A stretch of DNA of 64,000 bases. Source: a virus. The stretch lies in the IMG/VR virus record IMGVR_UViG_3300036398_002324; one strand, 5' to 3'. Shown here piece after piece: positions 1 through 64,000 of this stretch. Both the position numbers and the translations under genes were made by a program. How positions within the stretch are numbered: position 1 is the first letter of the stretch; each line of letters opens with the position of its first letter. The notes beneath the pieces were generated by a model that did no database searches, was not told the DNA's origin, and was given only the letters and a program-made list of their open reading frames with translations.

Positions 1-161
1 ATAATTGAATTAGGAAAATTCAGAATTCTTTCAATCAAAGAATTGCTAATGTATTCTCCGATATATGGAGGTATTGGTAAAATGACTTCAAATCTGTTTG
101 TCCTTGCAAGACCTTCTTTTGCATTGACGTTAGATAAAAATGCGTTAGGTGAAAATGACAT
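1..161 (-). CDS. Baseplate-tail tube junction protein (gp54/gp19-family), 5' part; truncated by the window edge
   Basis: Manual translation from ATG at 161 (TAATG overlap with the gp2 stop): MSFSPNAFLSNVNAKEGLARTNRFEVILPIPP. ARxNxFEV resembles the gp19/gp54 N-terminus (compare GARPNLFEV in gp19 at 49563). Confidence 0.6.
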   Translation of the reverse strand, partial: MSFSPNAFLSNVNAKEGLARTNRFEVILPIPPYIGEYISNSLIERILNFPNSI

Positions 162-745
162 TAAAATTGTTCCTTTGATTCCATCCAGACTTTATTTTTT
201 CGTTCTTTAGCAAACTGTTCGACTGGCAATAACGCTGCAATATCCCATTCATCTGCTGTAATTTCCAAAAACCTAGACTTCACATGCATAAACAAATATT
301 TTTTCATACATGGCTTTGCTTCAAAAATTCTTGATGCAGCCCTTAGATATTCGTAGCTTATCTTTAACTTAGTTGTCTCATCATACTCATGATTGTTCAT
401 AATTGTACTGAGTTTATCCAGCAAAGTTATTCTATATTTTGGACTAATGTAATGTAAGTTAATTCCAAGAAATCCGTCAGGATATCTTTTAATTGGTATG
501 ACAAGAGGAAATTTGTCATAATAGGGTAATTCGTCTTTTAGTTTAGGATCGTAGAAGTAGAAGTACATTCTTCCAATCAGAGACTTCTCACGAACTCTCA
601 TTCTATCCCGCATGAGGTCTTTACGAGAAACACGCAAATTTATCATCTTTGCCTTCAACCATTGACGGGCAATTCTTGTGCGTGGTTCCAGACCCTCTTT
701 TGCTAGAGATTCTTTAATTCTGTCTATTAGTCTTTTGGCCATCAA
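161..745 (-). CDS. gp2: DNA end protector protein
   Basis: Motifs GRMYFYFYDPKLKDELPYYDKFPLVI and GFLGINLHY, typical of T4 gp2; adjacent to gp4. Confidence 0.9.
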   Translation of the reverse strand: MMAKRLIDRIKESLAKEGLEPRTRIARQWLKAKMINLRVSRKDLMRDRMRVREKSLIGRMYFYFYDPKLKDELPYYDKFPLVIPIKRYPDGFLGINLHYISPKYRITLLDKLSTIMNNHEYDETTKLKISYEYLRAASRIFEAKPCMKKYLFMHVKSRFLEITADEWDIAALLPVEQFAKERKNKVWMESKEQF

Positions 746-746
746 C

Positions 747-753
747 TATTTAG
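747..753 (-). promoter_or_regulatory. Putative T4-type late promoter (CTAAATA) for gp2
   Basis: tatttag on + is CTAAATA on -, directly upstream of the gp2 start. Confidence 0.5.
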
Positions 754-754
754 T

Positions 755-1186
755 CTAAATTCCTAAGTCTTTTTCTGTGAGAATTTGGAATTTCCAACCA
801 CGTTCGTGACAAAATTCGTCGGCAGCTTTCCACTTTTGTTGATTAACAATGTAAGTGTACGATTCTTGTATGTACCTTTTTGTTTTTCTTTGTTGCTTTG
901 GCGGCTGTGTTTGGCACTCCGGCTTGACTTCAATGATATAAGTCATTACGGTATTGTCTTTTCTTTTGACTTTTGCTATGAAATCCGGAAAGTATCTATG
1001 CATTTTTTTGTCTACGGGATTATAATATGGTATGGGAAGTTCTTCTGAACCCCACCAAATGACTGCCGGATTGTTGTCTAAATATTTCATAACACGCACC
1101 TCCCATGATGAACGATATATGATATTCGTTGCATCTCCCTTGTATTTTTCTGGATGTTTGGGTGTGAATTTACCTTTGTATGACAT
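755..1186 (-). CDS. gp4: Head completion protein (TnsA-like PD-(D/E)xK fold)
   Basis: MSYKGKFTPKHPEKYKGD..IIYRSSWE, HRYFPDF, IEVKP, KWKAA..C...GWKF.ILTE: the T4 gp4 pattern. Confidence 0.92.
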   Translation of the reverse strand: MSYKGKFTPKHPEKYKGDATNIIYRSSWEVRVMKYLDNNPAVIWWGSEELPIPYYNPVDKKMHRYFPDFIAKVKRKDNTVMTYIIEVKPECQTQPPKQQRKTKRYIQESYTYIVNQQKWKAADEFCHERGWKFQILTEKDLGI

Positions 1187-1191
1187 AAATA
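1185..1191 (+). promoter_or_regulatory. Putative late promoter (ATAAATA) for the gp48 operon
   Basis: ATAAATA overlaps the gp4 start codon, ~28 nt before the gp48 ATG, in a divergent intergenic region. Confidence 0.55.
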
Positions 1192-1218
1192 TATCTAGTC
1201 AACTTACTAGGAAACTCC

Positions 1219-2544
1219 ATGGCCTTTTTCGGTTTAACAGACATAAAATTTAATGATATTGGAAGAAGAGGTCCACTCAATGCTTTAGAGAGCAGTGAGA
1301 AATTCACCAGTAGCATACTAAGATATCCTGAAGATGTCGCTTCAGCTCCAGACAGATATCATTACATGATGTTTTTTGTTCGTGAACAAGTAAATACTAG
1401 ATTTTCAGCAGAAGCTAGAGGCTTTGGACAATCGTTCTCAGCAACAGACGAAAAAGGTGTTTTTGATAGTTTCAATGCACAAGTAAAAGGAGATGGATTA
1501 GTTTCATCTTCTGCTGAATCGGGCTTATCTGGTTTACTCAACAATGCAATCGGCAGTGCGTTATCAAAAGGAGCCAATCTTCTTAGTGGAAAAGGTGGTG
1601 CAACTGGCAAAGTTGGCTCAGCTATCAGTAGTTTTGTGAGTGGTCCACCAAAAGCAACACCCGAACCAAAAAATAATTCAGCGATTCAAGAATCAGTTAA
1701 AGAAATTACAGATAAAAGTGCATTTGGCTTTTTGAATAAAACACGATTGACAAAAGATGCAATCGCTTTGTATATGCCGGACACAATTAATTTTGATTCC
1801 ACTGCAAGTTACTCTGATTTAAGACCGGGTGAAGAAAAACTCGGTCAGTTTTTAGCAGCGGCTCCTGAACTTATTGAAGCGTATAGAAAAGGTGGTGCAG
1901 TTGCTCTTGGAAAAACAGCTTTAAAATCTGGTGTCGCACAGTTGGCGGCACAAGAAATAGCAACAACTGCTGCTGGTCAAACTGGAAGATTAGGCGTTTA
2001 CGCAACAACCGGCAAAGTTACAAATCCAATGATTGAGTTGATATACGGTTCTCCCGACTTGAGAACGTTTCAATTTGAATTTATGTTTTATCCTAGAAGT
2101 GAAAAAGAAGCTTATGAAGTTCAACGAATCATAGACCGCTTTAGATTTCATCAAGCACCCGAATTGGATAAATTTGAAAGTGGTAGACAAACTGGTATGT
2201 TAATACCACCGTCAGAATTTGATATTAAATTTTATTATGCGGGTAAACAAAATCCAAACATTCCTCCTATCTCTTCATGTGTATTGACAAGTGTTCAAGT
2301 CAACTTTGCACCAAGAGGATGGAGTGCATACGAATCTTTAGGAGAAAACACTCCTGCTTTAGGTAGAACTGGTATGCCAACAGCAATTCAAATGTCATTA
2401 CAGTTTAGAGAAACAACATACATCACTAAAGAAGATTTTAGTGACCAAAGTGCAAGTAAAGTTACACAAAGTCAAGCAGCACAGTCTGGAGGACAATCAG
2501 GAACTTATCTGGGTCGTCAAGCTGCTTTTGGAAAAATAGCATAA
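1219..2544 (+). CDS. gp48: Baseplate tail tube cap
   Basis: LRYP, IALYMP, NPMIELIYGSPDLRTFQFEFMFYPRSEKEA and MSLQFRE motifs; precedes gp53. Confidence 0.85.
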   Translation: MAFFGLTDIKFNDIGRRGPLNALESSEKFTSSILRYPEDVASAPDRYHYMMFFVREQVNTRFSAEARGFGQSFSATDEKGVFDSFNAQVKGDGLVSSSAESGLSGLLNNAIGSALSKGANLLSGKGGATGKVGSAISSFVSGPPKATPEPKNNSAIQESVKEITDKSAFGFLNKTRLTKDAIALYMPDTINFDSTASYSDLRPGEEKLGQFLAAAPELIEAYRKGGAVALGKTALKSGVAQLAAQEIATTAAGQTGRLGVYATTGKVTNPMIELIYGSPDLRTFQFEFMFYPRSEKEAYEVQRIIDRFRFHQAPELDKFESGRQTGMLIPPSEFDIKFYYAGKQNPNIPPISSCVLTSVQVNFAPRGWSAYESLGENTPALGRTGMPTAIQMSLQFRETTYITKEDFSDQSASKVTQSQAAQSGGQSGTYLGRQAAFGKIA

Positions 2545-2548
2545 AAAA

Positions 2549-3220
2549 ATGGCAGATTATTTTAACAATTTTCCACTCACATTCTATTCGTCTGGTGCAA
2601 ATAATGTTACGAGTGTTGATACTGTAACTAATATTATTGCACGTTTTGGATTTGAAGAAACATTAAAAGAAAATTCTTCAGCATTTTATCCGTATACAAT
2701 TAAAGACTCTGATACGCCGGAAATCATAGCTGCAAAAATATATAATAATCCGGAAAGACATTGGGTTGTTTTAATGTTTAATGATATTATGGATCCACAA
2801 TATGACTGGCCTTTATCTTATGAAGCTTTCAATGATTTTGTAGACAAAAAATATTCTGGTCCATCATATGCAAACACTACCACTTCCGGTGCCGGACTTT
2901 CGTGGGCAAAAAATACAGCAAATGTTCAAGCTTACTATAAGATAGTAACAAGAACAGCAGTTAAAAAAACTCCAGAAAACAAATTAATTACAGAGAAAAT
3001 TCAACTTGATGCAAATACTTACGCAAATGTAGTCGCTTCAACTGCAACGTACACTTTATCTAATGGTGAGGCAATTACAGAAAGTATTACAAAAGAGACA
3101 AAAACATACTATCAATATGAGGATGAACTCAACGACAGTAAAAGAAAAATTAAAATATTAAAACCTGAATTTTTAACAACTGTAATGAGAGAATTTAAAG
3201 AAGTCATTAATCCATCATGA
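2549..3220 (+). CDS. gp53: Baseplate wedge protein (LysM-like)
   Basis: YFNNFP, YTIKDSDTPEIIAAKIY..PERHWVVLMFNDIMDPQYDWPLS, YEDELNDSKRKIKILKP. Confidence 0.88.
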   Translation: MADYFNNFPLTFYSSGANNVTSVDTVTNIIARFGFEETLKENSSAFYPYTIKDSDTPEIIAAKIYNNPERHWVVLMFNDIMDPQYDWPLSYEAFNDFVDKKYSGPSYANTTTSGAGLSWAKNTANVQAYYKIVTRTAVKKTPENKLITEKIQLDANTYANVVASTATYTLSNGEAITESITKETKTYYQYEDELNDSKRKIKILKPEFLTTVMREFKEVINPS

Positions 3221-4572
3221 ACTTAATTGAACCAACACAGTATCGAATTGAAGAGATGTTTATTATCACCAAAGGTGGACCAATAAGCATAGAAAATATG
3301 TTCGAGGAACTAAATCTTTTTGATTCTTTATTTCTTCCTGTAATTTCGGGAAATATTCTTATTGTTGATACCAAACAAATGATAAAGAAACTGGTTTTTG
3401 ATGGAACTGAGGTAATTGGAATGACATTAACAAAAGGCATAGGTTCAAGTTTTGCGTCATTCAAAAAGTCCTATAGAATTTATAATCTTTCAGACAGACG
3501 AAATAGAAATCAAACAACTGAAACGTATATTCTACATTTTGTTTCAGATGAATTTATTTTATCCGAACAGAAAAAAGTTGATAAAAGTTATCAAACCACT
3601 TATTCCGATGTGGTCGATAAAATTATGACACACTATTTAAAAGTGCCTAAAACCAGTAGAGGTGGATTTCAATCTTCTTATGGCATTAGAAAAATAGTTA
3701 TACCCAATTTACCAGCTTTAGATGCTATTGAGTGGTGTACAAAAAGAGCTTTGAGTATAAACAACTCTCCAGAATATCTTTTTTTCTGTAATGCTGAAGG
3801 ATTCAATTTTCTTCCGTTATCAACACTTTTAACCAAAAATTCAATTCTAAACATTAGCTTTACGCCAAAAAATCTCGGTGAAGGAGATGAGTTTTATGAG
3901 CTAAGTCGTGCTAGAAGTTTTGAAGTATTATCTCAATATGATTTGATAGATAAGATACAAAGCGGCGTAAATGCAAATAAATTATTGGCGTTTGACCCTA
4001 TCACAAAATCATTTGGTACTCAAGAAATTTCTCTGGAAGAGATTTATAAGTTAGTTGAACACGCAAATAAAAATGCAATCGATGCGGTAATACACAATCG
4101 AGATAACGAAACGACAACCCACAATTCTTATGATTCAAAACAAGCATTAAGTGTATACAATCAAATTCGTGGTAAAAGTAGTTACGTAAAAGAGAATGAC
4201 CCAACTTCGATTTCCAAGAATGAACCCTATGAGTTATTTGTAACTCAAAGAAAAGCTATAATGAGTAACTTGATGACAAAAAGATTAAAAATTACCATGC
4301 CTGGAAATTTTCAATTAACATCAGGCAAAAATGTGAATTTTGATACTTCTGGATTTGGAACACACTCAAAAGGAAAAGAGGGTGAGCAAGATGATTCGAT
4401 TAGTGGTAAATATATTATAACGGGAACAAGACACATTATCAGTTCAACAAGACATATTACAGTTATGGAAGTGGCAACAGATTCTACGAATCAAAAACCT
4501 CAAGTTAATACTCCAGAACAAACTAAAGTTGCAACAGATTATTCAAAAATTTTTGCGACATATACTGGATAA
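3217..4572 (+). CDS. Baseplate hub protein (gp27-like)
   Basis: Lies between gp53 and gp5; C-terminal ITMPGNFQLTSG...SGKYIITGTRHII pattern of hub/gpD-like proteins. Confidence 0.6.
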   Translation: MNLIEPTQYRIEEMFIITKGGPISIENMFEELNLFDSLFLPVISGNILIVDTKQMIKKLVFDGTEVIGMTLTKGIGSSFASFKKSYRIYNLSDRRNRNQTTETYILHFVSDEFILSEQKKVDKSYQTTYSDVVDKIMTHYLKVPKTSRGGFQSSYGIRKIVIPNLPALDAIEWCTKRALSINNSPEYLFFCNAEGFNFLPLSTLLTKNSILNISFTPKNLGEGDEFYELSRARSFEVLSQYDLIDKIQSGVNANKLLAFDPITKSFGTQEISLEEIYKLVEHANKNAIDAVIHNRDNETTTHNSYDSKQALSVYNQIRGKSSYVKENDPTSISKNEPYELFVTQRKAIMSNLMTKRLKITMPGNFQLTSGKNVNFDTSGFGTHSKGKEGEQDDSISGKYIITGTRHIISSTRHITVMEVATDSTNQKPQVNTPEQTKVATDYSKIFATYTG

Positions 4573-4575
4573 AAA

Positions 4576-5436
4576 ATGAATTCGCCACAAAAAGATTTTG
4601 CTGGAAAAAATGGTTTTATTTGGTGGGTAGGTTATGTTGAAGACCGAAAAGATCCTTTAAAATTGGGGCGATGTCGTGTTCGTTGCATAGGTTGGCATAG
4701 CACAAACAAACTTCAGTTACCAACAAACTCTTTGCCATGGGCTGTTCCAAATATACCAGTAAATACTCCAATTGTTTATACACCACGTGAAGGTGATATG
4801 GTATTTGGTTTTTTTCTTGACGGGGAAAATGCACAAGAGCCTGTGATGTTAGGAAGTTTTCCTGGTATACCTTTAAACGCAGCTAAACCCCAAGAAGCAT
4901 TTAATGATGCAAGAACGCCTGCTGAGTTGGCATCTGCACCAGTTAAGCCAACGGAAAATGCAATCAATTATCCAAGAAAACTGGATGAACCATCAACATC
5001 AAGGCTTGCCAGAAACGATGCTAAGTATCCTTCAGAAATTGTAACCGCAAAGAAAAATAAAAGAGCAAATAAAGTTGAACCAGCTTCTTACTATAAAGCA
5101 CAGTATCCATATAATAATGTATATGAATCAGAATCTGGTCATGCATTAGAGTTTGATGATACAAAAGATGCTGAACGTGTACACATCTATCATCGTTCTG
5201 GTTCATACACAGAATGGGGTCCTGATGGCTCACGTTCAGAAAGAATACAGAAAGATAAATTTGAAGTTGTAGTTGGCAACGAACAAGTCTATGTAAAAGG
5301 TAACGTTACTGTGTATGTTGATGGTAATGTAAATTTACAAATTGGCGGTAATTTTCAAGCAGATGTTGACGGCACTTGTAAAATTACATCAGGAGGTAAC
5401 ATGACATTGAAAGCACCACGTATTGATTTGAACTAA
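4576..5436 (+). CDS. gp5: Baseplate central spike (OB-fold plus beta-helix, no lysozyme domain)
   Basis: WWVGYVEDRKDPLKLGRCRVRCIGWH, VFGFFLDGENAQEP, YPYNNVYESESGHALEFDDT..ER, and VxGN repeats. Confidence 0.9.
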   Translation: MNSPQKDFAGKNGFIWWVGYVEDRKDPLKLGRCRVRCIGWHSTNKLQLPTNSLPWAVPNIPVNTPIVYTPREGDMVFGFFLDGENAQEPVMLGSFPGIPLNAAKPQEAFNDARTPAELASAPVKPTENAINYPRKLDEPSTSRLARNDAKYPSEIVTAKKNKRANKVEPASYYKAQYPYNNVYESESGHALEFDDTKDAERVHIYHRSGSYTEWGPDGSRSERIQKDKFEVVVGNEQVYVKGNVTVYVDGNVNLQIGGNFQADVDGTCKITSGGNMTLKAPRIDLN

Positions 5437-5437
5437 C

Positions 5438-5644
5438 ATGGCACACGAATTTATTATACTTGTAAATGGTAAGTTAAAAACTTATAGAAAGTATGAAGAC
5501 ATACCAAAAAAATTGGACAATGTTATTAAGTTTAATCCACATATACCTAAGCCGCCCCACACACAGAGTCAGCATGAAGAAATTGAACAGTGGAATGATA
5601 AATTAAAAGAACTATTGACAAGAGAAACAAATGGCAAGCATTAG
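5438..5644 (+). CDS. Hypothetical protein in baseplate cluster
   Basis: 68-aa ORF tightly packed between gp5 and the next gene, same strand. Confidence 0.65.
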   Translation: MAHEFIILVNGKLKTYRKYEDIPKKLDNVIKFNPHIPKPPHTQSQHEEIEQWNDKLKELLTRETNGKH

Positions 5645-6191
5645 CCCTAGTTCCGAAATTTCTTCGGTTGTCAGAGGAAAACAGTTTACGAGAACAATAT
5701 CTGCAACGCCATCTGTTGGAGAAACAATTGTTTCCGTTACAGCTACTTTAAATGATGAAGAAGAAACAGGAATTTCTATAACTCCGGGAACTTCTCAAGT
5801 TACAATATCAGGAAAATATTTAACAGGATTTATAGATTCTGCTTCATACGTTTCAAAAGGAAGTAGTGACCAATTAGAAACACCGACAGTGGTTTCTAAT
5901 TTATCAGATATACCCGAAGGAAAAGAGTTATTTAAGTACGAACAAGACCCAATTAGTAGTATTACAAAAGATTACACTGTAATTGTTTCTCTGCAAGGAG
6001 GAAGCTCTTCAGAGTATTCTTTAACACATGAAGTAAAAAATGATATTTCAACAGGAACAAATTTTGTGTATACTTATTTTGATGCAACAAGAAGTCCATT
6101 AGAATTTCCAATTGTTTGGAATAACAATCTTGGAAACAATTTGGACTGGTTGAATTCTGCTGGCGCTAGTGTAGAATGGAGTGGTGAATGA
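5631..6191 (+). CDS. Hypothetical Ser/Thr-rich virion protein with Trp/Asn C-terminal motif
   Basis: 186-aa ORF overlapping both neighbours; ends WNNNLGNNLDWLNSAGASVEW. Confidence 0.65.
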   Translation: MASISPSSEISSVVRGKQFTRTISATPSVGETIVSVTATLNDEEETGISITPGTSQVTISGKYLTGFIDSASYVSKGSSDQLETPTVVSNLSDIPEGKELFKYEQDPISSITKDYTVIVSLQGGSSSEYSLTHEVKNDISTGTNFVYTYFDATRSPLEFPIVWNNNLGNNLDWLNSAGASVEWSGE

Positions 6192-7156
6192 CAATACCAA
6201 ATACATTTGCTGATAGAAGTCAAGCTATACCTCTGGAAGACTTGGATGAAAATTTTAGTTATTTTGAAATAAGAGAAAATGGTATCGCAATTGCCGCTAA
6301 CACACCGACATATGTTGCAAACTCCGGATTTATTCAAGCAAATTCTTCTTATGACCACGCAAATGCAGCGTTCGATCATGCAAACTCTGGATTTATTCAA
6401 GCCAATGCTGCATTTATTCGTGCGAATAATTCATTAAACGCCAATAGTGGTGGTAGAGTTACGGCAAATGTTGTTGTCAATGCAAATTTACAAGTAGCAA
6501 ACGTACATACTAATACATACATTAGTTTTTCAAATACATCGTTAGTGTCTTATAACAATTCGGGCATTGCAAATGGAGAGATAGAATTTTTTAATAACAG
6601 TTTATTTGGAACAGTGGACACAACCCAAGGAAGAGGTTTTATTCCTGTTGTACAATATAGATATCTAAGTTCAAATTCTGCTTATAACATTAGCACAGCA
6701 CAGTTGCCATTTATGGGCAACGCAAACGGTGCGATATTGACTACGGACAGTGCATATGAAGTTGAATGGAATTTATATTTTTTAAAGTCTACTGCCGGAA
6801 CAGTTACATTTAGCATTCGAACAAGAGACCCAGTTGGTGGTGGCGCAGTTAATCCTCAATTAATTAACGCAAATTATCAGGGTAATAGAATTGATGTTAC
6901 TTCAACTTCACTGTTTATGAACGCCGCCGGACGTATAGTTAGTACAGCAGATCCTACTGCATTACCAGCAACTGTATCTTTAACTGGTGGAGCACAATAT
7001 TATTTTACGGTGAAGGCTTTTATAATTACAAATGCTGCTACTGTTGGAAACTGTTATTTGGGAATCGCTACAAGTGCTGGACTTGTAACGCCTAACGTTG
7101 GAAGTTACATGAAAGTCACAAAACTGCCGTCACCAAACACAGGCTTATGGTCTTAA
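6188..7156 (+). CDS. Short fibre-like virion protein with ANxAF heptad repeats
   Basis: N-terminal IPLEDLDENF anchor-like motif, HANSGFIQANAAF heptads and a beta-rich C-terminus; ATGA overlap. Confidence 0.65.
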   Translation: MTIPNTFADRSQAIPLEDLDENFSYFEIRENGIAIAANTPTYVANSGFIQANSSYDHANAAFDHANSGFIQANAAFIRANNSLNANSGGRVTANVVVNANLQVANVHTNTYISFSNTSLVSYNNSGIANGEIEFFNNSLFGTVDTTQGRGFIPVVQYRYLSSNSAYNISTAQLPFMGNANGAILTTDSAYEVEWNLYFLKSTAGTVTFSIRTRDPVGGGAVNPQLINANYQGNRIDVTSTSLFMNAAGRIVSTADPTALPATVSLTGGAQYYFTVKAFIITNAATVGNCYLGIATSAGLVTPNVGSYMKVTKLPSPNTGLWS

Positions 7157-7172
7157 TTTTATAGGAAATAAT

Positions 7173-7463
7173 ATGCCAGCAGCTACAAGAGTAGGAGATT
7201 TAGATGTTACCCATTGCTCACCGTCAGTAAGGGCAGTCGGCTCAGGTAATGTATTCGTTAATGGCATTCCATGGAGTTGTCAATCACATGTAAATACTGT
7301 TCATCTTTTGCCTGGGTCTCCGTGTCCAGCACATTCTGCACCAATATCATCTGGTTCGTCAACAGTAAAAATAAATGGATTAGGAGCGGGTCGTGTTGGT
7401 GATGCTATTTCTGGATGTACTTCAGTAGCACAAGGTTCTTTTAATGTATTTGCTGGAGGTTGA
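7173..7463 (+). CDS. PAAR spike-tip protein (gp5.4-like)
   Basis: MPAATRVGD, GSGNVFVNG, GSSTVKINGLGAGRVGD, GSFNVFAGG; His/Cys metal ligands. Confidence 0.92.
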   Translation: MPAATRVGDLDVTHCSPSVRAVGSGNVFVNGIPWSCQSHVNTVHLLPGSPCPAHSAPISSGSSTVKINGLGAGRVGDAISGCTSVAQGSFNVFAGG

Positions 7464-7470
7464 ATAAATA
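7464..7470 (+). promoter_or_regulatory. Putative late promoter (ATAAATA)
   Basis: Intergenic, directly upstream of gp25. Confidence 0.55.
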
Positions 7471-7474
7471 AGCA

Positions 7475-7897
7475 ATGGCAACGACAATAACATCAAATAA
7501 TCCAAGAATATCATCAGAAAGAGGATATAAAGACTTGGATTTAAACTTTAATATACATCCTGTCAAAAAAGATATTACTAAGCATGTTAATGAATATGCA
7601 GTTATAAATTCAGTCAAAAACTTAGTTTCTTTGAATTTTTTTGAGAAACCATTTAGACCAGAAATAGGAAGTGGTTTACGTTCGTTGTTATTTGAAAATA
7701 TTGATACGATTTTATCATCCAGAATTGAGAGAGCAATAGAAGAAGTTATATTGAATTATGAACCCAGAGTGAGCGTTTCTAGTGTAAATGCAACAGCGTA
7801 TCCAGACGAAAATCGATATAATGTAACGATGACTTTTTTCATAATCAATAATCCAAATCCAATTACAATTGATTTCTTCTTAGAGAGAATTAGATAA
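7475..7897 (+). CDS. gp25: Baseplate wedge subunit
   Basis: YKDLDLNF..HPV, SVKNLV...FFEKPFRPEIGS, YEPRV. Confidence 0.92.
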   Translation: MATTITSNNPRISSERGYKDLDLNFNIHPVKKDITKHVNEYAVINSVKNLVSLNFFEKPFRPEIGSGLRSLLFENIDTILSSRIERAIEEVILNYEPRVSVSSVNATAYPDENRYNVTMTFFIINNPNPITIDFFLERIR

Positions 7898-7899
7898 AA

Positions 7900-9957
7900 A
7901 TGGCAGACCGTCTAAGAGTAACAGAGCTTGATTTTGATACAATCAAGCAAAATTTAAAAACATTTTTAAATCAGCAGTCTGAGTTTACTGACTATGATTT
8001 TGAGGGTTCTGGCTTGAACATTCTATTAGATGTTCTTGCGTATAATACACACTATCAAGCTTACTATCTAAACATGGTAGCAAATGAATCATTTTTAGAT
8101 ACAGCACTTCTTCGTGATTCTGTTATTTCACAAGCAAAAGTTTTAGGATATGTTCCATATTCACGTAAAGCACCAAGGGCGATAATAAATTTCACAGCAA
8201 ACACCAGTTCAAATGCAGTAGCTACTTTAACTATTCCTAAAGGTTATAGATTTTTATCGGAGCAGGTAGATGGCGTAAGCTATGGTTTTGTCACACTTAC
8301 AGAAACAAAAGTCACTAAAGCAAATAATGACTTTACTTTCCTCAATTTACCTATTTACGAAGGCCAGTTGGTAACATATAGTTATACGCATAATGAATCA
8401 ACAAATCCTAAACAAGTGTACACACTTCCTGATACTGAAATCGACACGACAACAATTTCAGTAACAGTTCAACCATCTCCTTCAAATACTGATATAACAG
8501 TTTATAGCTTGGCAACAGATTCGAGTAATACAACAACTAAATCCGAAGTTTTTTATTTACAAGAAGGAAAATCTCAGCAATATGACATTTATTTTGGAAA
8601 TAATGTTATAGGTAAAAAATTACCAGATGGTGCTATTGTCACTGTACAATATGTTGTAACAAATGGAGAAGCTGCAAATAAAGCCAATAATTTTGTTGCG
8701 ACTGAAACTTTAGTAGATTCTTTAGGTAATACACAAACGGATTTTATTATTAATCCTATTAATTCTGCATCCGGTGGAGCTGAAAGAGAATCGGTTGATA
8801 ATATTAAATTTGCTGCTCCTCTTTTGTATACTACACAAAATCGCTTAATAACTTTTTCTGATTATGAAGCTTATATTTCTAAAAATTATCCTGCCGTGGA
8901 TTCTGTTTCTGTGTGGGGTGGGGAAGATGAAAGTCCACCAAAATTTGGAGTTGTCTATATTGCGTTAAAACCAAAAGATGGATATTTCTTATCAGATAAC
9001 GAAAAACAAAGAATAATTGATGAGATTATTAAACCAAAAGCAATCGTGGCAATACAAACAGTTATTCGTGAGCCTGAATATTTGTATTTAAAAGTTTTAT
9101 CAAATGTTAGATATTCGGCTAAAAAAACGACCTTAACTGAAGACCAATTAAAAACTTTAATTAGAAATTCTATTTTAACTTATAAAACCACAAACTTGGA
9201 TAAGTTTGGAGCGCAGTTTATTTTATCAAGGGTACAAGATACTATAGATAAAGTTGATACGAATTCAATTATTGGTTCTAGCGTTTCTGTACTTTTACAG
9301 AAAAGATTTACACCTTCATTAAATAAATCAACTCCATATGTAATTGATTTTAGTGTTCCCCTACGCAGAGGAACTATTGGCAATAAATTAACCTCAACGT
9401 ATTTTACTGTTGTTGATTCTCAAGGTATAGATAGATCGGTTCAGTTTGATGAAATACCACAATCATTTTCAGGCGTTTCAACTATACAAGTAACAAATCC
9501 TGGCTCAGGATTTACTTCATCTCCAACCATTACTATCGTTGGAGATGGAGCTGGAGCAACTGCTGCCGCTACCATAGTTAATGGTCAAATTCAAAACATT
9601 GAAGTTATAAATCGTGGTATCGATTACACTCGTGCTACAGTTTCTATTTCTGGCGGTGGTGGTTATGGGGCCGCAGCCGTTGCATCAGTCGATGGTAGAG
9701 TAGGAACTATTAGAACAGTTTACTATGATAATTTTGCACAGAGACAAATAGTGGATGAAAATGCTGGTGAAATTGACTATAATTCTGGAAAAATTACCAT
9801 ATCAAATATTTTAATTAAAGATGTCGAATCGGCAGATAATGAAATTCGTGTTACAATTGAGTCAGAAAAAGACATTATAAATTCTGTTAAAAATACAATT
9901 ATTTCAATAGATGAAAACGATCCATCATCAATTAGTACAACACTAGAGACTGTATAA
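7900..9957 (+). CDS. gp6: Baseplate wedge subunit
   Basis: LDFDTIKQNLKTFL..QSEFTDYDFEGSGLNILLDVLAYNTHY, NESFLDTA..R.SV, VWGGEDESPP. Confidence 0.93.
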   Translation: MADRLRVTELDFDTIKQNLKTFLNQQSEFTDYDFEGSGLNILLDVLAYNTHYQAYYLNMVANESFLDTALLRDSVISQAKVLGYVPYSRKAPRAIINFTANTSSNAVATLTIPKGYRFLSEQVDGVSYGFVTLTETKVTKANNDFTFLNLPIYEGQLVTYSYTHNESTNPKQVYTLPDTEIDTTTISVTVQPSPSNTDITVYSLATDSSNTTTKSEVFYLQEGKSQQYDIYFGNNVIGKKLPDGAIVTVQYVVTNGEAANKANNFVATETLVDSLGNTQTDFIINPINSASGGAERESVDNIKFAAPLLYTTQNRLITFSDYEAYISKNYPAVDSVSVWGGEDESPPKFGVVYIALKPKDGYFLSDNEKQRIIDEIIKPKAIVAIQTVIREPEYLYLKVLSNVRYSAKKTTLTEDQLKTLIRNSILTYKTTNLDKFGAQFILSRVQDTIDKVDTNSIIGSSVSVLLQKRFTPSLNKSTPYVIDFSVPLRRGTIGNKLTSTYFTVVDSQGIDRSVQFDEIPQSFSGVSTIQVTNPGSGFTSSPTITIVGDGAGATAAATIVNGQIQNIEVINRGIDYTRATVSISGGGGYGAAAVASVDGRVGTIRTVYYDNFAQRQIVDENAGEIDYNSGKITISNILIKDVESADNEIRVTIESEKDIINSVKNTIISIDENDPSSISTTLETV

Positions 9958-12900
9958 TGTCAGTAACAGATTTAAAAACTTCAATATTTGTTCAAAAACA
10001 AATTCCAGAATTTGTAAAGGATGAATATCCTAAATTTGTTTCGTTTCTCGAAGCTTACTATGATTTTTTAGAAGCTCGGGCAAACACAACAACTACATCA
10101 AATAATCTAGTTACTTCAGCAAAAACGCTCAGAAACATAAAAGATGTTGATGACTCAATTGAACAATTTGAAAAAAACTTTTATAATACATATGCTTCAT
10201 TGATACCATTAGAGGTGCAATCGAATAAAGCACTTCTCTTTAAACACCTTGCAAATCTATATCGTTCAAAGGGTAACGAAAACTCGTTTAAACTGTTATT
10301 TCAATTAATCTTTGGTCAAGATATTGATATTATCTATCCTAAAAATAACGTTCTTCGTGCATCGGCAAGCAAATGGAAAACTGACACAACATTAAGAATT
10401 AATCCTGATGTATACAGTCGTTATGTTGGTGATGGAACTAATACAATTTTTTATCTTGCTCAAAAAGTAGAATTAGATGAAGTAAATATTTTTGTTGATG
10501 ATGTTTTAAAAACAGCAGAAGTAGATTATTACATTAACATAGAATATAGAAGATTAGTTTTTATCAATCCACCAGCAAATGGTGCGATTATCACTGCAAA
10601 ATACATTGATTTTAATGTATCCCTTTTTGAGAACCGTAAGGTTACAGGCATTACTACTGGGTCAACTGCCATAGTAGAATCTGCAAACAAAAGAATCGTT
10701 GCAGATATTTTTATTCTCGGTTTACCAATCGAACTAATAGTCAATAATAATTCACTAAAAGGTTCTTTCCTAACTGGTGAGACAGTATCAATACCAATTA
10801 TAGATGATATTAATAATGTTACAATCGACCTCCGTGCAACATCTTTCTCTGTAATTAAAAAATTCAATATTATAAATTCTGGAAATAATTATAGTGTTGG
10901 TGATATTATATCGGTTTCTGGTGGTAATGCCACATCGAATGCTTTGGGTGTTGTTGCAAGTATTTCCTCTGGTACAATTGATAGTGGATTGATTCATCAT
11001 GGTGGGGCAGCATTTTCAATATCATCTCCAATATCAATTTCGGGTAATGATGCTTTTAGTACAATGTTGGTCGTTGTTGATGGTATCGACACTTCTGGTA
11101 CAAATGCTGCAAATACTTTAATTATTTCTCCTGACGTAATTTCAAATTTAAATTTTAATGTTGGTGAAGTTTATGTCAACACATCTAATTTTGGTGCTGT
11201 ATTTTCTAAATCCAATGTAAGTGCAGCTAATACTATTGGTGAAGCTTTAAATTTTATATCATTTCAAGTTGGTCCAATAACAAACGTTTCAGTTCTTTCA
11301 TCGACAGTTCCACTTAATCAAAAAGATTTTATTGTTTTTGATGCAGCTGGCGCAGATTTTGGTGCCAATACTCCAAAAAGATATTCAAAGAGTTTGAGGT
11401 CAATTGGTCGATATAAAATTATAGATGGTGGTTCAAATTATAAAATTGGCGATGAAATTGTATTTGGCACAAATCCTTTAGGAACTTATGGACAACATGC
11501 GGCAGCAACCGTTGGAAAAATTGCGGCTAATGGATATATCGAAAGAATTGATGCTGCAAATAGTAGAATTTCCGGTGTCGGTACAGTATCAGCCGCATGT
11601 AATGAAATCGTTGGAACTGGTACAGCGTTTGATTTAGAATTGGTTGTTGGAGATAGAATTGATATCAATAACGAATCAAAAGTTGTAGCATCAATTACTA
11701 ATAACACAATTCTCGTTGTTGATTCTGTTTACACATATTCAGCAACAGATAAACCGATTGGTGTTTATGGTCGTTGGCCATTAGGTGGTTATGGATATAC
11801 ACAAAATAATTTTCCATCAATAACCGTAAGCTCCACGACAGGTTCAAATGCGATTGTTCAAATCGACTCTTTAACTGGTGATAATGAACAAATATCCGCA
11901 CAAGGTTTTGGTGCTAATGGACAAATTACTTCGGTTAATGTTATTGACCCTGGTTCAGGATATGAATACATTCCATCAGTATCTGTTTTGGGTGGTGATG
12001 GAACAGCAGTAATTCGAGCCGAAATTGAACAATCTCTAATATCAACTTCTGGTCGTTGGACAACCAGCGATTCTATTCTTTCTTCTTTTGAAAGAAAAAT
12101 ACAAGGCGAAGATTATTACGTAGACTATTCTTATGTTCTTTCTTCACAGATAGAATTTAGTAAATATAAAGCAATACTAAAGCAACTTTTACACCCAGTC
12201 GGATTGGTTAATTATGCCTTCTATAATAAACAAAACGTTATTGAACTGACTGATGTTCTGGTTCAGGATGTAAAAGAAACAACTATTTCTGGTAGAGCTA
12301 ATGTTGGTAACGGAGGCGCAGTTGTTGTAGGAGACAATACTAAATTTAATATTGCTAATACGTTAGGAATAATAACACTAAATTCATTAATTGCTGTAAA
12401 TGGTGAAGTTAGAAAGATAAACACAATTGTTAGCAATACGAAAATCATTACAACTTCAAATATTTCAAATCTAACGATTGCTAATTCTGGTTCGGGTTAC
12501 TCAAATGGATACTTAGTATTCGCAAACGGCGGTGGTCAAGTAACAAGTTTGACGATAACCAATTCGGGTTCTGGATATGAAAATGGCACAGTAAAATTCT
12601 CTGGCACAGATGAAGCCATAGCTGCTGTTGCGAACGTAGAAGTATATGCATCAAATGGCTCTATTAGAACACTAACATTAATTTCCGGTGGTTTGTACGC
12701 AAACAAACCTATAGCATTACCTGATACGAATCCACATCGTGTATTATATGCAAACGGTATAACAATTACAAATCGTGGTCAAGGTTATTCAAATGGTTGG
12801 TTGTCATTTGCCGGTGGTAGCCCACTAAGAGATGCTAATGTTCAATTGATAGTTCATCCAAATACAGTCATCAACACAGTCATTGTTCATGATTCTGGAT

Positions 12901-14342
12901 TATATCAAATTGAACCAACTTCAGTAACACCAAATACGAATCCAAATGTTGTTATCTCAGAAATTACAGTAACAAGCAAAGGTAATGGACATTCAAATGG
13001 TGTTCTTACATTCTCTGGTGGAAATCCAACACGTGCGGCAACAGTTTCCGTTGAAACTTTCCCACCACAATCTGCACAAGTTGTTTCGATTGTTGCAAAT
13101 ACGAATGCACATTCAGTTAATGGTTATATTCTTTTTACTGGAACGGGAAAAGACAATATAAGTGCAAACGCAAGAATTTATGTTAATACAACTGGAGCAA
13201 TTGAAAATGTAACCGTTTTGAATAGAGGTTTATATGTTGGAACGCCAACAGCAACAGCAAATGTTGGTAATGCAATTTTCACATTAACAATGTTGCCATT
13301 AGATGGTCAAATTCGTAAAATTGTTATTGTTGACCCGGGTTTATATACGTCCACACCATCTGCAACTCTAAACACTTCACCAAATTCTGTTATTGATATT
13401 AGTTCAAACACAGCAACCAATGTTTATGTTGGTCGTAGTTTGGCTAATGGTTATTTAATATTTACTGGTGGTGACCCAGTTAGAGATGCGAATGCAACAT
13501 ATGAAGTGTATCCATCAAATGGCGTAATCAACATGCAATCGATTGTGATTACTGATGTTGGATTATATCGTCGTCCACCAACGTTTGTTAGACCAAATAT
13601 AACTCCGGTTTCTATTACACAAGTATTGCCATTGATTGGTGGTTCTGGATACGTAAACGGTAATGTAGTGTTTTCAACAACCCAAGCGACCGCAAATATT
13701 GTTGCTAATTGCGTTGTAACAGTAAATTCAACCGGTGCAATTGTTCGCACACGTATGAATGATGTTGGATTGTATGCAAATGGCGCTGATGTTATTGTAG
13801 TTGGTATTTTAGACCCTGCTACTGCAACACTGCAAACACCAACCACGGCAGCAAGTTTTTCAATAGGTTTTAATGCAAATACAACAAACGTAGCCAATCT
13901 TGTTGTCACAACATCCGTAAATGTTGGACAAACAGCGGTTGTTGGTGTAATTGCTAATAGCAACACTTATACGAACGCAACATTCTCATTAGTCGCTGTC
14001 GCAAATGCACAAACCAATGCAGTAATATCTGTTGGATTTGTTGAACAAAACACCGCAGCAAATGTTCTTGTTGAAGTATATTCTGGAAATGGTGCAATAA
14101 GAAAATTAACTACAAATAGCAGCAGTGTGATTAAAGGTGTTGGTGAATATTATTATACTCCAGATTCTACGCCAAATAGTGCAGGAAGTGGAGCGGTAAT
14201 TAAATTTAATCCCGTTTCGTGGTATCAAACTGCAAATTTAGAAACCGCTGTCGTAATTTCCACAATTTCTACAATTCTAGTAACTACCGAATCTGAAGCT
14301 ATTATTCAAACAGAATTCGAAAAAGAATTAATAATAGAATAA
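9957..14342 (+). CDS. gp7: Baseplate wedge initiator (gp7-like), extended with many xGxGY beta-repeat modules
   Basis: QIPEFVKDEYPKFVSFLEAYYDFLE, LYRSKG.E.SF.LLF, IQ..DYYVDYSYVL...LLHPVG; follows gp6 with TAATG overlap. Confidence 0.72.
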   Translation: MSVTDLKTSIFVQKQIPEFVKDEYPKFVSFLEAYYDFLEARANTTTTSNNLVTSAKTLRNIKDVDDSIEQFEKNFYNTYASLIPLEVQSNKALLFKHLANLYRSKGNENSFKLLFQLIFGQDIDIIYPKNNVLRASASKWKTDTTLRINPDVYSRYVGDGTNTIFYLAQKVELDEVNIFVDDVLKTAEVDYYINIEYRRLVFINPPANGAIITAKYIDFNVSLFENRKVTGITTGSTAIVESANKRIVADIFILGLPIELIVNNNSLKGSFLTGETVSIPIIDDINNVTIDLRATSFSVIKKFNIINSGNNYSVGDIISVSGGNATSNALGVVASISSGTIDSGLIHHGGAAFSISSPISISGNDAFSTMLVVVDGIDTSGTNAANTLIISPDVISNLNFNVGEVYVNTSNFGAVFSKSNVSAANTIGEALNFISFQVGPITNVSVLSSTVPLNQKDFIVFDAAGADFGANTPKRYSKSLRSIGRYKIIDGGSNYKIGDEIVFGTNPLGTYGQHAAATVGKIAANGYIERIDAANSRISGVGTVSAACNEIVGTGTAFDLELVVGDRIDINNESKVVASITNNTILVVDSVYTYSATDKPIGVYGRWPLGGYGYTQNNFPSITVSSTTGSNAIVQIDSLTGDNEQISAQGFGANGQITSVNVIDPGSGYEYIPSVSVLGGDGTAVIRAEIEQSLISTSGRWTTSDSILSSFERKIQGEDYYVDYSYVLSSQIEFSKYKAILKQLLHPVGLVNYAFYNKQNVIELTDVLVQDVKETTISGRANVGNGGAVVVGDNTKFNIANTLGIITLNSLIAVNGEVRKINTIVSNTKIITTSNISNLTIANSGSGYSNGYLVFANGGGQVTSLTITNSGSGYENGTVKFSGTDEAIAAVANVEVYASNGSIRTLTLISGGLYANKPIALPDTNPHRVLYANGITITNRGQGYSNGWLSFAGGSPLRDANVQLIVHPNTVINTVIVHDSGLYQIEPTSVTPNTNPNVVISEITVTSKGNGHSNGVLTFSGGNPTRAATVSVETFPPQSAQVVSIVANTNAHSVNGYILFTGTGKDNISANARIYVNTTGAIENVTVLNRGLYVGTPTATANVGNAIFTLTMLPLDGQIRKIVIVDPGLYTSTPSATLNTSPNSVIDISSNTATNVYVGRSLANGYLIFTGGDPVRDANATYEVYPSNGVINMQSIVITDVGLYRRPPTFVRPNITPVSITQVLPLIGGSGYVNGNVVFSTTQATANIVANCVVTVNSTGAIVRTRMNDVGLYANGADVIVVGILDPATATLQTPTTAASFSIGFNANTTNVANLVVTTSVNVGQTAVVGVIANSNTYTNATFSLVAVANAQTNAVISVGFVEQNTAANVLVEVYSGNGAIRKLTTNSSSVIKGVGEYYYTPDSTPNSAGSGAVIKFNPVSWYQTANLETAVVISTISTILVTTESEAIIQTEFEKELIIE

Positions 14343-14345
14343 ATA
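14339..14345 (+). promoter_or_regulatory. Putative late promoter (ATAAATA)
   Basis: Overlaps the gp7 stop, upstream of RBS AGGA and the ATG at 14369. Confidence 0.45.
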
Positions 14346-14368
14346 CAAAGTAAATTTAGGAATTAAAA

Positions 14369-15544
14369 ATGTCAAAAATTAAGTTATCAGAATTAACTGA
14401 ATTAACATCACCATCGTCTAATACGAAAAATACATTTTTTCTAGTGACGGATACCGAATCTGGTATTCCTGTTTCTAAAAAGATGTCCGCTTTTACATTA
14501 GATACTTTGTTAGACACAACACAAGGTCAAGCAAACTTGGCGTTCAATCATGCAAATTCTGGTTTCATTCAAGCCAATTCTGCATACAGGCACGTAAATT
14601 CTGCTTTTAATCACGCAAATTCTGGTTTCATTCAAGCCAATTCGGCATTTAATTTTGCCAATGGTGCTGCAATTGCAGCCAACACACCATCACATGTAGC
14701 AAACTCTGCTGCCATATATGCTAATGGAGCATTCGCTGCTGCTAACGCAGCGTCTGCAACTGATGCAACACAAAACAATAATATTGTTGCAGCATTTGCA
14801 CACGCTAATTCAGCATTTCTTGCTGCAAATACTCCATCACATGTGGCAAATTCTGCTGCAATCTACGCCAATGGTGCTTTCATTGCTGCAAATACTCCAT
14901 CACATGTGGCAAATTCTGCTGCAATCTATGCTAACGGAGCATTCAATGCAGCAAACGTAGAAAGTGGAATTAATTTAACACAAAATAACAGTATAAGTGC
15001 GGTTTTCATACATGCCAATTCATCTTTTGATTTTGCAAATGGTGTTTCGATTGCTGCAAACACACCATCATATACAGCAAACTCTTCGGGTTCTTATGCA
15101 AACTCAGCATTTATACATGCAAATTCTGCTTTTGATGTTGCGAATGCTGCAAGCACAACCAACATAACACAAAATAATAATATTTCAGCAGCATTCGCAC
15201 ACGCAAACGCAGCTTTTGACGTAGCCAATACAAACACAAACGTTGTCGCTGTGTATGAACAAGCAAATGCCGCTTTTATTACAGCAAACAGTGGATTTAT
15301 ACAAGCCAATGCATCATTCGACCATGCCAATTCTGGATTTATACAAGCCAATGCATCATTTGACCATGCCAATTCTGGATTTATTCATGCCAATTCTGCG
15401 TTTGATGCTGCAAATACGGCGGATGATTATAGCGCAGCAAATACTCAACTATGGGCAAATCCCGCACCCGTAACTGTTCAGACAGCAATTGACCGTCTTG
15501 TAGCTGTTGTCTTTGCGTTAAATAGTAACACTCCAATACCATAA
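14369..15544 (+). CDS. Fibre-like virion protein made mostly of ANxAF heptad repeats
   Basis: MSKIKLSELTEL N-terminus, then a long run of HANSAF/ANTPSHVANSAAIYANGAF repeats. Confidence 0.75.
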   Translation: MSKIKLSELTELTSPSSNTKNTFFLVTDTESGIPVSKKMSAFTLDTLLDTTQGQANLAFNHANSGFIQANSAYRHVNSAFNHANSGFIQANSAFNFANGAAIAANTPSHVANSAAIYANGAFAAANAASATDATQNNNIVAAFAHANSAFLAANTPSHVANSAAIYANGAFIAANTPSHVANSAAIYANGAFNAANVESGINLTQNNSISAVFIHANSSFDFANGVSIAANTPSYTANSSGSYANSAFIHANSAFDVANAASTTNITQNNNISAAFAHANAAFDVANTNTNVVAVYEQANAAFITANSGFIQANASFDHANSGFIQANASFDHANSGFIHANSAFDAANTADDYSAANTQLWANPAPVTVQTAIDRLVAVVFALNSNTPIP

Positions 15545-15556
15545 TAGATAATAATC

Positions 15557-17128
15557 ATGTCATCAGTAACATCTAAAAAACTACCTTACATAGCATCGAT
15601 TCAATTTAGAGAGTCGTTTTATGAACCATCTCCTGAAGTTGGTTATGTTTACATTGGAAGACCTCTTGCATACACAGATGAAAATTTTCCCTCACCAGCT
15701 ATTGATAGTATCGAAGAAGAGAAGTTGGTTTGGGAGAATATGATTGGGGCTAAAAAAATCACAGGAAATGACGTAGAACTTGTCATACCTTTGGTCAGTT
15801 GGACAGCTAACACAAAATATAAACAATATGATGATTTGATTGATTTGGAAGATTTGATAACTGGTGACATTTCTTTAAATGTAAAACCAATGTATGTTTA
15901 CACTTCTGAACGTAATGTTTATAAGTGTTTATCAAATAATGCATCGGCAAATTCTGTTGTGGAACCAACGGGTGACTATATTTCATCAAACGGCAACATA
16001 TCAACATCCGATGGTTTCATTTGGAAATATATGTTCAATGTCAGACCATCCAATAAATTCTTGACGAATGAGTGGATTCCAGTGCCAATCGGCACAAATC
16101 AATTAGATTATGGTGTTAGTAGTACAGGTGTTATCGATGGAGAACTTACAACAATAGTTGTTACAAGTAGTGGATTAGGTTTTTATGAAAATAATGTTTC
16201 AGTTATTCCTACTTTCTCTTCCGGTTGTACAGTATTAACACTAGCAAACACTACAAATGTTGCAGCTAATATGTCAGTTTCTGGTGTTGGTATAGTTCCA
16301 GGAACATATATCAGAAATATTGACGTACCAAATAACAATATAGCTTTATCATTCGCAACCAGTGGTTCGGGTGGTGGTAACACAACAGCAAATCAAATTG
16401 CACTAACCACAAGAATTTATATTGATGGTGATGGTATTGGTGCGGTTGCTAGGTCAACAATCAATTCGGCTGGATATTTGACAAAGGTTACAGTTACTAC
16501 TATTGGAACTGGATATTCGAGAGCTAATGCATTTGTATATGGAACAGGTTCAGGAGCAACGTTACGTGTTATTCGTGATATGAAGTATGGTCATGCAAGA
16601 AATCCAGCAAAAGAATTGGGTGCAAATAGTGTGATGATTGTTTCCAGAATGGGTGAAATTGATTCAACTGAAAATGGAAAAATTCCAGCAAATACATCAT
16701 TTAGGCAGTATGGTGTTCTAGTTAATCCACATAAATATGGAAATTCTCAAGCAGTTTCAGCAACATCGGCTAATGCTGTAATATCACAAGCAACATCTTT
16801 GATTATGACAACGGGTTCAAATTATACTATTGGTGAATTTGTTTATCAAGGTTTTGCTAATGACACATCAGCATCTTCAACCACTGCATATGGGTTTGTT
16901 TTGGATCAAACCGCAACACAAGTAAGACTGACTAATGTAAGAGGAATTTTTAAAACTGGTTTTCCTTTGCGTGGAACGAGTTCTGGTATAGCAGATCGTT
17001 TGGTTATTTCAGTACAAAATCCAGAATTTCAACCATATTCTGGTGATGTTATATACACTGAGAATGCATTCAAAACGCAAAGATCAGAAGGTCAAGCGGA
17101 AAATATAAAACTTATTGTAAGATTTTAA
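15557..17128 (+). CDS. gp8: Baseplate wedge subunit
   Basis: YVYIGR, WENMIGAKKI, VYKCLSNN...S.VEPTG, DGFIWKYMF, SGDVIYTEN...QR...QAENIKLIVRF. Confidence 0.85.
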   Translation: MSSVTSKKLPYIASIQFRESFYEPSPEVGYVYIGRPLAYTDENFPSPAIDSIEEEKLVWENMIGAKKITGNDVELVIPLVSWTANTKYKQYDDLIDLEDLITGDISLNVKPMYVYTSERNVYKCLSNNASANSVVEPTGDYISSNGNISTSDGFIWKYMFNVRPSNKFLTNEWIPVPIGTNQLDYGVSSTGVIDGELTTIVVTSSGLGFYENNVSVIPTFSSGCTVLTLANTTNVAANMSVSGVGIVPGTYIRNIDVPNNNIALSFATSGSGGGNTTANQIALTTRIYIDGDGIGAVARSTINSAGYLTKVTVTTIGTGYSRANAFVYGTGSGATLRVIRDMKYGHARNPAKELGANSVMIVSRMGEIDSTENGKIPANTSFRQYGVLVNPHKYGNSQAVSATSANAVISQATSLIMTTGSNYTIGEFVYQGFANDTSASSTTAYGFVLDQTATQVRLTNVRGIFKTGFPLRGTSSGIADRLVISVQNPEFQPYSGDVIYTENAFKTQRSEGQAENIKLIVRF

Positions 17129-17138
17129 AGGTTAATAA

Positions 17139-20100
17139 ATGGCACTAATTACTAATTTCAATCAAGACCCGTACTACGACGATTTTGACGACGACAAAAA
17201 TTATTATAGGGTTTTGTTTAAACCAGGAAATGCTGTACAGGCACGTGAATTAACGCAGTTACAGACTAACCTACAAGATCAAATTAAAAAATTTGGTGAC
17301 CATATTTTCAAAACCGGTTCTATTGTTACTGGTGGTCAGATTACTATTCAGAATACAACTTATTTGAATATATCTTCAACATATTCTGGTCAAGATATTT
17401 CTTATCTGAATTTTGATAAACAAATAATTATTAACACCGCAAACACAAAACGTGCATACGTTTTAAAGTCGTATCCTGCGTCTGTTTCAGACAATCAGCC
17501 AATAACATTTATTATTAATCAAATGTATGGTGACCCATTTACTTCAGACGAATCATTCTATACTTCAAACAATGATGTATCATCAATAGTCTATTATGCA
17601 AATACAGCTTCTTCAAATGTAACTGGCAACTGCCAATCATTTTCTGTCAACGAAGGTGTCTTCTATTATGATGGCTTTTTTGTTAAGACTCAACCACAAA
17701 CTGTAGCCATAAACAAATATAGTCTACAAGGAAGTGCTATTGTTGGTTTTAACGTAAATGAGGATTTAATTGATTACTCTGAAGATACAACACTTTTAGA
17801 CCCAGCACAGGGCTCTTCAAATTTTCAAGCTCCGGGTGCAGACCGTTACAAAATTGAAATGGTTTTGGATACAAGAAGCGTTGATAGCACAGATTTAAAA
17901 CAGTTTATTGAATTAGGAACTGTTCAAGATGGTGTTCCTTTAAAAGTTGCTCAAACTCCAATTTATGCGGCAATTGGTGATGAACTTGCCCGTAGAACAG
18001 AAGATGAGTCTGGTGATTACGTTATTAAAAATTTTGCAATAGAACTAAATGACAGCGCCGCAAATTCAGCCTATTCCAATATTTCTTTGGGTTCTGGTAA
18101 AGCCTACATTAAAGGTTATGAATTTAGAAGAGATGCGCCGACAATTATAACGGTTCCAAAACCAAGAACAACAGAATCTGTTTCGAATCGTAGAATTGAA
18201 GTTGATTATGGCTATTATATTTTTGCGAATAGTTTGTTTGGTAATTTTGCAACAAATCAATATAGTAATGTTGAACTATCTCTATTGAATACTGGACAAG
18301 CCAATGCTTATTTGAACGCAGGAAATACTGCAATATATTCCAATACCGTAATTGGAAATACAAAAGTCAAACTAGTTTCTTTCTATTCGGTTTCAGCTAA
18401 TACTTTAGAGAGTAATAACTACATTTATAAAGTGTTCTTAACTGATATCAACACACGTTCGATTGGTGCAAATGGTGGATATGGTGTAAATGCTACTAGT
18501 GGTTCTGCTACTACAATTGTATTACCGAGTGGATATGCAGCTAATAATGATGTTTATAAGGGACTATCAATTAGAATAGTTGGTGGTGCACCATTCAATA
18601 CGCCTAGTGATAATACTGCAAGAATTATTACAGATTATGTTGGTTCAACTTTAACTGCTACAGTTTCTCCACCATTTAGTAGTGATGCTGCTACCGCTGC
18701 GGCAGCAGGTAATTTTAGATTTGTTATTGACCCAAAATTTGTTGATGTTGAATCTTTGGTTACTCGTAGTGCCTCTGGTTTAAGAATCGCATCTGCAAAC
18801 GTTTCTCCACTCTCAAAAGATAGAAGCTATGGTTCTAGTGCAACTTCAATTACACAATCGAAATTATTTCAACCTACTATAATTAATGAATCTAAACGTG
18901 AACCATTACTAATTAAGATTGGTGAAAATAATATTGCCGATAATACGATTCGTGATTTTTCATATTCTTATAGAAGACTTTATCAAACTGTAACATTTAC
19001 ATCTGGCGTGTCTCAGTCTCTATCTTTAGGAACAGGAGAAACTTTACAGAGTGCTGCCACATCTTCATCCAAACAAGAATATTATCAAATCGTTGTAACA
19101 AATCAGGGAACTGGTATTCATGTTAAAGGAAAAACTGTTCCGGCGCAACAATTTAGCGTTGATACAGCATCACGTACTATTAGTGTTGATGGTGGAGAAA
19201 ATATGACGGCAAACATTTATGCTGTTGTAAATGCATCAAATCCAACATCAAAAACAAAAACATTTATTCCTGCAAACACAAAACTTGTCGACCCTTCTTG
19301 GGGTCTTGGTTTAGGAACTTATATTAGCGTTTTTGGTACTAATGCTTCAGGTAATACCAATGCAAATATTGCACCATATGATGGACAAACAATCATTAAT
19401 CAAAATATTGTTGAAAGAAAACCTGGTGCACCACAATATTTGTATGTAACAGATGTTCATTCTATTAATGCTATTTTTGATTTAAATGGCTCAAACGTTT
19501 CAACATCCGTTTACAATTCTCTGACAGAGGCATCTAATGTAACAAGTCGTTATGTATTGAATACTGGCCAAAAAGATTCTTATTATGAATGGGCATCAAT
19601 TACTTTAAAACCTGGTCAAAATGCTCCAATTGGACCTCTTGTTGTTCGTTATAACAGATTCACATCAAACGGCTCAGGATATTTTGATATTGATTCATAC
19701 ACAAGATTGGGATCACAAGAGAAGGGTGGACAAGGTCTTGATTATGGATTGGTTCCTATTTTCACTACACAAGATGGAGCGAAAATACCTTTAAAAGATT
19801 ATCTAGATTTTAGACCAGTTCGTGCTGATGCTACTTCAACATATAGAGCAAATAACTTTGTATTGAATGTTGATGAAGCCGTTCTTGGTCCACAGATTGC
19901 CGAGCCAGGATTAGATATTATTACTGATTATGAATATTACTTACCAAGAATTGATAGGGTTGTCTTAAATAAGAGCAGAGAGTTTCAGGTATTACAGGGT
20001 ATACCTGCGATTAATCCTGTGGTTCCTATAGAACCAACCGATTCTATGACATTGTATGTTTTGTCATATCCACCATACACAACATTTACAAATTCGGCTA

Positions 20101-23100
20101 CAATTCAGACATTCAATCATAGACGCTATACAATGAGAGATATTGCGAGATTGGACAAAAGAATTTCGAATCTTGAATTGTATACATCACTATCAATTGC
20201 CGAATTAGCCACAATTAATAAGAATGATAGAACGGTTCGTGATTCTGTTGGTTTATCAAGACCAAAAAATGGAGTATTTGTTGATTCATTTGTTGACAAA
20301 GCTGCCGCTGCAATCACACAGCCAGATTTTGATGCTGCAATCGATATTGTATCTCGTTTGTGTAGAGGTTCATTCAATTTAAATTCTACAACAATATTCT
20401 CAAACAATTCTATTTCAAATCAAAATATTGAAATTAATGGTCCATTGTTGCTGTTGTCTTCTTCAAACACTACGTTTGTTTCGCAAAATAGAGCATCGAA
20501 GACGATGAACATTAATCCGTTCAACATTGTTAATTATATTGGAACAGTTAAGCTTGATCCACCATCTGATGTTTGGCGCTCAGAAACTCGTTTAGAATCT
20601 CAAAACATTGATCTTTCTGGTGGCCAAGAAGCAGCAGATGCATGGTCAGCAATGGAGTTTACATCGTATGGTTATTGGAATACAGAGGTTATTGGTGTTT
20701 CAAAACAAGTATTAGATAAATCAACTAAAATTGATGTTACAAGCGCATCTGGTAAATATGCAGCAGAGGCTAGTGCCCAGTTTGAAAAAACGGGAAAAGC
20801 GTCATCTGTTGCGGGTGGAACAGGAGCTGCGATTAAAGGTGATGTTGATTATATCACAACTACAAACTATCTAGAAACACAAACTTTAGAAAAAACTCGT
20901 ACCAATCTAGTTACAACAATTACACCAAAACAATTAACAGAATCTTTTGGAGACCGTTTAGTTGATGTTAGTGTTGTACAATACATGAGAGAAAAGAATA
21001 TTTTAATTCTTGGTACAAAGTTTAAACCATTTACAACACTAAATGCATTCTTTGATAACGTAAACGTAAACGATAATATTGCAAAAATAAATCGTTTTGA
21101 AATGACTCAAAATAAATTAAAATATAAAACAACAATTGCTGATGCTGAAACTGTAACTTTTTATAAAGTATCCGATACAAGTGGTTTAAAAGATACTGAT
21201 ATACAGATTGGTACTGGTAAAGTTGTTTTAACTTCTAGCAAAAATGCATTTATTGTGAGCATCACTCCAGAACCAACATTCGGTTCATGGATACAGTGTA
21301 CACCAGATGGCATTTGGATTAAAGGTGATGTTACTGGTCAAGTTTATAGAACCACAAATTGGATTCATCAATCAGGTATCGCACGTGCTGGTGGCGCAAC
21401 AACAATTTCACTTGCACACAGTGTGGGTGGTGCATCAAATGCAACAGATTATGTCGGCAAGACAATTCGTATTATTGCTGGAAAAGGTAAAGGACAATCT
21501 GCAACAATTAGCAATTATACCTTTGGCACTGGTGTTGCAGATATTGATGGAACTTGGAAAACAAATCCAGATTCAACTTCTGTTTATACTATTGGAACAC
21601 TAGAAACAACTAAAGAAGGTGCATGTGCGGCAGTGTTCTTTATGCCTGCTGATGTTTACAGAACAGGTGAAAAAGTTCTTCGTTTGATTGATGACGAGTT
21701 TAACAATATCGAAAATTCAAGAACCAACGGCAATGCTAAGTTCTATTCACAGGGTCAAGTTGATACTAAACAAGAACAAATTGTTACAGTTTTTGTACCA
21801 ACATCAACACAAACTTCTGTTACGGAACAAACTACAGATACGGTAACTTCGGTAAAATCAGTAACTAATACAACAACAAAAAATAACGTTGTCATTGGTT
21901 ATTATGACCCACTTGCACAGACATTTTTAATTAATCCAAATCAATATCCACAAGGTATTGTGATTGATTCTGTGCGTGTTTGTTTCAAAACAAAAGATGT
22001 GAGTGAACCTGTTACATGTCAGATTCGACCAGTTAATAATGGTTACCCATCATCTGCTGTGATTTACCCATATGCTGAAAAAACATTAACTCCAGACGAA
22101 GTTAATATAACAGATATTCCAGATTTGGGTGATGCAAACAAATATACAGAATTTAAATTTGATGTACCCGTTCTCTTGTTACCTGGAGAGCATTCGTTTG
22201 TTCTGGTTTCAAATAGTAATGGTTATGAATGTTATGTTGCACAGATTGGTGGTACAGACATCCGTACCAGCGTAAAAATCTCTGAACAACCATATACGGG
22301 TTCACTATTCTTATCTCAAAATGGTTCTACATGGACCGCAGACCAAGAATTGGATATCATGTTCAGTATTCAAAAAAGAGTATTCTCACAAAATTCTGGA
22401 CAAGCATTCTTTGAAGCTGACCTTTCTGGATATTCTTCTAATACAGTATTCGATACATTGAATTTTATGTCTACTGATGCAACTGTATTGAATACAAATA
22501 TTTCTTATGACTTTATTGCTCAACCAGAGTCTGGAGATTCTCAACCATTTTTACCAATTATTCCTAATTTGGATTATGATTGTGTTGATGGATATGGCAG
22601 AAGAATTCTGAGTAAAACTATTGGAAACACATCATTCCAATTAAGAGCAACACTTTCAACAACAAATTCAGATATTTCTCCTATGATTGATATCTCTCGT
22701 TTGAATTTGTTGACTATTGAAAATAAGATTAACAATATGGAATTGCAAAACACAGGATTCATTATTGTAAATCAAGGCTCTGGATACACAACGAATGGCA
22801 GTGTTATCTTTAGTTATCCAGATGGTGCCGTTGGTCAAGGTGCGGGTGGTGCTGCAAGAGCAGTAACTGATGGAGATAAAATTACTCGAATTGAATTAAC
22901 AAATGCTGGAACTGGATATTTGACTTCTCCTATATTACAAATTACTGGTGGAGGTGGTTCTGGTGCAACGGCTGTTTATAATGGTGAAGATAAATCTTCT
23001 GGTGGTAATTCAAACATTCGTTATATTACCAAGCGTGTGAAACTTGCTTCTGGTTTTGAAGCGGGTGATTTGCGTGTTTACATGGATGTCTATCGTCCAC

Positions 23101-23438
23101 CAGGTTCTGGAATTTTAGTGTATTACAAACTACTATCAGATTCAGATAGTGCAAGCTTTGATGACAATAACTATCAATTGATGACTGAATTTTCAGACAC
23201 TTTAAACGTGACTTCTACGGCTAAAAACGATTTCTTTGAAGCTATCTACGCTCCAGGTACCTATGGTACAGGCGAATTTGATAATAAGGTTTCGTATTTG
23301 TCTGCTAACGGAAGCATTGATCCATACACAGATTTCTCATTATTTGCAATCAAAGTGGTTATGTATGGAACAAGCACTGTTAATGTTCCTAAAATTTCAC
23401 AGTTGCGTGTTGTTGCTTTACCTGCATCTACTACATAA
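17139..23438 (+). CDS. Large virion structural protein (VrlC/DUF4815-like)
   Basis: TNFNQDPYYDDFDDDKNYYRVLFKPGNAVQARELTQLQ, APGADRYKI, YLPRID, RYTMRDI..L.KRI..LE.YTSLS, DPLAQTF. Confidence 0.8.
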   Translation: MALITNFNQDPYYDDFDDDKNYYRVLFKPGNAVQARELTQLQTNLQDQIKKFGDHIFKTGSIVTGGQITIQNTTYLNISSTYSGQDISYLNFDKQIIINTANTKRAYVLKSYPASVSDNQPITFIINQMYGDPFTSDESFYTSNNDVSSIVYYANTASSNVTGNCQSFSVNEGVFYYDGFFVKTQPQTVAINKYSLQGSAIVGFNVNEDLIDYSEDTTLLDPAQGSSNFQAPGADRYKIEMVLDTRSVDSTDLKQFIELGTVQDGVPLKVAQTPIYAAIGDELARRTEDESGDYVIKNFAIELNDSAANSAYSNISLGSGKAYIKGYEFRRDAPTIITVPKPRTTESVSNRRIEVDYGYYIFANSLFGNFATNQYSNVELSLLNTGQANAYLNAGNTAIYSNTVIGNTKVKLVSFYSVSANTLESNNYIYKVFLTDINTRSIGANGGYGVNATSGSATTIVLPSGYAANNDVYKGLSIRIVGGAPFNTPSDNTARIITDYVGSTLTATVSPPFSSDAATAAAAGNFRFVIDPKFVDVESLVTRSASGLRIASANVSPLSKDRSYGSSATSITQSKLFQPTIINESKREPLLIKIGENNIADNTIRDFSYSYRRLYQTVTFTSGVSQSLSLGTGETLQSAATSSSKQEYYQIVVTNQGTGIHVKGKTVPAQQFSVDTASRTISVDGGENMTANIYAVVNASNPTSKTKTFIPANTKLVDPSWGLGLGTYISVFGTNASGNTNANIAPYDGQTIINQNIVERKPGAPQYLYVTDVHSINAIFDLNGSNVSTSVYNSLTEASNVTSRYVLNTGQKDSYYEWASITLKPGQNAPIGPLVVRYNRFTSNGSGYFDIDSYTRLGSQEKGGQGLDYGLVPIFTTQDGAKIPLKDYLDFRPVRADATSTYRANNFVLNVDEAVLGPQIAEPGLDIITDYEYYLPRIDRVVLNKSREFQVLQGIPAINPVVPIEPTDSMTLYVLSYPPYTTFTNSATIQTFNHRRYTMRDIARLDKRISNLELYTSLSIAELATINKNDRTVRDSVGLSRPKNGVFVDSFVDKAAAAITQPDFDAAIDIVSRLCRGSFNLNSTTIFSNNSISNQNIEINGPLLLLSSSNTTFVSQNRASKTMNINPFNIVNYIGTVKLDPPSDVWRSETRLESQNIDLSGGQEAADAWSAMEFTSYGYWNTEVIGVSKQVLDKSTKIDVTSASGKYAAEASAQFEKTGKASSVAGGTGAAIKGDVDYITTTNYLETQTLEKTRTNLVTTITPKQLTESFGDRLVDVSVVQYMREKNILILGTKFKPFTTLNAFFDNVNVNDNIAKINRFEMTQNKLKYKTTIADAETVTFYKVSDTSGLKDTDIQIGTGKVVLTSSKNAFIVSITPEPTFGSWIQCTPDGIWIKGDVTGQVYRTTNWIHQSGIARAGGATTISLAHSVGGASNATDYVGKTIRIIAGKGKGQSATISNYTFGTGVADIDGTWKTNPDSTSVYTIGTLETTKEGACAAVFFMPADVYRTGEKVLRLIDDEFNNIENSRTNGNAKFYSQGQVDTKQEQIVTVFVPTSTQTSVTEQTTDTVTSVKSVTNTTTKNNVVIGYYDPLAQTFLINPNQYPQGIVIDSVRVCFKTKDVSEPVTCQIRPVNNGYPSSAVIYPYAEKTLTPDEVNITDIPDLGDANKYTEFKFDVPVLLLPGEHSFVLVSNSNGYECYVAQIGGTDIRTSVKISEQPYTGSLFLSQNGSTWTADQELDIMFSIQKRVFSQNSGQAFFEADLSGYSSNTVFDTLNFMSTDATVLNTNISYDFIAQPESGDSQPFLPIIPNLDYDCVDGYGRRILSKTIGNTSFQLRATLSTTNSDISPMIDISRLNLLTIENKINNMELQNTGFIIVNQGSGYTTNGSVIFSYPDGAVGQGAGGAARAVTDGDKITRIELTNAGTGYLTSPILQITGGGGSGATAVYNGEDKSSGGNSNIRYITKRVKLASGFEAGDLRVYMDVYRPPGSGILVYYKLLSDSDSASFDDNNYQLMTEFSDTLNVTSTAKNDFFEAIYAPGTYGTGEFDNKVSYLSANGSIDPYTDFSLFAIKVVMYGTSTVNVPKISQLRVVALPASTT

Positions 23439-23439
23439 T

Positions 23440-23661
23440 ATGTACGTTCAAATTAAAGATAATAAAAACTTTTATCGTGATACGGAAAGTAATGCGCTCC
23501 TCAACGTTAACGTTGAGGAGCTTAAAACTTATTACGCCGAACGAGAATTGCGTTTAAAAGAGATGCGAAAAAAAGAAGAAATGGAAAATAAAGTAAATAA
23601 ATTAGAAGAGGATGTATCTGAAATAAAAAATCTTCTGCGTCAACTTGTAGCAAAGTCATAA
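23440..23661 (+). CDS. Small conserved coiled-coil protein (73 aa)
   Basis: Likely start is the ATG at 23440, 1 nt after the upstream stop: MYVQIKDNKNFYRDTESNALLN...VNKLEEDVSEIKNLLRQL. Confidence 0.75.
   Translation: MYVQIKDNKNFYRDTESNALLNVNVEELKTYYAERELRLKEMRKKEEMENKVNKLEEDVSEIKNLLRQLVAKS
23496..23521. repeat. Perfect 26-bp palindrome
   Basis: GCTCCTCAACGTTAACGTTGAGGAGC is its own reverse complement. Confidence 0.9.
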
Positions 23662-23662
23662 A

Positions 23663-26600
23663 GTGAAAATAGACCAACTTACATCCGCAAACACTTTTGA
23701 AGAGTGGTTGTCAACAACTTCCGGATTAATTGCTGTTGCTAATAATCTTACCAACAATACTTACGGTGGATTTTTAGCAAACTCTTCAATCTCAATTGAA
23801 GGTAATCAATCTTCAATTAATGTTCGAACACATGCGAACATTAATACACTGAGGGCAAACACGGGCAATATTGCTAATTCTTATTTTGGAAAAAGCAATG
23901 CATCGGTTGAATTAGATTTAACCGTTGGAAGAAAACTAACAGCCAATACTCTTTACGCTGATACGATTTTTGTTTTTAACAATTTAGATGAAGCAATAAG
24001 TGTATATGATCAGGCAAATGCACAATTTATACATGCAAACTCTACTTTCGTTCAATCAAATTCTGCATATAATCATACAAATTCATCCTTTAATCATGCA
24101 AACGCAGAATTTGTAAAATCTAACTCCGCATTTGTTCGTTCCAATTCTGCATTCATACAATCTAATGCAGTTTATAATCACGCAAATAGCCAATTTATAC
24201 AATCCAATGCTGCATATAATCATGTAAATTCTTCATTTAATCATGCCAATTCTAGTTTTATTAAAGTTAATACGGCATTTGATTATACAAATTCACAGTT
24301 TATACAATCGAATGCTGCATTTGCTTTGAGTAATGCTGCATTTGTTCAAGCAAATGTAACGTTTCCTCAAGCCAATTTATCATTTGCTGCTGCCAATTCT
24401 CAATTTGCATACGCAAATGTTGTGTTAACACAATCGAATTCAGCATTCATTCGTGCTAATAATTCATTAGATGCAAACAATGGCGGATTGGTAACTGCTA
24501 CACCTGCATTTTCAACTTATTCATTGGTCTATACTCGATTTTTTGGCCAGTCTTATGGCGGTGGTGTTCTTGCACCTAATGGTGATGTGCATTTTGTACC
24601 TCTTCAAGCTGATATAGGACAAAAGATATCTGCTGCTGGTGTAGTATCAACATATTCGTTAGCTTATACAACATCTGCGGCTTCTGGTATTCATAATGGT
24701 GGTGTTCTAGCAACTAATGGAGACATTCACTTTGTTCCCAATAGTTCAAGAGTTGGACAAAAAATATCTTCTGCTGGTGTTGTATCGACTTACTCATTAG
24801 CATATACTACCACAAGTGCTTATGCAGGTGGTGTTCTAGCAACTAATGAAGAAATTTACTTTGTTCCTAATTTTGCAAGAGTTGGACAAAAAATCTCTTC
24901 CGCTGGTGTAGTTTCAACTTATTCATTAGTATATACAACTTCTTCCGCTTATCAAGGTGGTGTTCTTGCACAAAATGGTGACATTCACTTTGTTCCTAAT
25001 AGAGCAATAGTAGGACAAAAAATATCATCTAGCGGCGTTGTCACAACTTATTCTTTGGTATATACCACTGTTTTAGGCGCTTATGCAGGTGGTGTTCTTG
25101 CACCCAATGGTGATATTCATTTTATTCCTCTTAGTGCTAGAGTAGGACAAAAAGTATCATCTGCTGGTGTGGTATCTACTTATTCATTGCTGTATACGGT
25201 AACTAATGCTTATGTTGATGGTGTTCTTGCACCAAATGGAGATATACATTTTGTGCCTTTTAATGCTAACAGAGGACAAAAAATAACATCTGACGGTATT
25301 GTTTTAACGTATGCATTACCATCTATCGCTGCCAGTGGATTTTTTGGCGGAGTTTTAAATACAAATAAAGAACTAATTCCAGTTCCATATTCCAGTAGTT
25401 TTGGATTAAAATTAGACTTATCAAAGACATATTCATATGATTTCGCTAATCTTACAATAAGATCGACTGAAGGTATAAAAACTGAAGTTGCTGCTGGACA
25501 AGATTCTATCATAATCAAAAATCCTATTGGTGGAACAGGAGCAAATACCGCAAATCTAACACCAAACACATTGACTGCAAATGTGACTGTAACTATTCCA
25601 AATGAATCCTTTACAGTAGGTTTCAGAAATATACCAAAAGCAAATGCATTCGTTTACTCTGATATAGTTTCAACATATGCACTAGTATACACTAGTACAA
25701 CTCCAGCAGTTTATTCTGGTGGTGTTCTTGATCCAAATGGTGATGTTCATTTTGTTGCGTTTAATGCGCCAGTTGGACAAAAAGTATCTACAGCCGGTGT
25801 GGTATCAACATATTCGTTAGTATATACAACTGGTGGGTCATATTCTGGTGGTGTTCTTGCACAGAATGGTGATATACATTTTGTTCCTTTTCTTGCCAAT
25901 AGAGGACAAAAAGTATCATCGGCTGGTGTAGTATCCACTTATTCGTTGGTATACACAACGAGTCGTGCATATGCTGGTGGCGTTCTTGCACCTAATGGTG
26001 ATATTCATTTTGTTCCCCGTAGCGCAAACAGAGGACAAAAAATATCATCGGCTGGTGTAGTATCCACTTATTCGTTGGTATACACAACGAGTTTTGCATA
26101 CTGGGGTGGTGTTCTTGCACCAAATGGCGACATCCATTTTATTCCTCAAGATGCAAATAGAGGGCAAAAAATATCCGCATCGGGTGTTGTGTCAACATAT
26201 TCACTAGCATATACTACTTCGAGCGCATATTATGGTGGTGTTCTTGATTCAAATGGTGACATACATTTTGCTCCATATAACGCAAATAGAGGACAAAAAG
26301 TTTCTGCTTCTGGTGTAGTATCCACTTATTCAATTTTATTTAACGTGCTGGAACAAAGTGCTTATAATGGTGGTGTTCTTGCACCGAATGGTGACATTCA
26401 TTTTCTTCCTGGTGATGCTAATAGAATATTAAAAATATCATCTTCTGGAATAATATCCACTTATGCAGTTGCCACACCTCTTGATTATAGTGGTGGTGTT
26501 CTTGCACCAAATGGTGAAGTTCATCTTGCTCCAGACGATGGTTTTCGTGGTCAAAAAATAACATTATCAACCGAACACACGCTTGGTAGAGATGATTTAG

Positions 26601-26857
26601 GTAAACAAGTTAAATCTTCAACATTTGCAACAATAAACATTCCAGCAGCAACATTTACTGATGGTGATGTGATCACGATTGTAAATAACGGTAGAGGAAA
26701 CGTTAATATTAATTGTGGAGCTATAACAACGTCATATATTGCGGGAATAAATACAGATGTATCTCGTGTTAAAATTGGTCCAAGAGGTATCGTAACAATC
26801 ATGTTTACAGACATTGACAGTTGTGTTTTATCTGGAACAATAATAGAATTAGAGTAA
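23663..26857 (+). CDS. Tail-fibre/adhesin-like protein: heptad stalk plus two inserted 7-repeat (beta-propeller-like) domains
   Basis: GTG start. N-terminal ANTFEEW motif, xxNxAF heptads, 2x7 copies of STYSLVYT..AYxGGVLAPNGDIHFVP..A..GQKIS..GVV. Scaffold is paralogous to 26877-28202. Confidence 0.8.
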   Translation: MKIDQLTSANTFEEWLSTTSGLIAVANNLTNNTYGGFLANSSISIEGNQSSINVRTHANINTLRANTGNIANSYFGKSNASVELDLTVGRKLTANTLYADTIFVFNNLDEAISVYDQANAQFIHANSTFVQSNSAYNHTNSSFNHANAEFVKSNSAFVRSNSAFIQSNAVYNHANSQFIQSNAAYNHVNSSFNHANSSFIKVNTAFDYTNSQFIQSNAAFALSNAAFVQANVTFPQANLSFAAANSQFAYANVVLTQSNSAFIRANNSLDANNGGLVTATPAFSTYSLVYTRFFGQSYGGGVLAPNGDVHFVPLQADIGQKISAAGVVSTYSLAYTTSAASGIHNGGVLATNGDIHFVPNSSRVGQKISSAGVVSTYSLAYTTTSAYAGGVLATNEEIYFVPNFARVGQKISSAGVVSTYSLVYTTSSAYQGGVLAQNGDIHFVPNRAIVGQKISSSGVVTTYSLVYTTVLGAYAGGVLAPNGDIHFIPLSARVGQKVSSAGVVSTYSLLYTVTNAYVDGVLAPNGDIHFVPFNANRGQKITSDGIVLTYALPSIAASGFFGGVLNTNKELIPVPYSSSFGLKLDLSKTYSYDFANLTIRSTEGIKTEVAAGQDSIIIKNPIGGTGANTANLTPNTLTANVTVTIPNESFTVGFRNIPKANAFVYSDIVSTYALVYTSTTPAVYSGGVLDPNGDVHFVAFNAPVGQKVSTAGVVSTYSLVYTTGGSYSGGVLAQNGDIHFVPFLANRGQKVSSAGVVSTYSLVYTTSRAYAGGVLAPNGDIHFVPRSANRGQKISSAGVVSTYSLVYTTSFAYWGGVLAPNGDIHFIPQDANRGQKISASGVVSTYSLAYTTSSAYYGGVLDSNGDIHFAPYNANRGQKVSASGVVSTYSILFNVLEQSAYNGGVLAPNGDIHFLPGDANRILKISSSGIISTYAVATPLDYSGGVLAPNGEVHLAPDDGFRGQKITLSTEHTLGRDDLGKQVKSSTFATINIPAATFTDGDVITIVNNGRGNVNINCGAITTSYIAGINTDVSRVKIGPRGIVTIMFTDIDSCVLSGTIIELE

Positions 26858-26876
26858 TTATTTTTAGAAAACAAAA

Positions 26877-28202
26877 ATGGCAATAAATCAACTATCAACT
26901 TCGAATACATTTACAGACTGGTTGCAAGCAACTTCTTCATTAATTGAAGTTGCCAACAGTCTTACAAGTAATGCTAGTGGCGGTCTTATTGCCAACTCTT
27001 CAATCTTCATTCAAGGTGAAGGTGCATCATTAAACGTTCGTACACTTGCGAATATTAATACTCTGCAAGCAAATACTGCAAACATTGGTAATACCAGATT
27101 TAGTGAGAGTAATGTAAATATTCAACTAGATTTAACTGTTGGAAGAAATTTATCGACAGTTAGTATTTACGCAAACGAGATTTATCAGAAGGGTGCAAAT
27201 CTTCTACCGCTAATACAAAAGGTGCAACCCGCATATGATCACGCAAATGCTGGATTTATTCATGCAAACTCTGGTTTTATAAAAACCAATTCTGCATATG
27301 ATTCTGTAAATGCAGCATTTATACATGCCAATTCTGGTTTTATTCAAACTAATGCTGCGTTTGACCATGCTAATTCTGGTTTCATTCAAGCCAACTCAGC
27401 GTTTGTACATGCTAATTTTGGATTCACGCAAACCAACACAGCTTACACTCAAACAAATGCTGCTTTTATTACAGCAAACAGTGGATTTATTCAAACCAAT
27501 GCAGCATTTGACCACGCTAATTCAGGATTTATTCAAGCTAACACTTCTTTTGCACGTACTAATGCTGCATTCAATCATGCGAATTCAGGATTCATACAAG
27601 CAAACGCTGCATTTGATCATGCTAATTCTGGATTCATTCAAGCCAATGCAGCATTCAATAGTGCAAATGCTGCATTTATTCGTGCCAATAACTCCTTAGA
27701 TGCAAACAATGGTGGTATTGTTACTGGTAATGTTATCGTTAGATCATCTGTCGGTATAAAAGTAGAAAATGATATTTTACAAGATGCTATTATTCTAAAA
27801 GGCAGAAATGGTGGAACTAGTTCATATTCTGCAACACTTGTACCAGACACACTTACAAGTAACGTTACTGTTACGATTCCGGGTGAAAATTTCACTGTTG
27901 GTTTTAGAAACATACCATCGGCTGGAGATAAAACATTTTATACTTTACAAGTTTCTGATGTTGGAAAATATATTAAAGTTGCTGGTACAATCACGATACC
28001 AAACAACACATTTTCAGAAAATGATGTTGTAACACTTTATAATAATACAAGCACTAGCAAAACAATAACATGTGATATAGCTGTAGCTTACATTGCAGCA
28101 TTTGATACTGATGTTTCTAGTGTATCTCTTTCACCAAGAGGCATTGCAACAATTTTGTTTACAACTTCTAATAGTTGTGTGATTATGGGGAATGCTATAT
28201 AA
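26877..28202 (+). CDS. Tail-fibre-like protein (insertion-free paralogue of 23663-26857)
   Basis: MAINQLSTSNTFTDWL N-terminus, ANxAF heptads, ANNSLDANNGG, FTVGFRNIP and a PRGIATILF C-terminal domain. Confidence 0.8.
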   Translation: MAINQLSTSNTFTDWLQATSSLIEVANSLTSNASGGLIANSSIFIQGEGASLNVRTLANINTLQANTANIGNTRFSESNVNIQLDLTVGRNLSTVSIYANEIYQKGANLLPLIQKVQPAYDHANAGFIHANSGFIKTNSAYDSVNAAFIHANSGFIQTNAAFDHANSGFIQANSAFVHANFGFTQTNTAYTQTNAAFITANSGFIQTNAAFDHANSGFIQANTSFARTNAAFNHANSGFIQANAAFDHANSGFIQANAAFNSANAAFIRANNSLDANNGGIVTGNVIVRSSVGIKVENDILQDAIILKGRNGGTSSYSATLVPDTLTSNVTVTIPGENFTVGFRNIPSAGDKTFYTLQVSDVGKYIKVAGTITIPNNTFSENDVVTLYNNTSTSKTITCDIAVAYIAAFDTDVSSVSLSPRGIATILFTTSNSCVIMGNAI

Positions 28203-30673
28203 TGGCAGTTATTTTTAGAAATAGAGTTTATGGTATTACTGACCAATACGCCACTCAAAATACTTATTTTCAATTAACAGGTCCTGTTGGTCTTCCAACA
28301 GGACTAAGCTCTGGTCAAGCGTACTGGAGAATTGATGGTGCAGGAACAGGCTTTGGTCTTAGCAATGTTGCATCCGGAAATAGTATATATTATTCTATGA
28401 GTACGGGAACTGATTGGGAAGTTGGAAAAGGTAGACTGTATATTTCTGATTTTAGAGTTTACACTCAAAGGGCTTCATATACAATCAGTGATGCGTATTC
28501 GGATGGTGTTCTTGGAAATGATGGTTACATTCATTTTGTTCCATACAATGCGACTGTTGGACAAAAGATATCCGACGCTGGTGTAGTGTCAACCTATTCA
28601 TTAATTTACACCACTGCTGGTGCTTATGTTGGTGGTGTTCTTGGTGATGATGGTCATGTTTATTTTGTTCCCCACAATGCAAGAGTTGGACAAAAAGTAG
28701 ATTTCAATGGTACTGTATCAACCTATTCATTAGTATATACAACGGCTGGAGCGTATGCCGGCGGCGTTCTGGATCCATTTCAACAAGATCATATTCATTT
28801 TGTTCCACACAATGCTAATAGGGGACAACGAGTTGGCCAAGGAACAGATTATGGTTTAGTTTCAACTTATTCATTACCCTATACAACAGCTGGTGCATAT
28901 TGGGGTGGATTTCAAGGTCCATTTGCTGCAAACTTTGTTAATTATAATGCAAACCGAGGAATGAAAGTAGAGGCTAATACTGATCCCGAAACAACAACAT
29001 CAGCGCCTCCAGTAATTACAACATATACATTACCCTATACCGCTGCTGGTGCTTATCGAGGCGCTGTTTTAGATTATTTAGGTAATGCTCATTATGTTCC
29101 ATACAATGCGAATAGGGGTACTTATAATCAAGACGGAGTAGTTGAAAATATTGTAACGACATATTCACTTGCATATACAACAACGGGTGCATATTCTGGT
29201 GGTGTTTTAGACGACCTAGGTCGTCCACAAATTTTGCCTGATGGTTCTGAAGACAGTGGTCCCAGTATTCATTTTGTTCCACATAATGCAAGAGTCGGTC
29301 AGAAAATATTTCAACAATCAACTTTTGATTCAACCTTCAGTGGCATGGTAACAACATATGCTTTACCTTACACAACTACCGGAGCATATGAGGGTGGTGT
29401 AATTGAGGTGTTTTCAAAAAATATTTACTTTGTTCCACGTAATGCCAATCAAATACAAAAATTATCTTACAATACAATAACTAGAGACACAGTATATTCT
29501 TCATCAAATAATAATAATCCCGTTGATTTTGATTTTACTCCGAGCATATACGAAGGTCCTTACGTTGTTTATCCAAATGCTGTTGCCGTTGGTGGTGTTC
29601 CATCGGGGGATAACAATGAAATTGGACCGGATTTATCTGGTTGGAGAGCATTTCGTGGTTTGTTAGAACAAGGCGTTCTGGGCGGTAATGTATTTAATAA
29701 TCGTGGAGTTGGTGGAATTGTATCGACATATTCTTTGGGTTATACGCTTACTAATTCTTATCGTGGTGGTGTTCTTGCACCAAACGGAGACATTCACTTT
29801 GTTCCTTATCTGGCTAATAGAGGACAAAAAATCTCTTCATCTGGTGTCGTATCAACATATTCATTAGTTTATACTTCCGACGCTTATCTGGGTGGTGTTC
29901 TTGCACCAAATGGTGATATACATTTTATTCCTCATAGTGCTAGAGTAGGACAAAAAATTAATATAAACGGTGTTGTATCCACATATTCATTACTATATAC
30001 AACGCTCACTTCTTATGGTGGTGGTGTTCTTGCACCAAATGGAGACGTACACTTTATTCCTTATAGTGCCGAAAGAGGACAAAAAGTCTCTGCTGCTGGC
30101 GTTGTGTCAACATATTCATTAGTTTATACCGGTCCTGCCGTTTATGGTGGTGGTGTTCTTGCGCCTAATGGCGATATACATTTTGTACCGTTACAGGGTA
30201 ACAGAGGACAAAAAATATCTGCTGCTGGCGTAGTGTCAACATATTCATTGATATATACGAATTCCGGTGGTTCTTATTGGAGTGGTGTTGTTGCACCAAA
30301 TGGTGATATACATTTTATTCCTGCCAATGCTGTTGTAGGACAAAAAATATCTATTAATGGTACCGTTTCAACATATTCGTTAGTGTATACTGCAACTCTT
30401 GCTCATGCTGGTGGTGTTCTTGCGCCAAATGGTGATATTCATTTTGTTCCTTGGTGGGGAAATCGAGGACAAAAAATATCTGCTGCTGGTGTAGTGTCAA
30501 CATATCCATTGATACATACAAATGCCACTGGTTCTCATTTTGGTGGTATTCTCAGACCTAATGGTGACATACATTTTGTACCTACAAATGCTGTTGGTCA
30601 AATGATTTCAACACTTCCTAGTACACCATTACCTATGAATGCATGTCTCAGTCCATTTTTAAACAAACTTTAA
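28202..30673 (+). CDS. Putative receptor-binding protein with two 7-repeat propeller domains
   Basis: Likely start is the ATG at 28202 (TAATG overlap). N-terminal domain WEVGKG...[insert]...TRDTVYSSSN; ends LSPFLNKL. Confidence 0.78.
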   Translation: MAVIFRNRVYGITDQYATQNTYFQLTGPVGLPTGLSSGQAYWRIDGAGTGFGLSNVASGNSIYYSMSTGTDWEVGKGRLYISDFRVYTQRASYTISDAYSDGVLGNDGYIHFVPYNATVGQKISDAGVVSTYSLIYTTAGAYVGGVLGDDGHVYFVPHNARVGQKVDFNGTVSTYSLVYTTAGAYAGGVLDPFQQDHIHFVPHNANRGQRVGQGTDYGLVSTYSLPYTTAGAYWGGFQGPFAANFVNYNANRGMKVEANTDPETTTSAPPVITTYTLPYTAAGAYRGAVLDYLGNAHYVPYNANRGTYNQDGVVENIVTTYSLAYTTTGAYSGGVLDDLGRPQILPDGSEDSGPSIHFVPHNARVGQKIFQQSTFDSTFSGMVTTYALPYTTTGAYEGGVIEVFSKNIYFVPRNANQIQKLSYNTITRDTVYSSSNNNNPVDFDFTPSIYEGPYVVYPNAVAVGGVPSGDNNEIGPDLSGWRAFRGLLEQGVLGGNVFNNRGVGGIVSTYSLGYTLTNSYRGGVLAPNGDIHFVPYLANRGQKISSSGVVSTYSLVYTSDAYLGGVLAPNGDIHFIPHSARVGQKININGVVSTYSLLYTTLTSYGGGVLAPNGDVHFIPYSAERGQKVSAAGVVSTYSLVYTGPAVYGGGVLAPNGDIHFVPLQGNRGQKISAAGVVSTYSLIYTNSGGSYWSGVVAPNGDIHFIPANAVVGQKISINGTVSTYSLVYTATLAHAGGVLAPNGDIHFVPWWGNRGQKISAAGVVSTYPLIHTNATGSHFGGILRPNGDIHFVPTNAVGQMISTLPSTPLPMNACLSPFLNKL

Positions 30674-30682
30674 AGAAAAAAT

Positions 30683-32995
30683 ATGGCTTTTGTTGCTTTA
30701 GATAGAGCGAACGTAACATCGAATACGACTGGAACTGGTACCATATTATTTGGACCTACTGTTTCGGGATATACTGATTTTTCAGATGTTGGAAATAATA
30801 ATCAAACTTATTATGCAATTACTGATGCATCAAATTTTGAGATAGGTGTTGGTACAGTAAAAACGCAGATTCCGTCAACATATTCTCTATTATATACAAG
30901 TAATAATGCATATTACGGTGGTGTACTCGCACAAAATGGTGACATACATTTTGTTCCTTCATTTGCCGAAGTTGGACAAAAGATATCTGCTTCTGGTGTA
31001 GTTTCAACATACTCATTGATATACACACAAAATACTGATAATGGAGCACATATTGGTGGTGTTCTTGCAACAAATGGAGATATTCACTTTGTTCCTAGCG
31101 GCAGTCCGGTTGGACAAAAAGTGTCTTCGTTAGGCGTAGTATCAACATATTCGTTGATATACACTACAGCATTTGCTTATCATGGTGGTGTTTTAGATTT
31201 AAATGGAGATATTCATTTTATACCAAGAGATGCACCCGTTGGACAAAAAATATCCTCGGCTGGTGTCGTGTCAACATATTCATTGGTATATACCAGATCG
31301 GATGCATACGCCGGTGGTGTTTTAGATTTAAATGGAGATATACATTTTGTTCCCAATGAATCTGAAATTGGTCAAAAAATTTCAACAACTTCGGGTGTCG
31401 TATCAACATATTCATTAGTATATACTACTTCTGATGCATATCAAAGTGGTGTTCTTGCATCCAATGGCGATGTTTATTTCATTCCGGAAAATGCTTCGGT
31501 TGGACAGAAAATATCTAAAACTGGTGTTGTGTCAACTTATTCGTTAATATACACCAACACTTTGGCATATCACGCTGGCGGAGTTCTTGCTCCCAATGGA
31601 GATATACATTTTGTTCCATATCGTTCACCCGTTGGACAAAAAATTTCAACGACCACTGGCATTGTTTCAACATATTCACTAGCTTACACCACATCGACTT
31701 CTTATTTTGGTGGTGTTTTGGATGCAAATAATAACATACAATTCGTTCCATTTGATGCAACAGTTGGACAAAAAATAACAACACCTCGAATGGAAAGAGA
31801 CTTTGTACTTGCATCAAGTAACAATGATAATAAAGTAAATTTCTCTGCTGGCACGAAAAGTGTTTATATTCCACAGCCATCAACACTAGTGCAAGGTTCC
31901 GCTGCTACGGCAGATGATTCTTCAATTGATTCGAGTTTAAATGCGTGGAAAGGACTTCAAAGAAGTTTGATGAAAAGCATTACAGCTGGAACGACATTCA
32001 AGAATCCTATTCCATCAACATATTCATTGACATATACTTTTGAAAACGCATACAGTGGCGGTGTTCTTGCAGTTAATGGTGACATCCACTTTGTACCATA
32101 TAATGTAAATATTGGACAAAAATTATCTCCAACTGGTATTAGTTCTACTTATTCTGTTATAGCTTATGGAGGTTATTGGGGCGGTGTTCTTGCGCCTAAT
32201 GGCGATATACATTTCGTACCTAACGATGCAACTGTTGGACAAAAGATATCTGCTTCTGGTGTTGTGTCAACATATTCATTAGTGTATCAAAGAGGTGAGG
32301 CGTTTGTTGGTGGTGTTGTTGCACCAAATGGAGATATACATTTCGTGCCTTGGGCTTCAAGAATAGGCCAAAAAGTATCTACCACTGGTGTAGTTTCGAC
32401 ATACTCATTGGTAAATACTGGAACCCTTGCTTATTATGAAGGTGGTGTTCTTGCACCAAATGGTGAAGTACACTTTGTTCCTTTTCTTACTCCTGTTGGA
32501 CAAAAAATATCAGCATCAGGTGTTGTGTCTACATATTCATTAGCATATACTACTACTGAAGCCTACGCTGGTGGAGTCATTGCACCCAATGGAGACATAC
32601 ATTTTGTTCCTTATGATGCAAGAGTTGGACAAAAAGTCTCTATTGATGGTGTGGTTTCGACATATTCATTAGCATACACTCGTAACAATGCATACGCTGG
32701 AGGTGTTCTTGCACCAAATGGTGAAATTCATTTTGTTCCATTTTGGGCAGCTCGTGATGATTTGGGTGTGGGAATTGGTCAAAAAATATCTTTAAATGGC
32801 GTTGCATCTACATATCCAGTTACACCAATTTCTATGGGCGCAAATCAAGGACCATATTCTTTTGGTGTTTTAGATTTTGATGGTAATATTCATTTTATTC
32901 CAGTAGGACAAAACGGCGTATCACAAAAAATATACACATTATCTAAACCCCTAGATAGTGAAATAGCACTCGGTTCATTCTTAAATAAGTTATAA
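30683..32995 (+). CDS. Putative receptor-binding protein with two 7-repeat propeller domains
   Basis: MAFVALDRANVTSNTTGTGT...FEIGVGT[insert]RDFVLASSN...VNFSAGTK; ends LGSFLNKL. Confidence 0.8.
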   Translation: MAFVALDRANVTSNTTGTGTILFGPTVSGYTDFSDVGNNNQTYYAITDASNFEIGVGTVKTQIPSTYSLLYTSNNAYYGGVLAQNGDIHFVPSFAEVGQKISASGVVSTYSLIYTQNTDNGAHIGGVLATNGDIHFVPSGSPVGQKVSSLGVVSTYSLIYTTAFAYHGGVLDLNGDIHFIPRDAPVGQKISSAGVVSTYSLVYTRSDAYAGGVLDLNGDIHFVPNESEIGQKISTTSGVVSTYSLVYTTSDAYQSGVLASNGDVYFIPENASVGQKISKTGVVSTYSLIYTNTLAYHAGGVLAPNGDIHFVPYRSPVGQKISTTTGIVSTYSLAYTTSTSYFGGVLDANNNIQFVPFDATVGQKITTPRMERDFVLASSNNDNKVNFSAGTKSVYIPQPSTLVQGSAATADDSSIDSSLNAWKGLQRSLMKSITAGTTFKNPIPSTYSLTYTFENAYSGGVLAVNGDIHFVPYNVNIGQKLSPTGISSTYSVIAYGGYWGGVLAPNGDIHFVPNDATVGQKISASGVVSTYSLVYQRGEAFVGGVVAPNGDIHFVPWASRIGQKVSTTGVVSTYSLVNTGTLAYYEGGVLAPNGEVHFVPFLTPVGQKISASGVVSTYSLAYTTTEAYAGGVIAPNGDIHFVPYDARVGQKVSIDGVVSTYSLAYTRNNAYAGGVLAPNGEIHFVPFWAARDDLGVGIGQKISLNGVASTYPVTPISMGANQGPYSFGVLDFDGNIHFIPVGQNGVSQKIYTLSKPLDSEIALGSFLNKL

Positions 32996-32998
32996 CAT

Positions 32999-34420
32999 AT
33001 GTCATTTATTGTCAGAGATTTGGTTCAAATGGGAACCGCTACAACAGGTAACAATGATTTATTATTGTTTCCTACCTCTACATCCAAGTATAGAACTTTA
33101 AATGCTTCTGATGCTAATAACAAAGTTCATTATTTCGTTACTAGTGGATCGCGTTGGGAAGTTGGAATAGGTACCATTCAAGTAAGTTCACCAGACATTT
33201 ATTCAAACGTGCAGTTTACCATAACCAGAGATGAAATTTCGGATTCTCAAGATAATGGTAGAAAAATTAATTTTCCAGCTGGCGTTAAAAATGTTACAAT
33301 AACTTTTCCTGCAGAACTTGTTCCGGGAACCATACCTACTTCAGATGATGCATCAACCACGAATAATTTAATTTCATGGCGTGGTCTAGAGAGGGAATTG
33401 AGACAGGGTGTTATAAGAGGTACGCCATTTGATAATGGTGGCGTTGGCGGTATAGTATCAACTTATTCGTTAATTTATACAACTTCTCAAGCTTATCGTG
33501 GTGGTGTTCTTGCACCTAATGGTGATATTCACTTTGTTCCAGGTTTCGCAAATAGGGGTCAAAAAGTATCTGCATCTGGTGTTGTATCGACTTATTCGTT
33601 AGTTTATACTACTGCTGGTGTTGATGGTCAAGGTGCATACTGGGGTGGTGTTCTTGCACCAAATGGCGACATCCATTTTATTCCTCATGATGCAAATAGA
33701 GGGCAAAAAATATCCGCATCGGGTGTTGTATCAACGTATTCTTTAGTTTATTCACTCACATCTGGTTATCTGGGTGGTGTTCTTGCACCAAATGGTGATG
33801 TTCATTTTGTGCCTTTTAATGCTGAGAGAGGTCAAAAAATATCTGCTGCTGGCGTTGTATCAACATATTCATTAGTATACACTAGAACCGTTGCTTATGC
33901 AGGTGGCGTTCTTGCACCCAATGGTGACATACATTTTGTTCCTTCATTTGCTGAGAGAGGTCAAAAAATATCCTCTGCTGGTGTTGTTTCAACTTATTCA
34001 TTAGTTTATACAACGGCAAATGCTGCATTTTTTGGAGGCGTTCTTGCACAGAATGGTGATATTCATTTTGTTCCTTATCGTGCCAACAGAGGGCAAAAAA
34101 TATCCTCTGCTGGTGTCGTATCAACATATTCTTTAGTTTATACTACTGGTGCGGCTTATTCTGGCGGTGTTCTTGCACCTAATGGTGATATTCATTTTAT
34201 TCGTTTTAGTGCAATCGTAGGACAAAAAGTGTCTGCTGATGGCGTTGTAACAACTTATTCTCTAATTACTACTGGAACTCAGCTACATTATGGAGGCGTT
34301 CTTGCACAGAATGGTGATATTCATTTTGCTCCTTTTTCTGGAAACATAGGACAGAAGATTTCAACGGGCATAAATATATCGCCAGGTCGAGTTTTATCGC
34401 CATTTTTTAACAAATATTAA
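32999..34420 (+). CDS. Putative receptor-binding protein with one C-terminal 7-repeat propeller
   Basis: Uninterrupted N-terminal domain (WEVGIGT...TRD...INFPAGVK), a W-containing helical linker, 7 repeats; ends LSPFFNKY. Confidence 0.8.
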   Translation: MSFIVRDLVQMGTATTGNNDLLLFPTSTSKYRTLNASDANNKVHYFVTSGSRWEVGIGTIQVSSPDIYSNVQFTITRDEISDSQDNGRKINFPAGVKNVTITFPAELVPGTIPTSDDASTTNNLISWRGLERELRQGVIRGTPFDNGGVGGIVSTYSLIYTTSQAYRGGVLAPNGDIHFVPGFANRGQKVSASGVVSTYSLVYTTAGVDGQGAYWGGVLAPNGDIHFIPHDANRGQKISASGVVSTYSLVYSLTSGYLGGVLAPNGDVHFVPFNAERGQKISAAGVVSTYSLVYTRTVAYAGGVLAPNGDIHFVPSFAERGQKISSAGVVSTYSLVYTTANAAFFGGVLAQNGDIHFVPYRANRGQKISSAGVVSTYSLVYTTGAAYSGGVLAPNGDIHFIRFSAIVGQKVSADGVVTTYSLITTGTQLHYGGVLAQNGDIHFAPFSGNIGQKISTGINISPGRVLSPFFNKY

Positions 34421-34440
34421 TTTTTTAACGTGAGGAAATT

Positions 34441-35787
34441 ATGTATAATCGAGACAAAATCATTAACACAATGAAAGAGATTTATAGTGAATCTAAAACA
34501 ATCAAACCGTATGTTGTAATTGCACAGCCGCGAAGAGACTTAAAAGAAACACCTGCACAAAATTTTGACGGTTATGAGGGTCTTCATATTGATTTGATGG
34601 GATTCTCTCACGGTTTCTGCAACATTGGCGGTGAAAAAGTTGACGTTGCACGAAACTATCTTATTGAACAAGCATTAGAGAGCGGTGCTAAGTATCTTTT
34701 GTTTGTTGGCGAAGATACTGTACTTCCTTATGATGGCTTTAAAAAGCTTATGAAAACTGCTGAAGAGAATCCTGGAGCAGTTGTTACAGGAGTTTATTAT
34801 ATTAAATGCTCCGATGCTATGATTATGGTTCGTGAAGAAGATTGGATTACTATTCCTAATGTTGATCCCGGTCAAGTCATTGAAGCGTGGCAAACTGGTA
34901 TGGATGTTATGTTAGTTCCGATTGATTTGCTCAAGCAAATGAAAGAAGAAGAACCAGAACTTCCTTTCTGTTGTATTGGTAATAACATCAACGACGAAAT
35001 TCCATTTATCGGTGAAGATAACTTCTTTGTGCATCGTCTACACAAGAGAGGAACAAAGCTTCTTGTAAATACAGATGTTCAATGTCTACATATGGACTTA
35101 GCAACAGGCATGTATACAGCACATCCTTCCGTTGATTTAACAAAATATTATACAAATATTAAACCAACTCGTCCACTAACATTGGATGATAAAGAGTTTA
35201 TTGACCGTCGTTGGATTGATAGATTGCCGGATGGCACAAGTTACAAATCTTTCATTCAAAGTAAATTGGATAAAAAAGAACCAATCCGTTTCAATATGGG
35301 TTCTGGCGGTGACAAGATTCCAGGATATCTGAGTGTTGATAAAAACAATAAAGATGCCGACATTAAAGTAGATGTTTTAAAAATGGATTTACCAGAAAAT
35401 GTTACAGACGAAATTCTTGCAAGTCATTTAATTGAACATTTGCCACAACATCGTGCGCCAGAGATTCTGCAAAAATGGCACAAAACATTAAAACCTTCCG
35501 GTAAACTTGTTTTAGAAACTCCGAATTTTGATGAAATGTGTAGAGATTATGTTCAATCAAAAGATGAGGTTGAAAAAAGAACTTTGATGACATGTATTTT
35601 TGGTGCTGCGGCAGAAGAAGAATCTGCTGAGACACGGGAAAAAGGTGCGTTATATCCACATCTTTGGGGTTACACACCACAATCACTTACTGATTTGTGT
35701 AAAGTAATTGGATTTAAAGACATTAAAATATTGCAACCAATAGGAAAGCATCCAGGTAAAAATTTCAGATTGGAAGCTGTTAAATAA
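34441..35787 (+). CDS. Glycosyltransferase (GT-A/GT2-like) fused to a class I SAM-dependent methyltransferase
   Basis: N-half: VDVARNYL..ALE...YLLFVGED, GVYY, GEDNFF..R, VNTDVQCLH. C-half: FNMGSG, YLSVD, EILASHLIEHL, LKPSGKLVLETPN. Confidence 0.75.
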   Translation: MYNRDKIINTMKEIYSESKTIKPYVVIAQPRRDLKETPAQNFDGYEGLHIDLMGFSHGFCNIGGEKVDVARNYLIEQALESGAKYLLFVGEDTVLPYDGFKKLMKTAEENPGAVVTGVYYIKCSDAMIMVREEDWITIPNVDPGQVIEAWQTGMDVMLVPIDLLKQMKEEEPELPFCCIGNNINDEIPFIGEDNFFVHRLHKRGTKLLVNTDVQCLHMDLATGMYTAHPSVDLTKYYTNIKPTRPLTLDDKEFIDRRWIDRLPDGTSYKSFIQSKLDKKEPIRFNMGSGGDKIPGYLSVDKNNKDADIKVDVLKMDLPENVTDEILASHLIEHLPQHRAPEILQKWHKTLKPSGKLVLETPNFDEMCRDYVQSKDEVEKRTLMTCIFGAAAEEESAETREKGALYPHLWGYTPQSLTDLCKVIGFKDIKILQPIGKHPGKNFRLEAVK

Positions 35788-36053
35788 TGATTCTAAAGAA
35801 AGAACATGCCAACAAACTAGTTAATGTTGTGAATTGTGTTCACATAATCATAGAACATGGGGAATTCTCTGAAGGTGATGCCCTAATACTGTTTAACAAT
35901 AGTGAAGAGTTTCTAACAATACATAGTAACATTTTCAATACATATCGTTCTGGTGTTGCAAAGAAATGTACCCTGATTGAATTCCCCCCAAGATGTCTAA
36001 TGAATGCTGTTTTTGTAGATGACGAAACCGTAGTTTTTGCTAAAGGAATATAA
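35787..36053 (+). CDS. Stand-alone homologue of the fibre C-terminal domain
   Basis: FSEGDALILFNN...Y.SG...PPRC....F aligns with FSENDVVTLYNN...YIAA...SPRG...LF of the 26877 protein. Confidence 0.6.
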   Translation: MILKKEHANKLVNVVNCVHIIIEHGEFSEGDALILFNNSEEFLTIHSNIFNTYRSGVAKKCTLIEFPPRCLMNAVFVDDETVVFAKGI

Positions 36054-36161
36054 ATGAGTGGAATACTAATGACGCTTTTTACACGAACAGTAGTCACTGT
36101 TAATCCAATTTTAGCGTCTATATCAGCCGCGCCTTCTGGACAATTACCTTTAGGAAGTTAA
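36054..36161 (+). CDS. Small 35-aa ORF (MSGILMTLFTRTVVTVNPILASISAAPSGQLPLGS)
   Basis: ATG directly after the previous TAA; fills the gap up to the inverted repeat. Confidence 0.45.
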   Translation: MSGILMTLFTRTVVTVNPILASISAAPSGQLPLGS

Positions 36162-36166
36162 CCAGT

Positions 36167-36211
36167 TTAATTCCCCTTTTGACTAAATAGTACATTAAAA
36201 AGGGGAATTAA
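36167..36211 (+). promoter_or_regulatory. 14-bp inverted repeat with a late-promoter-like CTAAATA in the loop and the RBS in the 3' arm
   Basis: TTAATTCCCCTTTT (36167-36180) pairs with AAAAGGGGAATTAA (36198-36211); CTAAATA at 36183-36189; TTG start at 36213. Confidence 0.7.
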
Positions 36212-36212
36212 C

Positions 36213-36548
36213 TTGGCTGCTTATCTAGAACTAACGATTGAACAGGGTGCAAATCTAACATCCATAGTCACAGTCAATGACGCACAAGGAGATGCGGTTA
36301 ATCTTTCAACTTATACCGCATCATCCCAATTACGCAAATCTTATTATTCTTCATCCGCTAATACTCTTAGTGCGATTGTTACGGGCAATTCCAATGGACA
36401 AATAACATTGTCAATGACTGCCGCAAACACTGCTGTATTGACACCAGGAAGATATGTATATGACTTGGTAATCACAAATTCAGTAGATAATTCTAAGACT
36501 AGAGTGATTGAGGGAATTGCGATTGTATTGCCTTCGGTAACGAGGTAA
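36213..36548 (+). CDS. Conserved virion protein (BppU-N-like fibre adaptor)
   Basis: L.IEQGA, VNLSTYTASSQLRKSY, ITLSMTAANT..LTPGRYVYDLVI, RVIEG...V.P.VTR. Confidence 0.7.
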   Translation: MAAYLELTIEQGANLTSIVTVNDAQGDAVNLSTYTASSQLRKSYYSSSANTLSAIVTGNSNGQITLSMTAANTAVLTPGRYVYDLVITNSVDNSKTRVIEGIAIVLPSVTR

Positions 36549-36551
36549 ATT

Positions 36552-36806
36552 ATGTCATTAGATTTAGGTTCGGTTTCTCTTAGAAATAATACTCTCGGTA
36601 CGATTACGGTTCAACAACCAAATCGTACTACGCTCACTTCTCCAGACTTTAAACCAAAACCGAATATCTCATTATCAGAAATAAATGATGTGTCAACCGT
36701 TGGCGTTGAAGATGGAAGATTCTTAGCTTTCAACTCAGCAAATAATCGTTACGAATTTGAAATTCCTATTGCTGTTATTGAGAAGGTTGACGGAGGCCAA
36801 TTCTAA
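36552..36806 (+). CDS. Hypothetical small virion protein
   Basis: RBS GAGG; LSEINDV...DG..L.FNS...YE and a C-terminal VDGGQF motif typical of fibre-associated proteins. Confidence 0.65.
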   Translation: MSLDLGSVSLRNNTLGTITVQQPNRTTLTSPDFKPKPNISLSEINDVSTVGVEDGRFLAFNSANNRYEFEIPIAVIEKVDGGQF

Positions 36807-36809
36807 AAT

Positions 36810-39800
36810 ATGGCAAATACACCCATTCAAATAAAAAGATCATTAGTAACAAATACACCAGCATCTTTAAATGTTGGTGAACCCGCATATTCTTATTCAA
36901 GTAACACCCTATTCATAGGAAGCCCAAACGGAACAGGAACGATTCCAATTGGTGGATATGATACATATCTTCGTTCAATTAATTCATTAGACCGTGCTAA
37001 CTCCGCATTCGAGGCTGCAAACAGCACACTCACTGGGATTACTGCATCATTTATAAAAGCCAATGCTGCATACGATCATGCCAATGCATCTTATCAATCA
37101 CAAAATGCAACTGGTCAATATGCAAATTCTGCATTTACAGTGGCAAACGGTGCATTCATACATGCCAATTCAAGTTTTATAAAAACCAATGCATCATTTA
37201 ATCATGCGAACTCTTCATATGAGTCTCAAAATGCCACAGGACAATATGCCAATGCTGCGTTAATTCATGCGAATTCTTCATTTAATTTTGCAAACACCGT
37301 AAATGTATTTTCGTATTCAGCATATCATCATGCTAATTCTGGATTTATTCAAGCAAATTCAGCATTTATTCATGTAAACTCTTCGTTTAATTTTGCAAAT
37401 GGTGTTTCAATTGCAGCTAATACGCCATCGAACGTGGCAAACTCTGCTGCAATTTATGCTAACGGTGCATTTGTTGCTGCAAATATTGCCGATAGTAAGG
37501 CAATTAGTGCAGGTGCATATGCAAACTCTGCTTTTGCACAATCAAATGTAGCACTAATACAAGCAAACTCTGCATTTGTCCATGCGAACTCTTCATATGA
37601 GTCTCAAAATGCCACAGGAGAATATGCTAATGCTGCATTTACAGTAGCAAACGGTGCATTCATTCACGCAAATTCTGGTTTTATTCATGCGAATGCAGCA
37701 TATCAATCTCAGAATGCGACGGGTCAATATTCTAATGCTGCATTTGTTCATGCAAATAGTGCATATCAATCTCAGAATGCAACAGGTCAATATGCCAACA
37801 GTGCATTTATACATGCAAATTCTGCATTTATAAAAACAAATTCTGCTTTTGACCATGCTAATTCAGCTTTTGCACAATCCAATGTTGCATTAACACAAGC
37901 CAATGCATCATTTGATTATGCGAACTCAACATTTATTTTTGCAAATGGTGTTTCAATTGCAGCAAACACACCATCACATGTAGCCAATTCTGCTAGTGTA
38001 TATGCCAACTCTGCATTCAATTCTGCAAACATATCAGATAGTAAAGCAGTATCAGCCGGTTCTTATGCGAATTCTGCATTCATACATGCTAATTCTGCAT
38101 TTATTTTTGCAAATGGTGTTTCAATTGCAGCCAACACACCATCACATGTAGCGAACTCTGCTAGTGTATATGCCAATAGTGCTTTTGTTGCTGCTAATAT
38201 TGCCAAACAAGATTCACTGTCTGCTGGTTCATATGCAAACTCAGCATTTATACGTGCTAATTCTGCATTTAATTTTGCCAATGGTGCTGCAATTGCAGCC
38301 AACACACCATCACATGTAGCAAACTCTGCTGCCATATATGCTAATGGAGCATTTGTAAGAGCAAATACACCCTCGCATGTAGCAAACTCTGCTGCCATAT
38401 ATGCTAATGGAGCATTTATTGCAGCAAACATATCAAATAGTAAAGCAGTATCAGCCGGTTCTTATGCAAATTCTGCATTCATACATGCTAATTCTGCATT
38501 TGAGCATTCCAATTCTGGATTTATTCAAGCGAACTCTGCATTCATACATGCCAATTCTGCTTATCAATCACAGAATGCAACTGGTCAATATGCTAATGCT
38601 GCATTTGTAAGAGCAAACAATTCACTGAATGCGAATCTTGGTGGTATAATTACAGCTAATGTTACAATCAATGCTAATCTAACAACGCAAAATGTTTTTG
38701 TTGGTTCTTACATTGACCTAAACACAGCACCAAGTATTCCTGCAATAAATGAAGGTCGTTTATTTTATGATAATTATGAAAAATCGGTTGCGTTCTATGG
38801 TGATTCTGGTGAAACGATTCAAATAGGACAAAGTTTTATTCGTGTTTGGAACAATACAGGTTCTACAGTCAACAAAGGTAAAGTTGTAAGAATTGGTAAC
38901 GATGTATCAACAAATGGTTTTCCTTCCATTATACTTTCATCTGCTGATACAGCACAAAATGCAGAAGCAATTGGCTTCACAATCGCACCAATTGCAAACA
39001 ATTCATATGGATATGTTTTAGCCACTGGTGAAATTCATGACATTAACACTTCGTTGTTTAATTCTGGTCAAGAATTATTTCTATCAACAACTCCTGGGGA
39101 TTATCAAACTACACCACCTGCACCACCAAATGTTCCTATTGCTGTAGGTTATATTCTAACTTCTGATGTATCTAGTGGTTCTATTCTTGTCAATATTCAT
39201 TTGATGGAAGGCAAGAACAAATCAAATGGCGCTATTCTGTTTGGTCGAAATGGTGCAATTGATCAGGACCCAACTAAACTATATTGGGATTATGTTAATG
39301 ATCGTTTAGGTATTGATACAGACAGCCCACAAGCAAATCTACATGTTGCTGGTGATGGTTTGTTTACAGGTAATCTTACTATTACAGGAAATCTTGTAAT
39401 TAGCAATGCTCAAACAATTACTACAGACCAACTATTTGTTGGTGGTAACAATGTAATTTTGAGTGCAAATGTTACTGGTGAACCTTCACTCAATGCTGCA
39501 ATCATTGTCAATCGTGGCACATCACCTAATGCATATATTCTTTGGGATGAAACTGTTAATGAATGGTTAGCATACGAAGGCACTGGTGCAGCTGGCCATA
39601 TTCTTCTTGCAAATAAAACTGCCAACTCATGGGCAGTATATAACACTTTCGAAGCATATGAAAAAGAGTTTTATCCTATTGGTGCAAATCTTGCCAACAG
39701 TACAAACGAACAAGCTAAAGCAGGATTTGCAACTGCCAATATTGCAGAAAATTTAGCAATCGCAAGTTTCAAACACGCAAACTCTGGATTCATTCAGTCT

Positions 39801-41672
39801 AACTCTGCGTTTATTCACGCAAATTCTGCTTATCAATCTCAGAATGCAACAGGTGAATATGCCAACAGTGCATTTACAGTAGCCAATGGTGCATTCATAC
39901 ATGCAAATGCTGCGTTCACATTAGCTAATGGCGCATTCATACATGCAAATTCCGCATTTAATAAAGCAAACGGTGTAGTACAAACAGGGTTTACAACAAT
40001 ATCCGCAAATAGTGTCAGTATAACACCAGCAAGTAATACAGACACATTAACTATTACTGCTGGTAATAATATTATCATCAATACAAACTCTGGCACAAAA
40101 ACAATCACAATTGCATCTGTAACATATAGTAATACTGACGTAAAAATTTATTTGGAATCATTATCTAATATTGCTATTGGTTCCACAGCCAATAACCAAG
40201 GACAATACGCTACAGCAGTTGGCGCTGGCGCAGGTAGTGACAATCAAGGTACTTATGCCATTGCTATTGGCCAAGAAGCAGGGTTCAGTAACCAGGGAGC
40301 TTATGGTACTGCGTTAGGAGTCGGCGCAGCATATCAAGACCAAGGTAGCCAGGCAATTGCAGTTGGTTATAATGCAGGTCAACTTCTCCAAGGACAGTTT
40401 GCTACCGCAATTGGTTATAATGCGGGTCAACAAGTTCAAGGTGTAGGCACGGTGGCGATTGGATCCAGTGCGGGATCTGTAGGTCAAAGAGAGAGTGCCA
40501 TTGCTATTGGATCCGCAGCCGGTGAAACCACTCAAGGTAATACCGCAGTATCCATTGGCTACTATGCAGGCGCAGGTACACAGGGTGAAAACTCAGTAGC
40601 AATTGGTGGATTTGCAGGCGAAATGAATCAAGGTTACCAGGCAATTGCTATTGGCGCAGTGGCAGGCCAAACAAATCAAGGTAATAGTGCTATTGCTATC
40701 GGCGTGGGTGCCGGATATCTAAATCAAAATGATAACAGTATTATTATTTCCGCTAATGGACAATTAGATTCTACTACAACTGGGTTCTTTGTTGATCCAT
40801 TGAGAAACGTGAGTTCTGATGATGTATTATACTACAACTCAACAACTAAAGAAATAACATTTGGTGTAGATTTATCTGGAATACATGCTAATGCAGCATT
40901 TGATTATGCGAACTCAACATTTATTTTTGCAAATGCAGGGTTTATTGTAGCAAACTCTGGTTTCATTCAAGCCAATGCTGCATTTGATCACGCTAATTCA
41001 GGATTCATTCAAGCCAATGCTGCATTTGATCACGCTAATTCAGGATTCATTCAAGCCAATACTTCTTTTGCACTTACTAATGCTGCATTCAATCATGCAA
41101 ACTCAGGATTTACTCAAGCCAATGCTGCATTCGTTCATGCTAATTCAGGATTCATTCAAGCAAATGCAGCTTTTTCTGTGGCAAATAGTGCTGTTGTTTT
41201 TCCTAGTGGAACTGCTATGTTATTTGTTCAAACGACAGCACCAACTGGTTGGACAAAATCAACAACACATGATAATAAAGCATTACGAGTAGTTACTGGA
41301 ACTGCTAGTAGTGGAGGTACAACAAACTTTACTTCAGTGTTTACAAGTAGAACACCGGCTGGTACTGTTTCTGGTACTAACTCGGGTGGTGCTGTTTCCG
41401 ATTCGGGTCTAACAGAAGCACAATTAGCATCTCACGCACACACCGAACAATTAATGTCATCCGTTGCAACGATGACTACAACCGGTACACGTATTGGTGG
41501 TTCCGCTACTGGTACTACAAACAGAACTGCGACATCACCCACACTTGGAACAGGTTCGGGTTCGGTACACGGTCACGGTTTTACAAATCCATCATGGTCA
41601 GGTTCATTTACTGGAACAGCAATGGATTTTGCTGTTCAGTATGTTGATGTAATTATAGCAACGAAGGATTAA
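36810..41672 (+). CDS. Long tail fibre: Mtd-N-like N-terminus, ANxAF heptad stalks, YadA-like AIAIG repeats, collar-like C-terminus
   Basis: IQIKRS....PASL..GEPAYS....TLFIG; xQGxxAIAIGxxAG repeats; FPSGTAMLFVQTTAPTGWTK...ALRVV...VQYVDVIIATKD. Confidence 0.82.
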   Translation: MANTPIQIKRSLVTNTPASLNVGEPAYSYSSNTLFIGSPNGTGTIPIGGYDTYLRSINSLDRANSAFEAANSTLTGITASFIKANAAYDHANASYQSQNATGQYANSAFTVANGAFIHANSSFIKTNASFNHANSSYESQNATGQYANAALIHANSSFNFANTVNVFSYSAYHHANSGFIQANSAFIHVNSSFNFANGVSIAANTPSNVANSAAIYANGAFVAANIADSKAISAGAYANSAFAQSNVALIQANSAFVHANSSYESQNATGEYANAAFTVANGAFIHANSGFIHANAAYQSQNATGQYSNAAFVHANSAYQSQNATGQYANSAFIHANSAFIKTNSAFDHANSAFAQSNVALTQANASFDYANSTFIFANGVSIAANTPSHVANSASVYANSAFNSANISDSKAVSAGSYANSAFIHANSAFIFANGVSIAANTPSHVANSASVYANSAFVAANIAKQDSLSAGSYANSAFIRANSAFNFANGAAIAANTPSHVANSAAIYANGAFVRANTPSHVANSAAIYANGAFIAANISNSKAVSAGSYANSAFIHANSAFEHSNSGFIQANSAFIHANSAYQSQNATGQYANAAFVRANNSLNANLGGIITANVTINANLTTQNVFVGSYIDLNTAPSIPAINEGRLFYDNYEKSVAFYGDSGETIQIGQSFIRVWNNTGSTVNKGKVVRIGNDVSTNGFPSIILSSADTAQNAEAIGFTIAPIANNSYGYVLATGEIHDINTSLFNSGQELFLSTTPGDYQTTPPAPPNVPIAVGYILTSDVSSGSILVNIHLMEGKNKSNGAILFGRNGAIDQDPTKLYWDYVNDRLGIDTDSPQANLHVAGDGLFTGNLTITGNLVISNAQTITTDQLFVGGNNVILSANVTGEPSLNAAIIVNRGTSPNAYILWDETVNEWLAYEGTGAAGHILLANKTANSWAVYNTFEAYEKEFYPIGANLANSTNEQAKAGFATANIAENLAIASFKHANSGFIQSNSAFIHANSAYQSQNATGEYANSAFTVANGAFIHANAAFTLANGAFIHANSAFNKANGVVQTGFTTISANSVSITPASNTDTLTITAGNNIIINTNSGTKTITIASVTYSNTDVKIYLESLSNIAIGSTANNQGQYATAVGAGAGSDNQGTYAIAIGQEAGFSNQGAYGTALGVGAAYQDQGSQAIAVGYNAGQLLQGQFATAIGYNAGQQVQGVGTVAIGSSAGSVGQRESAIAIGSAAGETTQGNTAVSIGYYAGAGTQGENSVAIGGFAGEMNQGYQAIAIGAVAGQTNQGNSAIAIGVGAGYLNQNDNSIIISANGQLDSTTTGFFVDPLRNVSSDDVLYYNSTTKEITFGVDLSGIHANAAFDYANSTFIFANAGFIVANSGFIQANAAFDHANSGFIQANAAFDHANSGFIQANTSFALTNAAFNHANSGFTQANAAFVHANSGFIQANAAFSVANSAVVFPSGTAMLFVQTTAPTGWTKSTTHDNKALRVVTGTASSGGTTNFTSVFTSRTPAGTVSGTNSGGAVSDSGLTEAQLASHAHTEQLMSSVATMTTTGTRIGGSATGTTNRTATSPTLGTGSGSVHGHGFTNPSWSGSFTGTAMDFAVQYVDVIIATKD

Positions 41673-41673
41673 C

Positions 41674-42144
41674 ATGATTAACATAAACGATTATAATTTA
41701 ACTCTTGTAAAAGAAGATGGCGTGGTTTGTTTAAATGGTGACTGCATTGACGGATTCGATTTAAGTAATACAATGCCTTCTGATATTACTTTCGTTCACT
41801 GGTATGGCCCAAGAGGCTACGGTGAATTACAGCATTCAAAAGACGAAAATGAAGTTACTCCTCCAAATACCAGAATAACATCTGTTGATGAATATTTACC
41901 TCTGGTTGAAGAGTGGTTAGAAAAAGACGAAATACGTAAACAACCATATGTAAATACCGCTGAAGACAATAAAGAAATAGCTAGAGTAAAATTGTTCATG
42001 ACAGACTATGTTTATCTTCCTGATGTCAACATACTAAATAAATCAGATTTTGACGCTTATAGAACATTGATTCGTCAGATATTTTTTAATCCTGTTGGTG
42101 GTGAAATAGATTGGCCAGTGGTACCAGATCCACAGTGGGCTTGA
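41674..42144 (+). CDS. Tail fibre assembly chaperone-like protein
   Basis: Follows the fibre gene; C-terminal TDYVYLPDV...AYR..IR.......IDWPVVP pattern. Confidence 0.65.
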   Translation: MININDYNLTLVKEDGVVCLNGDCIDGFDLSNTMPSDITFVHWYGPRGYGELQHSKDENEVTPPNTRITSVDEYLPLVEEWLEKDEIRKQPYVNTAEDNKEIARVKLFMTDYVYLPDVNILNKSDFDAYRTLIRQIFFNPVGGEIDWPVVPDPQWA

Positions 42145-42157
42145 TAATGGAGATACT

Positions 42158-42463
42158 ATGCAAATTAAACCTGGTAATTTTTGTCCGTTAATTAAAAAAG
42201 ACTGTATTGGTATTCAGTGCAGTTGGTTCACTCAGATTAGAGGTACTAATCCAAATACTGGAGCTGAAATTGACGAATGGAATTGTGCAATAACTTGGTT
42301 TCCTGTTTTACTAGTAGAAAATAGTCAACAACAAAGACAAACAGGTGCTGCGATTGAGAGCTTTAGAAATGAGATGGTAAAGGCAAATGAAAATAGTCAA
42401 CAAGTTTTATTAGAAACAATAAATCAAACATCAAAGATAACTAACGAAAAATGGCAAAAATAA
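42158..42463 (+). CDS. Conserved Cys-rich hypothetical protein
   Basis: CPLIKKDCIGIQCSWF...NCA...LLVENSQQQRQTGAAIESFRNEMV; RBS GGAG. Confidence 0.7.
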   Translation: MQIKPGNFCPLIKKDCIGIQCSWFTQIRGTNPNTGAEIDEWNCAITWFPVLLVENSQQQRQTGAAIESFRNEMVKANENSQQVLLETINQTSKITNEKWQK

Positions 42464-43404
42464 GTACAAGACAACAATTTAAAGAATATTGCCTACGCAA
42501 GCTAGGTTTTCCGGTTATCGAAATTAATGTTGATGATGACCAAGTGGAAGACCGTATTGATGATGCAATATCTTTTTGGCGTGATTACCATTATGATGGA
42601 ACAGAAAAACTGTTCATGAAACATCAAATCACACAAGCAGACATTGAACGTCAATGGATTTATTGTCCTGATGCCGTTCAGTTTGTTATTGGAATATTTC
42701 CATTTGACCAATCAAATGCGTCAATCAATATGTTTGATTTGCGTTATCAGTTACGTTTACATGACTTATATGACTTTACATCAGTATCATATGTGTCATA
42801 TGAAATTACAATGCAACATTTACGTACATTAAATCTTTTATTCTCAGGAACTCCACAGTTTCGTTTCAATCGTCATCAAAACAAAGTATTCTTAGACATT
42901 GACTGGACACGTGACGTTGAGCCTGGAGATTATGTTATTGTGGAATGTTATCGTGTTTTAAGTCCAGATACTGTAACTCTAACTGGTACAGTTGCAGGTA
43001 GTCCATCATCAAATACAATCGTAGGAACAGGAACAAAATTTGACCAAGAAATTGTTCCATTTGATTTTATCAATATTGGGGGAGAATCTGTTCAAGTAAA
43101 GAACATCGCTTCACCAACAAGTTTAACTTTAGCTTCACCACCAACACAAACGCATACAGCTTCGACTGTGACAATTGATGGTTTAACAGATATTTACAAT
43201 GACCGTTTTCTAAAAAAATATGCTACTGCAAAAATCAAACAACAGTGGGGTAATAATTTGAAAAAGTTTGAAGGTATTCAAATGCCGGGTGGTGTGACAT
43301 TGAATGGTCAAAAAATATATGAAGAAGCTGAAGAAGAGCTTAAAACTATGGAAGAAGAAATGTACCAAATGGGTTCATTACCTTCTGAAATATTTATAGG
43401 ATAA
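42451..43404 (+). CDS. gp13: Neck protein
   Basis: YCLRKLGFPVIEINVDDDQVEDRIDDA, K.QWG.NL.KF.G.QMPGGVTLNG. Confidence 0.93.
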   Translation: MAKISTRQQFKEYCLRKLGFPVIEINVDDDQVEDRIDDAISFWRDYHYDGTEKLFMKHQITQADIERQWIYCPDAVQFVIGIFPFDQSNASINMFDLRYQLRLHDLYDFTSVSYVSYEITMQHLRTLNLLFSGTPQFRFNRHQNKVFLDIDWTRDVEPGDYVIVECYRVLSPDTVTLTGTVAGSPSSNTIVGTGTKFDQEIVPFDFINIGGESVQVKNIASPTSLTLASPPTQTHTASTVTIDGLTDIYNDRFLKKYATAKIKQQWGNNLKKFEGIQMPGGVTLNGQKIYEEAEEELKTMEEEMYQMGSLPSEIFIG

Positions 43405-43406
43405 TT

Positions 43407-44315
43407 GTGGCTACTAATTTTTATTTTAATCCTTTTCCATCTCGTTTAGGTAATGGTAATTCCGTTACTCCAGAACAGTTATTGGTGGAAGATTTGGTTA
43501 TTGAAGCACTTAAAATATACGGATTGGATGTATATTATTTACCAAGAACTACAAGAGATGAAGTAGATTACTTATTTGGCGAAGACGTTCTCAAAGAATA
43601 TCGTACAGCTTGCCCTATTGAAATGTATCTTGAAAATGTTACTGGAATGGAAGGTGAAGGTGATTTTATTTCCAAATTTGGTTTAGAGATTCGTGATGAG
43701 ATTACTTTTCTAGTTTCAAGATTGCGTTTCCGTTATGCTGTGAATGGATTGACTCGTCCACGTGAAGGTGATTTAATTTATATTCCAATGATGACTGGAC
43801 TGTATGAGATTACTTATGTTGAACATGAAAGTAATCAAGCAATGTATTATACTTTAGGTCGTGGTCGTGGCGGCAACGTATACGTATATGCATTAAAAAT
43901 GAAACAATATGTGTTTTCTTCGGAAATTATTGAAACTGGAGTTGCTGAGATTGATAACAATATAAGAGCATATTATCCAAGAACTCGTATATCTCTTGCT
44001 GCTGGCGGTACAGGTAAGTTTGTTAATGATGAAATAGTTTATCAGGGTTCCACTCTTGCTACATCAACAGCACAAGCACTTGTTCTTGATTTTGTTCCAA
44101 ATACACATATTGACATTTACAGAACACAAGGTAGTTTTGTGGACACTTCGGCTGTAAAAGGAAATACATCAGGAGCAAATTGGAGTATCACATTAGTTTC
44201 TGATACGGAAACACAAAATAATGCATTTGAAGATATCATTGATAATGCTCGTATTGAGGCAGCATCAGATGGTATTATTGATTTTTCAGAAACAAATCCT
44301 TTTGGTGAGCCATAA
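43407..44315 (+). CDS. gp14: Neck protein
   Basis: EQLLVEDLVIEALKIYGLDVYYLPR, SKFGLEIRDE, RPREGDLIY, DFSETNPFG. Confidence 0.93.
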   Translation: MATNFYFNPFPSRLGNGNSVTPEQLLVEDLVIEALKIYGLDVYYLPRTTRDEVDYLFGEDVLKEYRTACPIEMYLENVTGMEGEGDFISKFGLEIRDEITFLVSRLRFRYAVNGLTRPREGDLIYIPMMTGLYEITYVEHESNQAMYYTLGRGRGGNVYVYALKMKQYVFSSEIIETGVAEIDNNIRAYYPRTRISLAAGGTGKFVNDEIVYQGSTLATSTAQALVLDFVPNTHIDIYRTQGSFVDTSAVKGNTSGANWSITLVSDTETQNNAFEDIIDNARIEAASDGIIDFSETNPFGEP

Positions 44316-45316
44316 TGTTAGGTAACGCACAGTTTTATCATCGCACCATTCGAAAGATGGTCGTAACTTTTGGTACACTTTTTAACGACCTTGAAATTGT
44401 TCGTTATACTCAAGCAGGTACACCAAAAGAAAAACTAAAAGTACCACTTTCTTATGGTTCAAAAGAAAGATATCTAACACGAATAACATCTGACCCAAAT
44501 TTAATTAAGACAATCAACACTCTTGTTCCTCGAATGTCTTTTAATTTGGAAAATTTGGAATACGATACAAGTCGTAAACAAGTTTCAACATTACGTAACT
44601 TTGCAGGTGAAACAGACTCGACTGTAAAAACACAATTTGTTCCTGTTCCATATAATTATGAATTTTCTTTATCTGTGTATGTTCGTAATACTGAAGATGG
44701 TACTCAAATATTAGAACAGATATTACCATTCTTTACACCAGATTTTAGTGTTGTTGTGGATTTTATTCCATCGATGAATCAAAAATATACCGTTCCAATT
44801 ATATTAAATTCCGTATCATCTACAGTTGATTATGAGGGAGTTGATGCTGATGGAACAACTCGTTTAATTATTTGGGATTTAAACTTTACAGCAAAAGGCT
44901 TTATTTGGCCACCAGTCAAATCTGGCAATCTTATTACACGAGCTAATACTCAATTGTTTATTGATTTATCAAATACATCACAACAAAAAGCATATGTTGA
45001 TTTTGCAAATGGTTATGGAGTATTGACTCAAGGTGAAACTGTTCGAGATATTGCAAATAATTTTGTTGCTACGGTAGATTATTTTTCTAATACAACTACA
45101 GGTGAAATTATACTTACTGGTGCAAATAAAACTCTTCAGCCAAATTATGTGTTGACTGGAGATTATTCAAATTCCAGATATGCTGTTCAATCTCTTGACC
45201 AAAATGCTGTAAAAGCAGTTAAAGTTATTACCGAACCTGACCCATTAAATGCAGGACCAGAAGAAGATTTTGGTTTTACTGAAACTATTATAACATATCC
45301 GGATACATTATCATGA
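44315..45316 (+). CDS. gp15: Tail sheath stabilizer/terminator
   Basis: FYHRTIRK.V..FGTLFN, KVPLSYG.KE, PRMSF, QILEQILPFFTP. Confidence 0.93.
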   Translation: MLGNAQFYHRTIRKMVVTFGTLFNDLEIVRYTQAGTPKEKLKVPLSYGSKERYLTRITSDPNLIKTINTLVPRMSFNLENLEYDTSRKQVSTLRNFAGETDSTVKTQFVPVPYNYEFSLSVYVRNTEDGTQILEQILPFFTPDFSVVVDFIPSMNQKYTVPIILNSVSSTVDYEGVDADGTTRLIIWDLNFTAKGFIWPPVKSGNLITRANTQLFIDLSNTSQQKAYVDFANGYGVLTQGETVRDIANNFVATVDYFSNTTTGEIILTGANKTLQPNYVLTGDYSNSRYAVQSLDQNAVKAVKVITEPDPLNAGPEEDFGFTETIITYPDTLS

Positions 45317-45711
45317 AAAAATTAAATCAAAATTTATCCGAAATTTTTGATATAGAACCAATTGAAATAAAAGAACAACCAAAAAAAGAATTGACAACAG
45401 TGGATTTTGGTACAGATATCGATACTGACACCAACTTTGCTAGAGAAAATATTAAACAACTCATTGAAAAAGGTAGTAAATCTTTTGAAGAATTAACTAC
45501 TGTAGCAAATCAGTCTGAATCTCCAAGAGCTTATGAAGTTCTTGCTACTATGATGAAGAGTTTAGCAGACATGAATAAAGATTTATTAGAACTTCAAAAA
45601 CGTAAAAAAGAATTACAGCCAAAAGAATCAACACAAAATCTGAACATAGATAAAGCTGTGTTTGTTGGTTCAACAGCGGAACTTGTAAAAATGATTAAAT
45701 CCAACAAATAA
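45313..45711 (+). CDS. gp16: Terminase small subunit
   Basis: A..SESPRAYEVLA, AVFVGSTAEL. Confidence 0.9.
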   Translation: MKKLNQNLSEIFDIEPIEIKEQPKKELTTVDFGTDIDTDTNFARENIKQLIEKGSKSFEELTTVANQSESPRAYEVLATMMKSLADMNKDLLELQKRKKELQPKESTQNLNIDKAVFVGSTAELVKMIKSNK

Positions 45712-45722
45712 TTGAGGAAACA

Positions 45723-46157
45723 ATGGAACAATTAATAGAACAGATGAAAGTTATTCTTGGTACAAATTTTGGTTTGTACTTCAAAGCACACACATTCCAT
45801 TGGAATGTAGAAGGTCCTAATTTTGCAGAGTATCATGGATTTTTAGGAACATTCTATGATGCTGTATTTGACCAAACAGATTCAATTGCAGAACATATTC
45901 GTGCATTAGGTTCATACACTCCAACATCATTGGCAAGAATGATTGAGCTTTCCAAAGTCAACGACTTGGTGGCTATTCCATCACCACTTATTATGATGAG
46001 TGAACTTGCAAACGATAATGATAAATTTATTATGGAACTCCGTTCAGGAATTGCTCTTGCTGATGCTGCTGATGAGCCAGCAGTAGGAAACTTTTTACAA
46101 GATATTTTAGATGCTCATCAAAAACACGGATGGATGTTGAGAAGTTTTACACGATAA
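45723..46157 (+). CDS. dps: Dps family ferritin-like DNA protection protein
   Basis: Dps signature HTFHWNVEGPNF..YH...DSIAEHIRALG and H.K..WML. Confidence 0.88.
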   Translation: MEQLIEQMKVILGTNFGLYFKAHTFHWNVEGPNFAEYHGFLGTFYDAVFDQTDSIAEHIRALGSYTPTSLARMIELSKVNDLVAIPSPLIMMSELANDNDKFIMELRSGIALADAADEPAVGNFLQDILDAHQKHGWMLRSFTR

Positions 46158-46160
46158 AAA

Positions 46161-47792
46161 ATGGAAGACGGATACCTTGGTAATGCCCGGTTAAAAAAAG
46201 CCGGTGTTGAAATATCCTATACTGAAGAACAAGTTTTAGAAATAGCAAAATGTGCTGAAGACCCAGTATATTTTATTCGAAACTATGTAAAGATTGTCAA
46301 CGTTGACCGTGGTCTTGTGCCATTTGAAATGTGGGACTTTCAAGAAAACATGGTTCGCACATTTCATGACAATCGTTTCTGTATTGCAAAGATGCCACGC
46401 CAAGTTGGTAAAACAACTACGACTGTTGGTTACATGTTATGGTCGGCTTTGTTCAATGAAGAATATGTTATTGGTATTCTTGCAAACAAACTCCAACTTG
46501 CACAAGACATCCTAGGCAAAATTCAGAAAGCTTTTGAATATCTTCCATCATGGCTTCAACAAGGCATCATAAACTGGAATAAACGTTCAATTGAATTAGA
46601 AAACGGTTCTAAGATTTATGCATATGCTACATCTTCTGCGGGTGTTCGTGGCGGTACATATAATTTAATTTTTCTTGATGAGTTTGCGTTCGTTCCACAT
46701 AACATGGCAGTGGACTTTTTCACTTCTACTTATCCTGTTATTTCATCTGGTAAATCCTCAAAAGTAATTATTGTTTCTACGCCTAATGGCTTAAATCTGT
46801 TTTATAAAATGTGGACAGATGCGATTGAAAATCGGTCAACATATAAAACACTTGAAGTTCACTGGTCAATGGTACCAGGCCGAGATGAAAAGTGGAAAGA
46901 AGAAACGATAAGAAACACTTCGGAAGAACAGTTCCGACAAGAGTTTGAGACTGAGTTTATTGGTTCGGCTGCTACCCTAATATCTGGTGCCAAACTACGC
47001 TCAATGGCGTTCCATGACCCAATGCGTATTGAAGATGATGGTCATTTAGCCATATATGAAAATCCTAAACCAGGAAGAATCTACATTGCTACTGTAGACT
47101 GCTCGGAAGGTGTTAACCTAGACTATCACACAATCAATATTATTGATGCAACTGAAGCTCCCTACAAACAAGTTGCACTGTATCGTAATAATAAATTACC
47201 GTTAATGTTTTTACCTACGGTAATTTATGCATTGGCAAATCGGTATAATGAAGCTTATGTTTTGATTGAAACCAATAATGTCGGTCAGCAGGTGGTGGAC
47301 ATACTACATTATGATTTGGAGTACGGAAACATTTATAGACTTGAGCATCATCATATCAAAGGTCAAAGTATCTCATCTGGATTCAAACGTTCAGTGGCTT
47401 TTGGTATTAAAACCACCAAATCAGTCAAGAAAATTGGTTGTGCGAACTTAAAAACATTGATAGAAAATGACAAACTAATTATCAATGATTTTAACACCAT
47501 AGCTGAACTGAACACATTTGTTCGCACCAAAGATACTTATGCTGCCGAAGAGGGCAATAATGATGATATCGTTATGGGTTTGGTGGTATATTCTTGGTTG
47601 ACAGCGCAAGCGTTTTTCAAAGATGAGACACGAATTGACATTCGTAAAATTATGCTGGAAGAGCAAAACATGCTTGGAGAAGAAAACATGCTTCCATTTG
47701 GTTTTATTGAAGATGGATTGTCTAGAGAAGCTGAGATTGCTGATGGAGATTTATGGGAGCCTCCAGCTGGCTATTTATCATCAAATTTATAA
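46161..47792 (+). CDS. gp17: Terminase large subunit
   Basis: Walker A PRQVGKTT, Walker B IFLDEFAF, VSTPNG, nuclease motifs TVDCSEG and DDIVM. Confidence 0.96.
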   Translation: MEDGYLGNARLKKAGVEISYTEEQVLEIAKCAEDPVYFIRNYVKIVNVDRGLVPFEMWDFQENMVRTFHDNRFCIAKMPRQVGKTTTTVGYMLWSALFNEEYVIGILANKLQLAQDILGKIQKAFEYLPSWLQQGIINWNKRSIELENGSKIYAYATSSAGVRGGTYNLIFLDEFAFVPHNMAVDFFTSTYPVISSGKSSKVIIVSTPNGLNLFYKMWTDAIENRSTYKTLEVHWSMVPGRDEKWKEETIRNTSEEQFRQEFETEFIGSAATLISGAKLRSMAFHDPMRIEDDGHLAIYENPKPGRIYIATVDCSEGVNLDYHTINIIDATEAPYKQVALYRNNKLPLMFLPTVIYALANRYNEAYVLIETNNVGQQVVDILHYDLEYGNIYRLEHHHIKGQSISSGFKRSVAFGIKTTKSVKKIGCANLKTLIENDKLIINDFNTIAELNTFVRTKDTYAAEEGNNDDIVMGLVVYSWLTAQAFFKDETRIDIRKIMLEEQNMLGEENMLPFGFIEDGLSREAEIADGDLWEPPAGYLSSNL

Positions 47793-47796
47793 AAAA

Positions 47797-47803
47797 CTAA
47801 ATA
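47797..47803 (+). promoter_or_regulatory. Putative late promoter (CTAAATA) for gp18
   Basis: Intergenic, upstream of RBS AAGGAG. Confidence 0.55.
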
Positions 47804-47848
47804 CAATAACAAAAAGAAAATTGACCCAAACAATAAAGGAGAAATCCA

Positions 47849-49537
47849 ATGGCATTTCAATTATCACCTGGAGTAAATGTATCAGAGATTGACCTGACTA
47901 CAGTTATTCCTTCAGTGGGCACTTCTACAGGTGCTTTTGTAGGACCTTTTGCTTGGGGACCATGTGGTGAAGTTACAACTGTTTCCGATGAAGTTCGTTT
48001 AGTCGATTCATTTGGTAAACCAGATAGCACAAATTATGAATACTGGTTCTCTGCTGCAAACTTTCTTGCATACGGAAATAATCTAAAAGTCGTTCGTGCA
48101 TTCAATTCATCATCTACTTTGAATGCTACAGCAAACGGTACTGGTTTGTTGATTAAAAATCAAAGCGATTATGAAGAAAATCATACAGGATATGCTGCAA
48201 ATTCTTATAACGGTTTCGGCGCACGTTGGGCTGGTGCTTTAGGTAACTCATTAAGCGTTTCTATGGCTGATGCTGCATCATATTCAACTTGGGCATATAA
48301 AACTCAATTTACATCTGCACCAAGTAATTCAAGTTATGTAGCAGCAAGAAATGGTTCGTTTGACGAACTTCATGTTGTTGTTGTAGACCAAGATGGATTG
48401 TTTAGTGGTACAGAAGGCACAGTTCTTGAAAAATATTCATTTGTTTCGAAAGCATCTGACGCTAAAGATGACTCTGGAAATTCAAATTACTACAAGAATG
48501 TAATTCAATCTAAGTCAAAATATATTTGGTGGTTGTCACATCCAACACAAAATACTGGTGTAGGAACAGCATGGGGTTCATCAGCGAATGCATCTAGTTT
48601 TGCAAACACAACTGGTAATGTAACGTTCTCGTTGTCTGGTGGAGCAGATGGTACAGTTGATACTTCACAAATTACTACAAGCTGGGACCAATTCAAGAAT
48701 GCAGAATCAGTAGACATTTCACTCTGTGTAACTGGCACAGGTAATTCTACAATTTCAAGTTATGTTATTGACAATATTGTAGGAACACGTAAAGATTGCG
48801 TTGCATTTGTTTCACCAACCAAAGCAAGTGTTGTGGACAATTCTGGTAATGAAGTTAGTGACATTACTACATTCCGTAATTCACTTACATCATCTTCATA
48901 TGCAGTTCTAGATTCTGGTTACAAATATCAATACGACAAATACAGTGATGTTTATCGTTGGGTACCATTAAACGGTGACATTGCTGGTCTGTGTGTAAGA
49001 ACAGACCAAGAACGTGACCCATGGTTTTCACCTGGTGGTTTAAATCGTGGCGTTATCAAGAACGTTGTAAAACTTGCTTGGAATCCACTAAAATCAGAAC
49101 GTGATTCATTGTATTCTGTTGGCGTAAATCCTGTTGTTTCTTTCCCAGGAGAAGGTACAGTTCTGTTCGGTGACAAAACATTACTGAGCAAGCCAAGTGC
49201 ATTTGATCGTATCAATGTTCGTCGTTTATTCATCACTCTTGAAAAAGCAATTTCACGTGCAGCACGTTTCTCGTTGTTTGAATTTAATGATCAATTCACA
49301 CGCGCACAGTTTGTTGCTCTAGTTGAGCCATTCTTACGTGACGTTCAAGGTCGTCGTGGTATCACAGACTATCGAGTTGTGTGTGACGATACAAACAACA
49401 CTGGAGAAGTTATTGATCGTAATGAATTCGTTGGTGACATCTATATTAAACCAGCACGTTCTATCAACTTCATTCAATTGAACTTCGTAGCAGTTCGTAC
49501 GGGAGTATCTTTCAATGAAGTCGTAGGTGCGGCATAA
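47849..49537 (+). CDS. gp18: Tail sheath protein
   Basis: LSPGVNVSEIDLT, PWFSPGGLNRG, FDRINVRRLF, IYIKPARSINFI. Confidence 0.96.
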   Translation: MAFQLSPGVNVSEIDLTTVIPSVGTSTGAFVGPFAWGPCGEVTTVSDEVRLVDSFGKPDSTNYEYWFSAANFLAYGNNLKVVRAFNSSSTLNATANGTGLLIKNQSDYEENHTGYAANSYNGFGARWAGALGNSLSVSMADAASYSTWAYKTQFTSAPSNSSYVAARNGSFDELHVVVVDQDGLFSGTEGTVLEKYSFVSKASDAKDDSGNSNYYKNVIQSKSKYIWWLSHPTQNTGVGTAWGSSANASSFANTTGNVTFSLSGGADGTVDTSQITTSWDQFKNAESVDISLCVTGTGNSTISSYVIDNIVGTRKDCVAFVSPTKASVVDNSGNEVSDITTFRNSLTSSSYAVLDSGYKYQYDKYSDVYRWVPLNGDIAGLCVRTDQERDPWFSPGGLNRGVIKNVVKLAWNPLKSERDSLYSVGVNPVVSFPGEGTVLFGDKTLLSKPSAFDRINVRRLFITLEKAISRAARFSLFEFNDQFTRAQFVALVEPFLRDVQGRRGITDYRVVCDDTNNTGEVIDRNEFVGDIYIKPARSINFIQLNFVAVRTGVSFNEVVGAA

Positions 49538-49540
49538 ATA
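49534..49540 (+). promoter_or_regulatory. Putative late promoter (ATAAATA) for gp19
   Basis: Overlaps the gp18 stop; RBS AGGAG downstream. Confidence 0.5.
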
Positions 49541-49562
49541 AGAGAGAAACAGGAGAAAATAA

Positions 49563-50108
49563 ATGGCATTTAACGTAAATCAATTCCGCTCTCAACTTCA
49601 AAGTGACGGCGCACGTCCTAATCTGTTTGAAGTGAGTATGCCGTTTCCTGCATTCTCATTACCAGGAAACGCACAAACAAAAATGACGTTCATGTGTAAA
49701 ACAGCACAACTTCCAGGTTCAACTCTGGGCGTTGTGCCTGTTCAATACTTCGGTCGTGAATTAAAGTTCGTAGGTAATCGTACTTTTGCAGATTGGACAG
49801 TTACAATTATCAACGATGAAGACTTTGCAGTTCGTAATGCATTTGAACGTTGGATGAATGGCATTAATAGCCATAATCTTAATGTTCGTAATCCAATTGC
49901 TGGAACACCACTAGGATATACTGTTGATGGTGAAGTTACTCAGTTTGGAAAAGCAGGTAACTCAATTAAAAAATATAAATTTGTAGGTTTATTTCCAACA
50001 GATATCACTCCAATCGATGTTGATTGGGGCTCAAATGATACTATTGAAGAATTTTCTGTAACGCTTACCTATCAGTGGTGGGAAGCAGTAGCAGACGGTG
50101 TGGTCTAA
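49563..50108 (+). CDS. gp19: Tail tube protein
   Basis: GARPNLFEV, GRELKFVGNRTF.DW.VTI.NDEDF, IEEF.VT..YQWW. Confidence 0.95.
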   Translation: MAFNVNQFRSQLQSDGARPNLFEVSMPFPAFSLPGNAQTKMTFMCKTAQLPGSTLGVVPVQYFGRELKFVGNRTFADWTVTIINDEDFAVRNAFERWMNGINSHNLNVRNPIAGTPLGYTVDGEVTQFGKAGNSIKKYKFVGLFPTDITPIDVDWGSNDTIEEFSVTLTYQWWEAVADGVV

Positions 50109-50134
50109 AAGTAGGGGGGACACCCCTACTTTTT
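50107..50134 (+). terminator. Rho-independent terminator after gp19
   Basis: AAAAGTAGGGG-ggaca-CCCCTACTTTT followed by a T/A tract. Confidence 0.8.
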
Positions 50135-50159
50135 ATTATAAAATGAAAGGAAAATTCTA

Positions 50160-51839
50160 GTGGCGATTAAGCTGTTTGGCTTTACTTTAGGTTCGAAAGA
50201 TGTTGTTCAGAAAGAAAAACCTGAACAATCATCTTTCGTTCTTCCTTCCGCTGCACAACTAGATGACGGTGCTGTTACTATTACGCAAAATGCGTATTAT
50301 GGCACATACGTAGATTTAGAAGGTTCAGTTCGTAATGAGATAGAACTTATCACTCGTTACCGTGAAATGTCCAATCATCCAGAGTGTCAAATGGCAATTG
50401 ATGAAATCGTCAATGAAGCCATAACACACGATGATAGAGGCAAAGTTGTTGATATTGTTTTAGATAATCTGAAACAACCAGAATCAATTAAGAAAAAAAT
50501 TATTGAAGAGTTTGATAATGTCCAAAAGATGTTAAACTTTTCAAACTTAGCCGACGACTTATTTAAACGTTGGTACATTGACGGTCGCATGTTCTACCAT
50601 GTGGTAGTTAATGATAAGAATCCAAAAGAAGGTATTCAAGAACTCCGTTATATTGACCCACGTAAAATTCGTAAAGTGCGTGAAGTCAAAAAAGAAAGAG
50701 ATCCCAAAACCGGTGCTTTAATTGTCGAATCTGTTGCTGAATATTATGTGTACAATGACCGAGGTACAACAACTCAAACGTTTACTGCAAACGTAACTCA
50801 AGGTCTTCGTATTGCACCAGAATCCATTATTAATGTTAATTCAGGTTTGATGGATGCAAAGAATACTTTTGTTATTTCATATCTACACAAAGCAATCAAG
50901 CCACTCAATCAGTTACGTATGATTGAAGATGCGATTGTTATCTATCGTATTTCACGTGCGCCAGAACGCCGTATTTTCTACATTGACGTTGGTAATTTAC
51001 CAAAAGGTAAAGCCGAACAATATCTCCGTGATATCATGATCAAGTATCGTAACAAAATGGTTTACGATGCCAATACTGGTGAACTGCGTGATGAACGTAA
51101 ACATTTATCGATGTTGGAAGATTTCTGGTTGCCACGTAGAGAAGGTGGTAAAGGAACAGAAATTACTACTTTACCCGCTGGTCAAAATCTTGGTGAATTA
51201 GAAGATGTAAAATATTTCCAAAAGAAACTATTACAATCACTGAACGTTCCATACTCACGCTTAGAATCGCAAGAAGGTGGAATGGCTGGTCTAGGTCGTT
51301 CACAAGAAGTTACACGTGACGAACTAAAATTTGCAAAATTTGTTATTCGTTTACGTAATAAATTTTCACAACTATTTGATGAGGCTTTAAAAATTCAATT
51401 AGTTTTAAAAGGTATTTGTACTCGTGAAGAATGGGAACAATTCAAAGAAGATATCTATTATGATTTCCGTAAAGATAATAACTTCACTGAACTTCGTGAA
51501 GCAGAGTTATTGCAGAATAGATTGCAAATGGTAGGTTTAGTTGACCCATATATCGGTCGATATTTTTCTCAACAGTATGTTATGAACAAAGTTTTAATGA
51601 TGACTGATGAGGAAATTGAAGCTATGCGAGAGAAAATACAAGAAGAAAAAGAAACGCTACCAGATGATATGCAAGGACCTATAATGCAGCAGGGCGGAGC
51701 TGAAGAACAGCAACCGCAATCTGACCAACCTCCAGTTGACAATACCGTTGAAAATGCCAATGAAACGGAATCATTAACGCCTCAGCTTGATGATGAGGTA
51801 AACAAGTCAGTAATTAGTATAAATAATAGACGCAAATAA
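50160..51839 (+). CDS. gp20: Portal protein
   Basis: GTG start; WYIDGR, YLHKAIKPLNQLRMIEDA.VIYRISRAPERRIFYIDVGNLPK, EDFWLPRREGGKGTEITTLP. Confidence 0.97.
   Translation: MAIKLFGFTLGSKDVVQKEKPEQSSFVLPSAAQLDDGAVTITQNAYYGTYVDLEGSVRNEIELITRYREMSNHPECQMAIDEIVNEAITHDDRGKVVDIVLDNLKQPESIKKKIIEEFDNVQKMLNFSNLADDLFKRWYIDGRMFYHVVVNDKNPKEGIQELRYIDPRKIRKVREVKKERDPKTGALIVESVAEYYVYNDRGTTTQTFTANVTQGLRIAPESIINVNSGLMDAKNTFVISYLHKAIKPLNQLRMIEDAIVIYRISRAPERRIFYIDVGNLPKGKAEQYLRDIMIKYRNKMVYDANTGELRDERKHLSMLEDFWLPRREGGKGTEITTLPAGQNLGELEDVKYFQKKLLQSLNVPYSRLESQEGGMAGLGRSQEVTRDELKFAKFVIRLRNKFSQLFDEALKIQLVLKGICTREEWEQFKEDIYYDFRKDNNFTELREAELLQNRLQMVGLVDPYIGRYFSQQYVMNKVLMMTDEEIEAMREKIQEEKETLPDDMQGPIMQQGGAEEQQPQSDQPPVDNTVENANETESLTPQLDDEVNKSVISINNRRK
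51818..51825 (+). promoter_or_regulatory. T4 late promoter consensus TATAAATA
   Basis: Exact match near the end of gp20, upstream of the 51852 gene. Confidence 0.65.
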
Positions 51840-51851
51840 TAGGGAGTTACC

Positions 51852-52202
51852 ATGCAAATCCAAGAAGTTATTAATCACATTGCTGCTGGCGATAGCGTGG
51901 CAGCAAAAGAAAGCATAGAAAATATTCTATCAGCAAAAGCGTTTGATGCGCTTCAAACTCGTAAACAAGAAATTGCTTCAACTCTTTTTGGTGGTCAAGA
52001 GCAAGAGCAAGAGTATGAAGAGGCGATGGAAGAAGGTATAAAGGGTGCTGCTATCGGTGGCGCATTAGGTTCAGTTGGTGGTCCAGTTGGTGCTGCTGTT
52101 GGTGGTGCATTGGGTCATGTTGCTGGCGAAGGTCTTGCTAGTTTAAGAAAAAGAACAGTTGCAGCAGGAAAAGCTTTTGCTACAAAACCATCACGTGATT
52201 AA
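51852..52202 (+). CDS. Prohead core protein (gp67-like) with C-terminal glycine-zipper extension
   Basis: Directly after the portal; KAFDALQTRKQEIA..LF, an acidic tract, then GAAIGGALGSVGGPVGAAVGGALG. Confidence 0.65.
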   Translation: MQIQEVINHIAAGDSVAAKESIENILSAKAFDALQTRKQEIASTLFGGQEQEQEYEEAMEEGIKGAAIGGALGSVGGPVGAAVGGALGHVAGEGLASLRKRTVAAGKAFATKPSRD

Positions 52203-52205
52203 TTA

Positions 52206-52877
52206 ATGAAATCATTATTACAATTTAAATGTATTGTTGAAGAAGAAAAGTCCGACTACTCAAAGTTGGACATTCTTGTTCGTGCAGGTTTAGCAAACAA
52301 AGCACAGCTCCAACGTATTCACAAAATAGTGGATAAGATGGGCGAAGAACGTCCAGTGTTCAATAATGCTGATCGTGAAATCATGCGTAATCTTTTCAAT
52401 CGTATGGCTGATTTGATTACAAGCAATAAACAAATTTTTACACGTGCAAGACAAGCAGTTAGAGAAGATTTGAACGAAGCACGAAGCGACAGTGTTGGTA
52501 GTGCTTTTCCATTAGTACCGGACCCACCGGTTGTTTTGGTAATCAAACGCAAAGCAGTAAGATTGTATCCAGATGGCACTAGAGTTGCGCTTTATTGGAG
52601 CGACAAACTAAAGAAATATTTTAGCGTTCCATATGGACCAGCCTTAGATTCGACAATTCAAGCTGAGGAATATGTCAGAGAATTTTTAGAGTCCGATGAA
52701 ATCGCTTTAAATGATGGTAATAATGTTTCTCTAAACGAACAAACAAAAGAAATGTTTATAGATGTTTATGGGCGTTTAGATGAGCAAAACAAAGAATATT
52801 TTTGGAATCAATTAACAGAATCAGCATCAACATTTGGAAAACTCTATGAATTTTGTAGAACTAATTCTTCAGAATAA
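52206..52877 (+). CDS. Hypothetical head-associated protein
   Basis: 223-aa ORF inside the head operon; several L/I-x-E motifs. Confidence 0.7.
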   Translation: MKSLLQFKCIVEEEKSDYSKLDILVRAGLANKAQLQRIHKIVDKMGEERPVFNNADREIMRNLFNRMADLITSNKQIFTRARQAVREDLNEARSDSVGSAFPLVPDPPVVLVIKRKAVRLYPDGTRVALYWSDKLKKYFSVPYGPALDSTIQAEEYVREFLESDEIALNDGNNVSLNEQTKEMFIDVYGRLDEQNKEYFWNQLTESASTFGKLYEFCRTNSSE

Positions 52878-53307
52878 ATTAGACGAAGCCAAAGAACTCA
52901 TCTATGAAAAATTGGATGAGATAGCTTCTATTAAATTAGAAGAGATAAAGCCATTCGTTGTTGATGAGATGTTTGAAGAGATTGAAGTTGACGAAGAAGT
53001 ATTAGAAGAGGCTGCAAAGAAACGAAATCCAAATGTTGTTAAAATGGGTAGAGTTCAAAAGATTCGTCGCCGTATTCGTCGCAATAAAAAAGGTAAGATT
53101 ATCGTACAGAAAAATGTACGCAAATCAGCACTAAAAGGATATCGTTTGTCTGGCAATACAGTAAAGCGTATACCAGCAACAGTAAGATTACGTAAAGCAC
53201 GTTTATTGAAACGTGCATGGAAAACAACAAGAAGAGCAAAACTTAGACGCACATTGTTAAAGAGAAAGATGTCAATGCGCCGTCGTAAATCTATGGGACT
53301 AAGATAA
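52846..53307 (+). CDS. Prohead core protein (gp68-like)
   Basis: Likely ATG at 52846; acidic N-half and a very basic C-half ending KRKMSMRRRKSMGLR, as in gp68. Confidence 0.7.
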   Translation: MNFVELILQNKLDEAKELIYEKLDEIASIKLEEIKPFVVDEMFEEIEVDEEVLEEAAKKRNPNVVKMGRVQKIRRRIRRNKKGKIIVQKNVRKSALKGYRLSGNTVKRIPATVRLRKARLLKRAWKTTRRAKLRRTLLKRKMSMRRRKSMGLR

Positions 53308-53308
53308 A

Positions 53309-53671
53309 ATGCCATTTGAAATAACTAACAGTTTAAGAGGAACATCAGTCATTCGTGGTGTCGATGCGGGTACTTACACAATCACACTGAATGATTTAAG
53401 AGCCAATACCACAATCGAAAGTGTGTCGGCCGCAGATATTAAACGAATCATGTGGTCAACAAACGGTAGCATTACAGTTGTTAGAAACGGTGTTCCACAA
53501 CTTGCTTTGCATACAGGTGGTGTTATGGATTTTGCAGACTTTGCACACTCACTTGCAAATAATAATACTCAAAGCATTGTTGTAACAATTAATACAGGCG
53601 GTTCTTTTATTATGGAAGTTTCTAAAGTTGCGACATACAATGTTGACCCATATACAGGAGCATCCATCTAA
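53309..53671 (+). CDS. Hypothetical protein
   Basis: 120-aa ORF between gp68-like and gp21; TAATG coupling. Confidence 0.7.
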   Translation: MPFEITNSLRGTSVIRGVDAGTYTITLNDLRANTTIESVSAADIKRIMWSTNGSITVVRNGVPQLALHTGGVMDFADFAHSLANNNTQSIVVTINTGGSFIMEVSKVATYNVDPYTGASI

Positions 53672-54321
53672 TGAAACTAATTAAAGAACATATTGAAGAT
53701 GTAAGATATCTTACCGAAAAAACAGAAGACGGTAAAAAACAAATGTACATTGAAGGTATTTTTCTTGTCGGTGACACAGTTAACCGAAACAATCGCATGT
53801 ACGAAATGAAAACATTACGTAATGAAGTCGCACGATACACAAAAGAACTTATTGAATCTAATCGTGCGCTTGGCGAACTAGGACATCCTGATACACCATC
53901 ACTCAATCTTGAACGTGTATCTCATAAGATTGTTAGCCTTAAAGAAGACGGAAATACTTTTGTAGGTAAAGCACTTATTATGGAAACACCTTATGGACAA
54001 ATAGCCAAGAATTTAATAGATTCTGGTGTAAATCTGGGTGTTTCTTCACGTGCCCTAGGCTCAGTTGTAATGACTAAAGAGGGTTACAATTTAGTCCAAG
54101 ATGATTTGCGTCTTGCAACAGCAGCAGACATCGTTGCTGACCCTTCAGCACCAGGAGCTTTTGTTCAAGGTATTATGGAGAACAAAGAGTGGATGTATGT
54201 TGAAGGTCGTTTTGTTGAGTCACATATTGACTACGCTAAAAAACAGATTCGTCAAGCATCACGCAAAGAAATTGAGACTGTTGGATTACAACTTTTCGAA
54301 AATTTTCTACGAAAACTTTAA
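53671..54321 (+). CDS. gp21: Prohead protease
   Basis: YIEGIF, NRNNRMY, ALGELGHP, LGVSSRALGS, DIVADPSAPGAFV. Confidence 0.95.
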   Translation: MKLIKEHIEDVRYLTEKTEDGKKQMYIEGIFLVGDTVNRNNRMYEMKTLRNEVARYTKELIESNRALGELGHPDTPSLNLERVSHKIVSLKEDGNTFVGKALIMETPYGQIAKNLIDSGVNLGVSSRALGSVVMTKEGYNLVQDDLRLATAADIVADPSAPGAFVQGIMENKEWMYVEGRFVESHIDYAKKQIRQASRKEIETVGLQLFENFLRKL

Positions 54322-54325
54322 AATT

Positions 54326-54333
54326 TATAAATA
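54326..54333 (+). promoter_or_regulatory. T4 late promoter consensus TATAAATA for gp22-gp23
   Basis: Exact intergenic match followed by RBS AAGGAG. Confidence 0.75.
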
Positions 54334-54355
54334 AGAAATCATAAGGAGATATTCA

Positions 54356-55459
54356 ATGGCAACAAACAAACTAATGGAAGCAGCGGCAGAAATTCTTGCA
54401 GCAAGCAAGTCTTCGGCTCCTGGTATGCCAATGCCTAAGTTACAGCACGACACTCCAGGCAATTCTGGAACACCTGAAGACTTGGGCGGTCCTACACCAC
54501 AAAACAACAAACCAAATGATGATTCTAACAAGCTTTCAAACAAAGCTAAAGACTCAGCTGGTTCAAATAAATCTTCATTGAACATGAAGCCTTCACACGC
54601 TTCTGCCGATACACAACTTGGTGACAAGAACATGCGTCCGGGTTCAGGTACCAACATGATGCCAGAAGATGTTGAAGAAGATGTAGAAATTTTTGATGAT
54701 AATTCAGCAGTTGAAGAAATGAAAGCTCAGATGAAAGAAGATATTGATTCTCTTTTTGCTGATGACAAAAACATTTCTGAAGACTTTAAAGCTAAAGCTG
54801 TTACTATTTTTGAAGCACGTGTATTTGACCGTGTTGCTCAAATTCAAGAGCAATTGGAATCAGAATATGCTGGTCAATTGGTAGAAGCTGTTGAAACAAT
54901 CAAAGCAGAACTAACAGAAAAAGTCGATGACTATCTCAACTACGTAGTTGAGCAGTGGATGGAAGAAAATCAAATTGCTGTTGAAAGCGGTTTACGTTCC
55001 GAAATTACAGAAGACTTTATTGCCGGTCTACGCAATCTGTTTGCTGAAAACTATATCAATGTTCCAGAAGACAAAGTTGACCTTGTAGAAGAACTTGCTT
55101 CTAAGGTTGAAGAACTGGAAGAAAAATTGAACGAAGAAATTGAAACTAATATTCAGTATAAAAAACAACTTACTGAAGCAGTCAAAGTACAACTAGTAAA
55201 TGAAGTGTGTGAAGGTCTCACAGCAACTCAAGTTGAAAAGATTAAAGCACTCGCAGAGAGTGTAGAATTTTCCACAGAGGAAGAATTCGTAGAAAAACTT
55301 GAAACAATTCGTGAGAACTATTTCCCATCAGGCATGAAAAAAGCCGATGCAGCACAGCTTCACGAAACAGTTGATGACACTGATGGTAACGAAAAGAAGA
55401 TGTCTTCTGATCCTTACGTTGCATCAGTCATGCAAGCAATTTCTAAAACAAAAATTTAA
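54356..55459 (+). CDS. gp22: Prohead core scaffold protein
   Basis: FK.KA.TIFEA, KVDDYLNYVVEQWMEEN..A...GLRSEI.E.F..GL..LF.E.YI.VP. Confidence 0.92.
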   Translation: MATNKLMEAAAEILAASKSSAPGMPMPKLQHDTPGNSGTPEDLGGPTPQNNKPNDDSNKLSNKAKDSAGSNKSSLNMKPSHASADTQLGDKNMRPGSGTNMMPEDVEEDVEIFDDNSAVEEMKAQMKEDIDSLFADDKNISEDFKAKAVTIFEARVFDRVAQIQEQLESEYAGQLVEAVETIKAELTEKVDDYLNYVVEQWMEENQIAVESGLRSEITEDFIAGLRNLFAENYINVPEDKVDLVEELASKVEELEEKLNEEIETNIQYKKQLTEAVKVQLVNEVCEGLTATQVEKIKALAESVEFSTEEEFVEKLETIRENYFPSGMKKADAAQLHETVDDTDGNEKKMSSDPYVASVMQAISKTKI

Positions 55460-55482
55460 TAATAATCAAAGGAGATACAAAG

Positions 55483-56826
55483 ATGTATTTGTCTGAAAAT
55501 TTACAAAACAAATGGGATGGTGTTCTAAATCATCCAGACTTGCCAGCGATTGCTGACCCATATCGTAAGGCAGTTACAGCAGTTATCCTGGAAAATCAGG
55601 CTACTGAAATGATCAAAGAATCTGGTATGCTGCAAGAGACCGGTTCACCAACTAACTTTGCTGGTACAGGCGGTTTTGGTGGCGGTGCTGCTGCTGCAGG
55701 TCCAGTTGCTGGTTTCGATCCAATTCTTATCAGCTTAGTTCGTCGTTCATTACCTAATCTGATTGCGTATGACGTTTGCGGCGTTCAGCCAATGACAGGT
55801 CCTACAGGTCTGATTTTTGCAATGCGTACTAAGTATGCATCACAAGGTGGTGGAGAAGCATTCTACAACGAAGCTAACACAGCATTCTCTGGTGCTAACG
55901 GCGCTATCGTTGCTTCTTCAATGACAATTGCTGGTAACACAACAGATTATCTGTTTACTGGTAACGCTGCTCCTACAGGCGCAATGACTACTGGTTCTGC
56001 TGAAGCATTAGGCGACGGTGCAGCTGGTAACACATTCCAAGAAATGGCATTCTCAATTGAGAAAGTTACTGTTACAGCACGTACACGTGCATTGAAAGCA
56101 GAATACTCAATGGAACTTGCACAAGACTTGAAAGCAGTTCATGGTCTAGACGCAGAAACAGAATTGGCTAATATCCTTTCTGCTGAAATTCTTGCTGAAA
56201 TCAACCGTGAAGTTATCCGTACAATCTACAAAGTTGCTAAACCAGGCTGTCAAGCTGGTACAACAACTCGTGGTGCATTCAACCTTGACACAGATTCAAA
56301 CGGTCGTTGGATGGTTGAAAAGATTAAAGGTCTTGCATTCCAGATTGAACGTGAAGCAAACCAAATTGCTAAGACAACTCGTCGTGGTAAAGGTAACATC
56401 GTTATCTGTTCTTCAGACGTAGCTTCTGCTCTAGCGATGTCAGGTATTCTTGATTACAACTCAGCACTTGCTGGTCAAGTTAATCTAACAGTTGATGATA
56501 CTGGTAATACTTTTGCTGGTACAATCTTCGGTCGTATCAAAGTTTACATTGACCCATACTTCCCAACAGGCTCAACATCTGAGTTTGCGGTTGTAGGTTA
56601 CAAGGGTACTAACGCATACGATGCTGGTATGTTCTACTGCCCATACGTTCCTCTACAAATGGTTCGTGCAGTTGATACAGGTACATTCCAGCCAAAGATT
56701 GGCTTCAAGACTCGTTACGGTCTAGTTGCTAACCCATTTGCTGAAGGTACTGACCAGGGTCTAGGTCGTTTGGATTCACAGTCAAACAACTACTACCGTG
56801 GTTTCCGTATTGCAAACTTGATGTAA
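55483..56826 (+). CDS. gp23: Major capsid protein
   Basis: LISLVRRSLPNLIAYDVCGVQPMTGPTGLIFAMR, EMAFSIEK.TVTA.TRALKAEYS.ELAQDLKAVHGLDAE, FYCPYVPL. Confidence 0.98.
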   Translation: MYLSENLQNKWDGVLNHPDLPAIADPYRKAVTAVILENQATEMIKESGMLQETGSPTNFAGTGGFGGGAAAAGPVAGFDPILISLVRRSLPNLIAYDVCGVQPMTGPTGLIFAMRTKYASQGGGEAFYNEANTAFSGANGAIVASSMTIAGNTTDYLFTGNAAPTGAMTTGSAEALGDGAAGNTFQEMAFSIEKVTVTARTRALKAEYSMELAQDLKAVHGLDAETELANILSAEILAEINREVIRTIYKVAKPGCQAGTTTRGAFNLDTDSNGRWMVEKIKGLAFQIEREANQIAKTTRRGKGNIVICSSDVASALAMSGILDYNSALAGQVNLTVDDTGNTFAGTIFGRIKVYIDPYFPTGSTSEFAVVGYKGTNAYDAGMFYCPYVPLQMVRAVDTGTFQPKIGFKTRYGLVANPFAEGTDQGLGRLDSQSNNYYRGFRIANLM

Positions 56827-56853
56827 TTAAATAACCACCGTAGAGTGGGATTT

Positions 56854-56884
56854 AAAGAGGCTTCTTCGGGAGCCTCTTTTTTTT
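56854..56884 (+). terminator. Rho-independent terminator with cUUCGg tetraloop after gp23
   Basis: AAAGAGGCTTC-TTCG-GGAGCCTCTTT followed by a T-run. Confidence 0.88.
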
Positions 56885-56887
56885 GTT

Positions 56888-56895
56888 TATAAATA
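56888..56895 (+). promoter_or_regulatory. T4 late promoter consensus TATAAATA for gp3
   Basis: Exact match just after the terminator, 5 nt before the ATG at 56901. Confidence 0.75.
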
Positions 56896-56900
56896 AGCAT

Positions 56901-57440
56901 ATGACAGCACTTAATAGAACCCCAACAAATCCAAATTCAATTCAACCTAACAAGTTTACGTTGAACTTTAGTCGTGCGCCAAATTTACAATATTTTTGTC
57001 AGACTATTTCTTTACCAGGTGTTTCAACATCAGAAATACCTATTAACAATCCATTCGTTGAATTATATGCACCAGGTGAAAAGACAATATATGATGTATT
57101 AAATATTACTTTTATTGTTGATGCAGAAATGTTAAGTTGGTTAGAGATTCATGACTGGCTTCGTGCAATGACTTTCCCAACCGAATTTGAAGAGTATCAG
57201 TCTTTAGGTAAACTTTCTCAATTCACTAGCGCACAAGCATCAGCTACACCACAATATGCAGATGGTTCTGTAACAATTCTCTCAGCATCAAATAAACCGT
57301 ACTACCGTTTTAACTTCAAAGATTTATTTCCAATCTCACTTTCTGGTTTTATTTTATCTTCAACTGACTCTCCAGAATCAATTGTCACAGCAGACGCAAC
57401 TTTCAGATTTACCTATTATAACGTAGAAAAATTATTTTAA
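56901..57440 (+). CDS. gp3: Tail completion/sheath stabilizer protein
   Basis: NKFTLNF.R.PNLQYFCQ...LPG, FIVDAEM..W.EI.DW, F.DLFPISLS, ADATFRF; likely start is the ATG at 56901. Confidence 0.85.
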   Translation: MTALNRTPTNPNSIQPNKFTLNFSRAPNLQYFCQTISLPGVSTSEIPINNPFVELYAPGEKTIYDVLNITFIVDAEMLSWLEIHDWLRAMTFPTEFEEYQSLGKLSQFTSAQASATPQYADGSVTILSASNKPYYRFNFKDLFPISLSGFILSSTDSPESIVTADATFRFTYYNVEKLF

Positions 57441-57443
57441 ATG

Positions 57444-57452
57444 TGATATACT
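57444..57452 (+). promoter_or_regulatory. Putative sigma70-type extended -10 promoter (TGnTATACT) for uvsY-uvsW
   Basis: TG-A-TATACT upstream of RBS GGAGG; marks the switch from virion genes to recombination genes. Confidence 0.45.
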
Positions 57453-57471
57453 CCTAATACGGAGGTAAACT

Positions 57472-57906
57472 ATGAGCAAACTTGATGATGTATTACAGAT
57501 GTGGGCAACTGATTCTATCATTGATAGAACTGAACCTGGTAAAGCACTGATTGACATTCCAAAACTTCATTCGAAGTATTTAAACATTCTTTCTTCACAT
57601 AGATTGTTAGTCAAAGAAGCCGAATTTCAATATAACAAATGGCGTAAATTAAAGTGGGAATACTACACTGGCAAACTTGACGAAGAATTGTTGCATCATT
57701 ATGGATGGCAACCATTTCCTTTTACACTCAAATCTGAAATCAATACATACTTAGAAGCAGACGAAGATATCAATAAGTATCTTGCTAGAAAACTATTACA
57801 TGAAGAAATTGTGGAAGTATGCCAAGCAATCATAAAAGAACTAAACAACCGAACATGGGAGCTTCGGTCATTCATTGACTGGGAAAAGTTTATTCAAGGT
57901 GTTTGA
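57472..57906 (+). CDS. uvsY: Recombination mediator protein
   Basis: W..DS.ID, IPKLHSKYL, WEYYTGK, I.W.KF..G. Confidence 0.88.
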   Translation: MSKLDDVLQMWATDSIIDRTEPGKALIDIPKLHSKYLNILSSHRLLVKEAEFQYNKWRKLKWEYYTGKLDEELLHHYGWQPFPFTLKSEINTYLEADEDINKYLARKLLHEEIVEVCQAIIKELNNRTWELRSFIDWEKFIQGV

Positions 57907-59380
57907 TTTAATTTTACGAAAACAGAACGAAGCGTTCATAAGAATTGATTGTGAGAAGAGTGTCGCTTACGAACTCTCTTCTTATTTTGAATTTTTTGTT
58001 CCTGGTTATCAGTTCATGCCAACATACAAGAATAAATTGTGGGATGGAAAAGTTCGTCTTTTCGATTTGCGTTCACATACAATTTATTCTGGTCTGTTGC
58101 CGTACATTGAAAAGTTTTGCGCTGAAAGAGAATATAAGTATGAGATTGACTCAGCAATCACTGCAACTGAGAATTTCTCAGCATTAGAAGCTAAAGAGTT
58201 TATAGACAGTCTTGAACTGCACAAAACCATTATACAAGAAGGTGCAAGAGAATATCAAGTAAAAGCATTCATTTCTGCCGTTAGAAATAGAAGAATGTTG
58301 TTATTATCACCGACTGGTTCAGGTAAGTCCTTCATTTTGTATCTCATTCTGAGATATGTTCAGCATAAAAAACACAAAAAAGGTTTGTTGATTGTTCCGA
58401 CAACATCACTTGTTGAACAGATGTACTCCGATTTTGCATCTTACGGATACGATTCAGAGAAATATTGTCATCGTCAATATTCTGGTAAAGACAAGAACAC
58501 AGACAAGTTTCTTACAATCACCACATGGCAATCAATCTATAAAAATCCACCAGAATACTTTGAGCAGTTTGATTTTGTTTTTGGTGATGAAGCACACCAG
58601 TTCAAAGCAAAGTCTCTGACTACCATTATGTCTGGATTAAAGAATGCATCTTACAGAATTGGATGTACAGGAACAATTGATGGTACACAAACACACAAAC
58701 TTGTTCTTGAGGGATTGTTTGGACCAGTTTATCAATCAACGACAACAGCTAAACTTATTGAAGATAAGATGTTAGCAGAATTTAAAATAAAATGTTTGAT
58801 ATTAAAATATTCTGAAGAAGTTTGTAAACAGTCCAGAGCATGGGACTATCAGAGTGAAATAAACTACATAGTTAGTAACAAAGCACGAAATGAATTTATT
58901 CGTAATCTTACACTATCACTAGAGGGCAATTCTCTTGTGCTATTTAATTTGGTTGAAAAACATGGCAAACAACTTCACAAACTCATTGAAGAGAAAGCTA
59001 GTAATAGGCATGTTTTTTTTGTGTATGGTGGAACAGATGTTCAAGTCCGTGAACAAGTTCGTGCCATTACCGAAAAAGAAAATAACGCCATCATCGTGGC
59101 TTCTTACGGCACTTTTTCTACCGGTATTAATATACGTAATCTTCATAACGTTATTTTTGCCTCACCGTCTAAGTCGAGAGTTAGAAATTTACAATCAATT
59201 GGAAGAGGCTTGCGAATTGGAGACAACAAAAAAGAAGCGGTACTATTTGATATAGCAGATGATTTTCGCATAGGTAAACATGTTAATTTCACATTGAAAC
59301 ATTTTGCCGACCGTGTTAAAATATATGATGGAGAAAAGTTCAAATACAAATTCTACAACATAGAGGTCAAAAATGCATAA
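57899..59380 (+). CDS. uvsW: SF2 DNA helicase
   Basis: WDGKVRLF, SPTGSGKS, GDEAH, GCTGT, LQSIGRGLR; probable GTG start at 57899 overlapping uvsY. Confidence 0.93.
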   Translation: MFDLILRKQNEAFIRIDCEKSVAYELSSYFEFFVPGYQFMPTYKNKLWDGKVRLFDLRSHTIYSGLLPYIEKFCAEREYKYEIDSAITATENFSALEAKEFIDSLELHKTIIQEGAREYQVKAFISAVRNRRMLLLSPTGSGKSFILYLILRYVQHKKHKKGLLIVPTTSLVEQMYSDFASYGYDSEKYCHRQYSGKDKNTDKFLTITTWQSIYKNPPEYFEQFDFVFGDEAHQFKAKSLTTIMSGLKNASYRIGCTGTIDGTQTHKLVLEGLFGPVYQSTTTAKLIEDKMLAEFKIKCLILKYSEEVCKQSRAWDYQSEINYIVSNKARNEFIRNLTLSLEGNSLVLFNLVEKHGKQLHKLIEEKASNRHVFFVYGGTDVQVREQVRAITEKENNAIIVASYGTFSTGINIRNLHNVIFASPSKSRVRNLQSIGRGLRIGDNKKEAVLFDIADDFRIGKHVNFTLKHFADRVKIYDGEKFKYKFYNIEVKNA

Positions 59381-59789
59381 CGTAAAACTAATAAGAATGC
59401 AATCTGGTGAAGATATATTAGCTTCTATGTGTGAAGAAGAAAATTCCGATATGATTCAGTTGAATGAGCCCATGCGTTTAGTATTTCGAAGAATGCCAAC
59501 TGGACAAACTGTAATGATGATGATGCCCTGGTTACCGGTTGAACTTATCAAAGTTAATAGTGCAAATATATATTATACAGACATTGTTACGATTGTTGAA
59601 CCTAGAGAAGAAATGATTAGGTATTATGATAAAGTGATTGAGAAATTATCAAAAGATATGGAAGAATCTGATAAGAAAATAAATGAATTATTAGAAGACC
59701 ATGACGATAGTGATGAAGAAAATGAAGAAGAAGTATACCAAGAAATTCTACAACACATAAATGAAATAAAAAATAAAAAGTTACATTAA
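59373..59789 (+). CDS. Conserved hypothetical protein (Sm/LSm-like N-terminus, acidic tail)
   Basis: VKLIRMQSGEDILA...L.EPM...MMPW; the usual position after uvsW in T4-like phages. Confidence 0.7.
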   Translation: MHNVKLIRMQSGEDILASMCEEENSDMIQLNEPMRLVFRRMPTGQTVMMMMPWLPVELIKVNSANIYYTDIVTIVEPREEMIRYYDKVIEKLSKDMEESDKKINELLEDHDDSDEENEEEVYQEILQHINEIKNKKLH

Positions 59790-59803
59790 AGGATTAGTTT
59801 ATT

Positions 59804-61321
59804 ATGTCAAAAGTGGTGACATTTGTTATACCAAGCAGTGCTGCACAAGCATATCAGGAACTCTCTAATAAGTATTCTGCTATTGAACCGCCAACATGGG
59901 CATTGTTACTTGCTAACGCTGTTCGTGTTGATGGATATAATCCTTGTATTTTAGATTTTGATGCTGAACCTACAAGTGTTGAACAAGCAGCAGAGAAAAT
60001 TGCGGATACAAAAACTGATATAGCAGTCTTTGTTCTTTATGGACAAAATCCAAACTCAGGCACCACGATGATGATTGGTGCATCAAAACTAGCAAAGCAA
60101 CTTAAAGCATCACATCCATCAATCAAAACAGTATTCATCGGCTCACATGCTTCTGCATTGCCATATGATGTTATTGGTTTACCTTATGTTGATTTCGTAT
60201 TCATCAATGAGGGTGTTTATGGTCTGCTAGATTTGCTGCAAACAAACTATGTTGATGAACTAGACAAAGTTCGTGGTCTGGTATATAAGAAACATGGCTT
60301 TGCTGCGACGGGTGCTCCTGGTGAGATTGTTCAAACGAAAGATATGGACAGAGTTATGCCAGGTTATGCATGGGATTTGCTACCAAAAGATAACAACTTA
60401 TTAGACAAATACAGAGCGCATTATTGGCATTCATATTTCAAAGACGAAGGTCGTACACCATTTGCTGCAATCTCAACATCACTGGGTTGTTCATTTGGTT
60501 GCAACTTCTGTATGATTAATATCGTCAATAGAACATCATATCAACAAGGCACAGTATCATCCGATACTCGTGGTATGCGTTTCTGGTCACCAGAATTAAT
60601 GTTGAAAGAATTTGAATATCTATGGGAAAATGGTGTACGCACAGTTCGTTTGACTGATGAGATGTTTTTTCTAAACAAAAAATATTATGTTCCTATTCTG
60701 CAAGGTCTGGTTGACCGTGGAATGAAGTTTAATTTCTGGGCATATGCACGTGTAGATTCCGTTCGAAAAGACCAACTAGAATTGTTCAAAGAAGCTGGAG
60801 TAAATTGGCTTGCACTTGGTATCGAAGCAGGTAATCCACAAGTTCGTTTAGAAATTGATAAAGGTCGATTCAAGCAAGTTGATATTCGTGAAGTTGTACA
60901 AGACATTAAAGATGCTGGTATCAATGTGTTGGGCAATTACATGTTTGGTTTTCCAGAAGATACACAAGAGACAATGCAAGAAACTTTAGACCTTGCACTT
61001 GAGTTAAACTGTGAACATGCAAACTTCTATGCAGCAATGGCATTACCTGGTAGTCCACTTTATATGGAAGCAGTTAATAATAAATGGGAATTACCACAGA
61101 CGTTCGATGAGTTCGCATTTCTATCATATGACTGTAAACCACTCAGAACAAAAGCACTAACTGGTGCTGAAGTATTGAAGTTTCGTGATGATGCTTGGCA
61201 CAAATACTTTTCACATGGACCATTCTTGAATCTTGTTGAAAACAAATTTGGAATTGATTCACGTAAAAATATTGAAGAGATGTCCAAGATTAGATTGAAA
61301 AGGAAAATTCTAGGTGACTAA
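59804..61321 (+). CDS. Cobalamin-binding radical SAM enzyme
   Basis: CxxxCxxC motif (GCSFGCNFC); N-terminal B12-binding-like region (PPTWALLLA, IGSHASALP, DFVFINEG); GIEAG, YMFGFP. Confidence 0.85.
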   Translation: MSKVVTFVIPSSAAQAYQELSNKYSAIEPPTWALLLANAVRVDGYNPCILDFDAEPTSVEQAAEKIADTKTDIAVFVLYGQNPNSGTTMMIGASKLAKQLKASHPSIKTVFIGSHASALPYDVIGLPYVDFVFINEGVYGLLDLLQTNYVDELDKVRGLVYKKHGFAATGAPGEIVQTKDMDRVMPGYAWDLLPKDNNLLDKYRAHYWHSYFKDEGRTPFAAISTSLGCSFGCNFCMINIVNRTSYQQGTVSSDTRGMRFWSPELMLKEFEYLWENGVRTVRLTDEMFFLNKKYYVPILQGLVDRGMKFNFWAYARVDSVRKDQLELFKEAGVNWLALGIEAGNPQVRLEIDKGRFKQVDIREVVQDIKDAGINVLGNYMFGFPEDTQETMQETLDLALELNCEHANFYAAMALPGSPLYMEAVNNKWELPQTFDEFAFLSYDCKPLRTKALTGAEVLKFRDDAWHKYFSHGPFLNLVENKFGIDSRKNIEEMSKIRLKRKILGD

Positions 61322-61913
61322 ACAAGAACTTATCGCATTCGAAGATAAGATTGCTGATCATTTCAACAATGGCAGAATTCGTGCGCCAATTCATCTGTAC
61401 TATGGCAATGAGAATGAAATGATAAAAATCTTCAAAAACATTCGGTCAATAGATTGGGTGTTTTGTTCATGGCGTTCACATTATCAATGTCTGTTGAAAG
61501 GTGTGCCGCCAGATGTTTTAGAAAAAGATATTTTGGAAGGCAAGTCAATCTCACTTTGTTATCCACAATACAACATATACTCATCAGCAATTGTTGGTGG
61601 CAATATTCCTATTGCAGTAGGAACTGCGATGGCAATGAAACGTAAAAAGATTGACACGAAGGTGTATTGCTTTGTTGGTGACATGACATCAGAATCTGGC
61701 ATCTTCATGGAAAACTTCAAGTATTCTATTCAACATGAACTGCCTATCAAATTTATTGTTGAAGATAATGGCAAATCTGTTTGTACTGATACAAATAAAA
61801 CTTGGGGTGTATCAGAATCATCATATAAGAATTGTGAACACGAATCCATTTATTATTATGAATATGAAACAAAATATCCACATGCTGGTGCGGGAATGAG
61901 GGTACAATTTTGA
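61314..61913 (+). CDS. ThDP-dependent dehydrogenase E1 alpha-like subunit (short)
   Basis: HLYYGNE, WRSHY, SAIVGGNIPIAVG, ThDP-binding motif GDMTSESG...IVEDN. Confidence 0.85.
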   Translation: MTKQELIAFEDKIADHFNNGRIRAPIHLYYGNENEMIKIFKNIRSIDWVFCSWRSHYQCLLKGVPPDVLEKDILEGKSISLCYPQYNIYSSAIVGGNIPIAVGTAMAMKRKKIDTKVYCFVGDMTSESGIFMENFKYSIQHELPIKFIVEDNGKSVCTDTNKTWGVSESSYKNCEHESIYYYEYETKYPHAGAGMRVQF

Positions 61914-62440
61914 AATACTTTGACGAACTAAAACGTGCAATGAACATGCTTGCTGGTGATCCAAGAGTTATCTTTATGGGTCAAGCAGTAGAGTATGCTG
62001 GTACAGCAATGTCTAACACACTAAAAGATGTTCCTAAAGAACAATTATTAGAAATGCCTGTGTTTGAAGACACACAAATGGGCATGACATTGGGTTTAGC
62101 ACTTGCTGGTTATATTCCTGTGAGCATTTATCCACGTTGGAATTTTCTAGTGTGTGCAACAAATCAGTTAGTCAATCACGTAGATAAAATTACGATGATG
62201 TCCGATTACAAGCCAAGAATTATCATAAGAACTGGTATTGGTTCTGAAAGACCTTTACATCCACAACATCAACATGTCGGTGATTATACAGATGCCTATA
62301 GACTTCTTTGCCCAAATACTGATATAATTAAGTTAGAAGAACCAAGACATGTCTACGATGCATACTGCACAGCATATCTGAGAAGAGATGGAAAATCTAC
62401 CATATTGGTTGAGTATGGTGATTATTATAATGAAAAATGA
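61910..62440 (+). CDS. ThDP-dependent E1 beta/transketolase pyrimidine-binding subunit (short)
   Basis: FMGQAV, EMPVFEDTQMGMTLGLALAG, NQLVNH, PQHQH. Confidence 0.82.
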   Translation: MKYFDELKRAMNMLAGDPRVIFMGQAVEYAGTAMSNTLKDVPKEQLLEMPVFEDTQMGMTLGLALAGYIPVSIYPRWNFLVCATNQLVNHVDKITMMSDYKPRIIIRTGIGSERPLHPQHQHVGDYTDAYRLLCPNTDIIKLEEPRHVYDAYCTAYLRRDGKSTILVEYGDYYNEK

Positions 62441-63420
62441 TCATATCTAAAACACCGTATCGTTTATCTTTATTTGGAGGTGGCACAGATTATCCAGCAT
62501 GGTATGAAAAACATCCATCTAGAGTAATCTCTGCTGCAATGGCTCATTATTGCTATATAAGTTTAAAGAAGTTACCGCCTTATTTTGAACATGCTAATCG
62601 GATTATCTATTCAAAGATAGAAACTGTTGATGACATATCTGAGATAGAACATCCTTCAGTAAGGGAGTGTTTAAAGTATTATGATATATCTAATGGTATT
62701 TCTATTAGCCACGACGGCGACCTTCCTGCTCGTTCTGGCATTGGATCATCTTCTGCATTTACTGTTGGACTGGTAAATGCCATCACAACTTATCTAGGCA
62801 AATCAAATCATGCATATGACCTTGCTAGAGCAGCAATAGATATTGAACAGAATCGAATTGGTGAATCTGTCGGTGTACAAGATCAGATTGCAGCCGCTTA
62901 TGGTGGTTTAAATGTTATTGAACTTTCAAAAGACAAAATAAAAGTTTTATCTTTAGATGTATCTTTTGAATACGAAAACAATTTAGAAAAGCATATTATG
63001 TTAGGCTTTTCTGGTATTGATAGATTTTCTGATGTTCATGCTAAACAACAAGTTGAAAATATTAAATCAGGCAAATCGGAAAAATATTTGGATGCTATAT
63101 CCAGAGTATCAAATTGTGCATATGATTTAATGATTGATGAACAACCGATGAAAGAGTTAGGCGACCTTCTTGTTGAACAGTGGTACTACAAAAGAGAACT
63201 AACAAATGATGTAACGAGTGAGTATATAGATACAATATATAACAAAGCAATAAAAGCTGGTGCATATGGTGGTAAATTGATGGGTGCTGGTGGTGGTGGT
63301 TTCTTTATGTTTCTTGCTCCGCCTGATGCACATGAAAAAATTAAACTAGCAATACCTGAAATCAACGTGTGGGTGCCATTTAAATTTGACTATAGTGGCA
63401 GCACAATTATCATGGAGTGA
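62437..63420 (+). CDS. GHMP-family sugar kinase (HddA heptose-7-phosphate kinase-like)
   Basis: KTPYRLSLFGGGTD, LPARSGIGSSSA, G.QDQ.AAAYGG, GGKLMGAGGGG. Confidence 0.88.
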   Translation: MIISKTPYRLSLFGGGTDYPAWYEKHPSRVISAAMAHYCYISLKKLPPYFEHANRIIYSKIETVDDISEIEHPSVRECLKYYDISNGISISHDGDLPARSGIGSSSAFTVGLVNAITTYLGKSNHAYDLARAAIDIEQNRIGESVGVQDQIAAAYGGLNVIELSKDKIKVLSLDVSFEYENNLEKHIMLGFSGIDRFSDVHAKQQVENIKSGKSEKYLDAISRVSNCAYDLMIDEQPMKELGDLLVEQWYYKRELTNDVTSEYIDTIYNKAIKAGAYGGKLMGAGGGGFFMFLAPPDAHEKIKLAIPEINVWVPFKFDYSGSTIIME

Positions 63421-63422
63421 CG

Positions 63423-64000
63423 ATGAAGTATCCTTTAATGTCTGATAATATTACAAGAGAAGATTTAGATTTGGTAATAGAACATCTCAAAAAAGATAAT
63501 CCAAAACTTACGAATGGACCAGAGTGTCGTGCTTTTGAAGAAGCATGGTCTAAATGGTTGGGTGTAAAGTATTCAGTCTTTGTCAATTCCGGTGCTTCTG
63601 CAAATCTATTGTCAATGACAATGTTGAAGATTAAACATCCAGAAGGTGGTGAAGTGATTGTGCCGCCATTTACATGGGTATCTGATATCGCTTCTATTCT
63701 TCAATGCGGATTCACTCCAGTATTTGTTGACATCGACTTAGACACTCTTGGTATGAATGAGGATGGCATACTAAATGCTATCACAGATAAGACACGTGCT
63801 GTCTTTATAACTTACGCTCAAGGCTTCGACTGCTTATCTGACAGAGTATTAGAAGTTCTTCGTCATCGTAACATTCCTTTGATTGAAGATGTGTGTGAAT
63901 CGCATGGTGCAACACATAATCAAAAGCTTTTGGGTAGCTTTGGTTGGATGTCAAACTTCTCATTTTATTTTGCACACCACATGTCAACGATTGAAGGTGG
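63423..64000 (+). CDS. DegT/DnrJ/EryC1/StrS-family PLP/PMP enzyme, probably an NDP-4-keto-6-deoxyhexose 3-dehydratase (RfbH/ColD-like); truncated by the window edge
   Basis: Manual translation: MKYPLMSDN...FEEAWSKWLGVKYSVFVNSGASANLL...EVIVP..TW...PVFVDID...IEDVCESHGA...SFYFAHHMSTIEGG. His sits at the position of the usual Schiff-base Lys. Confidence 0.85.
   Translation, partial: MKYPLMSDNITREDLDLVIEHLKKDNPKLTNGPECRAFEEAWSKWLGVKYSVFVNSGASANLLSMTMLKIKHPEGGEVIVPPFTWVSDIASILQCGFTPVFVDIDLDTLGMNEDGILNAITDKTRAVFITYAQGFDCLSDRVLEVLRHRNIPLIEDVCESHGATHNQKLLGSFGWMSNFSFYFAHHMSTIEG

Follow-up and report, generated by a model that had tools for sequence, protein, structure and literature searches.

The question raised by this locus, part of a 64,000-nucleotide stretch of viral DNA (IMG/VR record IMGVR_UViG_3300036398_002324; hereafter the window), is whether whole repeat domains have been set in frame into fibre genes whose paralogues lack them. 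An earlier note on the DNA had described seven domains of seven repeats in four genes. A blade HMM gave the same count: 49 blades of about 43 aa, in seven blocks of exactly seven, occur in four of five consecutive genes whose products have 1064, 441, 823, 770 and 473 aa (Table 1). The five-gene locus lies between baseplate wedge genes on one side and more fibre-like genes on the other. The best reading is that it belongs to the baseplate/fibre block of an uncultured T4-like myovirus and encodes two kinds of tail-fibre/receptor-binding protein. A gene of 447-459 aa follows the propeller-gene trio in all relatives examined (L054, L055, L056, L060, G1 and G2).

Table 1. Features of the five-gene locus and of the gene downstream
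Feature	Residues	Position (nt)	Strand	Basis
P0001 (1064 aa), propeller blocks	282-587 and 667-969	gene 23663-26857	+	blade HMM
P0001 N-terminal region and heptad-repeat shaft (xN[SA][AG]Fxx), ending ANNGGLVT	1-278	23663..24496	+	53% identity, collinear with P0002 aa 1-283
P0001 insert 1, seven-blade propeller at shaft/S2 boundary	279-595	24497..25447	+	7 blades (HMM); missing here in six homologues
P0001 segment S2, ending FRNIPKAN	596-661	25448..25645	+	aa 596-660 60% identical to P0002 aa 285-349
P0001 insert 2, second seven-blade propeller at S2/S3 boundary	662-968	25646..26566	+	7 blades; missing in six homologues
P0001 distal domain S3 and stop codon	969-1064	26567..26857	+	44% identity to P0002 C-terminus
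P0002 (441 aa), insert-less paralogue (shaft, S2, S3)		26877..28202	+	BLASTP, distal-module alignment
P0003 (823 aa), propeller blocks	86-424 and 505-805	gene 28202-30673	+	blade HMM
P0003 N domain, first half	1-85	28202..28456	+	matches P0005 aa 39-63 around WEVGxG
P0003 hairpin-inserted propeller	86-424	28457..29473	+	7 blades (HMM), one split by extra loop
P0003 N domain, second half	425-504	29474..29713	+	32.5% identity over 80 aa to P0005 aa 74-150, E 2e-14
P0003 terminal propeller and tail to LSPFLNKL	505-805 (propeller)	29714..30673	+	Pfam, blade HMM
P0004 (770 aa), propeller blocks	63-368 and 443-752	gene 30683-32995	+	blade HMM
P0004 N domain, first half	1-62	30683..30868	+	33% identity to P0005 aa 1-61, E 1e-11; pLDDT 82-87
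P0004 hairpin-inserted propeller	63-368	30869..31786	+	7 blades; 28 strands, pLDDT 80-90
P0004 N domain, second half	369-442	31787..32008	+	43% identity to P0005 aa 77-146, E 1e-19
P0004 terminal propeller and tail to LGSFLNKL	443-752 (propeller)	32009..32995	+	blade HMM; Vgb lyase fold alignment
P0005 (473 aa), propeller block	151-457	gene 32999-34420	+	blade HMM
P0005 intact N domain, empty socket	1-150	32999..33448	+	comparison with split N domains of P0003 and P0004
P0005 terminal propeller and tail to LSPFFNKY	151-457 (propeller)	33449..34420	+	Pfam, blade HMM
Glycosyltransferase/methyltransferase-like gene (448 aa)		34441..35787	+	PHROG glycosyltransferase 7e-8; Pfam Methyltransf_23

Forty-nine similar repeats of 129 nt are a classic assembly hazard, and repeat-rich reads might have been misjoined into chimeric genes. 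We give this explanation almost no credence. The same gene order, with all frames intact, is present on at least ten contigs from independent samples and assemblers (ENA, JGI, NCBI), which argues that the arrangement is not a repeat mis-assembly. Five contigs that could be read as DNA (L063-L067) are 99.96-99.99% identical to the window, and the blades, at just 60-80% DNA identity, are easily assembled.

Sequence profiles and structure models show that the repeats form closed seven-bladed propellers of the virginiamycin-B-lyase type, as had been proposed. The Pfam family Vgb_lyase was hit with 99.6, 80.2 and 59.9 bits (cut-off 50), and its best stretch in insert 2 of the 1064-aa protein covers aa 706-956. 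The AlphaFold2 model of the 770-aa protein (mean pLDDT 82.4) has 28 + 28 strands, and Foldseek placed it on Vgb lyase 2z2p with a TM score of 0.90 and an rmsd of 2.5. With VIA-align, residues 440-759 matched the whole of Vgb lyase 2z2o_C (Z 33.9, rmsd 2.6, 298 aligned) and residues 62-368 the whole seven-blade propeller YncE 3vh0 (Z 27.2, rmsd 2.6, 286 aligned). Vgb itself (virginiamycin/streptogramin B lyase; PF24684; 2z2n, 2z2o, 2z2p, 2qc5) has the same closed architecture, seven blades in about 300 residues built on a related blade motif, and its fold alignments with the phage propellers reach Z 33-34, with rmsd 2.2-2.6 Å over 292-298 residues. However, identity is only 15-19%, and the phage propellers are parts of fibre proteins and lack an asymmetric conserved site.

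The first kind of protein would be a heptad-shaft fibre with a conserved distal module at its end, running from ANNGGxVT through S2 and FRNIP to S3. Its shaft repeat also occurs in many giant fibre proteins on other viral contigs. BLASTP aligned the 1064-aa and 441-aa proteins in three collinear scaffold pieces (1-278 with 1-283, 596-660 with 285-349 and 960-1061 with 342-441). The larger protein is thus the smaller one plus two inserts, as the earlier note had it, and the two interruptions agree with the coordinates given there. Six homologues have the distal module uninterrupted, namely the 441-aa protein, the 452-aa and 455-aa proteins of the relative G1, and fibres of 2413, 2114 and 1172 aa from other phages, spread over four fibre architectures and several phages. 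Because of this contiguity, sequence comparison shows the empty state of these sites to be the ancestral one, and the two propellers would have come by insertion. In the nearest relative the gene order is 452 (empty)/455 (empty)/810/1078/1452, so that the positional counterpart of the 1064-aa gene is an empty allele. The orthologue of the 441-aa gene in G1 is the 455-aa gene (62-63% identity). No orthologue of the 1064-aa protein was singled out by sequence, identity being 50-52% to all candidates including the G1 452-aa gene, and a search among the relatives for a second doubly filled shaft fibre found none.

The second kind of protein appears to belong to a widespread family whose members have an N-terminal domain of about 140 aa, then a seven-bladed propeller and, at the C-terminus, an SPFFNK[FLY] tail. 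The terminal propeller of the 473-aa protein alone has 2738 clusters of relatives at E <= 0.001, and in all three genes the terminal propeller precedes a tail of the LSPFLNKL type. The first 105 residues of the 473-aa protein are 36% identical to a stand-alone gene annotated as 'tail fiber' in the podovirus MW202481.1. The N domain, intact here, is split in the 823-aa and 770-aa proteins, in both of them between WEVGxG and TxxRD. The propeller inserted in the 823-aa protein is the most diverged block, with extra loops and 48-53% identity to the other blocks. The claim of a single module type at three insertion sites, in two scaffolds unrelated to each other, besides its usual C-terminal position, is therefore borne out.

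Whether the interrupted scaffolds rejoin is a matter of model confidence. In the model of the 770-aa protein the N-domain strands flanking the insert have pLDDT 82-87 and are joined to it by 3-residue linkers; strand 369-378 lies at about 85 and residues 400-440 at 50-58. When the two N-domain halves were co-folded, the ipSAE was 0.32, whereas none of three controls scored above 0.00; the tool rates 0.32 as weak support. Of 80 solved complexes 58 reach this mark, as do 2 of 110 mismatched pairs, scores up to 0.60 coming from just 7 of the solved complexes and from both mismatches. The runs agreed in at least 85% of contacts, with a partner pLDDT of 50-51. Strand confidence and co-folding thus weakly suggest that the N-domain scaffold may be kept around its insert. 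The monomer model of the 1064-aa protein is poor (mean pLDDT 59, S2 about 30, propellers mis-modelled), so that support for rejoining halves is confined to the N domain, where it comes from model confidence and the weak complex score. The S3 domain of the 1064-aa protein was modelled at pLDDT 83-89, and its fold is close to that of beta-sandwich domains from phage spikes and fibres: the Pa223 capsid spike (9ny6_C, Z 11.4, rmsd 2.7, 94 aligned), the KP1 baseplate (9f4a_Le, Z 10.5) and CBA120 TSP4 (7rej, Z 9.1).

An indication that these sites accept foreign domains comes from relatives. In about 180 of them the hairpin after WEVGxGT is empty or holds LamG lectin domains (Pfam Laminin_G_3, down to E 1e-40), one to three propellers, or a domain of about 420 aa of unknown type. 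Tandem filling was seen in two genes, one with two propellers in the socket and the other with three. The N-domain HMM coordinates break at 59-65 for LamG, propeller and unknown inserts alike; at a second site they break at 37-39, and the occupant is a 5-repeat SGL-like propeller. In relatives these sites are either vacant or taken by other domains of the lectin type, so the fibres seem to carry natural plug-in sockets. Apart from the SGL type, no class is larger than that of the empty N domains (44-57 members, against 5-7 filled with propellers). At least 17 changes of fill state are required on the N-domain tree, and branches with SH-aLRT of at least 95% alone force two for propellers, three for LamG and five for SGL; the empty P0176, for example, is sister to the pair of the filled 770-aa protein and G1_1078 (SH-aLRT 98). 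As reconstructed from these sequences, fill state is shown to change repeatedly within the family.

It might be argued that the insert-less 441-aa and 473-aa genes are deletion derivatives of ancestrally filled ones. Repeats favour recombinational deletion, the insertions are old, and part of the state changes in the N-domain tree may be losses. We nevertheless consider this very unlikely: the contiguous distal modules described above span four fibre architectures, empty N domains are abundant and even stand alone in a podovirus gene, and deletion cannot explain why the unrelated LamG, SGL-like and unknown domains share the same sockets. Of the three outcomes that the earlier note held to be contrary to its view (halves that do not rejoin, repeats that form no propellers, orthologues that are always filled), none was encountered.

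Insertion is thus the preferred reading. A tree of the propeller blocks comes out star-shaped and points to no donor. Third-position identity between blocks is 0.48-0.61, close to saturation at synonymous sites, which indicates that the insertions are old. The insert junctions show neither target-site duplication nor microhomology. The 'portability' of the propeller consequently has a comparative basis, the distribution of filled and empty sites, rather than an observed transfer. Insert 2 of the 1064-aa protein shares an exact match of 54 nt (26095-26148) with the 473-aa gene. As for the route, we suggest that the propellers may have spread by recombination with adjacent paralogues and by unequal crossing-over among blades. 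The propeller would be a self-contained domain, copies of which went in frame into permissive points, two at inter-domain linkers of the 1064-aa fibre and one each at the beta-hairpin tip of the N domains of the 823-aa and 770-aa proteins. In a closed propeller the first and last strands are adjacent, so the host chain could leave and re-enter with its scaffold undisturbed.

What the propellers do may be read from their variable face. The blade frame is nearly invariant, while two loops per blade, both on one face of the propeller, are hypervariable (positions 12-14, 17, 32-33 and 35, common to every blade). Among the 49 blades of the window and 134 terminal blocks no blade-specific conserved residue was found. 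These sequence patterns suggest that the propellers bind rather than catalyse. It is unlikely, in our view, that they are enzymes akin to Vgb lyase (polysaccharide lyases, lactonases or depolymerases) digesting capsule or surface polymer with several catalytic heads per fibre. The closest solved fold and the Pfam family are indeed those of an enzyme, JGI's automatic annotation calls some relatives 'sugar lactone lactonase YvrE' or 'streptogramin lyase', and depolymerases are frequent on phage fibres. However, what is shared with Vgb is the repeated blade motif, one HMMER alignment being off by a whole blade, and hypervariable position 17 is where the catalytic His residues of Vgb fall in the alignment. 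As no blade-specific polar residue is conserved across the 134 terminal blocks, the propellers lack a shared asymmetric active site, and in relatives LamG lectin domains take the place of the propeller in the same socket. Propellers are also common platforms for protein interaction, and those described here could dock other fibres or assembly factors within the virion, like the branching adaptor domains of multi-tailspike phages, with no host contact. The likeness of S3 is to the N-terminal part of CBA120 TSP4, and the three paralogues always occur together. A conserved partner, however, predicts a conserved surface, but it is one whole face that varies between paralogues and phages over a fixed frame; inserted copies, moreover, number 0-3 among close relatives, which is hard to fit to a fixed structural role. 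We therefore hold docking to be quite improbable.

The inserted propellers are probably accessory glycan-binding heads plugged into permissive fibre sites; as lectin-type heads for surface glycans they would give the fibres more valency or further specificities. We infer the adhesin role and presence on the virion from the hypervariable face, the gene context and the LamG domains that relatives have in the same socket; ligand type, oligomeric state and insertion route are proposed with the same reserve. In short, whole seven-bladed propellers that probably bind sugars appear to have been built into loops and linkers of the phage's tail fibres. The observation of the earlier note is confirmed and its interpretation partly supported.

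Propellers in phage host recognition have a precedent in Staphylococcus phage phi11, whose Gp45 has a five-bladed platform. That protein differs in propeller family and in scaffold, and to our knowledge filled and empty paralogues side by side, or alternative occupants of one socket, are undescribed for proteins of its type. What it shares is a propeller within a host-recognition protein of a tailed phage (PMC4901313). In the umbrella toxin particles of Streptomyces, too, diversified propeller lectins on one particle set which cells are bound (PMC13274773); these are, however, bacterial toxin particles with the lectins as separate subunits, and the phage domains are inserted in fibres. The closest parallel is in lactococcal and other siphophages, where 'evolved' distal tail proteins (Dit), among other structural tail proteins, contain a carbohydrate-binding module (CBM) (PMC6669499; PMC10688798; Hayes et al. 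2018, as cited in PMC6669499). Related phages have an insert-less 'classical' form (PMC6669499). Inserted binding modules in phage tail proteins are therefore an already known principle, and the verdict that the present system resembled nothing described was too strong. In evolved Dit the insert gives ancillary host binding besides the main receptor-binding protein, and binding by the CBM was shown experimentally, whereas for the fibre propellers, known here from genes, binding is inferred. The scaffold there is Dit and the module a BppA-like CBM; here they are fibre proteins of a T4-like myovirus and a Vgb-type seven-blade propeller. There are several sockets here, up to three modules stand in tandem, and the occupants belong to at least four unrelated types.

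The window was taken from an 80-kb viral contig in IMG/VR. Among the products of its genes are T4-type baseplate wedge subunits, a tail sheath and a large terminase; the genome is that of a T4-like myovirus. The sheath is approximately 55% identical to those of Stenotrophomonas, Pelagibacter and Methylophilales myophages. The five fibre genes lie head to tail on the plus strand with intergenic gaps of 0-19 nt. Upstream of them are a gene for a 2099-aa DUF4815 protein and the baseplate wedge genes, and downstream a 448-aa glycosyltransferase/methyltransferase-like gene and a 1620-aa fibre-like gene. It might be thought that such an arrangement arose by repeat-driven mis-assembly. This is ruled out, because the exact 823-aa protein was found on at least ten contigs from different samples and assemblers, all of which keep the order 1064/441/823/770/473, and because the DNA of five readable contigs is 99.96-99.99% identical to the window. 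A megablast search with the 10.8-kb region gave no match among GenBank phages, and tblastn gave distant matches only. No copy of the T4 late-promoter motif TATAAATA was present in the region, and scans there for sigma-70 promoters and terminators were no better than chance.

An HMM built from the seven blades (repeats of about 43 aa) of the 473-aa protein P0005 detected 49 blades, arranged as seven blocks of exactly seven, just as the earlier note had claimed. The junctions proposed there proved accurate to within a few codons by BLASTP and the blade HMM, and its claim that the blocks form propellers was borne out by Pfam, by an AlphaFold2 model and by structural superposition. The Pfam family Vgb_lyase (PF24684; gathering cut-off 50 bits) scored 99.6, 80.2 and 59.9 bits with the 1064-aa protein P0001, the 823-aa protein P0003 and P0005, respectively. 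The 770-aa protein P0004 fell below the Pfam reporting threshold despite carrying the same repeats. P0004 was modelled from a full-length alignment (A3) in which insert-less relatives were correctly placed across the gap; the model has a mean pLDDT of 82.4 and 28 strands (7 x 4) per block. Its second block superposes on the whole of virginiamycin B lyase (2z2o_C; Z 33.9, rmsd 2.6 Å, 298/299 residues aligned). The first, which corresponds exactly to the insert, superposes on complete seven-bladed propellers, e.g. YncE (Z 27.2, rmsd 2.6 Å, 286 residues aligned). As modelled, the blocks are closed seven-bladed beta-propellers of about 300 residues.

P0001 and its 441-aa neighbour P0002 are collinear in three pieces in BLASTP, with breaks after ANNGGLVT and FRNIPKAN, so that the larger protein is indeed the smaller one plus two inserts, as previously claimed. 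The converse, that the insert-less genes are deletion derivatives, had already been named in the earlier note. In an alignment of shaft fibres (A4), six homologues had the distal module (ANNGGxVT, segment S2, FRNIP, segment S3) unbroken, namely P0002, two genes (452 and 455 aa) of the nearest relative, contig G1, and three fibres of other phages (2413, 2114 and 1172 aa), in which it is C-terminal. Both blocks were present in P0001 only. This is the clearest single result of the analysis, and on this alignment the blocks of P0001 are insertions and not the remnant of deletions from its paralogues. They sit at domain boundaries. The gene order of G1 is 452 (empty), 455 (empty), 810, 1078, 1452 and then a 449-aa gene; by position, the counterpart of the filled P0001 is therefore an empty gene, while sequence comparison alone does not establish orthology of P0001 with the 452-aa gene.

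A second doubly filled heptad-shaft fibre was not found; the search gave plain trios and one different architecture. In the latter, two tandem propellers precede a glycine-rich C-terminal region of about 300 aa, and the flanking genes encode a heptad-shaft protein on one side and, on the other, S3 as a separate protein of 216 aa. One example (L069) has a second propeller with apparently fewer than seven blades. In P0001 and P0002 the heptad repeat itself, xN[SA][AG]F[IDN][QH], which looks like a coiled coil or fibre shaft, recurs about 25 times. Three further genes of the window have it too, as do many giant proteins (1.4-3 kaa) encoded on other viral contigs.

S3 folds confidently and resembles beta-sandwich domains of the Pa223 spike (Z 11.4), a KP1 baseplate protein (Z 10.5) and CBA120 TSP4 (Z 9.1). 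It is 37% identical to a 'collagen like minor tail' protein of S-CBS2. S2 had no match in a word-based protein search, and profile and sequence searches of the PDB with S2-S3 gave no significant match. A model of P0001 residues 270-1064 from a 7-row alignment had a mean pLDDT of 59, with S2 unfolded and solenoid-like propeller stretches that matched beta-helix proteins. Since the alignment has no depth in these stretches, the solenoid was treated as an artefact and only S3 was used.

The other three proteins begin with an N domain of about 140 aa (motifs TGTG...GYQxF...YY...WEVGxG...SRD...SSN). The N-terminal 150 residues of P0005 align to both halves of P0003 and P0004 once the middle propeller is excised, and both are broken at the same point, between WEVGxG and TxxRD. 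The alignment thus agrees with the earlier view that the domain is intact in the 473-aa protein and split at one point in the 823- and 770-aa proteins. An N-domain HMM from 11 empty members matched P0004 and P0005 fully and P0003 partially. The domain gave one match in the word-based protein search, and no significant match in profile and sequence searches of the PDB. It is 36% identical to an annotated tail-fibre gene. A stand-alone N domain is encoded by a 162-aa gene annotated 'tail fiber' in MW202481.1, a freshwater podovirus from Manatee Spring, where it adjoins other fibre genes and a ConA-like lectin gene. The wedge genes, the fold of S3, its S-CBS2 match and the match of the N domain place the family within a tail/baseplate module and show domains shared with known fibres or spikes, as is characteristic of tail-fibre and receptor-binding proteins.

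The plain form of the family (N domain, propeller and tail) is common. Three paralogues in tandem, followed by a gene of about 450 aa, are found in the window and in G1, G2, L054, L055, L056 and L060, and L072 also has three paralogues; the trio with this gene recurs in all related contigs that were examined. The gene after the trio has weak matches to a glycosyltransferase (PHROG) and a methyltransferase (Pfam). The motif [CL]SPF[FL]NK[FLY] ends P0003, P0004, P0005 and most of the 150 representatives listed, and this conserved C-terminal tail may be a docking or assembly peptide. It was seen on nearly every terminal propeller, including most of P0007-P0155, and never on an inserted one; in the P0004 model it has low confidence.

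The same model suggests how the N domain may accommodate its insert. An N-domain strand (residues 52-60) is followed after three residues by the first propeller strand (64-68), and the last propeller strand (361-365) after three residues by N-domain strand 369-378; both flanking N-domain strands have a pLDDT of 82-87. Secondary structure and confidence values would thus fit the geometry expected for a propeller borne on a hairpin tip by adjoining ends. When the N-domain halves were co-folded as separate chains, ipSAE was 0.32, compared with a top value of 0.00 among three controls, which the tool grades as weak support (its mark is reached by 58/80 solved complexes and 2/110 mismatched pairs, with values of 0.60 or less in just 7/80 solved complexes and both mismatches). 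The runs agreed in at least 85% of contacts, with a partner pLDDT of 50-51.

Family members were gathered from an exhaustive profile search (2738 clusters, E <= 0.001), a word-based search and viral contigs, and the HMM from insert-less members was run on about 180 of them. The match is interrupted at positions 59-65, the turn of the hairpin WEVGxGTY-TSSG-TTLSRD, by propellers, LamG domains or a domain of about 420 aa with no Pfam match. Pfam Laminin_G_3 was confirmed in the LamG inserts, which have one or two copies and are sometimes combined with a propeller. A second break, at positions 37-39, holds a five-repeat SGL-like propeller. Altogether at least four unrelated module types occur: Vgb-type propeller, LamG, SGL-like propeller and the 420-aa domain. 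The sockets of the three G1 paralogues hold one, two and three propellers; blade counts are consistent with whole seven-blade propellers, a few diverged blades lying under the HMM threshold. The second socket is located between GYQSF and GNxTYY, some 25 residues before the hairpin, and was seen in L055 and 56 proteins, e.g. P0158 and P0216. Its propeller has five repeats of about 51 aa (WNISTA...PDG.KMYV) and matches Pfam SGL/Lactonase. The 420-aa insert is carried by 11 members (P0023, P0157, P0167, P0168, P0185, P0187, P0189, P0190, P0196, P0231 and P0245), which form one well-supported clade.

Coordinates of inserts, tails and associated genes
Feature	Contig or protein	Nucleotides	Residues
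Insert 1	P0001		279-595
Insert 2	P0001		662-968
Inserted propeller	P0004		62-368
Terminal block superposed on 2z2o_C	P0004		440-759
Insert of about 420 aa in hairpin socket	11 members		~64-485
Exact 54-nt match, insert 2 blade	window	26095-26148
Exact 54-nt match, P0005 blade	window	33634-33687
Terminal-propeller tails	window	30617-30670, 32939-32992, 34370-34417
Heptad repeat, P0001 and P0002	window	23990-24490, 27200-27720
Heptad repeat, further genes	window	14369-15544, 36810-41672, 6188-7156
Gene of about 450 aa after trio	window	34441-35787
Gene of about 450 aa after trio	L054	8378-9748
Gene of about 450 aa after trio	L055	8261-9634
Gene of about 450 aa after trio	L056	10129-11496
Gene of about 450 aa after trio	L060	4474-5814
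Gene with second socket filled	L055	6089-8257
Two-propeller/Gly-rich gene	L036	1575-4529
Two-propeller/Gly-rich gene	L069	3-1649
Two-propeller/Gly-rich gene	L070	482-2920
Stand-alone N domain	L068 (MW202481.1)	6001-6489

To map fill state, a quick maximum-likelihood tree was built from N domains stripped of their inserts. At least 17 changes were needed, a total that is rough because the tree was built on 138 columns. Even if just the branches with SH-aLRT of at least 95% are counted, the propeller requires 2 changes, LamG 3 and the SGL type 5, and the empty P0176 is sister to the pair of filled P0004 and G1_1078 (SH-aLRT 98). From these sequences, repeated switching of fill state is not in doubt. 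The earlier note had called for filled and empty alleles to be sought in related phages, and empty alleles were found at the shaft-fibre sites in A4 and G1, and both kinds at the hairpin among the 180 or so N-domain members.

The seven blocks are 48-70% identical in protein, with a third-codon identity of 0.48-0.61 at conserved residues, and a maximum-likelihood tree of 21 propeller blocks was a star with 1/18 branches supported. They are therefore old copies without a nameable donor; identity at variable columns gave weak hints at most. One exact match of 54 nt joins a blade of insert 2 to one of P0005, all other pairs of blocks sharing at most 17-34 nt. It spans a hypervariable codon (Trp) and may be a gene-conversion patch. 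Neither direct repeats nor duplications were found in the DNA of the insertion junctions. DGR-type targeted variation was not detected, and each of five independent contigs showed 1-3 substitutions relative to the window in 9-14 kb.

The frame of the blade (VVSTYSL.YT, GGVLAPNGDIHFVP, GQKIS) is nearly invariant in the 49 blades of the window and in 134 terminal blocks of other phages, while positions 12-14, 17, 32-33 and 35 are hypervariable in every blade. These positions lie in the loops between strands 1-2 and 3-4, both of which an up-and-down beta-meander topology would place on one propeller face. Should the blocks be enzymes like Vgb, this face ought to retain catalytic residues, which in the Staphylococcus aureus enzyme we take to be His228, Glu268, His270 and Glu284. 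HMMER aligned the two conserved His of the lyase (P)H(A/G)IT motifs in the late blades, presumably His228 and His270, to the hypervariable residue before GGVL (position 17), so that the variable face corresponds to the enzyme's substrate face. Yet the entropy at position 17 is 7-8 (0-9 scale) in every blade of the 134 blocks, no blade-specific conserved residue was found across them, and at the His positions the conserved blade-specific catalytic residues of a Vgb lyase are thus missing. This argues for propellers that bind with diversified specificity and against a shared catalytic site. That the same socket is filled in relatives by LamG lectin-type domains instead likewise argues for binding.

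Tentatively, and with rather more doubt than conviction, we propose that the N-domain hairpin, the second N-domain loop and the shaft-fibre linkers are natural sockets, where binding modules of at least four unrelated kinds have time and again been acquired, lost, stacked and swapped by tailed phages, and that they make up an undescribed plug-and-play platform for host recognition. On this reading, the three obligatory paralogues might even form one hetero-oligomer that bears a combinatorial set of heads. The host range of phages is set by fibre proteins, whose engineering is hampered by ignorance of where foreign domains fit without breaking assembly. Domain-tolerant places of this kind are marked by the family: the tip of one beta-hairpin, a further loop and two linkers between domains accept folded domains of 220-920 residues, either single or in tandem. 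The two versions, filled and empty, occur together within a single genome, and also throughout a large group of uncultured phages that probably come from fresh water. Were the inserts heads that bind glycans, valency and specificity would be tuned by addition of modules and not by swapping of tips. The propeller, whose frame is fixed and whose 14 variable loops share one face, would also make an attractive scaffold for binders.

A literature search found no published description of the N domain, propeller and SPFFNK family, and in databases its members are named 'hypothetical protein' throughout or bear automatic labels. Among described principles, the evolved Dit of siphophages, lactococcal ones among them, comes closest: an internal carbohydrate-binding module separates evolved from classical forms and aids host binding (PMC6669499, PMC10688798). 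Like evolved Dit, the fibres described here have an internal, self-contained domain of binding type and insert-less homologues in related phages, and the hypervariable face and the LamG domains at the same site lend indirect support to the idea that their inserts, too, may bind host saccharides. In contrast to evolved Dit, the five proteins have no Dit family among their Pfam and PHROG matches, and further differences lie in phage type, scaffold, module, how many sockets there are, and the way in which unrelated modules are stacked and exchanged. Provided that the inserts are heads for glycan binding, the idea behind evolved Dit would extend from siphophages of Gram-positive hosts to T4-like myoviruses.

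Follow-up and report, generated by a model that had tools for sequence, protein, structure and literature searches.

The locus lies in the structural module of an uncultured T4-like phage (IMG/VR record IMGVR_UViG_3300036398_002324), with baseplate wedge genes upstream and neck, terminase, sheath, and portal genes downstream; the window analyzed here is a 64,000-nt stretch of that record. Four neighboring tail-fiber-type genes, g23663, g28175, g30683, and g32999, together encode 49 copies of a 43-residue propeller blade (Table 1). A custom repeat HMM recovers exactly 49 repeats, distributed as 14, 14, 14, and 7 across these genes, which form seven 7-bladed propellers resembling virginiamycin B lyase (Vgb). 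In g23663 both propellers are set into a C-terminal domain that, by sequence comparison, is common to the propeller-free paralog g26877, and shaft repeats are present in both genes. Residues 1–105 of g32999 are 36% identical to an annotated phage tail fiber; location in a tail/baseplate module and a fiber-like N-terminus are features of mosaic receptor-binding proteins. The counterpart of g28175 in an independent assembly (L012) was called at 11326–13797.

Table 1. Genes, propellers, and near-identical tracts at the blade locus (positions in the window; A2b4 denotes blade 4 of propeller A2)
Feature	Position	Strand	Description
g23663	23663–26857	+	1064 aa ORF; N-terminal anchor, 7-residue-periodic shaft, two 7-bladed propellers
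Propeller A1	24512–25432	+	In g23663; mapped blades
Propeller A2	25670–26578	+	In g23663; mapped blades
g26877	26877–28202	+	441 aa; g23663 paralog without propeller; same N-terminus, shaft repeats, and C-terminal domain
g28175	28202–30673	+	823 aa from ATG at 28202; ORF open from 28175
Propeller B1	28460–29482	+	In g28175; degenerate, long loop inserts
Propeller B2	29723–30625	+	In g28175; canonical
g30683	30683–32995	+	770 aa; propellers C1 and C2
Propeller C1	30875–31795	+	In g30683
Propeller C2	32015–32950	+	In g30683
g32999	32999–34420	+	473 aa; N-terminal beta-rich anchor (~residues 9–102), linker, propeller D1
Propeller D1	33458–34378	+	In g32999
96-nt tract, copy 1	26095–26202	+	A2b4 into A2b5; 105/108 vs 33634–33741, 95/96 core
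96-nt tract, copy 2	33634–33741	+	D1b2 into D1b3; unchanged in diverged strain L011
Tandem tract	25901–26092	+	63 nt; copies 25901–25963 and 26030–26092, 62/63, 129 nt apart
A1b5 tract	25088–25153	+	63/66 vs 29891–29956 (B2b2, other gene)
B2b2 partner tract	29891–29956	+	Matches A1b5; Logan contigs L018–L021 end inside, at 29913
D1b5/D1b7 pair	34033–34334	+	34033–34076 vs 34291–34334, 43/44

Across the 49 blades, column entropy is approximately zero in the framework, high at columns 9–11 (the loop after YT), 14 (before GG, where 14 different residues occur), and 29, 30, and 32 (after P), and moderate at columns 6, 20, 33, and 39–40. The repeat HMM and these entropies match an earlier note on the window, which had described 49 repeats with a near-fixed framework and three variable slots. 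Each blade consists of four strands (VSTYSL, YxGGVL, IHFVP, and GQKIS). An AlphaFold2 model of g32999 places 28 strands in seven sets that close into a seven-bladed propeller (pLDDT ~90), and its top Foldseek matches are streptogramin B/virginiamycin B lyases (2z2o/2qc5; TM 0.87–0.90, target-normalized). Judging from the beta-meander topology of the predicted secondary structure, the main variable slots probably sit on one propeller face, as the earlier note expected.

The propellers share with Vgb (PF24684; PDB 2qc5, 2z2n/o/p) the seven-bladed architecture, a blade length of ~43 residues, and the repeat motif G-D-I-aromatic-F ... G-x-K-I-S/T. Three of the proteins exceed the gathering cut-off of 50 bits for Pfam PF24684 Vgb_lyase (g23663, 99.6; g28175, 80.1; g32999, 59.9), while g30683 gave no match above the cut-off in the Pfam search despite containing the same repeats. 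In contrast to Vgb, with which sequence identity is only 17–21%, the phage propeller is a module carried on fiber scaffolds and present in seven copies, with blades ~75–80% alike in protein.

Given these matches, the propellers could be fiber-borne enzymes (lyases, lactonases, or glycan-degrading enzymes) rather than variable binding surfaces, their loops drifting neutrally while the catalytic scaffold stays conserved. Homologs are named lactonases in some metagenome sources, and a His, an Asp, a Gln, and a Lys are kept in every blade. However, in an alignment of 30 single-propeller homologs all invariant or near-invariant residues belong to the repeated framework, and the loop slots are variable in every blade. 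The same alignment contains no conserved blade-specific catalytic constellation; as regards the catalytic, Mg-binding His and Glu residues of the lyase, the 30 homologs show no invariant polar residue that is specific to one blade. The number of propellers, seven in this genome and as many as nine in relatives, also argues against an enzyme, as does the wholesale replacement of propellers behind conserved anchors (see below), which is the pattern of a host-range module. We therefore consider an enzymatic role unlikely.

The two near-identical tracts that had been reported between blades, of 95/96 and 62/63 nt, both exist. The first pairs 26095–26190 (A2b4) with 33634–33729 (D1b2), and its sole mismatch, CAA/CAT (Gln/His), falls on the first residue after P, in the variable slot as claimed. 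A null distribution was built by shuffling codons separately for every column and amino-acid class; no more than three inter-blade tracts exceeded it, and two of the three link different genes. These are A2b4/D1b2 (96 nt with one mismatch, against a null maximum of 60; score 93 versus a null 99th percentile of 65), A2b2-3/A2b3-4 (63 nt; score 58 versus 49), and A1b5/B2b2 (score 51 versus 43). All remaining runs shared between blades are within the expectation from identical protein and codon usage under this null. Related phages likewise carry sporadic near-identical tracts between blades.

The 96-nt tract has the form of a patch, starting mid-blade, adjoining a loop insert of five residues that only D1b2 has, and bounded by flanks at paralog-level divergence, so that conversion fits it better than duplication. 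The 63-nt tandem tract spans the A2b2/b3 and A2b3/b4 junctions inside a 242-nt stretch at 83% identity and could alternatively derive from an old blade duplication. A related contig, L011, is missing exactly the 258 nt (two blades) between the copies of the D1b5/D1b7 pair; this is the sole change in repeat number seen, and it may be an assembly collapse.

Mean pairwise identity among blades is 0.657 in nucleotide sequence, and synonymous sites between paralogous blades are near saturation (pS 0.56). Framework columns show a pN of 0.165 versus a pS of 0.544, and variable columns a pN of 0.60 versus a pS of 0.64. The same codon is used at conserved residues with a frequency of 0.583, compared with 0.46–0.49 expected, which suggests some homogenization between blades. 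The earlier note held that clustering strictly by gene or blade position would speak against exchange. In the blade nucleotide tree, clustering by gene is weak (20 changes versus 26.9 ± 1.8 with shuffled labels), there is no blade-position signal (33 changes versus 33.9), and several cross-gene sister blades are supported (A2b4+D1b2, 100/98; B2b1+D1b1, 97/68; A1b5+D1b6, 96/79).

It could nevertheless be argued that there is no real exchange and that the blades are simply old paralogs, the identical tracts being leftovers of recent duplication or artifacts of assembly or polishing in a repeat-rich metagenomic contig. The low mean identity, the high pS, and the position of most shared runs inside the null are all compatible with this view, as are the metagenomic origin of the viral record, the visible breaking of assemblers at the tracts, and the collapse-like coincidence of the L011 gap with the 43/44 repeat. 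Every sequence used for comparison is a metagenome contig built from short reads, and assemblers break or may collapse at the blade repeats, as the ends of the Logan contigs and the two-blade gap in L011 illustrate; short-read assemblies of these repeats therefore call for caution. However, ten assemblies obtained from ENA, JGI, NCBI, and Logan (L012–L021) match the window locus at 99.76–100% identity, without a single indel, over as much as 21,326 nt. Three full-locus assemblies from other samples carry all 49 blades unchanged, and in seven partial assemblies the blades are almost identical. As the same tracts and arrangement recur across pipelines and samples in ten concordant independent assemblies, the tracts are not artifacts. 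Moreover, D1b2 is identical in the L011 strain, which is 6.5% diverged overall, and both the patch-like form of the 96-nt tract with its diverged flanks and the sharp boundaries of the strain mosaics described next are at odds with an absence of exchange, which we regard as quite improbable.

Compared with the window, the strain represented by L022 and L023 is 98% identical in the shaft, 96% in the A1–A2 linker, and 99% in g26877, but only 70–78% identical in blades A1b2–b4 and 63–84% in A2b1–b7. The replaced blades differ at framework synonymous sites by a pS of 0.52, equal to the level between paralogs, and the mosaic boundaries are sharp, adjoining identical stretches of >250 nt. L011 is mosaic as well: the number of differences per 96 nt varies between 0 and 24. 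Among 115 metagenomic homologs, propeller identity is uncoupled from N-terminal identity; in 27 pairs with N-termini 95–100% identical, the propellers are 61–100% identical (mean 74%). Such uncoupling of a distal domain from its anchor, seen both in L022 and among the homologs, is typical of mosaic receptor-binding proteins, and the mosaic pattern points to exchange between strains.

The earlier note had gone further, proposing that recombination or gene conversion among blades builds a combinatorial library of binding surfaces. A dedicated, high-frequency generator that turned out such a library continually within each genome, whether acting like a diversity-generating retroelement (DGR) or by programmed conversion from silent donor blades, would account for the fixed framework with variable slots, the near-identical tracts between genes, the 49 potential donor blades at one locus, and the excess of shared codons. 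The data nevertheless contradict it in several respects. Most blade pairs are old, and the locus is near-invariant across assemblies, which excludes fast diversification. For the replaced L022/L023 blades the window itself offers no donor (the best of its 49 blades reaches 0.84), no internal donor blade was found for the SNP patches, and the paralog-level pS of the replaced blades indicates wholesale replacement rather than targeted mutation. Across 18 pairs of orthologous blades, variable columns have a pN/pS of 0.34, compared with 0.10 for the framework; the variable slots are thus under relaxed constraint, positive selection is not demonstrable, and paralog comparisons are saturated. A generator of this kind is very improbable. 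The UvsY/UvsW machinery, which the note named as a possible aid to recombination, would have a generic role, and the UvsW-like helicase gene found at 57875–59380 has no specific tie to the blade locus. What stands of the earlier interpretation is exchange of DNA at the granularity of blades, with no reverse transcriptase found in the ~45% complete record; the library-building mechanism does not stand.

Where DGRs act on phage tail-fiber genes (BPP-1 Mtd type), the receptor-binding protein displays its variable residues on a rigid scaffold, an arrangement that the putative receptor-binding proteins described here resemble. However, the 80,233-nt record (~45% complete) contains no RVT_1 (PF00078) match, and no pair of template and variable repeats differing at template adenines was found. 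In DGR targets variation is confined to the variable codons, but alleles of this locus are as divergent at synonymous framework sites as they are at the slots.

Another parallel is provided by the fungal HNWD/HET-E WD40 proteins, likewise beta-propellers, whose repeats combine a fixed framework with a few variable positions confined to a single face, and for which exchange of repeats within and between paralogs, independent of reverse transcriptase, has been proposed to generate recognition diversity. The three tracts and the cross-gene sister blades indicate that repeats are exchanged within and between paralogous genes here as well. The fungal repeats are reportedly near-identical in DNA, unstable in number, and under positive selection at the variable positions. 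In contrast, the phage blades share only 66% DNA identity, their slots show no excess of nonsynonymous change among orthologs, and they offer three detectable exchange tracts and a single repeat-number change, in a possibly collapsed contig.

The T-even long-tail-fiber adhesins gp37/gp38, host-recognition modules also from the T4 superfamily, combine a constant framework with variable segments and a conserved anchor with a variable tip. In gp38, conserved glycine-rich motifs separate hypervariable segments, and gp37/gp38 recombination is motif-mediated (Trojet et al. 2011, PMC3157838). In both systems conserved motifs are thought to serve as recombination joints that give rise to mosaic adhesins. 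The folds are unrelated, however, no locus protein has a sequence match to the gp38 or gp37 families, and the unit of exchange here is a blade or a whole propeller, in seven modules over four genes. Recombination of blades and propellers is real but sporadic and operates at the population level, like T-even fiber adhesin mosaicism.

Taken together, the four genes probably encode host-recognition proteins, attached to the fiber or baseplate of an uncultured T4-like myovirus and diversified by ordinary homologous recombination. Each protein ends in, or is interrupted by, one or two seven-bladed propellers of the Vgb-lyase fold, whose four blade strands are held by strong purifying selection while the loops of one face (columns 9–11, 14, and 29–32), the putative binding surface, are free to vary. 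Because all blades keep the framework, to some extent also in their DNA, it may offer homology to the general recombination machinery of the phage. Exchange would then be of two kinds: occasional ectopic gene-conversion patches of 60–110 nt within a genome, which can join blades of genes 5–7.5 kb apart, and, more importantly, transfers between co-circulating strains in which a run of blades or an entire propeller is replaced, so that alleles become mosaic while their anchors and shafts stay conserved. Several points count against this explanation: the solved relatives of the propeller fold are enzymes, ectopic conversion rests on three tracts (the tandem one possibly a duplication), no donor of the replaced blades was found, and the comparison contigs come from short reads.

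In the abundant uncultured T4-like aquatic phages, the proteins that determine host range largely lack annotation. The locus has a compact, recognizable architecture, with idealized Vgb-like propellers, seven per genome, on fiber scaffolds and tips swapped behind conserved anchors, and the propeller family, with >800 metagenomic members, could serve as a practical marker for receptor-binding modules in metagenomes. Its rigid blades and one-face loops may also provide a tractable scaffold for studying how phage specificity evolves.

A more speculative possibility, which we consider doubtful, is that the 43-residue blade is a combinatorial exchange unit across the phage metapopulation, with the framework DNA, in particular the GGVLAPNGDIHF core, kept similar as a universal recombination joint. 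If this is correct, a blade could be taken from any propeller, any gene, or a related phage and inserted in register, so that a multivalent receptor-binding face is reshaped, and the locus would be a viral counterpart of fungal WD40 repeat shuffling that operates through general recombination.

With an HMM of the repeat derived from the sequence, exactly 49 units, each 43 aa (129 nt) long, are resolved across four genes; they divide into seven sets of seven, each corresponding to one propeller (A1 to D1, with blades numbered b1 to b7; see the table). Column entropies over the 49 blades show nearly fixed framework columns, strong variability at columns 9-11, 14, 29, 30, and 32, and moderate variability at columns 6, 20, 33, and 39-40, bearing out the fixed framework with variable slots described in the earlier note. 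B1 is far more degenerate than the other six propellers: its loops carry long insertions (14 additional residues in blade 6, for instance) and its fourth strands are cut short; despite this degeneracy, it is better conserved between strains (86-100%) than A1 and A2.

Coordinates of propeller genes, near-identical inter-blade tracts, SNP clusters, and neighbouring genes in the window
Feature	Position	Second copy	Identical nt	Detail
g23663				propellers A1 and A2
g28175	28460-29482 (B1)			propellers B1 (degenerate) and B2
g30683				propellers C1 and C2
g32999				propeller D1
Tract A2b4/D1b2	26095-26190	33634-33729	95/96
Tract A2b4/D1b2, extended	26095-26202	33634-33741	105/108	self-BLAST
Tract A2b2-3/A2b3-4	25901-25963	26030-26092	62/63
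Tract A1b5/B2b2	25088-25153	29891-29956	63/66	self-BLAST
Tract D1b5/D1b7	34033-34076	34291-34334	43/44	self-BLAST
Tract	29892-29932	30282-30322	40/41	self-BLAST
SNP cluster	28615-28675			contig L019
SNP cluster	26713-26734			contig L017
SNP cluster	27380-27440			contig L021
DUF4815 protein	17139-23438			2099 aa
Glycosyltransferase/methyltransferase protein	34441-35787			448 aa

Both tracts from which the earlier note had proposed DNA exchange between blades (A2b4/D1b2 and A2b2-3/A2b3-4) are present, and the only mismatch in the 96-nt core of A2b4/D1b2 is CAA/CAT, at the first residue after the P. Long common runs are expected, because the genome is AT-rich and the blades are almost the same in protein sequence. 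In our null model, codons were shuffled within each column among blades with the same residue, which keeps the proteins and codon usage and destroys linkage. Across all propellers, the longest in-register null run with no more than one mismatch was 60 nt; the A2b4/D1b2 run (96 nt) and the A2b2-3/A2b3-4 run (63 nt) exceed it, and the rest lie inside the null. A score-based test adds A1b5/B2b2, the scores of the three being 93, 58, and 51, respectively, versus rank-matched null 99th percentiles of 65, 49, and 43. As these beat the codon-shuffle null, three exchange tracts are statistically supported, two of them between different genes.

Identical tracts could also be artefacts of assembly, as the earlier note had cautioned. 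The sequence of g26877, a propeller-less paralogue of g23663, was found exactly identical on other contigs, ten of which were compared with the window (from ENA, four JGI samples, one NCBI assembly, and four Logan runs). These are 99.76-100% identical to the window with zero indels, and three of the ten span 21,326 nt (16877-38202) with 3-4 SNPs each, none in a blade. Independent assemblies from different sources therefore reproduce both the arrangement and the two copies of each tract, which argues against an artefact. The genotype is likewise stable across samples, which speaks against rapid diversification. Exact-pattern scans, from which near-identical records may have been withheld, gave zero matches to the 96-nt tract in IMG/VR and to a 44-nt core in JGI metagenome contigs. 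Logan contigs L018-L021 begin at 26161, 26188, or 26688, and all stop at 29913; the ends at 26161, 26188, and 29913 fall inside exchange tracts. Short-k assemblies thus break exactly at these tracts, the repeats fragmenting them.

Three partial, otherwise identical contigs carry tight clusters of 4-9 SNPs, most of them synonymous in the case of L019 and L021. No donor for any of these patches is found in the window within 6 mismatches, so ectopic conversion from the genome's own paralogues was rejected as their source. The clusters resemble short stretches acquired from diverged strains by allelic recombination.

Between blades, nucleotide identity averages 0.657 over all pairs, and blades at the same position are no more alike than other pairs. 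Uncorrected pS averages 0.56, near saturation for this composition, with a framework pN of 0.165; at the variable columns, pN among these paralogous blades (0.60) is close to their own pS (0.64). Where the residue is identical, the codon is identical too in 58% of pairs versus 46-49% expected, so some common history or homogenisation persists. Several framework columns are nearly single-codon across the 49 blades (same-codon frequency 0.95 for column 21 Asn, 0.88 for columns 3 and 17, and 0.84 for column 26; 0.4-0.66 expected), for which leftover ancestry, homogenisation, or selection at the DNA level may account.

The earlier note had asked whether blades cluster across genes and positions. 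In an ML nucleotide tree, A2b4 and D1b2 are sisters (support 100/98), as are the further cross-gene pairs B2b1 and D1b1 (97/68) and A1b5 and D1b6 (96/79). Relative to shuffled labels, there is no clustering by blade position (33 changes versus 33.9), while clustering by gene (20 versus 26.9 ± 1.8) and by propeller (26 versus 34.0 ± 1.8) is weak. Orthology by blade position was rejected, being absent both across propellers and across phages. The blade divergence together with the tree is the signature of slow concerted evolution, not of fast shuffling.

Among the diverged strains, contig L011 is 93.5% identical to the window over 32358-34104, and its divergence is mosaic, zero-difference blocks alternating with blocks that differ at 11-24 positions per 96 nt. 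It encodes a 96%-identical g32999 variant (L011:653-1816, corresponding to window 32999-34420) with only five blades, lacking exactly two (258 nt) between D1b5 and D1b7, with the join in the 43/44-identical pair; either a genuine unequal crossover or a collapse during assembly would explain the loss. More is learned from contigs L022 and L023 (88.8% identical to the window overall) and from L024 and L025. In this L022-type strain, the shaft end (98%), the A1-A2 linker (96%), g26877 (99%), and blades A1b6-b7 (96-97%) are conserved, and blades A1b2-b4 (70-78%) and all seven A2 blades (63-84%) are divergent, with mismatch-free stretches of up to 463 nt adjoining the divergent segments. Framework pS in the divergent blades is 0.52, equal to the paralogue level, and therefore they were replaced by recombination rather than mutated at their slots. 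Their donor is absent among the window's 49 blades (best identity 0.84). As to the direction of the A2b4/D1b2 exchange, the D1b2 copy is unchanged in L011, and the L022-type A2 allele lacks the tract (75-76/96 at the syntenic place), with a related blade one position further on.

Eighteen blade pairs have stayed orthologous, at 85-99% identity; their pN/pS is 0.10 for the framework against 0.34 for the variable columns. This shows relaxed constraint at the slots, and positive selection is not demonstrable.

Taken together, the three tracts above the null and the strain mosaics indicate that blade-level DNA exchange occurs. It does not need a reverse transcriptase, and no such domain was found in the source metagenomic viral record (80,233 nt, ~45% complete). 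The proposal that exchange builds a combinatorial library within the genome is not sustained, given the stable genotype and the lack of internal donors. The evidence points instead to ordinary homologous recombination at low frequency, mostly between strains, with occasional ectopic conversions. Fungal WD40 repeat-shuffling genes are defined by near-identical repeat DNA and positive selection. The phage locus differs from them in having neither near-identical repeat DNA nor demonstrable positive selection, although they are the closest structural analogy (PMC1805685, PMC2873952); the closest known behaviour is motif-mediated mosaicism in T-even fibre adhesins (PMC3157838).

Pfam assigns three of the four proteins to the Vgb_lyase propeller family, and the AlphaFold2 model of g32999 (pLDDT ~90 across the propeller) has four strands per repeat: VSTYSL, YxGGVL, IHFVP, and GQKIS. 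Its best PDB matches in Foldseek are streptogramin B/virginiamycin B lyases (TM 0.87-0.90, normalised to target), followed by NHL domains and designed symmetric propellers; a BFVD fold search matched only uncharacterised phage propeller proteins, and PHROG searches with the propeller proteins gave only marginal, repeat-driven matches. Because the loops of a four-strand meander alternate faces, columns 9-11, 14 (the start of strand 2), and 29-32 lie on one face, so that by strand topology of the predicted structure the main variable slots share a face, as had been anticipated. The opposite face would carry the conserved APNGD loop and columns 39-40. In a 30-homologue alignment, the conserved residues all belong to the repeated framework and all loop slots vary in all blades, which favours variable binding surfaces over one conserved active site.

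More than 846 metagenomic homologues were identified, some fused to LamG-type domains. Such LamG/concanavalin-A-like (PF13385) fusions occur in many homologues (e.g., P0016, P0026, P0049, and P0069), which makes the propeller a mobile module found on several scaffolds. In related viral contigs, three genes stand in tandem, each with one to four propellers (up to ~60 blades), and sporadic near-identical inter-blade tracts occur there too. Among 115 single-propeller homologues, propeller identity is ~67-70% whatever the N-terminal identity; in 27 pairs with N-termini 95-100% identical, propellers average 74% (minimum 61%). A conserved anchor thus bears a replaceable tip, the propeller.

The locus lies within the structural module of a T4-like myovirus, with baseplate wedge genes upstream and neck, terminase, sheath, portal, prohead protease, scaffold, and major head genes downstream. 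The portal protein is ~52% identical to those of T4-like cyanophages; by megablast, the 10.8-kb region matched no cultured phage genome. Over residues 1-105, g32999 matches an annotated tail fibre, and g23663 and its neighbour g26877 have in common an N-terminus, a shaft of 7-residue periodicity, and a C-terminal domain. We infer that these are putative receptor-binding proteins of the fibres or baseplate. A 448-aa protein is encoded between the propeller genes and a 1620-aa fibre gene, its N-terminal half being glycosyltransferase-like (PHROG 34859) and its C-terminal half a SAM methyltransferase (Pfam Methyltransf_23/11); this predicted enzyme may modify fibre proteins or host glycans. Immediately upstream of the fibre genes, the DUF4815 protein (PHROG 358) is probably a large constituent of the baseplate or a fibre.
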